Shown: piece by piece, positions 1 to 64,000 of the stretch
How the letters are laid out: each line of letters opens with the position of its first letter
Numbering within the stretch: the stretch's first letter is position 1
Assembly: GCF_054482595.1 (NCBI RefSeq)
Contig: NZ_CM137008.1
Length of the DNA stretch: 64,000 nt
Strand: one strand, 5' to 3'
Notes under the pieces: generated by a model
Told to the model about the DNA's origin: nothing
What the model saw: the letters and a program-made list of their open reading frames with translations, nothing else
Databases searched by the model: none
Made by a program: the position numbers and the translations under genes

Positions 1-340
1 TACTGGAACAGACGGCCCAGGCTTACATTGAATCGCATGGTGCCATTGAACGTCATCTTGGGTGTAGTGACTTTTAACGTCAGGTGATGCATAAGGGCCT
101 TTCGCTGAGAGGCCCTGTTTACACAATTAAATAAATCGAGCCCGACCAACAATTTTGATGTTAACAGCAGGATTATTGAGGGGCAATCAATGTGTTCTTC
201 GGTAGCGATTACGGTAGTGAACGGACCTGCTGTCTGAATGGCATCGATCCGCAAGCGTATCGGCGCCATATTCTGAGCGTACTACTGAAATGGCTAATGG
301 CAGTAAAGAGAGACTTTACGTATATTTGCATAAAGCAGGA
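1..340 (+). mobile_element. IS66-family element: decayed 3' part of tnpC entering from upstream of the window
   Basis: Frame 3 ends LEQTAQAYIESHGAIERHLGCSDF* at 77. Broken frames further on read PTNNFDVNSRIIEGAINVFFGSDYGSER..LNGIDPQAYRRHILSVL. These resemble the IDNN-x-ER, GRKNWLF-GS and LNGIDP-x-AY C-terminal blocks of IS66 TnpC, with stops and an internal deletion. The right boundary is approximate. Confidence 0.45.
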
Positions 341-422
341 TTTTACGACTAGTCAACATTCTTTATAATTCTTCAGGTTCAGAGTATCTGACATATAGGG
401 TTATGTATTGGGGAGACATTTA

Positions 423-1124
423 ATGTTTGGCCATCTGTTACGATACTTTAGTTTCTGTAAAAAAGATTTATTAGTATTTCATCCTGAATCTGATTACTCA
501 GATAATTTACATAAAGCCTTCTCTTTTACAAAAAGGCTAGGATTTAATGAAGAATGGAATGGGGTCACAAAAAACAAAGAATATGATTATCAGGATGTCT
601 TCAGTCATGTCTGTCTGCAGTCTGGTGTGACAGACTTTTCCGCTTCAGCAGGACAATGCTTAAAGTGGAGTCATTATTTTCAGCCATATTTTGAGAATAT
701 CCTTGAATGTCGGGTATGGGTTACCGTTGGACAACTCTGGAAACAGGAACGATTTATTTACAATCCGTCAGTTGCGGATTTTCAGCGCTGGTCTGAAAAA
801 GGGATTCAGCCTGAAGATTTTAGACATCACTCGGGGTTTAACTTTCATGCGTGGTTGACGACGGAAAATGGTGTGATTGTGGATGTTTCCTTTATGAGTA
901 CGTTATCGCGGCGATTACCTGAACACCTGAGTGAAGTCAGTGGAAGTGTGATTATTGGCACGCCAGAGACGGTTCTTCCTGAGTATAAATATGTTCCCAT
1001 GATTGTCGGTCAGAGGATTGTTGAGAAAATAGAAAAACGCTCTTTCATTGGTTTTCTGGCGCACGACGATATTGATTTATATACAGTACCTGCAATCTTG
1101 GTTCCGGTATGGAAAGAATGTTAA
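423..1124 (+). CDS. Orphan hypothetical protein (233 aa), possibly a transglutaminase-like Cys-His-Asp fold
   Basis: ORF track 408..1124. The ATG at 423 has GGGGAGA 6 nt upstream. The gene is AT-rich relative to its surroundings. The motif order GQC(79)LKW ... NFH(142)AW ... VIVD(154)VS (numbered from Met 423) resembles the catalytic core of transglutaminase-like cysteine peptidases. I saw no signal peptide or TM segment. Confidence 0.55.
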   Translation: MFGHLLRYFSFCKKDLLVFHPESDYSDNLHKAFSFTKRLGFNEEWNGVTKNKEYDYQDVFSHVCLQSGVTDFSASAGQCLKWSHYFQPYFENILECRVWVTVGQLWKQERFIYNPSVADFQRWSEKGIQPEDFRHHSGFNFHAWLTTENGVIVDVSFMSTLSRRLPEHLSEVSGSVIIGTPETVLPEYKYVPMIVGQRIVEKIEKRSFIGFLAHDDIDLYTVPAILVPVWKEC

Positions 1125-1443
1125 AGCACGGAATAACACTATGCACTTACCGCTTTCCGGAACTCAGCTTGTTACCTGAGCGGTCAACAGAGCAGTCTTT
1201 CAGTGTCTGCACTTGGTTGCCACTAAACCGGAGTCATTTATCAGAAGTATATGTTCATGGAAGGATATTGTCAGCGCCAGTGATATAAGACGGTAATGAG
1301 GATAGCCATCCCGCATGGGTTTCCTCAACACTGGTCACTGTGACAAGCGCACCATGATCGTCTTTGTATCGCTGATTGACTTTCGATAATAGAACATCTT
1401 CTGACATAAATTTTAGTACGGTAACAATTAACTAAATTTTCAT

Positions 1444-1826
1444 GTGGTAGCACTGAATCAGGAGACTGCGTTTCCTGATGTGTGCTTCTGCAGCCGTTAC
1501 CGGATACAGACTTCGATACCAGTTACTTCGACATCCGCCATGTGTCCTGGGACCCGCTATAACGAAGTTGGAGGTAATCAGTACAGCGTTCCCGAAATGC
1601 TGTGTGGTCAGCCAGTCTCGATACGAATATCGCTGAACGATGAGTTGCGGATCTACAGTAATGAGAAACTGGTGGCCTCACATCGCCTCTGCTCAGTGTC
1701 GTCTGGCTAGCAGATAGTACCGGAACCTCACGCCCCGCTCTGGCAGCAGATCAGTCAGGTGGAACATCGACCACTGAGTGCCTATGAGGAGCTGTTGTGA
1801 TGCATGTGTCAACGACGGATGAAAGT
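1444..1826 (+). pseudogene. IS21-family remnant: istA 3' end (frameshift plus in-frame TAG) and the first 9 codons of istB
   Basis: Frames read SYFDIRHVSWD / GNQYSVPEMLCGQPVSIRISLNDELRIYSNEKLVASHRL ..*.. PEPHAPLWQQISQVEHRPLSAYEELL*, which is a typical IstA C-terminus. The TGATG overlap at 1798-1802 opens MHVSTTDES, which is cut at 1826 by the ISL3 inverted repeat. Confidence 0.7.
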
Positions 1827-3547
1827 GGCTCTTCCGCAACCTGGGTGGAGATTTTCATGCCAGTGGACTCATTACCCTCTGCCTGAGTAGTTCAAATCCT
1901 GCTCGACCATACATCTGGCGTTTCAGCATCTTCAGGCGATTTACATGACCTTCGACAACACCATTACTCCAGTGACTACTGATTGCCTCACATATAGCTG
2001 CAGCATCAGCTTCCATCCCCGCCGCCACGCGCCGAAATTCTGCTGAACCGCTTTCGTGGACTCGAGTGAACCAACTGCTTAGCTGTGATTTATTTTGGGT
2101 TTTCAGAATACGGTAGAACTCGAGTGCCAGTTGCTGCGCTATTTTCAGCTCAGGTTCTTTTTCACACATCAGACTAATAAATCGGGAAGCATAATTTTCT
2201 TCATCCCTGGTTATTCTCCAGGGCATCAACCAGCGGCTTACCCGGGACACTGAAGGAAGTCTGACGGCAGTAGTAACCGGTGGGTTCCAGCCTTTACGCC
2301 ATTTGGCAACCGCATCCCTGACGATGGTTTCACTGCCTGTAAATCCCCGGGCCACCATTTCCCGCCATATCCGGCTGGCGTTATAATTACCACTTTCTCG
2401 TTGCTCTTTTAACCACTCCCTCCATGGGTCCAGAAGCCCTCGCTTTGGCGGTCGGGTTGACATTTCAGGGAATGTTCCTGAACGCACCCAGCGACTGACT
2501 GTCACACGCGACAGGCCTGTAATACGGGATATTTCCCTGAAACTACATCCCTTGTTATGCAGGGCCATAACCTCTGTCCAACGCTGATGCCGTTTTTTGC
2601 GGGTTTGTTGTTTTAGGCGTTCCGGACGACGGAGCGATGCTGCAGGCACAGATGGTTCTGGATCAGGTGATTTCTTTGGTGACAACTCACTGGCAACAAG
2701 ACGTATCAGAGGTATATGTCTGTACATCATTCGTTCAGGCGCATCGCCAATATTTTTTAGCAGATGCCATCGATCGGCCACCTGTCTGGCCTGAGGTGCA
2801 CCTTCACGTGCTGCTGTCGCATAGACTCCACTGCGATCACGCGAGACAATCTGTATTTCCGGATATTTTCTGAACCAGGTCGCCAGCGTACGCTGATCAC
2901 GGCCGGGAAGCAGGACGAGGGGAGGGTGAGTATCAAGATTGACGATTAACGTACCGTAACGGTGGCCCCGATGCCACGCCCACTCATCAATACCGACATG
3001 AGGCGAGCCTGACTGTTTCGTCTCCGGGGTATTGATAACCCTGCGAAGGAGAGTATCAGCACTGCAACGGAGACCCACTGCCGTTGCTGCCCGTTTCCCG
3101 GCCTCACCTCCGGCGATTAATCCCAGTTGACGTTGTAAATTTTGTAACGCCTGTGAAGACTGTTGGTGTGAACCGGCGAAGGGAGCAAGCGACTCGGCAA
3201 AAATTTTACGTGAACAAGCCGGGTTACGGCAGTACCAGTGGCGGACAGAAAATACAAGCCATAGCGTATGTCCTGAGCAGGGTAGATGCTGTATCCGGCG
3301 CCGACGACAACTATGAACAGAGTCGCTACGCTTAAAGCATTCAGGACATTGTGCTGTTTTGCGTTTTCCGTGGAGATGGAGGGTTATACCGTCAGAGCTA
3401 ATAATTTGTCGACTGCATCGCCATCCGCAAGGTAACTGTAGAAGTGTCTTAAGAGAGTGCATTGCGTTGCCCATGACTTAAAACAGCTTAGATCTTTGTT
3501 CACCAGAAAGTTTCATCCATTTTCTTCCACCCAAGTTGCGGAAGAAC
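1827..3547 (-). mobile_element. ISL3-family insertion sequence, apparently intact (1721 bp)
   Basis: Terminal inverted repeats are GGCTCTTCCGCAACCTGGGTGGA (1827-) and the reverse complement of the 3547 end, GGTTCTTCCGCAACTTGGGTGGA (21 of 23 identical). A single uninterrupted 539-aa transposase ORF lies between them. The flanking 8-mers differ (ATGAAAGT versus TGATTTCA), so there is no target-site duplication. Confidence 0.8.
1855..3474 (-). CDS. ISL3-family transposase (539 aa)
   Basis: N-terminal zinc-finger pattern CPECFKRS..H..RRRRIQHLP..G....L.....HWYCRNPACSRKIFAE. DDE core VGIDEWAWHRGHRYGTLIVNLD ... VSRDRSGVYATAA ... ADRWHLLKN. C-terminal SNGVVEGHVNRLKMLKRQMYGRAGFELLRQRV. All are typical ISL3 blocks. 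Confidence 0.8.
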   Translation of the reverse strand: MGNAMHSLKTLLQLPCGWRCSRQIISSDGITLHLHGKRKTAQCPECFKRSDSVHSCRRRRIQHLPCSGHTLWLVFSVRHWYCRNPACSRKIFAESLAPFAGSHQQSSQALQNLQRQLGLIAGGEAGKRAATAVGLRCSADTLLRRVINTPETKQSGSPHVGIDEWAWHRGHRYGTLIVNLDTHPPLVLLPGRDQRTLATWFRKYPEIQIVSRDRSGVYATAAREGAPQARQVADRWHLLKNIGDAPERMMYRHIPLIRLVASELSPKKSPDPEPSVPAASLRRPERLKQQTRKKRHQRWTEVMALHNKGCSFREISRITGLSRVTVSRWVRSGTFPEMSTRPPKRGLLDPWREWLKEQRESGNYNASRIWREMVARGFTGSETIVRDAVAKWRKGWNPPVTTAVRLPSVSRVSRWLMPWRITRDEENYASRFISLMCEKEPELKIAQQLALEFYRILKTQNKSQLSSWFTRVHESGSAEFRRVAAGMEADAAAICEAISSHWSNGVVEGHVNRLKMLKRQMYGRAGFELLRQRVMSPLA

Positions 3548-3590
<43 letters not shown>

Positions 3591-3859
3591 TACACCAGCG
3601 AAACCACACAGGTAGCTATTACCATATGTGGTAATACACTAGTTACAGGAAAAACATGCAGGTTCCGCAATACGTTGTGTGTTGCTGCTTAGTCAGGATC
3701 TTTTCTTCCATGCGAGATACGACAACACTTTTGAGGAAAGATGTTCACAACTGGTGGGGCGATTGCAACAGGTTTGTGCAGAACTCCCCCCGGATGGCAA
3801 TGCAGGGGGGAAAGGATTTTTCAGGTTGACCGCCCAGGTACATCAAATCAGTATGCTGC

Positions 3860-4585
3860 TCACGCCTGACGGTGCGATGAGTAATGTATTTCATACTCTT
3901 CCCGGTAGAGAGTTTCCCCCCAAAGAACCGGTTTATTCTCAGCAGTCAAATAAGTATGTTGTCGTACCAGAATTGGGCGGGAACGCTTTATTTTCAGCTT
4001 CTGGGCCGCATCCCGGCTGGGCAGCGCCACATGAACCTGGTTGGCAATTGTCTGTATCTCTATGCGAAGTGCCTGCTCAAAAATGTTTTGCAACGCATGG
4101 ACTTCCAGTTCCTGCTTATCTATTTGCAGGGCAAGAATTGAAGGCATATAACGAATTTCGAATGCAATTGGCTGCTGATTTATCAAGCGCAACCTTAACA
4201 GCCGATGGATGCTCTCTTTGCCTGATAACATCAGTTTTGTCCGTAAGAGTTCTGACGTTGAGACAGGTGCGAATTCGACGAGTTGATATTCGAGGTGTTT
4301 GTCGACACCAACCAGATCTTTTTCAAAAAATCCAAGAGATTGCGTATCCATTACGGTGATAATGGAAGGTTTTTTAACGAAGGTTCCACGTCCCCGAATG
4401 CGTTCAATCAATCCATCCGTAAGAAGACCCTGCATCGCATGGACCACTGTCGCTCGGGTGGTATTAAATTGGGCTGCAAGTTCGTTTTCAGAAGGTAAGC
4501 GTTCGCCTTGTTTATATACATTTTGTGCTATTCCATTGCGTAATGCTTCTCTGATCTGCAGGTAAATTGGCAAATTGCGATGCAT
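3860..4585 (-). CDS. GntR-family (HutC/UTRA-type) transcriptional regulator, 241 aa
   Basis: N-terminal winged helix YKQGERLPSENELAAQFNTTRATVVHAMQGLLTDGLIERIRGRGTFV, followed by a UTRA-like C-terminal half. It is divergent from the operon that starts at 4708. Confidence 0.85.
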   Translation of the reverse strand: MHRNLPIYLQIREALRNGIAQNVYKQGERLPSENELAAQFNTTRATVVHAMQGLLTDGLIERIRGRGTFVKKPSIITVMDTQSLGFFEKDLVGVDKHLEYQLVEFAPVSTSELLRTKLMLSGKESIHRLLRLRLINQQPIAFEIRYMPSILALQIDKQELEVHALQNIFEQALRIEIQTIANQVHVALPSRDAAQKLKIKRSRPILVRQHTYLTAENKPVLWGETLYREEYEIHYSSHRQA

Positions 4586-4608
4586 GTCAAATTAATCCTT
4601 CATTCTAA

Positions 4609-4630
4609 GTTGCATAGTCAACTATACAAC
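4609..4630. promoter_or_regulatory. Candidate GntR operator: 22-bp palindrome in the divergent promoter gap
   Basis: GTTGCATAGT-CA-ACTATACAAC (9 of 10 arm positions complementary) in the 122-bp gap between the GntR start (4585) and the amidohydrolase start (4708). It fits the generic GT-N-AC architecture of GntR operators. Confidence 0.45.
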
Positions 4631-4707
4631 TTCAAGGGTGACGGTATGTCATTTTAGCAGATATCACCTTCAGGTGTGGTCAGTTAAACATAAATGAGTT
4701 AGAGAAA

Positions 4708-5505
4708 ATGATTTTTGATACGCATGCGCATGTTTTTGTTCGAGGATTACCATTAGCGGAACATTGCCGATATGTTCCTGATTACGACGCCACACCGGAG
4801 AGTTATCTGACTCACTTGGATCGGTTTGGCATTGATGTTGGTATTCTGGTGCAACCCAGTTTTCTGGGGACGGATAACCACTATATGCTTGAGGCTCTTC
4901 GCCGTTACCCTACCCGGTTTCGTGGTGTAGCCGTTGTGGATCCAAACATTACGCGCTGTAAACTGGATGAAATGGCAAAATTAGGGGTCACTGGTATCCG
5001 CTTAAATTTAGTCGGCGTGGAAATTCCCGATCTTACGCAACCTGCATGGCAACACCTGTTAGAACATATTAAAGCCCTGGGATGGCATGTTGAGCTACAC
5101 AGAGCTGCGCGCGACTTGCCAGCGTTAATTACGGTATTACTTAAATCCGGTGTAAAGATTGTCGTTGACCATTTCGCGTTGCCTTCTCAGGAAGAGAAAC
5201 AAAACGATCCCGGATTTCAGTTTCTCCTTGAGCATGCAGAAACGCAGCAAATCTGGTTGAAACTTTCTGGCGCCTATCGCAATGGCAGTACTGAAACTCT
5301 CAACGATAACGTGGCACCGTTAATTCCTCTCCTGCTGCAGCATTTTGGACCTGCACATTTATTGTGGGGTAGCGACTGGCCACATACTCGATACGAAAAT
5401 GTCGTCAATTATCAAAAAACGTTCGAGTTACTGACGCAGCAAATACCTGATAAAGAAATGAGAAATAAAATTTTATCGGTTAGTGCAGAATCACTTATCG
5501 ATTAG
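4708..5505 (+). CDS. Amidohydrolase_2-family metal-dependent hydrolase, lactonase-like (LigI / sugar-acid lactonase type), 265 aa
   Basis: Starts MIFDTHAHVF (the HxH metal motif). GSDWPH lies near the C-terminus. The size and motif order are those of the PF04909 TIM-barrel lactonases/decarboxylases. Confidence 0.7.
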   Translation: MIFDTHAHVFVRGLPLAEHCRYVPDYDATPESYLTHLDRFGIDVGILVQPSFLGTDNHYMLEALRRYPTRFRGVAVVDPNITRCKLDEMAKLGVTGIRLNLVGVEIPDLTQPAWQHLLEHIKALGWHVELHRAARDLPALITVLLKSGVKIVVDHFALPSQEEKQNDPGFQFLLEHAETQQIWLKLSGAYRNGSTETLNDNVAPLIPLLLQHFGPAHLLWGSDWPHTRYENVVNYQKTFELLTQQIPDKEMRNKILSVSAESLID

Positions 5506-5536
5506 TTGGATTGAGAATATAGTCGAAAGGTATATC

Positions 5537-6886
5537 ATGAGCATATTTTATAAAAAAAGCTGGTACAAGTGGATTGTATTGGTGGTTTGTATTCTTGCCT
5601 ATTCATCAGGAAACCTGGTGCGCTGGAATTATACGGGAATATCGCAATATCTTATTGGTGAATGGCACATTGGAAAAGAAGAATTGGGGATCCTTGGTTC
5701 CGCATTCTTTTATGCCTACGCGATTGGGCAAAGTCCCTGGGGAACACTTACCGATATATTAGGCGGACGCAGAGTTATTTCTATCGGTATTTTAATTACC
5801 GCTATTATGTTCTCTCTCTTTGCTTTTGCGGGTGGCTACCATGCCGCTATCATCATTCGAGTATTAATGGGATTTGTTGGGGCGGCAACATTTGTGCCTT
5901 GTATGGCGGTACTTTCTCGCTGGTTTAGTAAAAAGGAGCGAGGTATGGTGCTGAATATCTTCTCTGGCACAGGTGGTGGATTAGGTGAGCTGTGGTCCTT
6001 TTTATTAATGCCATTGATTTCATTATTTATGGTAGGCGGCGCTACCGTGCTTGGCCTGAGCTCCTGGCGTGCATCTACGCTAATTATGGCGTTTGTCACA
6101 CTGGCGATCATGATCCTCTGTTTTGTCGGTATGCGCTCCGACCCGTCGGAATTAGGTCTTCCGTCCGTTGTTGAACAGGAGACGCGTAAGCAGGCGAAAG
6201 AACATAGCTATGCCAGGACACTGCTTAATGCGTTGCGCGATCCGTGGTTCTGGGTCATTACATTCGCCTGGCAAGGTTTTACCGTTTCTCTGCGTCTGCT
6301 ACCGGCCTGGTTGCCTATCTATGCGGCAGCTTACTACAAACAGACACAGGGATTATCCAGCGTTGAGGCGATGGTCGCAGGAGGTATGATAGCATCAGTG
6401 TATGTTGCCGGACGTATTTTGGGAACGCCTGTCTTTGGCAAATTATCTGACTTTTTGCTTGTCAGTTATAACGTACCAAGAACATTGATTATTGCTTGCT
6501 TCCATATCTTTATTACCGTCTCAATGTTTGCTCTTAGCCATCAAATGCCTTCCACATTTTTATTTGCAGTTCTGGTTTTTGTGATTGGTGCCGCGATAAA
6601 TATGTTCCCTCTGGTTAATGCAGTCGTCGCAGAAATCTGGCCGGTTAAAACGGGGGGCGCGTTAATGGGGATGGTGAATACGGTTGGGCAGTTAATAGGT
6701 GCCTCAGCGTTGGCCTACAGTGGTTTTATGGCAGAAAAATTTTCCATAGCCGGAGCAGGATACAGTTTTGAGTATCGTGGCATTTGGTATTTGGCAATGA
6801 TATTCAGTTCAATATCTATCCTGGCGTCTCTGTTGGCGATGCATCGCGAAAAACAAAGTATTCGGGAAAATGCCTTGAGTCATTAA
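5537..6886 (+). CDS. MFS transporter, anion:cation symporter (ACS)-like, 449 aa
   Basis: ORF track 5483..6886. The ATG at 5537 follows GAAAGG. It is about 12 TM, with the loop 2-3 motif GTLTDILGGRRV. It resembles the organic-acid/sugar-acid carriers of the GarP/DgoT/ExuT type. The gap to the upstream gene is 31 bp. Confidence 0.75.
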   Translation: MSIFYKKSWYKWIVLVVCILAYSSGNLVRWNYTGISQYLIGEWHIGKEELGILGSAFFYAYAIGQSPWGTLTDILGGRRVISIGILITAIMFSLFAFAGGYHAAIIIRVLMGFVGAATFVPCMAVLSRWFSKKERGMVLNIFSGTGGGLGELWSFLLMPLISLFMVGGATVLGLSSWRASTLIMAFVTLAIMILCFVGMRSDPSELGLPSVVEQETRKQAKEHSYARTLLNALRDPWFWVITFAWQGFTVSLRLLPAWLPIYAAAYYKQTQGLSSVEAMVAGGMIASVYVAGRILGTPVFGKLSDFLLVSYNVPRTLIIACFHIFITVSMFALSHQMPSTFLFAVLVFVIGAAINMFPLVNAVVAEIWPVKTGGALMGMVNTVGQLIGASALAYSGFMAEKFSIAGAGYSFEYRGIWYLAMIFSSISILASLLAMHREKQSIRENALSH

Positions 6887-6891
6887 GCATA

Positions 6892-7947
6892 ATGTTTAAT
6901 CATATATTTACCCAGGTCAAACGTTCAGAAAATAAAAAAATGGCGGAAATCGCCCAATTCCTGCATGAAAATGATTTGAGCGTTGACACCACTGTCGAAG
7001 TATTTATTACCGTAACCCGCGATGAAAAGCTTATCGCGTGCGGCGGAATTGCCGGAAATATTATTAAATGCGTTGCTATCAGTGAATCCGTTCGCGGTGA
7101 AGGACTGGCGCTGACATTAGCCACCGAACTGATAAACCTCGCCTATGAGCGGCACAGCACGCATCTGTTTATTTATACCAAAACCGAATACGAGGCGCTG
7201 TTCCGCCAGTGCGGTTTTTCCACGCTGACCAGCGTCCCCGGCGTGATGGTGCTGATGGAAAACAGCGCCACGCGACTGAAACGCTATGCCGAATCGCTGA
7301 AAAAATTTCGTCATCCAGGGAACAAGATTGGCTGCATTGTGATGAACGCCAATCCCTTTACGAATGGTCACCGTTATCTGATTCAACAGGCTGCGGCACA
7401 GTGCGACTGGTTGCATCTGTTTTTAGTCAAAGAAGATTCTTCACGCTTCCCCTATGAAGACCGGCTGGATCTGGTGTTAAAAGGCACCGCCGATATTCCA
7501 CGCCTGACCGTGCATCGCGGCTCCGAATACATCATCTCCCGCGCTACGTTCCCTTGCTACTTCATTAAAGAACAGAGCGTCATTAACCATTGTTACACCG
7601 AAATTGATCTGAAGATTTTCCGTCAGTACCTCGCTCCCGCGCTGGGTGTAACTCACCGCTTTGTCGGTACTGAACCCTTTTGTCGCGTTACCGCCCAGTA
7701 CAACCAGGATATGCGCTACTGGCTGGAAACGCCGACTATCTCCGCACCGCCCATCGAACTGGTTGAAATTGAGCGGCTGTGTTACCAGGAGATGCCGATA
7801 TCCGCTTCCCGGGTACGCCAACTGCTGGCGAAAAACGATCTCACGGCTATCGCGCCGCTGGTCCCTGCAGTCACGCTGCATTATTTGCAGAACCTGCTTG
7901 AGCACTCCCGCCAGGACGCGGCAGCTCGTCAAAAGACCCCCGCATGA
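6892..7947 (+). CDS. citC: [Citrate (pro-3S)-lyase] ligase CitC, 351 aa
   Basis: From KRSENKKMAEIAQFLHENDLSVD onward it reads like E. coli CitC as I remember it. The first 10 codons differ (MFNHIFTQV versus MFGNDIFTRV). The ATG lies 5 bp after the MFS stop, so there is no room for the native promoter. Confidence 0.9.
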   Translation: MFNHIFTQVKRSENKKMAEIAQFLHENDLSVDTTVEVFITVTRDEKLIACGGIAGNIIKCVAISESVRGEGLALTLATELINLAYERHSTHLFIYTKTEYEALFRQCGFSTLTSVPGVMVLMENSATRLKRYAESLKKFRHPGNKIGCIVMNANPFTNGHRYLIQQAAAQCDWLHLFLVKEDSSRFPYEDRLDLVLKGTADIPRLTVHRGSEYIISRATFPCYFIKEQSVINHCYTEIDLKIFRQYLAPALGVTHRFVGTEPFCRVTAQYNQDMRYWLETPTISAPPIELVEIERLCYQEMPISASRVRQLLAKNDLTAIAPLVPAVTLHYLQNLLEHSRQDAAARQKTPA

Positions 7948-7961
7948 GAAACAGGTGAAAA

Positions 7962-8258
7962 ATGAAAATAAACCAGCCCGCCGTTGCAGGCACCCTTGAG
8001 TCTGGGGATGTGATGATACGCATCGCCCCACTCGATACGCAGGATATCGACCTGCAAATCAACAGCAGCGTTGAGAAACAGTTTGGCGATGCCATTCGCA
8101 CCACCATTCTGGACGTTCTCGCCCGCTACAACGTGCGCGGCGTACAGCTGAATGTCGATGACAAAGGCGCACTGGACTGCATTTTACGTGCACGACTGGA
8201 AGCCCTGCTGGCACGCGCCAGCGGTATCCCGGCTCTGCCATGGGAGGATTGCCAATGA
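7962..8258 (+). CDS. citD: Citrate lyase acyl carrier protein (gamma subunit), 98 aa
   Basis: [24 protein letters not shown]... matches E. coli CitD, including the ESGD prosthetic-group serine context. Confidence 0.92.
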
Positions 8259-9163
8259 TTTCCGCTTCGCTGCAACAACGTAAAACTCGCACCCGCCGCA
8301 GTATGTTGTTTGTACCTGGTGCTAATGCCGCGATGGTCAGCAACTCCTTCATCTACCCGGCTGATGCCCTGATGTTTGACCTCGAAGACTCCGTTGCATT
8401 GCGTGAAAAAGACACCGCCCGCCGCATGGTTTACCACGCGCTGCAACATCCGCTTTATCGCGATATTGAAACCATTGTGCGTGTAAACGCGCTGGATTCC
8501 GAATGGGGTGTTAACGACCTGGAAGCCGTCGTTCGCGGTGGTGCGGACGTTGTGCGTCTGCCGAAAACCGATACCGCTCAGGATGTTCTGGATATCGAAA
8601 AAGAGATCCTGCGTATCGAAAAAGCCTGTGGTCGTGAACCCGGCAGTACCGGCCTGCTGGCGGCGATTGAATCTCCGCTGGGCATTACCCGCGCGGTAGA
8701 AATCGCTCACGCTTCCGAGCGTTTGATCGGTATCGCCCTCGGTGCAGAAGACTATGTGCGCAACCTGCGTACAGAACGCTCCCCGGAAGGAACTGAACTG
8801 CTGTTCGCTCGCTGCTCCATTTTGCAGGCCGCGCGTTCTGCGGGTATTCAGGCGTTCGATACCGTCTATTCCGACGCTAACAACGAAGCCGGATTCCTGC
8901 AAGAAGCCGCCCACATCAAACAGCTGGGCTTTGACGGCAAATCGCTGATCAACCCGCGTCAGATTGATCTGCTGCACAACCTCTACGCACCGACCCAGAA
9001 AGAAGTGGATCACGCCCGCCGCGTCGTAGAAGCCGCTGAAGCCGCCGCTCGCGAAGGCCTCGGCGTGGTTTCCCTGAACGGCAAGATGGTGGACGGTCCG
9101 GTTATCGATCGCGCCCGTCTGGTGCTCTCCCGCGCAGAACTTTCCGGCATCCGCGAAGAATAA
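8255..9163 (+). CDS. citE: Citrate lyase beta subunit (citryl-ACP lyase), 302 aa
   Basis: [27 protein letters not shown]... is the E. coli CitE N-terminus. There is an ATGA overlap with the citD stop. Confidence 0.92.
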
Positions 9164-9173
9164 GGCAATCAAA

Positions 9174-28943: not shown

Positions 28944-29078
28944 GAGATCCACCTCCTTCAAAGATAGATAATCTTTACTTTATGTGATTTGCTCAAATAT
29001 TGATCATGAACAAAAAAAACAATTAACCGGGGATACTATTATGATGGAGGTGATAACAGAAAATTATCAGGCGAAAAA

Positions 29079-29996
29079 ATGAAACATATGCCTAAACTTC
29101 AACAAATTAAATTTTTTAATGAAATAGTCCTGTGCGGAAGTTTAAGATCTGCCGCCCGTAAAATGAATATATCTCAGCCAGCATTAAGCAGAACGATAAA
29201 AGAATTGGAGAATGTATTAGGATGTAACCTTCTGATTCGAACAAGGGATGGTATCGTTTTAACAGAAGCTGGAAAGATATTCTCGGTCCATTCACGTATG
29301 ATTCTTGAAGAGGTTGAAACTGCAGCTCTTGAAGTTGCGAAAGTAAATATAGATAACACAGGGAAAGTAGCTTTTGGAATTTCTTCGCTGTTTGGCGTAA
29401 CAATACTGAATAATGTACTTGATAACTTCCGGATGAAATATCCGAAAACGCGTGTGATGATAAGAGAGGGACAGTTGTCTTCCCTTATCCCTTACCTGAG
29501 AGAAGGTGTTCTGGATTTTGCAATGGGTACATTAACAAAAGACATGCCAGTTGGAGATTTTATTGCGGTTGAATTGTTTAACGCACCGTTCACTATAGTG
29601 GCAAGAAAACACCATCCTTTAAGGAACTGTACATCAATTGATGAACTTGCAACTGCAAGATGGGTATTCCCGGAAACTCAAATGGGATACTATCATTATA
29701 TATCCCGTCTTATTCCCTTTGGACATCCTGATGAACCATATGCTCCAATATTTACCGATTCGGTAGTTTGTATTATGAATCTTGTTCTCTATGATGACTA
29801 TATAACGGTTCTCTCCAGAGCAAGGTTACAGGAAGCAAGATTCAAAGAAATATTGTGTTCAATTCCTGTTAAGTATCAACTACCCGTTAGCCAGTACGGG
29901 CTTATTTATCCACGAAAAAGGTTAATGACGGCACCAGCACAAATAATGATTGAATATTTTCAACAAGAGATACAACGATATGACTGGAATGGATGA
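29079..29996 (+). CDS. LysR-family transcriptional regulator, 305 aa
   Basis: The N-terminal HTH reads LQQIKFFNEIVLCGSLRSAARKMNISQPALSRTIKELENVLGCNLLIRTRDG. It is divergent from the transporter/M20 pair. Confidence 0.85.
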   Translation: MKHMPKLQQIKFFNEIVLCGSLRSAARKMNISQPALSRTIKELENVLGCNLLIRTRDGIVLTEAGKIFSVHSRMILEEVETAALEVAKVNIDNTGKVAFGISSLFGVTILNNVLDNFRMKYPKTRVMIREGQLSSLIPYLREGVLDFAMGTLTKDMPVGDFIAVELFNAPFTIVARKHHPLRNCTSIDELATARWVFPETQMGYYHYISRLIPFGHPDEPYAPIFTDSVVCIMNLVLYDDYITVLSRARLQEARFKEILCSIPVKYQLPVSQYGLIYPRKRLMTAPAQIMIEYFQQEIQRYDWNG

Positions 29997-30103
29997 GCAA
30001 TACCCGGAATGATGGTGCCGTTACGGGGAAGTCATCTTCACAGAAATTTTCAGTCCATTAGCATTCCGGTATTCGTACAACTTCCTTTGGTGGAGAGTAA
30101 ACA

Positions 30104-30433
30104 ATGACCAGGATGCGATGGACGCTTGACCAGAAAAAACATCACGTTGCTGCATGGCGTGCCAGTGGTCTTACACGCCAGCAATACTGTGAACTCAACG
30201 ATATTCCCTTCACATCACTTCGCGAATGGCCGCAGGATGTCGCAAAAGCTGAACGCCGGGCAAATGAACCGACCGTTCTTCCCGTTCATATTGCGCCACC
30301 ACTGCATGCTGATGTATCACAGCCCGTCACGAATGAGCCAGTCACGCTCTTCCTCCCCGGCGGAGTACGGATGTGCTGTCAGCCGTCACAACTTACCGAT
30401 GTCTTCAGGGCGCTCAAATGTGCTCAGTCCTGA
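30104..30433 (+). CDS. tnpA: IS66-family Orf1 (TnpA-like), 109 aa
   Basis: The position, the size and the WRASGLTRQQYCELNDIPFTSLREW HTH-like segment support the call. The stop overlaps the tnpB frame. Confidence 0.65.
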   Translation: MTRMRWTLDQKKHHVAAWRASGLTRQQYCELNDIPFTSLREWPQDVAKAERRANEPTVLPVHIAPPLHADVSQPVTNEPVTLFLPGGVRMCCQPSQLTDVFRALKCAQS

Positions 30434-30765
30434 TAATGTCTTCATCGCGATTAAACCTGCTGATATGCGCCGGGGCATCGACACACTGACGCAGTATATA
30501 CAGGATGAACTCAGGTCGACATGGCATGAGGGAGCCGCCTTCGTCTTTGTTAACAAAGCCCGTTCGCGTATCAAAGTTCTGCGCTGGGATAAACACGGGG
30601 TGTGGTTGTGTACCCGTCGTCTGCATAAAGGCAGCTTCCGCTGGCCACGTACAAATGACGTTGCCTGGCACCTCACTCCCGACGAGTTTAATTGGCTTAT
30701 TGCCGGTGTTGCCTGGCAGCAAGTTAAGGGACATGACCTGACGAAATGGGTCTGGCTGAATGAAG
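30399..30765 (+). CDS. tnpB: IS66 Orf2 (TnpB), no stop before the tnpC frame
   Basis: VFIAIKPADMRRGIDTLTQYIQDELRSTWHEGAAFVFVNKARSRIKVLRWDKHGVWL is the canonical TnpB core. The end coordinate is approximate. Confidence 0.7.
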
Positions 30766-31760
30766 CTGAACTGCGTGCTATGGCACTTGCCATGGTGCAA
30801 AAAGTCATGTCGGAGAATGCCGAAAAAGAGCGGGAATTACTGGAGAAAAGCCGGCGCATCCAGCTTCTGGACGAAATGCTGAAACTGGTTCGTCAACAGC
30901 GCTTCGGTAAAAATGTGAGACGCTGGCTGGTATGCAACGCTCCCTGTTCGAAGAGGATGTTGATGCCGATATCGCCGCGCTCACCGCACATCTGGATAAA
31001 CTGCTCCCGCAATCCCCTGAAGAAGACGAAAAAGCGCCCCGTTCATGCCCGATACGCAAACCCTTACCGGTCCATCTTCCACGGGTGGAAAAAATTATCC
31101 AGCCGGACACTGACCATTGCCCTGAATGTGACGAGCTGCTGCACTATATCCGTGATGCGGTGAGTGAAAAGCTGGAGTATATTCCCGCTCACTTCGTGGT
31201 GAACCGTTATGTCCGTCCGCAATACAGTTGTCCCTGTTGCCTGAAGGTGTTTAGCGGTGAAATGCCGGCACATATCCTCCCGAAAAGTGCCGTTGAGCCG
31301 TCAGTCATCGCACAGGTGATCATCAATAAATACAGTGACCACCAGCCTCTGTATCGCCAGCAACAGATCTTTGCCCGTTCAGATGTCGGGCTGCCCGTCA
31401 GTTCGATGGCTGATATGGTTGGCGCGTCGGGAGCCACATTATCCCCCCTGGCGGCGTTACTCCATCGCGAGTTGATAAGCCGTCAGGTGGTGCATGCAGA
31501 TGAGACTACCCTGAAGATCCTGAACACGAAGAAAGGCGGTAAATCCTGCTCCTGTTATCTGTGGGCATACGTCAGTGGAGAAAGGACAGGACCGTCAGTT
31601 GTGTGTTTCGACTGCCGGACCGGACGTAGCCATGAGTATCCTGAAAACTGGCTTCAGAGCTGGGTCGGGACACTGGTTGTTGACGGACATAAAGCTTACC
31701 GGACTCTGGCAAACAAAGTGCCGGAGATCACGCTGGCCGGATGCTGGGCCCATGTCAGTC
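30766..31760 (+). pseudogene. tnpC: IS66 tnpC, frameshifted and truncated
   Basis: EKERELLEKSRRIQLLDEMLKLVRQQRFGK, then after a frame change ETLAGMQRSLFEEDVD...HCPECDELLHYIRDAVSEKLEYIP...KYSDHQPLYRQQQIFAR...VVHADETTLKIL...GCWAHV. Confidence 0.8.
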
Positions 31761-32417
31761 ATGCCAGTGAAACTGGTGATGTAGTTCATGTCGATCAGTA
31801 GAGTGTTGGCACGCAGCAATACGCTGTCGTGGCTTGTTGTGGCCAACATGGTCAGAATGTCCTCTGTGAGATTTATGAAGGTTGTGCGAATGCGGGGGAA
31901 TCTGCTGAACGGTGCTTTCAGAGCTGGCCTGCTACGGGATACCCGGGATTACCTGCGAGGTAATGGGCTTCCGGATCGCACACCTCACGACGATCGCAGG
32001 CGAAATCACTGAATGCTCTTTGAGTATATCTTCGCTGTCAGGTAACCAATGAACCCGTTCCACATCCCGGGAGCTTCTGGTACTGCGCCGCTTCGTCCGG
32101 TGACACAAAGCTCTTACATTGCCCATGGCATCCATAATCAACTGCTCCAGAACAGGGGCATCGAAATACGCCTTTCGGGCACATCACACCACTTTATATT
32201 CCGGCATATCAGGAGCATAGTTCCGGGTCAGAAGTACCGGTCATCAGATCGAGCAGGATGTCAGTCAATGCTGCCCCCGGGATTAACTATGCAGAAACAG
32301 TCCTGAGACACAGACAAGATCAGAGACGACGCACGCGTGTGGTTGATTGACACCAACGTGCGGGTTCAGCGAATCAGCGATCACGGTGCGATTTCGCGCC
32401 ACAGTACACAATCAATA
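31761..32417. other. 0.66 kb of unassigned, multiply interrupted sequence (probable decayed mobile-element DNA)
   Basis: No ORF longer than 85 aa on either strand. Minus-strand frames give FDAPVLEQLIMDAMGNVRALCHR and ..VIPGIP.., which I cannot place confidently. Confidence 0.3.
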
Positions 32418-32790
32418 GTAAGCGTAAACTGACCGCCGTATGTAGCCATTAAGCCTGTATTGGTAACGTAGGTGCCCACTTTTTCAACTAGTGGACACCT
32501 GTTATGGAACAGAAAATATTATCCGCAGAACCCCGCAGAACATTTTCAAATGAGTTTAAACTTCAAATGGTTAAACTGGCTTCACAACCAGGAGCCTCTG
32601 TTGCCCGTATTGCCAGGGAACACGATATCAATGATAATCTTCTGCTCAAATGGCTCTGGCTGATCGGCCTTCCCCCACTTTTTACGCGAGGTGATTATGA
32701 AGATCAATGACTAGCCGTCGAACCGTGTGCATGAACTGCTGCACTGAAACTTCTCAGCTGTAAAGTAATCCTTACGCTACGTACTTCTCG
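32418..32790 (+). mobile_element. Internally deleted mini-IS66 (373 bp): both ends, ~50 codons of tnpA and the last codons of tnpC
   Basis: The left end is GTAAGCGTAAACTGACC (32418-). The tnpA' frame reads MEQKILSAEPRRTFSNEFKLQMVKLASQPGASVARIAREHDINDNLLLKWL (32504-~32655). The tnpC tail reads NRVHELL.*. The right end is ...GGAGCGCTTAC at 32790 (reverse complement GTAAGCGCTCC). Confidence 0.65.
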
Positions 32791-32908
32791 GAGCGCTTAC
32801 GATTAATCAGATGCAGTCCTGACTGGAAGAAAGAAAAATGGAAAAATAAGAGGAATTAATATATTCCACGTTCCTGAAATCCTGGAGGATATTAATGTCA
32901 TCAAAATA

Positions 32909-33855
32909 TTAGCGAACGATAATCCCTAACAAAATACCCAGTACGCCAAAGTCAGCATCACTGGAGGTGGTGTTAGCAAAACCAATATCATCCAGCACAG
33001 GCAATAAGAATACTGGCGGGAAGGTAATAGGCAAGCCTTGAGCGAAGGCACCCAAAATCGCACCACGACGTCCCCCCGTTGCATTACCGAATACCCCTGC
33101 AGTTGCACCTACGAAGAAGTGCGGCACCATACCAGGAATAATCACGATCATGTTCAGCAGATACAACGTGAACATACCGATTAAACCTGCAGCAAAGCTG
33201 CTCAGGAAACCAACCAGTATAGCGTTAGGTGCGTAAGGGAAGACGACCCGGGAATCGAGAGCTGGTCTGGCATTCGGAACCAGCTTGTCTGAAATACCTT
33301 TGAATGCCGGGACAATCTCCGCAATCACCATGCGCACACCCTGCAGAATGATGTAAACACCTGCTGCGAAGGTAATAGATTGCATGATGGAGAACATGAA
33401 CCAGTTTTTACCACCACTAAGCTCTTTCACCACATCTGCACGCGCAAACAGGCACGTCACCAGGAAAATTATGCTCATGGTAAAAGAGATAGCAACCGGC
33501 GTGTCGCGCAAGAACAGCAGACTTTTCGGCACATTCATGTCTTCAGTCGAGTGGTCTTTATTACCAAACTTGCTGCCGATGAAACCGGCCAATACATAAG
33601 ATAATGTTGAGAAGTGGCCGATGGCAACGTCATCAGAACCGGTCACTTTCTTCATGTACGGATGCGCAATAGCCGGGAAAAAGACCATTGCCACGCCAAC
33701 AACCAAAGAGCCAACGGCTATAAGCGTAATGCCGGTCATGCCTGCTGTTGCCAGAATTACCGCTACCATCATCGACATAAACAACGTGTGATGACCGGTC
33801 AGGAAGATAAATTTCCACGGTGTGAAACGGGCAATCAGAATGTTGATAACCATCA
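32909..33855 (-). pseudogene. 5'-truncated PTS ascorbate-family EIIC (UlaA/SgaT-like) gene
   Basis: INILIARFTPWKFIFLTGHHTLFMSMMVAV...QGVRMVIAEIVPAFKGISDKLVPNA...IIPGMVPHFFVGATAGVFGNATGG is collinear with UlaA from about residue 120 to the C-terminus. The N-terminal ~120 residues are absent. Confidence 0.7.
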
Positions 33856-34221
33856 GAAACGCTGGACTATCCCTCGGAAACGTTAGCTGAGATCCGCCAT
33901 ACCGGCGCACGAGCCGGGCTGGCATTTAATCCGGCGACCCCAATCGACGCCTGGCAATATCTGGCGTCTGAGCTGGACGGCGTGATGGTGATGACCTGTG
34001 AGCCCGATGGGCACGGACAGCGGTTTATTCCCTCTATGTGCGAGAAAATCCAAAAAGTACGCACGGCTTTTCCTCAGACCGAGTGCTGGGCCGACGGTGG
34101 AATTACGCTGGCGGCAGCACAGCAACTGGCTGCAGCCGGGGGGCAGCATATGGTGATTGGGCGCGTCTTGTTCTTTTCATCTGACTATCGCGCGACCTTA
34201 GTTCAATTCGCCACCCTGTAA
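33856..34221 (+). pseudogene. sgcE: 3' fragment of the pentulose-phosphate 3-epimerase gene sgcE
   Basis: ETLDYPSETLAEIRHTGARAGLAFNPATPIDAWQYLASELDGVMVMTCEPDGHGQRFIPSMCEKIQKVRTAFPQTECWADGGITLAAAQQLAAAG...ATLVQFATL* matches the C-terminal ~120 residues of K-12 SgcE. Confidence 0.8.
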
Positions 34222-34237
34222 GAGGAGATTGTTTCTG

Positions 34238-35020
34238 ATGAGCCAACAGAGACCTGACCGTATCAAACAGATGCTGCACTACCTGTGGCAACATCGTCAC
34301 CTCTCCACACAGCAGGCCATGGAGCTTTTTGGCTATGCGGAGGCGACTGTCCGTCGTGATTTTCAGTATATTGCCAACCAGTACCCAGGCATGATCCGCG
34401 GTCACGGTTGTCTCGACTTCGACGACAGTACTGACGACAAAGAGTACGTTTTCGATGTGAAACGTACATTGCAATCTGTGGCGAAGAGAGAAATAGTCGC
34501 CCTTGCCCGAACGATGATCAAAGATGGCGACTGCTTTTTTCTCGACTCCGGCTCAACCTGCCTCGAACTGGCGAAATGCCTGGCCGATGCACGGGTGAAG
34601 GTCTCCTGCAACGACATTAAAATCGCCAATGAGCTGGGCTGTTTTCCCCATGTGGAAAGCTATATTATCGGTGGACTGATTCGCCCGGGGTATTTTTCGG
34701 TAGGAGAGAGTCTGGCGCTGGAGATGATCAATGCCTTTTCCGTAGAACGTGCGTTTATCTCCTGCGATGCGCTGTCGCTGGAGACGGGGATCACCAATGC
34801 CACCATGTTTGAGGTCCGGGTGAAAACACGGATTATTCAACGCTCGCGTGAAGTTATTCTCATGGCCGAACACTCAAAATTTGATGCCGTTGAGCCGCAT
34901 GCTGTAGCAACACTCTCATGTATTAAAACGATCATTAGTGACAGCGGGTTACCTGAGACTATTGCACAGCGTTATCAGCGAGCCGGATGTCAGTTGTTTT
35001 TACCTCATTCAATAAAGTGA
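34238..35020 (+). CDS. sgcR: DeoR-family regulator SgcR, 260 aa
   Basis: MSQQRPDRIKQMLHYLWQHRHLSTQQAMELFGYAEATVRRDFQYI... is K-12 SgcR. Confidence 0.9.
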   Translation: MSQQRPDRIKQMLHYLWQHRHLSTQQAMELFGYAEATVRRDFQYIANQYPGMIRGHGCLDFDDSTDDKEYVFDVKRTLQSVAKREIVALARTMIKDGDCFFLDSGSTCLELAKCLADARVKVSCNDIKIANELGCFPHVESYIIGGLIRPGYFSVGESLALEMINAFSVERAFISCDALSLETGITNATMFEVRVKTRIIQRSREVILMAEHSKFDAVEPHAVATLSCIKTIISDSGLPETIAQRYQRAGCQLFLPHSIK

Positions 35021-35392
35021 TAGGTAAGTTCGTTCGAGAGGGATTTCAAGCAAAAACAATCAATGGCACCCAATAGAAAATATTGGCGATGTGCTCGAAC
35101 GAATAAAGAAGCCCTATGCGCAATCCACACGCTACGATGTTGCAACAACACTCCATCTACTTTTTATTCTCATTCACTAAATGTGGCTGTTCTGGATTCA
35201 TTATTCAAAGTGTGTACAAGATCACATTTAATCACTTCATTACGGTTCAGCATGCTGAACAAAGCATATTTTCCACTATGTAATGCCGATACCATTTATT
35301 CCATGAGCAAGGAGGAGCCATTATGGTTCGCAAAGGGGGTGATGCTGCCAACTTACTGATTTAGTGTATGATGGTGTTTTTGAGGTGCTCCA

Positions 35393-35668
35393 GTGGCTTC
35401 TGTTTCTATCAGCTGTCCCTCCTGTTCAGCTACTGACGGGGTGGTGCGTAACGGCAAAAGCACCGCCGGACATCAGCGCTATCTCTGCTCTCACTGCCGT
35501 AAAACATGGCAACTGCAGTTCACTTACACCGCTTCTCAACCCGGTACGCACCAGAAAATCATTGATATGGCCATGAATGGCGTTGGATGCCGGGCAACAG
35601 CCCGCATTATGGGCGTTGGCCTCAACACGATTTTACGTCACTTAAAAAACTCAGGCCGCAGTCGGTAA
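35393..35668 (+). CDS. insA: IS1 InsA, 91 aa
   Basis: [43 protein letters not shown]... Confidence 0.95.
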
Positions 35669-36090
35669 CCTCGCGCATACAACCGGGCAGTGACGTCATC
35701 GTCTGCGCGGAAATGGACGAACAGTGGGGCTATGTCGGGGCTAAATCGCGCCAGCGCTGGCTGTTTTACGCGTATGACAGGCTCCGGAAGACGGTTGTTG
35801 CGCACGTATTCGGTGAACGCACTATGGCGACGCTGGGGCGTCTTATGAGGCTGCTGTCACCCTTTGACGTGGTGATATGGATGACGGATGGCTGGCCGCT
35901 GTATGAATCCCGCCTGAAGGGAAAGCTGCACGTAATCAGCAAGCGATATACGCAGCGAATTGAGCGGCATAACCTGAATCTGAGGCAGCACCTGGCACGG
36001 CTGGGACGGAAGTCGCTGTCGTTCTCAAAATCGGTGGAGCTGCATGACAAAGTCATCGGGCATTATCTGAACATAAAACACTATCAATAA
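35587..36090 (+). CDS. insB: IS1 InsB frame (expressed as InsAB' by -1 frameshifting)
   Basis: ...[28 protein letters not shown]...[52 protein letters not shown]... Confidence 0.9.
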
Positions 36091-36319
36091 GTTGGAGTCA
36101 TTACCGAATCAACCTATGGTGCGGTATGTTTAAGTATGCCGGTATTCAATATGTATAACAGAGTTAACTATGCAATCTCACTTTCTGGCGATCCGGTAAT
36201 TTATTCAGGAAATAAGATAGACAGCTATCTGGAGTTGCTCCGGAAATGCACAGGGCAAATATCATATGGGCTGGGATACAGAAACGAAAATGAACATTTA
36301 CGAAAAGGAAACTGAGGTA

Positions 36320-37225
36320 ATGAAAAAATTCAGCGGCATTATTCCACCGGTATCCAGCACGTTTCATCGTGACGGAACCCTTGATAAAAAGGCAATGCGC
36401 GAAGTTGCCGACTTCCTGATTAATAAAGGGGTTGACGGGCTGTTTTATCTGGGTACCGGTGGTGAATTTAGCCAGATGAATACAGCCCAGCGCATGGCGC
36501 TCGCCGAAGAAGCTGTAACCATTGTCGACGGGCGAGTGCCGGTATTGATTGGCATCGGTTCCCCTTCCACTGACGAAGCGGTCAAACTGGCGCAGCATGC
36601 GCAAGCCTGCGGCGCTGATGGTATCGTCGCCATCAACCCCTACTACTGGAAAGTTGCGGCGCGGAATCTTGACGACTACTACCAGCAGATCGCCCGCAGC
36701 GTCACACTGCCGGTGATCCTGTACAACTTTCCGGATCTAACCGGTCAGGACTTAACCCCGGAGACCGTGAAACGTCTGGCACTGCAAAATGAAAATATCG
36801 TCGGCATCAAAGACACCATCGACAGCGTCGGCCATCTGCGCACGATGATCAACACCGTTAAGTCTGTACGTCCGTCATTTTCGGTATTCTGCGGCTTCGA
36901 CGACCATTTACTGAATACCCTGCTGCTGGGCGGCGATGGCGCGATATCCGCCAGCGCTAATTTTGCTCCGGAACTCTCTGTCGGTATCTACCGCGCCTGG
37001 CGCGAGGGCGATCTGGCAACTGCCGCCACCCTGAATAAAAAGCTCCTGCAACTGCCCGCGATTTACGGCCTTGAAACGCCGTTTGTCTCACTGATCAAAT
37101 ACAGCATGCAGTGCGTGGGGTTGCCGGTGGAGACATATTGCCTGCCGCCGATTCTTGACGTCTCAGAAGAAGCCAAAGAAAAAGTCCACGCACTGCTGGC
37201 CGCGCAGGGCATTTTATCGGACTGA
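36320..37225 (+). CDS. yjhH: 2-dehydro-3-deoxy-D-pentonate aldolase, 301 aa
   Basis: MKKFSGIIPPVSSTFHRDGTLDKKAMREVADFLINKGVDGLFYLGTGGEF... is K-12 YjhH (DapA/NanA-family aldolase). Confidence 0.9.
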   Translation: MKKFSGIIPPVSSTFHRDGTLDKKAMREVADFLINKGVDGLFYLGTGGEFSQMNTAQRMALAEEAVTIVDGRVPVLIGIGSPSTDEAVKLAQHAQACGADGIVAINPYYWKVAARNLDDYYQQIARSVTLPVILYNFPDLTGQDLTPETVKRLALQNENIVGIKDTIDSVGHLRTMINTVKSVRPSFSVFCGFDDHLLNTLLLGGDGAISASANFAPELSVGIYRAWREGDLATAATLNKKLLQLPAIYGLETPFVSLIKYSMQCVGLPVETYCLPPILDVSEEAKEKVHALLAAQGILSD

Positions 37226-37235
37226 GGAGAAGATC

Positions 37236-39203
37236 ATGTCTGTTCGCCATATTTTTGCTGACGAAAGTCGCGATATCTACACCGTCAGAACCCACGCCGA
37301 TGGCCCTGACGGAGAACTGCCGCTTACGGCGGAAATGCTCATCAACCGCCCGAGCGGGGATCTGTTCGGGATGACCATGAATGCCGGAATGGGCTGGTCC
37401 CCAGACGAACTGGATCGGGACGGTATTCTACTGCTCAGCACGCTGGGAGGGTTACGCGGGGCAGACGGTAAGCCCATCGCGCTGGCGCTGCACCAGGGTC
37501 ACTACGAGCTGGATATCCAGATGAAAGCGGCCGCGGAGGTCATCAAAGCGAACCGTGTCCTGCCCTATGCCGTGTATGTTTCCGATCCGTGCGACGGACG
37601 AACTCAGGGTACGACGGGTATGTTTGACTCGCTACCGTACCGTAATGACGCCGCCATGGTGATGCGTCGTCTAATCCGCTCTCTGCCCGATGCGAAAGCC
37701 GTCATTGGCGTGGCGAGCTGCGACAAGGGACTTCCGGCCACCATGATGGCACTTGCCGCGCAGCATGACAAAGCGACGGTGCTGGTGCCCGGTGGCGCGA
37801 CGCTACCCGCAAGGGATGGGGAGGATAACGGCAAGGTGCAGACCATCGGCGCCCGCTTCGCCAATGGCGAGTTATCGCTACAGGATGCCCGCCGTGCGGG
37901 TTGTAAAGCCTGCGCCTCCTCCGGCGGCGGCTGTCAATTTCTGGGCACCGCCGGGACATCGCAGGTCGTAGCCGAAGGATTAGGACTGGCCATCCCGCAC
38001 TCAGCACTGGCCCCTTCCGGCGAACCGGTGTGGCAGGAGATAGCCAGAGCCTCCGCGAAGGCGGCGTTGAACTTATGTAAACAAGGCATCACCACCCGGG
38101 AAATACTCACCGATAAAGCGATTGAGAATGCGATGACGGTCCATGCGGCGTTCGGTGGTTCAACAAATCTGTTGCTGCATATTCCGGCGATTGCCCATCA
38201 GGCCGGCTGCCATATTCCAACCGTTGACGACTGGATCCGCATCAACAAGCGGGTGCCCCGACTGGTAAGCGTACTCCCCAATGGTCCGGTTTATCACCCG
38301 ACAGTGAATGCCTTCATGGCGGGAGGTGTGCCGGAGGTGATGCTGCATCTTCGTAGTCTGGGATTGCTGCATGAAGACGTGATGACGGTCACCGGCAGCA
38401 CGCTGAAAGAAAACCTGGACTGGTGGGAGCATTCCGAACGGCGTCAGCGGTTCAAACAGCTTCTGCGCGAACAGGAGCAGATCGATGCCGACGAGGTGAT
38501 CATGTCGCCACAGCGGGCACGGGAGCGCGGCCTGACCTCAACGATCACTTTCCCGGTGGGCAATATTGCCCCGGAAGGGTCGGTTATCAAATCCACCGCC
38601 ATCGATCCCTCGGTGATTGATGATCGGGGCATCTATTACCATAAAGGCGTGGCGAAGGTTTATCTGTCCGAGAAAAGCGCGATTTACGATATCAAGCACG
38701 AGAAGATTAAAGCGGGCGATATTCTGGTCATCATCGGCGTTGGCCCTTCCGGCACCGGGATGGAGGAAACCTACCAGGTCACCAGCGCCCTGAAACATCT
38801 GTCCTATGGCAAGCATGTTTCACTGATCACCGATGCGCGTTTCTCGGGTGTTTCCACGGGAGCCTGTATCGGCCACACAGGGCCAGAAGCACTGGCCGGA
38901 GGGCCAATCGGTAAATTACGCACCGGAGATATTATTGAAATTAAAATTGATTGTCGCGAGCTTCAGGGCGAAGTCAATTTCCTCGGAACCCGTAACGATG
39001 AAACATTACCCTCACGGGAGGAGGCCACCGCAATATTAAACGCCCGACCCAGTCATCAGGATTTACTTCCTGATCCTGAGCTGCCCGATGACACCCGACT
39101 CTGGGCGATGCTCCAGGCGGTAAGCGGCGGGACATGGACGGGTTGTATTTATGATGTAAATAAAATCGGCGCGGCCTTGCGCGATTATATGAATAAGAAC
39201 TGA
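37236..39203 (+). CDS. yjhG: D-xylonate dehydratase (IlvD/Edd family), 655 aa
   Basis: MSVRHIFADESRDIYTVRTHADGPDGELPLTAEMLINRPSGDLFGMTMNAGMGW... is K-12 YjhG. Confidence 0.9.
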   Translation: MSVRHIFADESRDIYTVRTHADGPDGELPLTAEMLINRPSGDLFGMTMNAGMGWSPDELDRDGILLLSTLGGLRGADGKPIALALHQGHYELDIQMKAAAEVIKANRVLPYAVYVSDPCDGRTQGTTGMFDSLPYRNDAAMVMRRLIRSLPDAKAVIGVASCDKGLPATMMALAAQHDKATVLVPGGATLPARDGEDNGKVQTIGARFANGELSLQDARRAGCKACASSGGGCQFLGTAGTSQVVAEGLGLAIPHSALAPSGEPVWQEIARASAKAALNLCKQGITTREILTDKAIENAMTVHAAFGGSTNLLLHIPAIAHQAGCHIPTVDDWIRINKRVPRLVSVLPNGPVYHPTVNAFMAGGVPEVMLHLRSLGLLHEDVMTVTGSTLKENLDWWEHSERRQRFKQLLREQEQIDADEVIMSPQRARERGLTSTITFPVGNIAPEGSVIKSTAIDPSVIDDRGIYYHKGVAKVYLSEKSAIYDIKHEKIKAGDILVIIGVGPSGTGMEETYQVTSALKHLSYGKHVSLITDARFSGVSTGACIGHTGPEALAGGPIGKLRTGDIIEIKIDCRELQGEVNFLGTRNDETLPSREEATAILNARPSHQDLLPDPELPDDTRLWAMLQAVSGGTWTGCIYDVNKIGAALRDYMNKN

Positions 39204-39309
39204 AAGCAAAAATAAAAACATCCAGACACCTGAATTATCCGGTTACGCATTATTCATCCTGTGCGCAGCCGGATAATGACGGGTCGTTACCCTATGATGA
39301 GAGGACGTT

Positions 39310-40659
39310 ATGCCACTAATTATCGTTGTGGCAGGGATTGCTTTACTCCTGCTTTTAACCATAAAAATTAAGCTTAATACGTTTGTTTCGTTAATTATTG
39401 TCTCGATTGCTGTCGCCATCGCCAGTGGTATGGATTTGAGTAAAGTCGTCACCTCAGTCGAATCCGGACTTGGCGGTACGCTGGGCCATATTGGTTTGAT
39501 ATTTGGGTTCGGTGTTATGCTCGGTCGCTTGCTGGCCGATGCGGGGGGGGCGCAGCGAATAGCGCTGACCATGCTGAATTATTTCGGGAAAAATAAACTT
39601 GACTGGGCAGTGGTCTGTTCGGCGTTTATTGTCGGTATCGCACTTTTTTTCGAAGTCGGTTTAATTCTTCTGGTACCTATTTTATTCGCTATTGCCCGTG
39701 AAGCAAAAATATCACCGATGTTTATGTGTGTGCCGATGCTTTCCGGTTTGCTGGTCGCACACGGTTTTTTGCCGCCGCACCCCGGCCCGACAGTAATCGC
39801 CAGAGAATATGGTGCTGATGTAGGATTGGTACTGATATACGGTATCATTGTCGGCATTCCAACCTTTATTCTTTGCGGCCCGGTATTGAATAAATTCTGC
39901 CAGCGCATTATTCCGGAAGCCTTTAAAAAAGAGGGGAATATAGCCTCTCTCGGCGCGACCCGCCGGTTCAGCGAAAGCGAAATGCCTGGCTTTGGGATCA
40001 GTTTTCTCACGGCAATGCTGCCGGTGATCCTGATGGCGGTTGTCACCATCATCCAGATGACTCATGCCAAAAGTGCCGCGGATTCAGGCTTATTCTACAA
40101 CGTGCTACTGTTCTTAGGTAATTCGACGATCGCCATGCTGATTTCACTGCTGTTCGCGATCTATACCATGGGCCTGGGGCGCGGGAAAACAATCCCTGAC
40201 CTGATGGATTCTTGCGGAAAAGCTATCGCGGGTATTGCCGGTCTGCTGCTGATTATCGGTGGTGGTGGTGCATTCAAGCAAGTTCTCATCGACTCTGGCG
40301 TTGGTCAGTATATTTCCACCCTGGTTTCGGGTATGGATATTAACCCGATCCTGATGGCCTGGGGCGTGGCCGCATTCCTGCGTATTTGTCTGGGTTCAGC
40401 CACCGTCGCGGCGATCTCTACCGCCGGTCTGGTCATCCCATTGTTGGCAGTACATCCCAATACCAACCTGGCCTTGATTACGCTGGCTACCGGTGCCGGA
40501 TCCTGTATTTGTTCTCACGTTAACGATGCCAGTTTCTGGATGATTAAAGACTTTTTTGGCCTGACCACCAAAGAAACGCTGTTATCCTGGACGCTGATGT
40601 CCACACTCTTATCCATCAGTGGGCTGATTTTTATTCTGCTCGCCAGCTTAGTTTTATAA
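39310..40659 (+). CDS. yjhF: GntP-family permease, 449 aa
   Basis: [42 protein letters not shown]... is K-12 YjhF. Confidence 0.9.
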
Positions 40660-40810
40660 TCGGGTTCTTGCCAGTGAGCCAACCTGTTGTTCACTGTCCC
40701 CCATAATTTAGTGAGTGACGGCAACCGTCTGCACGGTGACGAATCGCTGGCGATCAAAAAGGGGCGATATTGAACCGTCGATTATGCTTGTTGAGTGTAC
40801 TCTCAGTAAT

Positions 40811-40845
40811 ACTGTAAAGCCGGAGCATGTCTCCGGCTTTACAGT
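40811..40845. terminator. 15-bp-stem hairpin downstream of yjhF
   Basis: ACTGTAAAGCCGGAG-catgt-CTCCGGCTTTACAGT. Confidence 0.6.
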
Positions 40846-41005
40846 ATGGGGGAACAGCGGGAGATCGCTCAAATGGTATGCTGGTTTATTTCATGTAAAA
40901 GAATAAAATATCTGTATAAAATCATGCCACTGGCAATCTGCATCAACTCTCCGGGTAAACAGGGTTAAGATGAGCATTTCCCCGGTTTAATACAGGTATA
41001 CAAAA

Positions 41006-41992
41006 GTGGATAGAGATCAAACAAACAGCAGCCTGTTCAATGATGATCCCGTACTTCATGCAACATGGCTGTACTATCAGGAAGGCAAAAGCCAGACTGA
41101 AGTTGCAGCTATCATGGGGGTGTCCCGCGTCACGGTTGTCAAATACCTGCAAACAGCCCGGGAAAATGGACTGGTTCATATCAACCTGGATGTGAATGTC
41201 TTTGGCTCTATCGACGCTGCTTTGCAAATTCGCGATAAATTCAATCTCCTGAGAGTGATCATCGTGCCGGATGGCGAACATGCCGGAAAACGTGATGATA
41301 CAAAGCTGATGCGGACTCGCCTTTCACGTGCCGGTGGCATGTATCTGAATCAGGTGATTGAGAATGGTGATGTGCTGGGGGTTGCCTGGGGAAGAACAAT
41401 CCATCAGATGAGCAAAACCATGACGCCGAAGTCATGTAAAAATGTCACCGTTATACAGATGCTCGGTTCCATGCCATCTCAGCCAGACCTGACGATCATT
41501 GAATCCTCATCGCAAATCGCCTACAAGCTTTCAGGCCGTGTCGCTTCGCTGCACGTGCCCGCCGTGGTATCAAGCGCCAGACTGGCCATGGAGTTACAGG
41601 CAGAGCCTATTATTCGATCGAATTTTGACGTTCTGACTCGCTGTACGAAAGCCTTTTTTGTCGTGGGTAACACGCTTGATGAAAATCCCCTGATTCGGGT
41701 GGGCGTGCTGAATAAGAAGGAAATGCAGACGTATCGAGATTTAGGCGCAGTAGGTGTCATTTGTGGCCGCTTCTATGACAAGGAAGGGATGCCCGTCGTG
41801 GCTGATGTTGACCAGCGTATTCTGGGAATCAGTCTGGCTCAGTTAAGGCAGATTGAACGGAAGATCTTTCTTGCTGGTGGCGAAAGAGGCTATGACGCAA
41901 CGTTGGGTGCCTTGCTGGGAGGATATGTCACTGACCTGATTGTTGATGAAGGAACGGCAGAGTTTTTGCTGGCGTGTGAATTACCACACTAA
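41006..41992 (+). CDS. yjhU: SorC-family transcriptional regulator, 328 aa (GTG start)
   Basis: DRDQTNSSLFNDDPVLHATWLYYQEGKSQTEVAAIMGVSRVTVVKYLQTARENGLVHINL... is K-12 YjhU. Confidence 0.88.
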   Translation: MDRDQTNSSLFNDDPVLHATWLYYQEGKSQTEVAAIMGVSRVTVVKYLQTARENGLVHINLDVNVFGSIDAALQIRDKFNLLRVIIVPDGEHAGKRDDTKLMRTRLSRAGGMYLNQVIENGDVLGVAWGRTIHQMSKTMTPKSCKNVTVIQMLGSMPSQPDLTIIESSSQIAYKLSGRVASLHVPAVVSSARLAMELQAEPIIRSNFDVLTRCTKAFFVVGNTLDENPLIRVGVLNKKEMQTYRDLGAVGVICGRFYDKEGMPVVADVDQRILGISLAQLRQIERKIFLAGGERGYDATLGALLGGYVTDLIVDEGTAEFLLACELPH

Positions 41993-42032
41993 AAGAATGA
42001 ACAACTGCCCCATGTGGATATGGGGCAGGATT

Positions 42033-43037
42033 TTATTGATTAGCGGCGATAATAAGAACAATACCCACAATGTATGAAATAAACATAGTCAGCAGCAGTT
42101 TATTGGTTCCGGCTGGCGCACTGGCAAATTCTCTCCAGATGAAGACTCCCCAGATCACGGCAATCATTGTGGCACCCTGTCCCAGACCGTAGGAAATGGC
42201 ATAACCCGCCTGACCAGACGCAATCAAACTGAATGCCAGACCGACACACCAAATCATACCGCCCAGCCAGCCGCAAACATGATCCCGTAAACTCCCGGAA
42301 AAATACATTTTCCTGTAGACCGGTTCTCCTGAAATAGGCTTTTTCATGACCAGCGTGTTAAGGACAAAGTTCGACAAAAACAGCCCCACTGCAAACAGAA
42401 CAAGTGCTGAGTACGGCGTCATCAGACCGCTGGCAGGCTGGCTGAAATTGTCAGACATGGAGTCCGCCAGGAAGCGGAAAAACCATCCCATGATGATACC
42501 CGCAAGAATGGCAGTGATGAGGCCTTTGTTACGGCGAGATTTATCCGCCTCCTGCGTGACACGGCCATAGGCTATCGCGGTAAAAATAATGGCGATCACA
42601 ACGCAGGCGACACCGAGGAACAGAATGAGCGGATCGCCCTGCGGATTGCCGATATAGGTGGTGATCACACCCAGAGCCAGTGCCAGCCCCACCCCCACAG
42701 GAAAAGCTACCGCCATACCGGCAAGATTAATAGAAGCCACCAGAAGAATATTGGAAATATTGAAGATAATCCCTGCCAGTATTGCCGACATCAGACTACT
42801 GCTGCTCGCCTGCTGAATATCAGGTATAAAGCTGCGACCGGCTTCGCCCATAGAACCCAGAGTGAAGGCAAATAACAAAGAACACAGCAATAATCCAATT
42901 GAATAATCCCAATAGAATAGAGGGAACTCCCATTTTTTATTACTGACAAGTTTAGTTGTATTCGCCCATGAACCCCAGCAAATCATGGTAATAAAACACA
43001 TTATTATGGCGACAGCATACGATTCCACGATAAACAT
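42033..43037 (-). CDS. 10-TM sugar-type transporter of the DMT superfamily (GRP/RbsU/GlcU-like), 334 aa
   Basis: It has two repeated 5-TM halves, and the loop RVTQEADKSRRNKG splits them. It is the last gene downstream of the mtnK-mtnA-ald2 cluster on the same strand. Confidence 0.6.
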   Translation of the reverse strand: MFIVESYAVAIIMCFITMICWGSWANTTKLVSNKKWEFPLFYWDYSIGLLLCSLLFAFTLGSMGEAGRSFIPDIQQASSSSLMSAILAGIIFNISNILLVASINLAGMAVAFPVGVGLALALGVITTYIGNPQGDPLILFLGVACVVIAIIFTAIAYGRVTQEADKSRRNKGLITAILAGIIMGWFFRFLADSMSDNFSQPASGLMTPYSALVLFAVGLFLSNFVLNTLVMKKPISGEPVYRKMYFSGSLRDHVCGWLGGMIWCVGLAFSLIASGQAGYAISYGLGQGATMIAVIWGVFIWREFASAPAGTNKLLLTMFISYIVGIVLIIAANQ

Positions 43038-43140
43038 AAATAACTCCTTGTGGTAGTTACAATCAATCGTTGTGGACAGAGGGCATAACAGCCATTCCTC
43101 GAATGGCTGTTATATGTTATTAATTAAAATAAAGCTGTAA

Positions 43141-43782
43141 TTACGCTTTCAAACCATACGTTTTGAATTTTTCAAGAACGATGGTCATTTCGGCTTCAGA
43201 CAGAACGGGAACATCGTGATGTAATCCGCCACATTTGATGTATAAATCAGCCAGCGTCTCAGTTTCACCCGCCAGCCACAACGTCTTTTCCAGCGTGACG
43301 TCCATGGCCAGCATACCGTGGTGCTGCATCAGTAAGGACTTACTTTCTCTGATTCCTTGAGATACACTGTCGGCCAGTTCAGGGCTGCCAAAGGTATAAT
43401 AGGGAATACAGGGAATATGATCCGTCCCCGATACCGCCACCATATAATGAATAGCCGGAATTGAATGATTATGTATTGCCACCGCCGTGGAATTCACCGC
43501 ATGCGTATGTATGACAGCATTCAATTCTGGTCTGGCTTTATAACACGCCAGATGAAATAGCCATTCACTTGATGGTATTTTACCCGCTTCAGGTATTCCC
43601 TTATCGTCTACAAAGACAATCATGTCCGGCGTCATCTTTGAATAAGCGATCCCACTCGGTGTAATCAACATGCCACCGGTATATCTGGCACTCACATTAC
43701 CTGATGTTCCTTGATTCAGACCTGACGCATTCATTTCCCGACAAATGGAAATGATATTTTCTGCTAACTTAATCCTTTCCAT
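43141..43782 (-). CDS. ald2: Class II aldolase (FucA/adducin fold): 5-deoxyribulose-1-P / methylthioribulose-1-P aldolase of the DHAP shunt, 213 aa
   Basis: GLNQGTSGNVSAR, SSEWLFHL, VIHTHAVNSTA and MQHHGMLA are the zinc and phosphate motifs of class II aldolases. It is adjacent to mtnA and mtnK. Confidence 0.75.
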   Translation of the reverse strand: MERIKLAENIISICREMNASGLNQGTSGNVSARYTGGMLITPSGIAYSKMTPDMIVFVDDKGIPEAGKIPSSEWLFHLACYKARPELNAVIHTHAVNSTAVAIHNHSIPAIHYMVAVSGTDHIPCIPYYTFGSPELADSVSQGIRESKSLLMQHHGMLAMDVTLEKTLWLAGETETLADLYIKCGGLHHDVPVLSEAEMTIVLEKFKTYGLKA

Positions 43783-43812
43783 TACTGCTCCTTAACAGAA
43801 GTGATCGTCGTT

Positions 43813-44928
43813 TTAATGCAGCTCGTCCTGGAGTGCTTTACTCTTCAGGTCAGCAAACATATCCGCCAGAGCTGACTTACTGGCAGCACAGACTCCCCGT
43901 TCAGTAATGAGGCCGGTAATGTATCGGGCAGGCGTGACGTCGAAAGCGTAGTTCCCACAACGGGTTCCTTCAGGGGCGGTATTGACCCAGCTCAATTCTC
44001 CCTGAGTATTTATCCCATAGACATGGGACTGCTCTTTTCCGTCACGTTGCTCAATCGGAATGGTTTTTCCGTCCTCGATAGTCCAGTCAATAGTGGGAGA
44101 AGGTAACGCGACGTAGAAGGGAACATGGTTATCATGGGCCGCCAGCGCCTTAAGATAGGTACCAATTTTATTACAGACATCCCCTCTGGCCGTGGTTCGA
44201 TCGGTCCCCACTATACAGAGATCAACGTCACCGTGTTGCATCAGGTGGCCACCCGCATTGTCGGCAATCAGGGTGTGAGGAATACCGTGTGAACCCAGTT
44301 CAAATGCCGTGAGTCCACCCTGATTACGTGGCCGCGTTTCATCCACCCAGACGTGAACAGGGATTCCGTTTTCATGCGCTTTATAGATGGGAGAAAGCGC
44401 GGTTCCCCAGTCTACAGTCGCCAGCCAGCCTGCGTTACAATGTGTCAGGATATTGACCACACTCCCGGCCGATTTTTTCTGGGCTATTTCGCGGATGACT
44501 TCTGCACCATGTAATCCAATTTGTTCACACAACGCGACATCTTCCTCGGCAATTTCTGCCGCCAGCGCCCAGGCCACATCCTTGCGCTCTGATACACAGA
44601 GATCCTTCAGTGTGGCTATCATCCTGTCGAGAGCCCATTTGAGGTTAATTGCAGTTGGTCGGGTTTTGATAAGAAGGTCATAGTAACGCTGCAGACCTAC
44701 GTCACTGGCATTGTGGTTCATTCCCAGTGCGATACCATATGCCGCAACGACACCAATAAGCGGGGCGCCACGAACCCACATCTCCTGAATAGCCGCAGCG
44801 GCCATTTCCGCAGAGGTAAGCGCCACCACTTCAAACTTAAAAGGCAGCTTAGTCTGATCGATGATCTCTACCGCTTTTCCATCCCCGGAAACCCAGACCG
44901 TTCGGTAGTGTTTACCTTTAATATTCAT
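43813..44928 (-). CDS. mtnA: S-methyl-5-thioribose-1-phosphate (5-deoxyribose-1-P) isomerase, 371 aa
   Basis: [92 protein letters not shown] are eIF-2B/MtnA-family blocks. Confidence 0.85.
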
Positions 44929-44937
44929 AATGACCTC

Positions 44938-46197
44938 TTACTTAACCTTCGCAGACTGGATGACGGAGTCCATATTTTTAAACTGGCGGGCATTGACAAT
45001 AAGATCGCGCGCCATGGTCAATGCACGTCGTTCACATTCTGCGCGAAGCTCTGTATTTTCAATCTGTTTCAGCTCGGCAACGCCAGCAAAACCAATGATC
45101 CGGCGATTCATTTCCATGCCGGCATTCACCAGGGAATCTTCAAGCAGCGTGGCAAAAAACTGATCCTGTGCGTCCTCAAGAGCGGCCCTGTTCTGTTGAT
45201 ACATTTCTGTCGGCCACGCGTCACCCTGTGTTTTGTTGTCCCAGAGCTGGCGGAACTCCCGGGTGAAAACTGACCAGGTGTGGACAATCTGCTGAAGTAG
45301 CCATTCCTGATAGTCAGCGCGACGTTGCTCATTTGCATCCCACCCAGGGCGTGAGAAGAACGCCAGCAGGAGGTTGCCAATATAGTTGCCGATATCAAAC
45401 GCCATTGGTCCCATGAAACCGAACTCCGGATCAATCACTTTGGTATCCGTGTCGGTCACCATGATTGAGCCTGAATGAAGGTCACCATGTAACAATGCCT
45501 GCGCTTCTGTCATAAATTTGTACTTATAACGCATGGCAACCTGGAGCATCTCTACATCAGCCCAGGCCTTATGGACGGCATCGTCCAGCTCAGGAGAAGT
45601 CCAGTTATTCCGTTCCGCGTTGTAATAGGGCTCTGTGAAGATCAGATCTTCCGTAATTTTGCACAGCTCATGATTTAACGCGAACTCAGCAGTAAGCGCT
45701 TTTTTCTGTTCTGCTGACATGCCAATGTCAGACGTATTAAAGAGAGTCTGTGCTAAAAATCTGCCGATATCTTCAGCTAGCTTAGGGAATTTTTTACCGT
45801 TAATCAGTCCCTTACGCAGAATTACGTGAGGCGTCAAATACTCCATGGCAAACAGTGCCATTTCCGGGTCATAAAAATAGACCTGGGGAATCAGTGTGTG
45901 ACCCGCGTACTTGGCTTCCTGACATAAGACGTTGTACTCAAAGCCCGCACGGCTCAGAGATAAAGGCCATCCTTCGCCCCCTGCACGAAGCCAGGGCAGA
46001 GCTTGTTTTACAATGATGGTTTTATGTGTCCCCTTAACGATAAACACCATGTTCAGGTTTCCGTCCCCCACTTCTGAAACTTTCCACTCTTCTGGTAACC
46101 CTCCCGGTTCGCATGAAGGGGTCAGTCTGGACGAGAGATAACCAGGCAGCGTGTCACATGTCAGCGGCTTGTAACCTGATGGAATTGAATCCGTCAT
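44938..46197 (-). CDS. mtnK: Methylthioribose / 5-deoxyribose kinase, 419 aa
   Basis: EVGDGNLNMVFIV, HGDLHSGSIMV and IDPEFGFMGPMAFDIG are the MtnK (APH-like kinase) signatures. There is a 9-bp gap to mtnA. Confidence 0.85.
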   Translation of the reverse strand: MTDSIPSGYKPLTCDTLPGYLSSRLTPSCEPGGLPEEWKVSEVGDGNLNMVFIVKGTHKTIIVKQALPWLRAGGEGWPLSLSRAGFEYNVLCQEAKYAGHTLIPQVYFYDPEMALFAMEYLTPHVILRKGLINGKKFPKLAEDIGRFLAQTLFNTSDIGMSAEQKKALTAEFALNHELCKITEDLIFTEPYYNAERNNWTSPELDDAVHKAWADVEMLQVAMRYKYKFMTEAQALLHGDLHSGSIMVTDTDTKVIDPEFGFMGPMAFDIGNYIGNLLLAFFSRPGWDANEQRRADYQEWLLQQIVHTWSVFTREFRQLWDNKTQGDAWPTEMYQQNRAALEDAQDQFFATLLEDSLVNAGMEMNRRIIGFAGVAELKQIENTELRAECERRALTMARDLIVNARQFKNMDSVIQSAKVK

Positions 46198-46699
46198 AAC
46201 AGTTCTCCTTGTCTACACAGAATGATAACTGACTTATCATATGGCAACTATACTTTATCATGTGTAAAGTAATTTGTGATGCATGTAGATTTTTTGAACT
46301 GGAGAAAATTAAAAATAATGTTGTATGGAGTCATGATCTTTACAGGAATTAGTAGGGTGCATTCCTGTTATTTATATAAAATTCATTGTATTACATAAAA
46401 ATGACGGTGCTGCGCGGGGAATTGTCTCGGGCAATCTTAGACGAAAGGAAGTATTGAAGTGACAGAATAATCTACATTTTTTATACATGTGTATTTTTCT
46501 GTTGTCTTTTGTTTTTAGCGTATGGTGTTTTTATGCCGATGTCTAATAGACAGATAGATTCGAGGGCCAACAGCCCCATTATCATGATGGAGCAACAGAG
46601 GTGAGTCTAACGTTTCCGTACTTCTTATCGATCGGCACTAACAATCCTTTGTGATAACGGTATTCCCACACAGAGAAACCCACGTACCTGAATAAAAAA

Positions 46700-47131
46700 A
46701 AGATTACTGGTGTGGAAATGGGATTAACAGATTATGCCATCAAATCGGATGGTAATGAGGTCAATAATCCTCGTCATCTCATTAACGTCAACTGTAATCT
46801 GCGACGCAAATTAGCCAGCATGATGAATAACAAACACAATCTGGCAAGAGCGTTAGGTGATGCTGATTGGCACGGCTTTATCAACAAACTGGAGTACAAG
46901 GCAGCCGAAAAAGGCGTTCATCTGGTAAAAATCGACCAGTAGTTTGTCTGTTCGAAAAGCTGCTATTGTTGTGGTTACAAAATGTCGCTTCAAAAACGGA
47001 TCTGGCGATGCCCTGAATGCGGTGTTGAACATGACCGGGATATAAATGCGGCAATCAACATAAAACTTAAAGACATACAGGAATTAAAGGCGGCGGGCCC
47101 CGTCGTCTCTGTCTATGGAGGAGCTGCGTAA
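46700..47131 (+). pseudogene. tnpB: IS200/IS605-family tnpB (OrfB) C-terminal remnant, interrupted
   Basis: GVEMGLTDYAIKSDGNEVNNPRHL...ARALGDADWHGFINKLEYKAAEKGVHLVKIDQ*, then ..CCGYK....RIWRCPECGVEHDRDINAAINIKL. These are the RuvC-II/III and zinc-finger blocks of TnpB. The N-terminal two-thirds is missing. Confidence 0.7.
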
Positions 47132-47395
47132 ACCCGTCGTACAGACGGTTGCAGCCTGAAAAGTGGGAAGGCCTTGCCCGATTGGGCGGGGAGTAGTCAC
47201 CCTTGGAGTCATTTTTATCCGGTGTATTAATATGCTCCTAATAGTTAATCTGGTTATAATATTTTTTTTTTGATTATGATCACGAAAATATCTCGGTTTT
47301 TATTTGCAAAACTTGAAACGTGAATCCAAAAAAGATAAATATTTGTCCGCAGTGACTTCTTTTCTGTTGAAAAGTTCAATCTAAAGGGCAAAAAA

Positions 47396-48508
47396 ATGAA
47401 AAAAATTACAGTGGCACTTTCTGTGGTTGCGGCATCTGTTCTGATGGCAATGTCTGCACAAGCGGCAGAAATCTATAACAAAGACGGTAACAAACTGGAT
47501 CTGTACGGCAAAGTTAATGCAGAGCATTACTTCTCTTCTTCAGCTAGTGATGACGGGGATAAAACTTATGCTCGTATGGGTTTCAAAGGTGAAACTCAGA
47601 TTAATGACCAGTTAACCGGTTTTGGTCAGTGGGAGTACGAATTTAAAGGTAACCGTACTGAAACTGAAGGTTCTGATAAAGATAAAACTCGTCTTGCGTT
47701 TGCAGGGCTTCGCTTTGGCGATTATGGTTCGCTCGACTATGGTCGCAACTACGGTGTAGCTTATGATGTTGGCGCTTGGACTGACGTGCTGCCGGAGTTT
47801 GGTGGAGATACCTGGACTCAGACTGATGTATTTATGACCCAGCGTGCTACTGGCGTAGCGACCTATCGTAACAATGATTTCTTCGGCTTGGTTGATGGTC
47901 TGAACTTTGCTTTGCAGTATCAAGGTAAAAATGATAGTGCTGCAAAAGTGAATAACTGGAAAGGCCGTGACGAAGTTGAATCTAATGGTGATGGCTTTGG
48001 TCTGTCAGCTACTTACGATTATGAGGGATTTGGCGTTGCTGCAACCTATGCAAAATCTGACCGTACTGATGGGCAGGTATCCTATGCTAAAGACAGCCCT
48101 CTGAATGCCTCTGGTAAAACTGCTGAAGTATGGGCTACGGGCCTGAAATATGATGCAAACAACATTTACCTGGCTGCAACTTATTCTGAAACTCAGAATA
48201 TGACAGTCTTCGGTGATGACCATATCGCAAACAAAGCGAAAAACTTTGAAGCTGTTGCTCAATACCAGTTTGATTTCGGCTTGCGTCCGTCCATCGCTTA
48301 CCTACACTCTCGCGGTGAAAATATTGGTGCGTTCGGTAACCAGGATCTAGTTGAATACATCGACGTAGGTGCGACTTATTACTTCAACAAAAATATGTCC
48401 GCTTTCGTTGACTACAAGATCAACCTGATTGATGAAAGTGAATTTACCAAAGCATCTGAGGTTGCAACCGACAACATCGTTGCTGTTGGTATGACCTACC
48501 AATTCTAA
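47396..48508 (+). CDS. General porin of the OmpC/OmpF/NmpC family, 370 aa
   Basis: The signal peptide is [40 protein letters not shown]. It has [37 protein letters not shown] and the C-terminal ..VAVGMTYQF. Hairpins follow directly. Confidence 0.9.
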
Positions 48509-48560
48509 TTTTGGTAGGTAAGAATATGCGGGAAGGGAGTGATGTCACTGCCCGCATATA

Positions 48561-48608
48561 GGTGGCACCCTCATGCCACCTTTGAAGAGGCAATTTTATT
48601 GCCTCTTC
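48561..48608 (+). terminator. Tandem hairpins after the porin gene
   Basis: GGTGGCA-ccctca-TGCCACC-TTT, then GAAGAGGCAA-tttta-TTGCCTCTTC. Confidence 0.65.
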
Positions 48609-48663
48609 TCAATTTAACTTCATGTTATTTATTACCCTTTTATTGATTTGAAACTCTATTGTT

Positions 48664-48690
48664 GGGGCGCTTTGTTGCGCCCATTTTTTT
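48664..48690 (+). terminator. Rho-independent terminator (GC stem plus T7)
   Basis: GGGCGC-tttgtt-GCGCCC-A-TTTTTTT. Confidence 0.7.
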
Positions 48691-48761
48691 ACACCAATTA
48701 GGTAAAGTTATTTTTAAGTAATCGAGCAACTTGATCCTACCCACGTAATGTGGACACGGCC

Positions 48762-49616
48762 CTAAGCGAGATTATGGTTTTCAAATTGTTCCGGGCTGAG
48801 ACCGCCACAGGCACTGTGACGACGCCAGCGATTGTAATCACACTCGATATAATTAAACACCGTTGCCCGCATTATTTCCCGGCTGCTAAAGCGTTCCCCG
48901 TGGATACATTCCACCTTCAGCGAATGAAAGAAGCTTTCCACACAGGCATTGTCATAACAGTAGCCTTTCGCACTCATACTGCCACGCAGGTTGTGTCGCT
49001 TCAGCAGCGCCTGATAATCCCCTGAACAGTATTGACCACCACGGTCCGTATGAACAATGACGCTTTCCGGGCGTCTTCTCCGCCACAACGCCATTTGCAG
49101 TGCATCACAGGCCAGTTGTGCTGTCATTCGCGGTGACATCGACCAGCCAATGACGGCGCGTGACCACAGGTCGATGACTACTGCGAGATACAACCAGCCC
49201 TCATCGGTACGCAAGTACGTGATGTCACCCGCCCACTTCTGGTTCGGGCCACTGGCGCTGAAGTCCTGCTCCAGCAGATTCTCCAATACGGGCAGACCAT
49301 GTGCACGGTAGCTGACCGGGCTGAACTTCCGGCTGGCTTTCGCCCGCAGCCCCTGACGACGCAGGCTGGCGGCAATGGTTTTAATATTGAACTCCGGCAG
49401 TTCGTCAGCAAGGCGGGGATCACCGTATCGCTGCTTTGCCTCAAAGAATGCCTTATGGACAGCGGCATCGCAGGTGAGCCGAAACTGTTGGCGCAGGCTC
49501 ATCTGGTGACGACGCCTGAGCCAGACATACCAGCCGCTGCGGGCAACCCGAAGTACACGACACATCGCTTTGATGCTGAACTCTGCCCGATGATTTTCGA
49601 TGAAGACATACTTCAT
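48762..49616 (-). CDS. IS3-family OrfB (DDE integrase-like), 284 aa
   Basis: [38 protein letters not shown]...[10 protein letters not shown]...[16 protein letters not shown] is the IS3 OrfB core. Confidence 0.9.
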
Positions 49617-49912
49617 TTCAGGCGCTTCGCGAAGTATGTCGCGGCCTTTTGGAGGATGGCCAGTTCCTCAGCCTGCTCCGCCAGTTGTCGTTTAAGGCGG
49701 ACATTTTCAGCGGCCAGTTCGCTTTCGCGCTCTGACGAACTCATTTGTTGCTGCTGTTTACTGCGCCAGGCATAAAGCTGAGATTCATACAGGCTGAGTT
49801 CACGGGCTGCGGCGGCCACACCGATGCGTTCAGCGAGTTTCAGGGCTTCGTTACGAAATTCAGGCGTATGTTGTTTACGGGGTTTCTTGCTGATTGATAC
49901 TGGTTTTGTCAT
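49613..49912 (-). CDS. IS3-family OrfA (HTH), 99 aa
   Basis: [54 protein letters not shown]...[16 protein letters not shown] is close to IS3 OrfA. Confidence 0.9.
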
Positions 49913-50244
49913 GAGTCACCTCTGGTTGAGAGTTTACTCACTTAGTCCTGTGTCCACTATTGGTGGGTAAGATCACGGCGGGGTTAGGTGCGTGCGCTGA
50001 ACAAAATGACGAAGGTAGGAATGCCAGAAAGCGTGCGTATTGCCTGACGGTAGCAACCAGCTGAAGGGATGCTTATCCCCAAACCTGATTTATTCAACAA
50101 AGCCGCTATAGCCTTACCAGAACAATCACCACCTCCCCTGGAGGTGGTCAAGAATACAGCTCTGGCGAGCCGCATACCTTTAATTACCTGCTCTGATTAG
50201 ATAAATCAGATGCAGGTACATAAGTATGCCAGCATTATATGCAA

Positions 50245-51435
50245 TTAACGTTTCCGTCCTGGAAATACAAATAGTGCAATAACGGGAGATATTACCATCA
50301 GAACAAAAACATAGGTAAATCCAAGTGTAAATCCGCCTGTTAGATCGACCGACCAGCCAATTAACTGACTGTTTATCGTTGCCAAAATAAATGTACAAAC
50401 CCAGAAGGTGGACATTGAATAAGTAACAGTTTGGGTATTCGCATTTTTTTGTTCTTCTTTTGGAATGGAGAAGATGAATGCAAACCAGGTGGCAAAAATA
50501 GAACCCGTCAAAAACGAACAAACCAATATAACGATATCATTAGTGGCAAATAACATTGCAAAGGTTGTAATAGCCATAAAGATACTGGAAATAAATAGCC
50601 ATGATTTATAATTATACCCACGGTTTTTAAAGTACGGCCCCATCAATGCACCAAGTAAAATTCCCACCTGATTGACTGTGCCACTCAAGTGAGCACAGGA
50701 GTCAGGGGGAAGATTAGCATATTTTGCATAGTACAGAGGCAGAAATGTGAACATAAAAATCATCATGATCATTGCCCCAGCATACTGAATAATCATTCCC
50801 CAGACAATACGATTAAACAATACATCCTTTAATACAGATATTCGCTGTTCATAACTTATAGATATATGGCTATTCTGTTGTTGCTCTTCATCCGTGAAAC
50901 ATATTATCCAGACAACCCCCAATATTAACGTAATTATTCCATAGATAGCTAACAGATTACGCCACCCGTTGAACAGCAGTGATAAATAACCTGCCAATGT
51001 CAATGCAATAATTGTACCGATAATATTTGAAGTGCAATTTATACTATTTAATGTTGACGCCATTTTGTTATCGAAAAAGCGAGCAACCGTGGGCACCAGT
51101 GATACAAGGCAAATAGCCCCCCCCAGCCCACCAAGAAAACGAATAATCAATAACAAAGTAAAGTTATTAATAAATGGAATGAGCAAGGAGCTCCCAATCA
51201 TTATACATCCAAGAAAATAGGATTTTCGGGTGCCGAGCCGGGAAACAAAGACTGCAGTACAAACAGCTCCCACAATTTTAGCCCATAAAATTACATTTGA
51301 CATCAATGCAGCATGTGATACATCAACATTAAAATCACTCATAATTTGTGGCATTACGGCCCCTGTCGTAGCCCAGGCGGCACCAAATACCATATAAACG
51401 GTGTAAAGAATGAATTCAATGACCCATTTTTTCAT
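50245..51435 (-). CDS. MFS transporter, 396 aa
   Basis: It is a 12-TM profile protein with low GC. Its start codon overlaps the stop of the upstream PepT-like gene (ATGA at 51432-51435). Confidence 0.75.
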   Translation of the reverse strand: MKKWVIEFILYTVYMVFGAAWATTGAVMPQIMSDFNVDVSHAALMSNVILWAKIVGAVCTAVFVSRLGTRKSYFLGCIMIGSSLLIPFINNFTLLLIIRFLGGLGGAICLVSLVPTVARFFDNKMASTLNSINCTSNIIGTIIALTLAGYLSLLFNGWRNLLAIYGIITLILGVVWIICFTDEEQQQNSHISISYEQRISVLKDVLFNRIVWGMIIQYAGAMIMMIFMFTFLPLYYAKYANLPPDSCAHLSGTVNQVGILLGALMGPYFKNRGYNYKSWLFISSIFMAITTFAMLFATNDIVILVCSFLTGSIFATWFAFIFSIPKEEQKNANTQTVTYSMSTFWVCTFILATINSQLIGWSVDLTGGFTLGFTYVFVLMVISPVIALFVFPGRKR

Positions 51436-52685
51436 TTTTGTACCTCAGGGACACTTAGCTCAACCATTTCCAGCAGCATTTCACTGGCAAGACGCAGGGA
51501 TTCCACAGGCAAAAACTCTCTGGTTGAGTGAAAATTGTGCGCCCCTGTAAATATATTAATAGTAGGCAGCCCTTTTGGGGTGATGACGCTACCATCATAA
51601 CCACCGCGCATAATCAGTGGTTTTGGTGTAATGCCAAGGTTACGCATTGCCTTTCTAACGTTATCTAAGATTGCAGGTGTTTTATCAAGCGCTGGTTTGA
51701 CATTTTCATATATATCGGTTAACACTAATGTTATTCTTTCACTCTTCCAGCGCTGATTAATACTCTTAACAATGTTCTCGAGTACGGCTTTACGTTGTTT
51801 ATATCCTGTTAACTCAAAGTCCCGAATAGCAATATCAAGCGTGGCGCTGGCTGTATCACCATGGAGATTATGGACCCAATAATATCCTTCCCGTTTTTCA
51901 GTATGCTCAGGCCTTTCTTTTTCAGGTAATGCGGCGATAATTTCCGTTGCTATACACAACGCATTAACAAGCTTACCTTTAGCACTCATTGGATGTGCTG
52001 TAACACCACGAACTGTAATTCGTGCACTACCTGCATACCAGTTTTCAACAACATATTCTCCAATCTCACAACAGTCGAGACAGATACCAAAATCAGAATT
52101 CAGTTCACCAACATCAAGCGCTTTTGCCCCTCTGATACCGGTCTCCTCATCAGGCAAAAGAACAAGACGAATATCACCATGAGAAAAGGAGGGTGTATTA
52201 ATCATATATTTGAGAGCTTCAACACCTGCTGCAATGGCAGCTTTGTCGTCAGCCCCCAGCAAGCTGGTGCCATCAGTTACAATAATATCCTGACCGATAT
52301 AGTTGAGTAGTTCTGGATTATCCTGTGGGGATAGTTTTTCCACACTCCCTGCAAACGGTATAGCACCTCCGTTATACTTTTTCACTCGGAAAGCATGTGT
52401 ATCTGTACTGTGGTCCGGAGCTGTATCAAGGTGTGCAAAGAATACGATAGAAGGTGCATCAGGAATATTAGCGGGTAAATGAATTGTGGCAATAGCATTT
52501 TCTTTTATGCTTGTTTGTACCTCTGGAACATCAGAAAATTGATTTACAACATATTCTGCCAGTTTATATTGATTTTTACAGCTTGGAAGCTCCTTGCTAC
52601 CATCAACCGATGTCGTATTTATTTTTGTGTAATATAAAAAAGTCTCAATTATTTTCTCTAAGTCAATGCGTTTTTTCATGATCAT
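51432..52685 (-). CDS. Peptidase T-like M20B tripeptidase homologue, 417 aa
   Basis: FFAHLDTAPD, LLGADDKAAIAAG, LLPDEETGIRGAKAL, GVTAHPMSAKGKLVNAL and RGGYDGS have the PepT motif order. Confidence 0.75.
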   Translation of the reverse strand: MIMKKRIDLEKIIETFLYYTKINTTSVDGSKELPSCKNQYKLAEYVVNQFSDVPEVQTSIKENAIATIHLPANIPDAPSIVFFAHLDTAPDHSTDTHAFRVKKYNGGAIPFAGSVEKLSPQDNPELLNYIGQDIIVTDGTSLLGADDKAAIAAGVEALKYMINTPSFSHGDIRLVLLPDEETGIRGAKALDVGELNSDFGICLDCCEIGEYVVENWYAGSARITVRGVTAHPMSAKGKLVNALCIATEIIAALPEKERPEHTEKREGYYWVHNLHGDTASATLDIAIRDFELTGYKQRKAVLENIVKSINQRWKSERITLVLTDIYENVKPALDKTPAILDNVRKAMRNLGITPKPLIMRGGYDGSVITPKGLPTINIFTGAHNFHSTREFLPVESLRLASEMLLEMVELSVPEVQK

Positions 52686-53076
52686 ATACCTAATTGTTTA
52701 CTATCAATATCCTGACTATCTATATTTAGATAATATCCTGCAAAAATTAGTGAGTATAGAAAAGGTCGTCAGTTCCTGACTGGTAAATGTCCCTTCGAGA
52801 TTTATTAGAGTCATAATTTGCCTCATCCCAATACAAAAAACAATACGAAAGTATGAAAAAGTGTAGTGATCAACAAAATATTGCCACGTTTGTTTCGGTG
52901 TTATTGGAGAGGTTTTTGGTGTTTTGTCCTTACGAGCATCACGCAGTTGTTTGCCCCATCTTGTCATCGTGGAAAGGCGACATCAATAGCTTGGTGTAAC
53001 TCTGGTCAACAACCAGTTGCACGGAGTTGCATATGAATTCAGGAGCTTTTCACTGGTGCACCTATATTGGCATATC

Positions 53077-53590
53077 TGAACCGCCCCGGAAATCCTGGAG
53101 ACTAAACTCTCTGAGAAAGAGGCAAACAGGATGACTAAAAAAACACGTTTTTCCCCCGAAGTCCGTCAACGGGCAGTTCAATGCTTTGTCGAATAAACAT
53201 TTACCTGAACGATTAACTGCAACGGCTATCCTTACCGACAATCAACGTCAATAAAAATCTGTACTGACTCGTCAGCACTGGGTTCGATCAGTAGGAACAT
53301 GAATTCAAAGGCCTCCTTGCTGAATCTCAAGACTCCTCCGATTCCAAAGATAAACCCCGTCTTAAGTTCGCTGGCCTGAAATTCGGTGACTATTGTCTAT
53401 ATCGGGATCACCACGGTTGTGTGATTAATCATCGTCGATCATAAAGCGTCTATGGATGTACTGCGGCGTTCCTGCTACTGGTGATCACCCTGTGGTTGTG
53501 CAATTCCAAACGGATGAAGCGAGAGTAACAGACATCACGCCGCAATCGGGGGCGGCGTGTAGACGTGGTTAATTACTATCAAATATATTA
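53077..53590 (+). mobile_element. IS3-family remnant: IS629/IS1203-like left end plus decayed orfB piece
   Basis: TGAACCGCCCCGGAAATCCTGGAGACTAAACTCTCTGAGAAAGAGGCAAACAGGATGACTAAAAAAACACGTTTTTCCCCCGAAGTCCGTCAACGGGCAGTTC (IRL plus MTKKTRFSPEVRQRAV), then unrelated or decayed sequence. Near 53540-53580 a frame reads ..PNQTDEARVTDIT.. (the W-x-TDIT region of OrfB). Confidence 0.65.
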
Positions 53591-53602
53591 ATCAGGCCGA
53601 TT

Positions 53603-55054
53603 CTATTTGCTTTCATTTATGGTTTCCATCATGAGCTGTTGCTGCTTTTCTTTGGACAGTCGAGCGATACCAAAGCCTGTGAACCCCCACAGCGTCGCAA
53701 AGAAAATGCCACTCCAGCAGAGAATAGCCCACGGAAGATAGCTTAATGTAGCAACGCCAAGTGTACCTGCCATGTAGGCACCCGCGGCAGTCCAGGGCAG
53801 AATTGGTTCAAATATGGTGGCAGAGTCTTCTACAGTCCTTGCCAGATTTTTTGGATGTAGGCCGCGCTCAATATAAGCACTTCGTAGCATTTCAATCGGA
53901 ATCAGGATTGATATCTGACCATTACAGGTCACGCTAATCATTGTTAAACCACAGGCAATAGTCGCAAGAATCATGGTTCCTGTGGAATGAACTAATTTGA
54001 GCAGATTATGGACGATGACTTCTAAAGCGCCGCTCAAGGCTAATGTTCCTGCAAATGAAAGGGCGCAGAAACAAATAAGCAACGTACTCATCATCGAGTT
54101 CATGCCACCGCGGTTTAACAAATTACCTAATAGCGGATTAACATCTTTATCGGTAAGCATTGAAACGTTAAATCCGTCTACTGCACTTTTAACAATGTCG
54201 TGTAGTGCGAACCCCTGAATAACGCTGGCGTTGATCATGGCTACCAGTGCCGAAACAAGCATAATTGGAATGGTTGGTTTCTTGGTAATCGAACCGTACA
54301 GGACAATGGCAATGGGTAGCAATAACAATAAATTAAAATGATAAATTCCTTTTAATCCTTCAGTGATTAGCTGAATTTTTTCGGGAATGGTTGAGCCGCC
54401 GAGCTCGCCATTCATCCCATAGAGCGTCATAACAAAGGCTGACAGTATCAATGAAGGAAGGGTTGTATAAAGTAAATGAGCGATGTGTTCATAGAGATCT
54501 ATCTGGGCTGCCATTGCGGCTAAGTTAGTATCACCAGAAAGGGGAGACAGTTTGTCCCCGAAGTAAGCCCCTGCCACAATAGCGCCTGCAGTTGCTGCCA
54601 GATTAGCCTCCATTCCGATAGCCACACCCATAAACGCAACACCGACGGTGCCTGCGGATCCCCAGGATGTCCCTGTGCATACAGAAACGACGGCAGTAAC
54701 GAGCAGGGCCGTCACATAGATCATGGAAGGATTTATCAGAATAAGGCCGTAATAAATCATCAGCGGAATAGTACCGCCTATCATCCATGTCCCAATCAGG
54801 AGGCCCACGCTGATCAAAATTAGCAGAGCAGGCATTGTTTTAGCGATTTTCTGCGATATTGATTCAAGGATTGCATTGTAGCCATACCCCAACCGCTTAA
54901 CTAACAGTGCAGCAATGACGGTTGAAAGAACCATTAATGGCTCAGGTGGCAGATCGAATGCCGCATAACCAAATCCCAGCAATAGTATCATCGCTAGTAT
55001 TGGTAATAATGATTCCACCAGAGTTGGGGATCTTGGAGTATTGTTATTATTCAT
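53603..55054 (-). CDS. NhaC-family membrane transporter, 483 aa
   Basis: ORF track 53603..55102; probable start at MNNNNTPRS (55054). It has the polytopic motifs TGTSWGSAGTVGVAFMG and GAYFGDKLSPLSDTN-like (GAYFGDKLSPLSGDTN), typical of NhaC-type carriers. It overlaps the upstream lyase gene by 8 nt. Confidence 0.75.
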   Translation of the reverse strand: MNNNNTPRSPTLVESLLPILAMILLLGFGYAAFDLPPEPLMVLSTVIAALLVKRLGYGYNAILESISQKIAKTMPALLILISVGLLIGTWMIGGTIPLMIYYGLILINPSMIYVTALLVTAVVSVCTGTSWGSAGTVGVAFMGVAIGMEANLAATAGAIVAGAYFGDKLSPLSGDTNLAAMAAQIDLYEHIAHLLYTTLPSLILSAFVMTLYGMNGELGGSTIPEKIQLITEGLKGIYHFNLLLLLPIAIVLYGSITKKPTIPIMLVSALVAMINASVIQGFALHDIVKSAVDGFNVSMLTDKDVNPLLGNLLNRGGMNSMMSTLLICFCALSFAGTLALSGALEVIVHNLLKLVHSTGTMILATIACGLTMISVTCNGQISILIPIEMLRSAYIERGLHPKNLARTVEDSATIFEPILPWTAAGAYMAGTLGVATLSYLPWAILCWSGIFFATLWGFTGFGIARLSKEKQQQLMMETINESK

Positions 55055-56225
55055 GAAGGGAAACTCCTGTAGTGAAGGGGATGCTCTGATAAATCCGTTC
55101 AAATGCTTGTGTAAGATTGCTTCTCGGCGTGGCTATGTTCACACGGAAAAAACCAAGTCCTTCATCGCCAAAATCTGATCCCCAGCTCATCTCAACACCT
55201 GCGAGCGAGACAAACCAATGGCGTAGTTGCTCTTCGCTGATGTTCATTGCCCGGTAGTCGATCCACAACATGTAAGTTCCGCCACCAGAGGCGACAAACC
55301 AGTCTGGAAAATGAGCTTGGCAGAATGATTGAACCCAGCTCCTGTTTTCGACCAAATAATCTTTTAATGCTGCTAACCAAGAATCGCCATGGCGGTAAGC
55401 ACAGAGAAATGCAGGAACAGAGAAATAACCAGGATTATGGATACCTGCTGCAATAAGAGCTAATTTAAACTGTTCACGATATTTATCGTTAGCAATAACA
55501 ATATTTGCGATTTCAAGTCCGGCCATATTAAAAGTTTTTGCTGGAGATGTACAAATAAACGAGTTTTGTGCAACGTATGAGCTTATAGAAGAAATTGTTT
55601 GATGTTGTTTTTGGGTGAAGTTGAAGTCTGCATGAACATCATCAGAAATAATAAAAACATTATATTTTTCTGCTAATGAAGCTATTTTCCTTAGATTGTC
55701 TTCTGACCAGATTGTTCCTGTTGGATTATGCGGCGATATTAGAATGAAACAACAAGCCATTTTAAACTTATCTTCGAGATCCGCAAAGTCTATTTCATAG
55801 TGGTGGTCACGATAAAGTAACGCACTTTCCAGCAATACTCGATGGTTGACTTCAACTGCATGACTAATAGGATGATAGGCTGGTGCCAGGCTGACAATAG
55901 CATCTCCCGGTTGGGTAAAGTTCTGGATAAATAATGAGACGGCCTGTACTACCCGTGGGCAAAAAACAATGTGTTCAGGGTTGACCTTCCACGAGTAATG
56001 GCGTTGATACCACTGTGCTGCCACTTGCTGCCAGTCATCACTTAATAATGTATAACCGTAGATACCTTTCTGATTTGCGACAGATAATTCAGAAACTATA
56101 AAATCAGCTACAGGAATATCCATATCAGCTACAGACAGGGGAATGATGTCACGCCCCTTGTTATTATATTTAGCGCTATAGGTTCCGTCGCGTGAAATAA
56201 CTTTATCAAAATTATAAACTTTCAT
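55047..56225 (-). CDS. PatB/MalY-type PLP-dependent C-S lyase, 392 aa
   Basis: ORF track 55047..56339; probable start at MKVYNFDKVISRDGTYSAKY (56225). It has PLSVADMD, SPHNPTGTIW and SPAKTFNMAGL (the PLP lysine). It is the second member of this family in the window. Confidence 0.8.
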   Translation of the reverse strand: MKVYNFDKVISRDGTYSAKYNNKGRDIIPLSVADMDIPVADFIVSELSVANQKGIYGYTLLSDDWQQVAAQWYQRHYSWKVNPEHIVFCPRVVQAVSLFIQNFTQPGDAIVSLAPAYHPISHAVEVNHRVLLESALLYRDHHYEIDFADLEDKFKMACCFILISPHNPTGTIWSEDNLRKIASLAEKYNVFIISDDVHADFNFTQKQHQTISSISSYVAQNSFICTSPAKTFNMAGLEIANIVIANDKYREQFKLALIAAGIHNPGYFSVPAFLCAYRHGDSWLAALKDYLVENRSWVQSFCQAHFPDWFVASGGGTYMLWIDYRAMNISEEQLRHWFVSLAGVEMSWGSDFGDEGLGFFRVNIATPRSNLTQAFERIYQSIPFTTGVSLHE

Positions 56226-56399
56226 ATTTGTTACTCGCCCGGTTTTATCGTTAGGGTAATGTAATATTTCGAGGGAGGAAGTGTTATTCTGTATTTTGTT
56301 TTCGTTATTATGAAAATTTGCATATGTGATGTTTATCACAAAGATGTTAACTATCTGTCAATAAAAAGACTCCAGCAAATGTAAACGTTTTACATCGCT

Positions 56400-57839
56400 T
56401 AAGCCTATGGAATTTACATAAAAAAAGGGCGTGCCGAGTCTTTCGACCCAATCATTATCTCGGTAACTCCATTCACAAGAGCAGGAAATAACCTCTTCAA
56501 CAAATAACAGACTGATGCCTGCGAGCGCGCTCCCCAGGTTTCCGGGCTGAAAGTACCGCCGCACTCGTTTAACGCGGAACAGTCTGTGTTGGCGGTTTAA
56601 TGGTGGATGTTGCTGTAGACCACAACTGATGAGGCAACGGAGTTTACCGTGATGATTCCTATTTATCATTTTCTGGTCAGTGCCGCGATTCTGGTATTCA
56701 TGGTGATTTTCTGTCAGACACGCCATCGCGACCACCGTAACTGGCTGGCTCTGCTGCTATTCGTATTATGATCTGTAAACAGCTGGCCATTGCGGATGGT
56801 TAAAGGAACAATTGTGGGGACAACTGACACATTGCGTAAAATGCAGCGTTATGAACAACTGAGTCAGCACGGGGCTGACAGCTGGAAAATCCTGCTGGGA
56901 GCACCGTTATATGACACGATTGTTATTGTCACTAGTGAGAGTGTGCGCAGGAATTATATGACAGCGTATGGCTATCCCGTATCAACCACACCGTGGCTGA
57001 ATATGGCACCCGGTTTATTTATTGACGGTTATAACTCGACAGCCTCCAGTACTGTGCCTTCCCTGAGCCGGACACTGATTTATGACTATGAGCAGCCCCC
57101 TGATTCCGACAACAACGTGGTGGCGCTGGCAGCAAAAGCAGGATACAGCACATAGTGGATATCCAATCAGGGAAAACTGGGGGAGTATGACACACGCATC
57201 TCTGTTATTGCTTCTGATGCGGAGCATACCGCTTTCCTCAAGAAAGGCAGCTTCGCTTCCCGTAAAACAGATGACAAACTGTTGTTACAGGAAACAGAAC
57301 GTGCGCTGGCGGATACATCCTCTCCGAAGATAATTTTCCTGCACATGATGGGTTCTCATCCAAATCCGTGTGACAGCCTTAACTCCTGGCCGAATAATTA
57401 CCTGGAGCAGTATCCCCGAAAAATTGCCTGTTACCTCGCCAGCATCAGTAAACTGGATAACTTTCTTGGCCAGCTTGATGGTATCCTTCGCCGGTACTCA
57501 CGTCATTTCGCCATGCTTTACTTTTCTGGCCTTGGGCTGTCGGTCAGCGACAGTGCTAATCCTGTTCATCATGATGGTCATGTGCAGGGGGGCTACAGCG
57601 TTCCCCTGATTATTACCGCCAGTGACATCACGTCTCATCAGTCCGTCAGCAGGAAAATCAATGCCCGTAATTTCGCAGGCATTTTTCAGTGGCTGACCGG
57701 TATTCGTACCGAAAATATAACGCCATTCAATCCGCTGACAGACGAAGATAATGAACCCGTTATGGTTTTTAACGGAGAGAAAAATGTGCCGGCAGACAGT
57801 CTGAAACCGCAGCCACTTATTCTTCCGGACCACAGGTAA
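56400..57839 (+). pseudogene. Phosphoethanolamine-transferase / sulfatase-family gene (YjgX/YhbX-like), multiply frameshifted
   Basis: The fragments are: the TM piece MIPIYHFLVSAAILVFMVIFCQTRHRDHRNWLALLLFVL*; the sulfatase core IVIVTSESVRRNYMTAYGYPVSTTPWL (56790..57155); and the C-terminal half KIIFLHMMGSHPNPCDSL...SVPLIITASD (57282..57839). The left boundary is approximate. Confidence 0.7.
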
Positions 57840-57960
57840 TCATATATGGCAAACTGTAATACAGTCTCTTGTACTGAAAAGGATTCTGTATAGAATAGAA
57901 CCTGTATTCATATCAGCACAAGGGACCACCAAATCCCGGCAACATTCCTTACGTCAGTTA

Positions 57961-57992
57961 TCCCGCATCACCCTGTGGGTGCGGGATTTTTT
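57961..57992 (+). terminator. Rho-independent terminator
   Basis: TCCCGCA-tcaccctgtggg-TGCGGGA-TTTTTT. Confidence 0.7.

Positions 57993-64000: not shown

Follow-up and report, generated by a model that had tools for sequence, protein, structure and literature searches.

The stretch of 64,000 nucleotides analysed here (the window; contig NZ_CM137008.1 of RefSeq assembly GCF_054482595.1) carries, on an island linked to pheV, four genes that raise the question of whether they represent the DHAP shunt known from the leuX island of extraintestinal pathogenic E. coli (ExPEC), what the carrier encoded by the fourth gene is for, and which sites control their expression. The DHAP shunt is a source of carbon for E. 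coli from ubiquitous S-adenosylmethionine by-products and is enriched among extraintestinal pathogens; its operon in E. coli ATCC 25922 and ExPEC is reportedly the subject of North 2020 as well as of the Huening papers. The answer as a whole is very probably that the region is a copy of the DHAP-shunt operon together with mtnR, in which gene 4 would encode a porter, MtnR would act on a two-box operator and the entire set would represent a rarer allele carried by tRNA-Phe islands.

The four genes are all located on the minus strand at 42033-46197 and are separated by intergenic gaps of 9, 30, and 103 nt. The first, mtnK (44938-46197, 419 aa), encodes the 5-methylthioribose/5-deoxyribose kinase, with 521 bits to the equivalog TIGR01767 (cut-off 275); mtnA (43813-44928, 371 aa) encodes the 5-methylthioribose-1-P/5-deoxyribose-1-P isomerase, with 411 bits to TIGR00512 (cut-off 279); ald2 (43141-43782, 213 aa) encodes a class II aldolase matching PF00596, and is followed by the gene of a 334-aa 10-helix DMT/GRP carrier (42033-43037), a putative 5-deoxypentose porter. 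The open reading frames lie exactly where a sequence-only reading of this DNA had placed an intact trio with a carrier on the same strand, and its assignment of the trio to the DHAP shunt is borne out both by the TIGR scores and by comparison with the leuX-type SE15 allele, whose proteins agree at 97-99% of residues (98.6% for MtnK, 97.0% for MtnA, and 98.1% for Ald2). The possibility that the aldolase is a FucA orthologue was considered and rejected: Ald2 aligns full-length to E. coli FucA structures (270 bits) and scores 314.7 bits with the fucA equivalog TIGR01086, under the cut-off of 400.25, and is hence classified as a FucA paralogue. Convergent with the operon, and 40 nt from the carrier gene, yjhU (41006-41992, plus strand) encodes a SorC-type repressor with a PF04198 domain (264.8 bits) and N-terminal HTH matches at residues 21-57, whose best NCBIfam match is the Bacillus-type DeoR (209 bits, under the cut-off of 420). 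A hairpin with a 10-bp stem between the two convergent genes (42005-42028) is likely a bidirectional terminator. The region thus holds the E. coli DHAP-shunt operon, characterised before, in intact form and with yjhU/mtnR convergent to it.

In near-identical alleles, Pfs converts 5'-deoxyadenosine and methylthioadenosine to 5-deoxyribose and 5-methylthioribose, which are phosphorylated at C1 by MtnK; MtnA turns the 1-phosphates into ribulose-1-phosphates, from which Ald2 generates DHAP and acetaldehyde or 2-methylthioacetaldehyde (PMC10986504, PMC12632272). By this route the cell can grow on these compounds, and from the identity to the characterised allele type the same enzyme activities, as well as growth on 5-deoxyribose or methylthioadenosine, are predicted for the copy in the window. 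The four genes form one operon induced by 5-deoxyribose (Huening 2024, PMC10986504; Huening 2025, PMC12632272), in which the carrier gene is co-transcribed and induced by about 7.5 log2-fold (PMC12632272). The transcription start (P1) lies about 72 bp upstream of mtnK; transcription requires cAMP-CRP, with CRP as activator, and is repressed by YjhU, renamed MtnR, unless a substrate is present (PMC12632272). The ideas that the sequence-only reading had offered as open are thus largely published. The system is already known and, since its enzymes, its operon structure, and both its regulators have been described, the window adds little on how it works.

The genomic location is a different matter. 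The attachment of the island to pheV, proposed earlier, holds: ARAGORN detects an intact tRNA-Phe (GAA) at 59626-59701 on the minus strand, identified as pheV because yqgA, speC, and nupG lie on its far side, outside the island, and adjoining it just inside the island is the gene of a tyrosine recombinase, the integrase (58148-59413, minus strand; as annotated by RefSeq for an identical stretch of strain Santai). In the window no second copy of the tRNA 3' end is found as a distal direct repeat, and the island extends beyond the window start. The yjh genes described beside the cluster are also in place, with yjhF and yjhG upstream of yjhU and yjhF/G/H beside the operon. BLAST of the window against SE15 delimits a block in common with the ExPEC leuX island (33851-46646), comprising the 3' part of sgcE, sgcR, yjhI/H/G/F, yjhU, the operon, and about 450 bp upstream of mtnK, which is interrupted here by an IS1 (35337-36106, IS1 transposase).

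The pheV-island allele has a nucleotide identity of about 96.5% to the ExPEC allele, a divergence of about 3.5%, and is found in 12 of 5426 complete E. coli genomes. The comparison of attachment sites among strains suggested earlier has a uniform outcome, since in 12 of the 12 carriers the allele lies on a tRNA-Phe island, pheV or pheU, and not at leuX; the island is at pheV here and in strain 4FM, and at pheU in GTEN_97 and CDE2901. The sources are duck, mink, chicken-farm, environmental, and human isolates, and the genomes listed as carrying the pheV/pheU allele have a single yjh copy. It would be a distinct and less common allele in which the whole sgcR-yjh-mtn block resides on an island integrating at tRNA-Phe genes, pheV here and pheU in related strains. 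The position of the DHAP shunt at the end of the leuX island has been given as invariable (PMC12632272); the cluster is not limited to that island, and with a diverged allele on a tRNA-Phe island the statement of one common location needs qualifying.

The carrier, named GRP family sugar transporter in RefSeq, passes the gathering scores of both PF07168 (69 bits, threshold 27) and PF06800 (30.9 bits, threshold 26.3). Its AlphaFold model (pLDDT 80, pTM 0.83) has 10 long helices, and Foldseek relates this model with probability 1.0 and TM-scores of 0.53-0.60 to the CMP-sialic acid transporter (6i1r), LicB (7paf), and 5i20; the earlier description as a 10-TM GRP/RbsU-like carrier stands and, as judged from the model, the protein has the 10-helix DMT fold. 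In 80 distant loci encoding carrier homologues a PfkB ribokinase is adjacent in 63, and shunt genes are found within 10 kb in none; PfkB kinases also flank the homologues of 62-72% identity in all four cases examined. The linkage of the family to mtnK-mtnA-ald2 is limited to a narrow enterobacterial clade (at least 85% identity), in which only two strongly conserved positions are changed, G88A and N127T, elsewhere conserved at 97-100%. The ribokinase linkage and the narrow shunt-linked clade would fit a ribose porter recruited for 5-deoxypentoses. K-12 equipped with mtnK-mtnA-ald2 alone grows on 5 mM 5-deoxyribose (PMC10986504), so that a second uptake route exists and the carrier is dispensable. 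Gene 4 would probably encode, in our reading, a porter of ribose-porter ancestry, proton-coupled or facilitative, which aids the uptake of 5-deoxyribose/methylthioribose, probably at low concentration, and can be dispensed with at millimolar substrate.

The carrier could also be an unaltered ribose or general pentose porter that travels with the operon and contributes nothing specific to 5-deoxypentose use, as would suit the ribokinase linkage of its closest relatives outside the clade, the restriction of the strongly conserved differences to G88A and N127T, and the growth of K-12 in its absence; such a passenger fits less well with a gene that shares the transcript of the operon and its strong induction by 5-deoxyribose, has stayed with the module in five or more lineages, and is the most constrained of the operon genes, with the lowest dN/dS (0.03) and a cross-genus identity of 85-88% vs 73-84% for the enzymes, and we consider it unlikely. 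In a wider reading, the carrier would be the first dedicated 5-deoxyribose and/or 5-methylthioribose importer, having arisen in Enterobacterales from ribokinase-linked ribose porters by a handful of substitutions at sites that are invariant elsewhere (G88A, N127T), in a five-gene module that together with a two-palindrome operator would be mobile between species and between leuX and tRNA-Phe islands; this wider proposal is put forward tentatively, at somewhat less than even confidence. The comparative context is the first concrete argument for the substrate of the putative permease and also points to residues that would be worth mutating.

As regards the control of the operon, a fragment of 126 bp is sufficient for MtnR-dependent regulation, and the semi-palindrome CAAAT-N-ATTTG has been suggested as the operator (PMC12632272). 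The operon and its SorC regulator form a five-gene module that is conserved, in chromosomal settings that are unrelated, in Klebsiella oxytoca, Providencia rettgeri, and two more lineages. Phylogenetic footprinting would narrow the candidate MtnR site to two 14-bp boxes. Box A, the palindrome TTTACACATGATAA (46255-46268, minus strand), is an exact match to TTNNCAYRTGNNAA (14-bp TTnnCAYRTGnnAA), is conserved in position in five lineages as a candidate operator half, and starts 1 bp downstream of the position equivalent to the published P1 start (window ~46269); box B, the palindrome TTGCCATATGATAA (46234-46247, minus strand), lies 21 bp from box A. The two boxes are the only exact matches to TTNNCAYRTGNNAA in 64 kb and both fall within the 126-bp fragment. 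Each of the five lineages has at least one exact copy no more than 90 bp from the mtnK start codon, against a background, taken from 1.3 Mb of unrelated loci, of 0.004 per kb, an enrichment that is not an independent test because the pattern was defined post hoc on the same sequences that were later counted; the five lineages are the whole sample and in two of them the second box is degenerate. The suggested CAAAT-N-ATTTG overlaps box A, and its right arm reads ACATG in the pheV-island allele, so that this element is not conserved. The box pattern was not found upstream of efeU, which is reported to be de-repressed in an mtnR mutant (PMC12632272). In the P1 region, a TCACA pentamer (46275-46279, minus strand), found in five of six aligned mtnK upstream sequences (the sixth has TCATA), is possibly a CRP half-site. 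Of the arrangements open to MtnR, binding to the two palindromes, whose centres lie 64.5 and 43.5 bp before the ATG, directly on the transcription start and shortly after it, appears the best candidate, although we advance it with caution.

The inverted repeat ATGATAA-N5-TTATCAT is present at 46222-46240, as had been noticed earlier, 25-43 bp upstream of the mtnK ATG in the 5' untranslated region. It is real but no better than chance: perfect repeats with 7-bp arms and loops of 3-8 nt number 64 in the window, about 1 per kb, and 20% of the shuffles of the AT-rich 503-bp spacer hold at least one. That it is the MtnR operator itself or a functional leader RNA hairpin might be argued from its perfect arms here, the retention of 6/7 pairs in the leuX allele, and its location within the MtnR-responsive fragment; this is improbable in view of its chance-level frequency, of a right arm, TTATCAT, that is Escherichia-specific (Klebsiella, Providencia, and two other lineages lack it), and of a left arm that coincides with the right half of box B and so belongs to a conserved palindrome. 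Shuffled versions of the leader RNA fold just as well as the leader itself (z = +0.57), and no Rfam match was obtained. For the operator, the two 14-bp palindromes are better candidates than the inverted repeat, which as such probably does not have this role.

The least convincing alternative concerns again the carrier, which is very unlikely to be an exporter of end products (2-methylthioethanol, acetaldehyde-derived compounds) or of surplus 5-deoxypentoses: many DMT proteins do export metabolites, the structural matches include the DMT-fold 5i20, which we take to be the exporter YddG, and 2-methylthioethanol is reported to build up outside methylthioadenosine-using cells, but the family adjoins ribokinases, an uptake context, RbsU and GlcU, the GRP members that have been characterised, work in uptake, and an operon that is switched on to consume a substrate would gain nothing from expelling it.

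The closest known system is the operon of ATCC 25922 and ExPEC, which has the same four genes in the same order, the convergent yjhU and the yjhF/G/H neighbours, a layout identical in SE15, and whose promoter-proximal 250 bp align without gaps; it lies at the end of the leuX island, whereas here the island is of the tRNA-Phe (pheV) type, a difference of location and not of function. SE15 and ATCC 25922 have in common a 799-bp spacer and the upstream ORF WP_000788354 (PMC12632272). Homology to the leuX type stops about 450 bp upstream of mtnK and, in place of that spacer and a glycosyltransferase fragment, a TnpB remnant and an extra OmpC-type porin gene are found here. With other tRNA-Phe islands of E. 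coli (e.g., PMC11537424) the present one shares an IS-rich mosaic content, an intact tRNA-Phe followed immediately downstream by a P4-type integrase, and occurrence at either pheV or pheU, whereas its cargo is metabolic and comprises, besides the DHAP shunt, citrate lyase, an AcnB-like aconitase, PTS genes, and yjh genes; in the literature searched, no DHAP-shunt cargo was found on tRNA-Phe islands. MtnR resembles the SorC-family sugar-phosphate repressors (B. subtilis DeoR, CggR, LsrR) in its N-terminal HTH and PF04198 sugar-binding domain, and the two candidate boxes, spaced by two helical turns close to the transcription start, may be a further likeness. To our knowledge, the box sequence is unrelated to the published DeoR and CggR operators.

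The carrier, likened by profile and fold, shares the 10-helix DMT fold and PF06800/PF07168 with the GRP (glucose/ribose porter) family (RbsU of Latilactobacillus sakei). In the ribose utilisation (Rus) loci of Bacteroidota (bioRxiv 10.1101/574913) the gene content agrees with that around the carrier homologues (53-72% identity), which adjoin ribokinases, often with an ADP-ribosylglycohydrolase, and in about 10 loci each with large proteins tentatively identified as SusC- and SusD-like; the likeness to the loci of RusT (BT2809) is drawn from gene content. A RusT mutant is slowed, not blocked, on ribose (bioRxiv 10.1101/574913), the phenotype that would be expected of the carrier for 5-deoxyribose. 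The GRP and RusT permeases are linked to ribokinases, whereas the clade described here is linked to mtnK-mtnA-ald2 and carries G88A and N127T.

Four open reading frames in one orientation on the minus strand occupy 42033-46197 of the window: mtnK (44938-46197; 521 bits against the TIGR01767 profile, cut-off 275), mtnA (43813-44928; 411 bits against TIGR00512, cut-off 279), the class II aldolase gene ald2 (43141-43782; PF00596 match) and the gene of a 334-aa membrane carrier (42033-43037; PF07168 and PF06800), with intergenic gaps of 9, 30 and 103 nt. ORF calls and profile matches confirm the intact enzyme trio and the same-strand carrier that had been described from the sequence alone; the possibility that the aldolase is a FucA orthologue was checked and does not hold, since its score of 314.7 bits lies below the FucA equivalog cut-off of 400.25, and the enzyme is therefore considered a FucA paralogue and not fucA. 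The regulatory gene yjhU (41006-41992, plus strand) is convergent with the operon, from which it is separated by a hairpin with a 10-bp stem (42005-42028), and yjhF, yjhG and yjhH are situated further left. The 103-nt spacer between ald2 and the carrier gene (43038-43140) contains a hairpin with a 13-bp stem (43085-43113) that recurs in Klebsiella and Providencia and shows essentially no covariation (covariation term 0.08), as well as an almost invariant 40-nt stretch within which ATAACT is able to pair with AGTTAT across the carrier Shine-Dalgarno; this hairpin or pairing could set the enzyme-to-carrier expression ratio.

Most of the questions left open by the sequence-only reading are answered by three papers from one group (North et al. 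2020; Huening et al. 2024, 2025). With the genes of E. coli ATCC 25922, cells can use 5-deoxyribose, 5'-deoxyadenosine and methylthioadenosine for growth (Huening et al. 2024, PMC10986504). 5-Deoxyribose induces mtnK, mtnA, ald2 and the permease gene next to them, the carrier gene of the window, together by ~7.5 log2-fold and with equal read depth, and they constitute an operon; the main transcription start, P1, is located 72 bp upstream of mtnK, the repressor is YjhU, renamed MtnR, a 126-bp fragment confers MtnR-dependent control, and transcription also requires CRP, for which binding to the promoter fragment was shown (Huening et al. 2025, PMC12632272). Since all five components and their regulation are published for an allele 97-99% identical, the region is a correctly identified but already known system.

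A candidate operator for MtnR comes from comparison of the mtnK upstream region in six sequences representing only five distinct lineages. The conserved block consists of two 14-bp palindromes of the form TTnnCAYRTGnnAA, box A (46255-46268) and box B (46234-46247), both exact, with a centre-to-centre distance of 21 bp, and these are the only exact matches in the 64-kb window. In each of the five lineages, from which the pattern was itself derived, at least one exact box lies less than 90 bp from the mtnK ATG and is usually accompanied by a near-copy at a distance of 21 bp; the background, measured on 1.3 Mb of unrelated loci, is 0.004 exact matches per kb. Both boxes fall within the 126-bp MtnR-responsive fragment, and box A starts 1 bp downstream of the position matching the published P1. 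The semi-palindrome CAAAT-N-ATTTG was suggested as the MtnR site (PMC12632272); box A overlaps its right arm, which in the window allele differs from the proposal, being ACATG and not ATTTG. On these sequence comparisons the two-box arrangement is at present the strongest candidate for an operator of MtnR and represents a specific operator prediction. As an independent test, 542 bp of sequence preceding efeU, a gene reported to be de-repressed when mtnR is mutated (PMC12632272), were searched for the motif with up to two mismatches allowed, and no match was found; either the de-repression is indirect or the box motif is incomplete. Extra CATATGAT-like boxes occur ~223-243 bp (L092) and ~208-232 bp (L093) upstream of mtnK in two non-Escherichia loci, a hint that in these lineages the DNA loops to a distal operator; no distal copy exceeds the scan threshold in E. 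coli.

The inverted repeat ATGATAA-N5-TTATCAT, to which attention had been drawn at 46222-46240, is present as described, 25-43 bp upstream of the mtnK ATG and within the transcribed leader. It is rejected as a significant feature on account of its chance-level frequency and lack of conservation: perfect repeats with 7-bp arms occur about once per kb in the window and in 20% of spacer shuffles, the leuX allele carries the repeat with one mismatch, and in the upstream alignment the left arm lies in the conserved block and the right arm, TTATCAT, is confined to Escherichia. A riboswitch or leader RNA upstream of mtnK is rejected as well, the Rfam scan of 41000-48000 having given no match at E <= 1 and the 80-nt mtnK leader folding no better than shuffles.

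The sole tRNA of the window is a tRNA-Phe (59626-59701, minus strand); towards the island its immediate neighbour is a tyrosine recombinase, and away from it lie yqgA, speC and nupG, so it is identified as pheV; the proposed attachment of the island is thereby confirmed. No distal direct repeat of the tRNA is present in the window, and the island continues past the window start. Strain 4FM has a pheV junction identical to that of the window, in GTEN_97 and CDE2901 the same island adjoins a tRNA-Phe flanked by dicD, dsbD, cutA and dcuA, which is taken to be the pheU locus, and in strain Santai the match ends 23 nt into the tRNA and is followed by another island. In the strains examined the window allele is found at pheV or presumed pheU and the common allele is of leuX type. 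The remainder of the island, in window positions 1-33000, has metabolic cargo (citrate lyase alpha subunit, AcnB-type aconitase, a PTS gene of MalX type, DcuC and an amidohydrolase), together with a gene that RefSeq annotates as enterotoxin and with insertion elements of the ISL3 and IS66 families.

SE15 was used as reference for the leuX-type allele, because its 799-bp spacer and upstream ORF WP_000788354 match those described for ATCC 25922. Identity between window and SE15 is 98.6% for MtnK, 97.0% for MtnA, 98.1% for Ald2, 99.4% for the carrier and 99.1% for YjhU, and the operon DNA is ~96.5-96.9% identical to the common allele. The two alleles share a block (33851-46646) with one end in the 3' part of sgcE and the other ~450 bp upstream of mtnK; past the latter, the leuX-type spacer is replaced in the window by a TnpB remnant and an additional porin gene of the OmpC family. 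Most of the operon is present in 1084 of 5426 complete E. coli genomes, and the window allele with its porin neighbour in only 12 of them, so that the tRNA-Phe version is rare (~1% of operon carriers); the yjhH-yjhU stretch is single-copy in each of the records listed, which include 11 of the 12 allele carriers. The block therefore comes in two alleles, and the tRNA sites that harbour it are of two kinds. No mention of the tRNA-Phe version was found in the literature searched, and its location contradicts the statement that the cluster is "invariably" at the leuX island end (PMC12632272).

Several further observations concern the history of the block. The stretch from yjhH to yjhU (36300-41990) is only ~93% identical to leuX-type genomes, compared with ~96.5% in the mtn genes, although for yjhF and yjhU the difference from SE15 is just 1.0-1.3%. 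This gives the block a mosaic appearance, most of the divergence presumably being in yjhG/H, and another Escherichia lineage may be its source. A degraded IS200/IS605-type TnpB gene (46641-47159) lies exactly where leuX-island homology stops (46646), and IS66 fragments and truncated PTS genes are found on the left near 30000-33900; these remnants at its edges suggest that the block moved by IS-mediated or illegitimate recombination. The second OmpC-family porin gene (47396-48508; 532 bits, cut-off 484) is 1.2 kb upstream of mtnK, divergent, and occurs only in the tRNA-Phe-island version. An IS1 copy (35337-36106) replaces ~565 bp of yjhI relative to Santai and SE15, which leaves this genome with a disrupted IclR-type regulator for the xylonate genes yjhHG. 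The K-12 locus of BW25113 (L095, 3107-4904; window 41900-42090) retains yjhU and 58 nt of the carrier 3' end, directly followed by IS1F and then the fec genes, which offers an explanation other than the published one, that E. coli as a whole retains mtnR for regulating other genes.

The carrier scores above the Pfam thresholds of PF07168 and PF06800, and its AlphaFold model (pLDDT 80, pTM 0.83), with ten long helices, resembles DMT-fold transporters such as the CMP-sialic acid transporter, LicB, 5i20 and Vrg4. The arrangement mtnK-mtnA-ald2-carrier with a convergent SorC regulator accompanies only carrier relatives of at least 85% identity; it occurs in Klebsiella oxytoca, in Providencia rettgeri, in two further lineages and on an Escherichia-like contig, and the surrounding chromosome is unrelated from case to case. 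Conservation across these genera is higher for the carrier (85-88%) and the regulator (89-92%) than for the enzymes (73-84%), and in the comparison of the two E. coli alleles dN/dS is lowest for the carrier (0.03). Every shunt-linked carrier has G88A and N127T, at positions 97-100% conserved in the ribokinase-linked members.

Carrier homologues are very widespread, with ~60% identity across phyla. In a set of 80 loci drawn from distant taxa, relatives of MtnK, MtnA, Ald2 or YjhU are absent within 10 kb (E <= 1e-10); a PfkB ribokinase is immediately adjacent in 63 and an ADP-ribosylglycohydrolase is found in 37, and large proteins provisionally read as SusC-like and SusD-like in ~10 each. Relatives at 62-72% identity (Aeromonas, Salmonella, two metagenomic contigs) are likewise flanked by a PfkB kinase. 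A ribose porter would thus have been recruited into the operon and then adjusted for ribose analogues without the 5-hydroxyl. K-12 with a plasmid carrying only mtnK-mtnA-ald2 grows on 5 mM 5-deoxyribose "without any additional factors" (PMC10986504), and hence another uptake route suffices at this concentration; as judged from gene context, the carrier would most likely improve 5-deoxypentose uptake at low substrate. The gene-context comparison also bears on which class of substrate the permease would carry: the gene content of the distant loci is like that of the ribose utilisation (Rus) loci of Bacteroidota, where loss of the RusT permease slows growth on ribose without abolishing it (bioRxiv 10.1101/574913).

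Follow-up and report, generated by a model that had tools for sequence, protein, structure and literature searches.

A gene for a PatB/MalY-type lyase and a gene for an NhaC-family carrier overlap on the minus strand of an Escherichia coli genomic island, which raises the question of what compound the two proteins might handle together. The pair lies within a stretch of 64,000 nucleotides that corresponds to the E. coli pheV island and is referred to here as the window. A preliminary description of this DNA proposed that the pair imports and desulfurates a cysteine S-conjugate or a cystathionine-like or similar thioether compound. Because the cassette resides in the xylose-utilization operons of bacteria from three phyla, the compound that it takes up and cleaves may be an amino acid bearing xylose and not a sulfur compound. 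In the following sections, we describe the gene pair and its spread in E. coli, its protein families, its conserved neighborhoods in other species, and its promoter, and we weigh the competing accounts of its function.

The gene pair and its mobile context

The positions, gene sizes, and 8-nt overlap reported in the preliminary description agree with our reading of the open reading frames and with RefSeq, in which the identical sequence from strain Santai is annotated with these two coding sequences (Table 1). The low GC content that had been noted for both genes was likewise found (40.8% for the lyase gene and 45.2% for the carrier gene, vs 49.1% for the whole window). An AGGAG can be read at 55064-55068, 10 nt ahead of the carrier ATG, and the identical overlap of lyase and carrier genes recurs in the copies from Klebsiella oxytoca, Pluralibacter, and the locus that we call L091. 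The best explanation is that lyase and carrier form a functional unit, namely a translationally coupled catabolic cassette.

Table 1. Features of the lyase-carrier locus, in window coordinates.
Feature	Position	Strand	Basis or remark
Mobile module, extent common to E. coli contexts	53079..56644	.	99.4% identity to UTI89 over 53079-56644
GC-rich hairpin, possible terminator	53536..53559	-	Consensus scan only; ~45 nt past carrier stop; weak T tail
NhaC-family (TC 2.A.35) secondary carrier, 483 aa	53603..55054	-	TIGR00931 and PF03553 matches
8-nt overlap ATGAATAA, lyase stop/carrier start	55047..55054	-	Direct sequence reading
PatB/MalY-type PLP-dependent beta-lyase, 392 aa	55047..56225	-	ATG at 56225; TIGR04350 and PF00155 matches
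Putative -10 hexamer TACATT	56258..56263	-	T, A, and final T invariant in alignment A2; inference only
41-nt conserved block, proposed XylR-type operator	56281..56321	-	Alignment A2; between CRP site and putative -10
Perfect CRP-type palindrome TGTGA-N6-TCACA	56325..56340	.	~100 nt upstream of lyase ATG

In E. coli, the pair is carried by a 3.6-kb IS-bounded module that is present in 378 of 5426 complete genomes (~7%), and its carriers include UTI89, ST131, and plasmids and take in major ExPEC lineages; K-12 lacks the module. Plasmid p140_MLI109, for example, is 99.4% identical to the module over 53396-56644. A 103-nt IS-end repeat occupies 53077-53179, and in each of the contexts examined the module is flanked by IS elements. 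We explain the E. coli copy as a horizontally spread, IS-bounded version of the cassette from which adjacent xyl genes have been lost, and it is because this copy is such a stripped-down mobile module that the xyl partners were invisible to the preliminary description. The search for a donor of the E. coli module found none, the nearest copies being those of L091, Serratia fonticola, Pluralibacter, and K. oxytoca at 69-72% DNA identity. The neighboring pepT and MFS genes (50245-52685) were considered as parts of the system and rejected, as they are joined to the module in 9 of the 5426 genomes and fall outside its common extent.

Properties of the lyase

Both family calls in the preliminary description were borne out, with the lyase scoring 369.2 bits against the TIGR04350 "PatB family C-S lyase" model (cut-off 340, a modest margin) and also matching PF00155, and with the carrier scoring 593.3 bits against the TIGR00931 NhaC model (cut-off 370) and 208.5 bits against PF03553 (cut-off 23). 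The best solved relatives of the lyase are 4dgt (E 2e-78), Bacillus subtilis PatB (BsPatB, 6qp3), cystalysin, and MalY; the nearest ones also include Streptococcus anginosus Lcd, FnaPatB1, and entries that bear the name cysteine-S-conjugate beta-lyase. Like PatB, MalY, and cystalysin (B. subtilis 6QP3, E. coli 1D2F, T. denticola 1C7N; S. hominis ShPatB 6QP1/2), the enzyme belongs to the fold-type I PLP family and possesses the PLP lysine, the carboxylate-binding arginine, and the Asn/Asp/His PLP ligands. Its PLP lysine K230, located in SPAKTFN (an S-x-x-K motif), aligns with the KTFN lysine of BsPatB, Lys234 (PMC7385124). The PLP ligands N167, D195, and H198 are invariant among 58 clade members and the outgroups, as is R361 in the motif FRVN (100% conserved in clade and outgroups), whose equivalent in ShPatB, Arg376, pairs with the substrate's alpha-carboxylate (PMC7385124).

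What sets this lyase apart from PatB, MalY, and cystalysin is its obligate pairing with an NhaC-type carrier and a group of 13 near-invariant residues that are peculiar to the carrier-linked clade and absent from MalY, PatB, 4dgt, and 9k71; among them are S31 in place of Trp, R91 in place of Gly, E238 in place of Gln, and H263-N264. All 13 are common to lyases found beside xyl genes and to those found beside the gene for RidA (see below), which suggests that carrier-linked lyases of both contexts share one specificity. R91 and E238, at least, may concern binding of the PLP phosphate instead of the substrate. The leaving-group pocket of ShPatB is apolar (Tyr25, Val46, Tyr72, Val108, Pro134, Phe274, and Thr276; PMC7385124), whereas the clade-specific S31, Y56, R91/Q94, and H263/N264, which would fall at or near pocket positions by an approximate numbering offset only, are polar.

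A second PatB/MalY lyase is encoded at 20998-22173 (363 bits on TIGR04350), and the lyase described here is 29% identical to either of the E. coli MalY-type proteins, this one included. Since the second gene is flanked by those for a MalX-like PTS IIBC and an alpha-galactosidase, the earlier statement that the two lyases are wired to different transporter classes is correct. The malX-malY pair and the malX-like/malY-like pair of the window (19415-22173) resemble the cassette in that a PatB-type lyase gene stands beside a transporter gene in a sugar regulon, and differ from it in that the transporter is a PTS IIBC and the gene order is transporter, then lyase. MalY also represses MalT, whereas no regulatory role is indicated for the NhaC-linked lyase.

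Properties of the carrier

By its TIGR00931 and PF03553 matches and its MleN-like predicted fold, the carrier belongs to the NhaC family (TC 2.A.35), which comprises the Na+/H+ antiporter NhaC, the malate/lactate antiporter MleN, ArcD, and predicted Tyr carriers; its score against the ArcD arginine/ornithine antiporter model NF052307 was 285.7 bits, below the cut-off of 650. A sequence search found no solved structure for the family of the carrier, and an AF2 model (pLDDT 85.7) was compared with other folds. This model superimposes on the MleN model 9a59 with a TM-score of 0.88 (35% identity), on elevator-type solute carriers of the TRAP, DASS, AbgT, and ArsB groups with TM-scores of 0.44-0.61, and on NapA and PaNhaP, representing the NhaA/NapA-type and CPA-type antiporters, with TM-scores of 0.17-0.18. 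The predicted fold, which bears on Na+/H+ antiport activity only indirectly, is best explained by an elevator-type solute carrier.

NhaC-family genes have been reported under Tyr T-boxes (PMC2494555). This report and the neighbors of lyase-less relatives uphold the earlier claim that the family includes carriers of amino acids: the closest such relatives of the carrier adjoin a gene for an isoaspartyl (beta-aspartyl) dipeptidase, an enzyme whose substrate is also a beta-substituted amino acid. In these IadA-NhaC pairs of Virgibacillus, Salinicoccus, and Priestia, the carrier is 47-52% identical to ours and is preceded by the beta-aspartyl dipeptidase (TIGR01975, 456 bits); they differ from the cassette in that the partner is a hydrolase rather than a PLP lyase, xyl genes are lacking, and a sigma-54 activator is encoded nearby. 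We know of no literature on such pairs. In contrast to an NhaC antiporter, the gene context of the present carrier points to an amino-acid conjugate as substrate, not ion exchange, and the label "Na+/H+ antiporter NhaC" is probably misleading for it, just as "MalY/PatB family protein" is probably uninformative for the enzyme.

Conserved pairing and xylose operons

The possibility raised in the preliminary description that the two genes might be unlinked in other genomes is decisively contradicted by a survey of 76 judgeable NhaC loci from other species, in 63 of which the lyase gene adjoins the carrier gene on the same strand. The paired loci belong to Proteobacteria, Firmicutes, and Actinobacteria and span Proteus, Orbaceae, Pasteurellaceae, Paenibacillus, other Bacillales, Levilactobacillus, and Actinomycetota; moreover, the homologue rankings of lyase and carrier mirror one another. 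A literature search found no paper that links NhaC with a C-S lyase.

The dominant conserved partners of the pair are xylA, xylB, xylFGH, and xylR, and xyl genes occur within 6 kb of 30 of the 63 pairs vs none of the 13 pair-less loci. The arrangements are varied: xylR / lyase-nhaC-xylA-xylB in Proteus and Serratia; xylA-lyase-nhaC-xylB in the enterobacterial contig L093; xylFGH-lyase-nhaC-xylR or xylBA / lyase-nhaC-xylR in Haemophilus; ROK / xylA-xylB-lyase-nhaC in Scopulibacillus, Trueperella-like MAGs, Schaalia, and Mobiluncus; and xylA-ROK-xylB-lyase-nhaC in Lederbergia. The XylA of the ROK-type loci was confirmed by its match to TIGR02631 (594 bits). At least eight families from three phyla have the pair within a xylose operon, and the carrier gene is the sole transporter gene in the examined stretch of the xyl locus in Proteus, Serratia, Zophobihabitans, some Haemophilus, and the Gram-positive loci. 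Nearly all bacteria with xyl-linked carriers are animal-associated, namely Pasteurellaceae, Proteus, Actinomyces, Trueperella, Mobiluncus, insect-gut Orbaceae, and ExPEC.

A second recurrent neighborhood contains a gene for a YheO-like regulator and/or RidA, which accompany 28 of the 63 pairs; the RidA gene comes after the pair in Paenibacillus and ahead of it in Levilactobacillus. RidA is a 2-aminoacrylate deaminase that removes the 2-aminoacrylate released by lyases of this kind, and its position next to the pair in these two genera fits the logic of import followed by lyase cleavage that had been put forward earlier. The 64-kb window itself contains no homologue of RidA or of the xyl genes.

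The promoter region

The CRP-type palindrome ahead of the lyase gene is the only perfect match in the 64-kb window (0.09 expected) and is conserved upstream of the pair in Serratia, Proteus, Zophobihabitans, Pluralibacter, and L091 (alignment A2). Conservation with the promoters of lyase-nhaC-xylAB in Serratia and Proteus extends to the 41-nt block. A position weight matrix (PWM) of this block finds its best match in the xylA-xylF intergenic region of K-12 (score 15.5, 0.012 expected), in the xylF-proximal part and in the orientation of xylF, within the K-12 xyl region in which the XylR footprint presumably has its position; the matrix also scores at the equivalent place in L093. Raw local alignment of the module promoter with the K-12 xylA/xylF promoters gave a score of 20 vs a shuffle mean of 19, which is not above chance. 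The K-12 XylR is 83% identical to that of S. fonticola. We infer that the 41-nt block is a putative XylR-type operator. Judged from the alignment, the E. coli copy is one that keeps the promoter driving lyase-nhaC-xylAB in Serratia; with the CRP site and the putative XylR operator retained, the host XylR and CRP could control the module, and the host xylAB could use its product.

Proposed function and competing explanations

We tentatively propose, as a reading that falls somewhat short of even probability, that the cassette imports and beta-eliminates a beta-substituted amino acid tied to xylose, with O-beta-D-xylosyl-L-serine as the leading candidate. The NhaC-family carrier would bring in an L-amino acid bearing a leaving group on its beta carbon, and the PatB-type PLP enzyme would remove that group by alpha,beta-elimination, setting the leaving group free and producing 2-aminoacrylate, from which pyruvate and ammonia would form. 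The cassette would belong ancestrally to the xylose regulon, being apparently co-transcribed with xylA and xylB in many bacteria. Because it lies in this regulon and is often the sole transporter in the examined xyl stretch, the leaving group would most likely be D-xylose and the substrate O-beta-D-xylosyl-L-serine, and the freed xylose would be routed through XylA and XylB. Xylosyl-serine is the linkage stub left by the degradation of animal proteoglycans and is excreted in human urine.

The narrower statement that the cassette is an O-xylosyl-L-serine utilization system, in which the PatB-like enzyme cleaves the C-O bond to supply XylAB with D-xylose and release pyruvate and ammonia, is possible and in our estimate lies on the unlikely side. 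Such PLP-dependent beta-elimination at the C-O bond of xylosyl-serine would be an enzyme activity not described so far; our literature search found neither cleavage of xylosyl-serine by any PLP enzyme nor bacterial catabolism of this compound. Several observations speak against xylosyl-serine. The lyase passes the PatB C-S lyase model, and to our knowledge every characterized member of the PatB family cleaves C-S bonds. The conventional way to free xylose is by a glycosidase. It is not evident why bacilli living in soil would consume proteoglycan stubs, about 45% of the pairs have no xyl genes within 6 kb (those of Paenibacillus and some Actinomyces), and xyl genes are likewise absent beside the copies of E. 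coli, K. oxytoca, and Pluralibacter.

The thioether account retains some standing because the enzyme family is defined by C-S chemistry. Here the compound taken up by the carrier would be a cysteine S-conjugate, cystathionine, lanthionine, djenkolate, or a related thioether, and breakage of its C-S bond by the lyase would give pyruvate, ammonia, and either a thiol or H2S as a supply of sulfur, carbon, or nitrogen. The lyase exceeds the PatB C-S lyase cut-off, its nearest solved relatives (BsPatB, cystalysin, S. anginosus Lcd, and FnaPatB1) are C-S lyases, and the presence of RidA and the conserved pairing fit this account equally well. A precedent for import followed by lyase action exists in the thioalcohol pathway of Staphylococcus hominis, in which uptake by DtpT and the action of PepA are followed by cleavage by ShPatB to pyruvate, ammonia, and a leaving group (PMC7385124); this pathway shares with the proposed cassette the import of an amino-acid conjugate and PatB-type beta-elimination, but its transporter is of another family and its genes are unclustered. 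The gene context, however, lends the thioether substrate no support. Its dominant elements are the xyl partners, and the location of the pair inside xylose operons is left unexplained; in 11 Firmicute loci scanned with Rfam, the pair is preceded by neither an S-box nor a T-box nor any other riboswitch, the only hit being an unrelated TPP riboswitch, and no conserved sulfur-metabolism genes were found near the pair in the loci examined. The metY-metX genes located 3' of the pair in four related Actinomyces/Trueperella loci would be in keeping with a sulfur role, but were rejected as a clue since they are limited to one lineage and form a standard, separate methionine unit. The departure of the clade from characterized C-S lyases at its 13 near-invariant positions also argues against this account. 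We consider a thioether substrate unlikely.

Still less probable, in our view, is a role in the uptake of a simple amino acid, L-cysteine or L-serine, and its breakdown to pyruvate in the manner of E. coli CyuP-CyuA, serving either detoxification or the supply of carbon and nitrogen; the position of the cassette among xyl genes would then reflect shared CRP control and not a shared substrate. PatB, MalY, and cystalysin do have cysteine desulfhydrase activity, and both the RidA association and the perfect CRP site in the promoter are compatible with such a role; yet shared CRP control does not require that the pair be inserted between xylA and xylB, or that it be joined to xylAB repeatedly and independently behind regulators of the XylR or ROK type, and the frequent status of the carrier as sole transporter of the examined xyl stretch speaks against it as well. 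The pair could also be an accessory of the xylose regulon that shares no substrate with it, consisting of a carrier that really is the Na+/H+ antiporter of its RefSeq and TIGR00931 names and a lyase that moonlights on the xylose activator as MalY does on MalT, MalY being a PatB-type lyase of a sugar regulon with a regulatory second function (RefSeq product name). A conserved protein-protein contact is unlikely given that the xylose regulators differ between phyla (AraC-type XylR vs ROK). The RidA/YheO contexts that lack xyl genes point to metabolism, the predicted fold of the carrier is unlike that of known Na+/H+ antiporters, and all catalytic residues of the lyase are strongly conserved, so that we regard this last explanation as very improbable.

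For the proposed xylose-bearing substrate, a chemical parallel is offered by LmbF/CcbF of lincosamide biosynthesis, which carry out PLP-dependent beta-elimination on a cysteine bonded to the anomeric carbon of a sugar. These enzymes show that glycosyl leaving groups are chemically accessible to the PLP enzyme class; they differ from the proposed activity in that a C-S rather than a C-O bond is cleaved and the pathway is biosynthetic, not catabolic.

Implications

Beyond its presence in ~7% of complete E. coli genomes, the cassette is carried by Haemophilus, Proteus, Serratia, and mucosal actinomycetes within their core xylose loci. Should the link to xylose prove false, one would still have to explain why an inserted PLP lyase and carrier are conserved in the xylose operons of three phyla. 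If the link reflects the substrate, the cassette would represent a new route by which animal-associated bacteria harvest host-derived sugar, would show what a branch of the PatB/MalY family, long an enigma, does physiologically, and would add a new substrate class to the NhaC family. If the substrate is indeed xylosyl-serine, the retention of xylose genes by Haemophilus influenzae and other host-restricted bacteria would be explained, as would the finding that uropathogens (Proteus and ExPEC lineages such as UTI89 and ST131) carry or have acquired the cassette. By extension, other PatB/MalY lyases encoded in sugar loci, including that of malX-malY, might act on glycosylated amino acids.

The lyase-carrier pair and its island

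The preliminary description of this locus reported a PatB/MalY-type C-S lyase gene overlapping an NhaC-family carrier gene by 8 nt, with low GC content in both, and each of these points held: the reading frames have the expected sizes (see table), the overlap is 8 nt (ATGAATAA), and GC content is 40.8% for the lyase and 45.2% for the carrier, against 49.1% for the window. An identical sequence in E. coli strain Santai carries RefSeq CDSs named "MalY/PatB family protein" and "Na+/H+ antiporter NhaC". With AGGAG located 10 nt ahead of the carrier ATG, the overlap forms an arrangement typical of translational coupling. The family assignments were likewise confirmed, as the lyase scores 369 bits on TIGR04350 (PatB family C-S lyase; cut-off 340) and the carrier 593 bits on TIGR00931 (NhaC; cut-off 370), with additional matches to PF00155 and PF03553, respectively. 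The second lyase of the window, correctly described as accompanying a different transporter class, also exceeds the TIGR04350 cut-off (363 bits); it shares just 29% identity with the first, and its gene has a MalX-like PTS IIBC gene on one side and one for alpha-galactosidase on the other. The MalX-like protein is 53% identical to K-12 MalX and the second lyase 29% identical to K-12 MalY; here too, a PatB-type lyase gene is embedded in a sugar locus.

Features of the window discussed in the text
Feature	Position	Strand	Remarks
citCDEFXG citrate-lyase cluster, acnB paralogue, MFS carrier gene	~6900-14750	+	
MalX-like PTS IIBC, second MalY/PatB lyase and alpha-galactosidase genes, in a row	19415-24076	+	second lyase at 20998-22173
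yjhI-yjhH-yjhG-yjhF cluster	~35300-40500	+	xylonate dehydratase, aldolase, GntP permease
GRP-family sugar transporter, fuculose-phosphate-aldolase-like gene, mtnA, mtnK	42033-46197	-	names from RefSeq annotation of identical sequence
Extra ompC paralogue	47396-48508		
pepT-like tripeptidase and MFS carrier genes	50245-52685	-	tripeptidase NF009920, 455 bits; 4-nt overlap; 38-41% GC
IS end	53077-53179		103 nt
Mobile module	53079-56644		3.6 kb
psiE remnant	53395-53528	+	short; downstream of carrier
Carrier ORF	55054 (ATG) to 53603	-	483 aa, ORF reading
Lyase ORF	56225 (ATG) to 55047 (stop)	-	392 aa, ORF reading
TAnnnT hexamer	56258-56263		
Conserved 41-nt block	56281-56321		between palindrome and hexamer
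TGTGA-N6-TCACA palindrome	56325-56340		~100 nt upstream of lyase ATG
Phosphoethanolamine-transferase pseudogene	56619-57839	+	between module and integrase; sulfatase domain split over two ORFs
P4-type integrase	58163-59428		
tRNA-Phe	59626-59701		
yqgA	59807-60514		

The window corresponds to the E. coli pheV genomic island, in which metabolic modules form a mosaic, with IS66, IS3, and ISL3 remnants in between. Copies of the module holding the pair, 99.4% identical, turn up at very dissimilar places in E. coli (beside the choline-microcompartment island of UTI89, in ST131 chromosomes, and on F-type plasmids), always flanked by IS elements in the contexts compared. Of 5426 complete E. coli genomes, 378 carry the pair, and 41 of its places are on plasmids. 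The pepT-like and MFS genes were considered and rejected as part of the same unit, since they lie outside the shared segment and adjoin the pair in only nine of the 5426 genomes; they resemble an independent pair for import and hydrolysis. In E. coli, the functional unit is therefore reduced to the two genes plus approximately 400 nt upstream. The UTI89 and plasmid copies of the module are accompanied by the psiE remnant. Elsewhere in the island, the mtnA-mtnK cluster looks like a "DHAP shunt" cluster for methylthioribose/5-deoxyribose salvage, and the yjh cluster represents a second xylose-related function besides the xylose-operon-derived cassette.

Conservation and genomic context

Eighty loci encoding carrier relatives were fetched, one genome per species, and searched with the lyase. 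The preliminary description had named absence of linkage in other genomes as evidence against its reading; the survey refutes this condition, for among the 76 loci with enough flank to judge, 63 carry a lyase homologue within 600 nt of the carrier gene on the same strand, upstream of it in all except Levilactobacillus (Proteus 6/6, Orbaceae 2/2, Pasteurellaceae 12/12, Paenibacillus 20/20, Lederbergia and Scopulibacillus 2/2, Levilactobacillus 1/1, Actinomycetota 20/22). When homologues of lyase and carrier are listed, the same taxa appear in the same order, and pairing is lost only once carrier identity falls to 47-52%, where the upstream gene encodes a beta-aspartyl dipeptidase (TIGR01975, 456 bits). 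Judged from these comparisons, the pair is an ancient, co-inherited unit. The dipeptidase-linked relatives (loci L072-L084, ~4850-7430 in each; Salinicoccus, Virgibacillus, Priestia, Rossellomorea, and Sporosarcina), often followed by a sigma-54 activator gene, suggest an isoaspartyl-dipeptide uptake and hydrolysis pair.

Clustering of all ORFs in the 80 loci, together with targeted tblastn, yielded only two conserved partner sets. Of the 63 pairs, 30 have xylose genes within 6 kb, compared with none of the 13 loci without a pair; the gene orders are xylR / lyase-nhaC-xylA-xylB (Proteus, S. fonticola, and S. marcescens, with an nhaC-xylA gap of only 12 nt in both Serratia loci), xylR-xylHGF / xylA-lyase-nhaC-xylB (enterobacterial contig L093, with the pair between xylA and xylB), xylBA / xylFGH-lyase-nhaC-xylR or xylBA / lyase-nhaC-xylR (Haemophilus), xylFGH-lyase-nhaC (Orbus and Gallibacterium), ROK / xylA-xylB-lyase-nhaC (Scopulibacillus, Trueperella-like MAGs, Schaalia, and Mobiluncus), and xylA-ROK-xylB-lyase-nhaC (Lederbergia). 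The actinobacterial XylA was confirmed with TIGR02631 (594 bits). This variation by lineage argues for repeated selection rather than a single inherited block, and in many of the loci the NhaC-type carrier gene is the sole transporter gene of the xyl-locus stretch examined. The second set, a YheO-like regulator (PAS_6 + HTH_22) upstream and/or RidA downstream, accompanies 28 of the 63 pairs (Paenibacillus, Levilactobacillus, and several Actinomyces and Schaalia). RidA clears 2-aminoacrylate, which is released by alpha,beta-eliminating PLP enzymes, and its presence beside the pair supports real lyase chemistry.

Two H. influenzae strains (L087 and L088) differ in the presence of xylFGH upstream of lyase-nhaC-xylR. 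In a pan-GWAS of non-typeable H. influenzae, xylA, xylB, and an "NhaC family protein" were enriched in blood isolates (PMC11932112); the latter may be a candidate for the cassette locus.

A putative xylose-type promoter

The palindrome upstream of the lyase gene is the sole perfect TGTGA-N6-TCACA in the 64-kb window (0.09 expected), and palindrome, 41-nt block, and hexamer all recur ahead of the lyase gene in S. fonticola, Proteus, Zophobihabitans, Pluralibacter, and contig L091. In Serratia and Proteus, transcription of xylA and xylB must depend on the same promoter as well. The top match for a PWM built from the 41-nt block was in the K-12 xylA-xylF intergenic region (score 15.5, 0.012 expected), just upstream of xylF and in its orientation; the same place was matched in L093, and the xylA-proximal element more weakly. 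Plain local alignment of the module promoter with the K-12 xyl promoters was not significant. The XylR proteins of K-12 and S. fonticola are 83% identical, and we predict from sequence that the mobile module retains a CRP- and XylR-dependent promoter readable by host regulators.

The enzyme and the carrier

All catalytic residues are present in the lyase (K230 in SPAKTFN, N167, D195, H198, and R361), with the roles of the lysine and arginine taken from work on PatB enzymes (PMC7385124). Against five outgroups (K-12 MalY, the second lyase, C. difficile 4dgt, BsPatB, and 9k71), a set of 58 lyases linked to the carrier stands out by 13 near-invariant residues that the outgroups lack: A18, S31 (Trp elsewhere), Y56, R91 (Gly elsewhere), Q94, D196, A199, F201, E238 (Gln elsewhere), H263, N264, P271, and F352. 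This signature is common to xyl-context and RidA-context lyases, which makes a single specificity for both contexts probable. In ShPatB, the pocket for the leaving group is described as apolar (Tyr25, Val46, Tyr72, Val108, Pro134, Phe274, and Thr276; PMC7385124). An approximate, coordinate-free numbering offset of 15-16, derived from the Lys and Arg residues, puts S31, Y56, R91/Q94, and H263/N264 of the lyase, which are polar, at or near those positions. For R91 and E238, a connection with the PLP phosphate is a possible alternative.

Sequence search found no solved structure among the carrier's relatives. Its AF2 model (42 sequences, pLDDT 85.7, pTM 0.84) matches the B. subtilis MleN integrative model (TM 0.88) and elevator-type organic and inorganic anion carriers (TM 0.44-0.61; the sialic acid TRAP carrier SiaQM, DASS/INDY, NaS1, Pho90, and ArsB), more weakly the AbgT-family MtrF and YdaH (TM ~0.38-0.41), but not the Na+/H+ antiporters NapA and PaNhaP (TM 0.17-0.18). 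Because of these modelled matches, the NhaC-family genes under Tyr T-boxes that are predicted tyrosine carriers (PMC2494555), and the dipeptidase-linked sister group, an amino-acid-conjugate carrier appears more likely than the annotated ion antiporter.

Proposed function

Both genes are annotated yet unstudied, and our literature search found neither a published link between an NhaC carrier and a C-S lyase nor any bacterial catabolism of xylosyl-serine. The preliminary description proposed import of a cysteine S-conjugate or thioether and cleavage of its C-S bond. The enzyme family, a PatB C-S lyase, fits this reading, but the xylose context does not; across the 80 loci no conserved sulfur genes adjoin the pair (a metY-metX unit follows it solely in one lineage of actinobacteria), 11 Firmicute loci have no S-box, T-box, or other riboswitch ahead of it, and we consider a thioether substrate unlikely. 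A catabolic or detoxification pair for cysteine or serine would account for RidA and CRP while leaving the operon fusions with xyl genes unexplained, and seems improbable. Least credible is an ion antiporter joined to a MalY-like regulator, which is contradicted by xylose regulators that differ between phyla, by the RidA contexts, and by the carrier's predicted fold.

In the mechanism that we favor as the most economical, the carrier would import an L-amino acid bearing a leaving group on its beta carbon, and the lyase would eliminate that group to give aminoacrylate and then pyruvate and ammonia; this generic core of import and beta-elimination is probably correct. Since the cassette is tied to XylA and XylB, the leaving group is read as D-xylose, which would connect it to these enzymes. 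Base-catalysed beta-elimination of O-glycosyl-serine is textbook chemistry, and PLP enzymes that eliminate sugar-bound sulfur from cysteine are known (e.g., LmbF). O-beta-D-xylosyl-L-serine, which forms the stub of the animal glycosaminoglycan-protein linkage and was reportedly isolated from human urine by Tominaga et al. in 1965, is the natural compound matching these requirements and the leading, though less than probable, candidate for the actual substrate. Almost all taxa in which the cassette is linked to xyl genes live in association with animals (Pasteurellaceae, Proteus, mucosal actinomycetes, insect-gut Orbaceae, and ExPEC). Taken as a whole, the proposal that the cassette imports and beta-eliminates a xylose-linked amino acid is tentative, a serious possibility that stops short of being probable.
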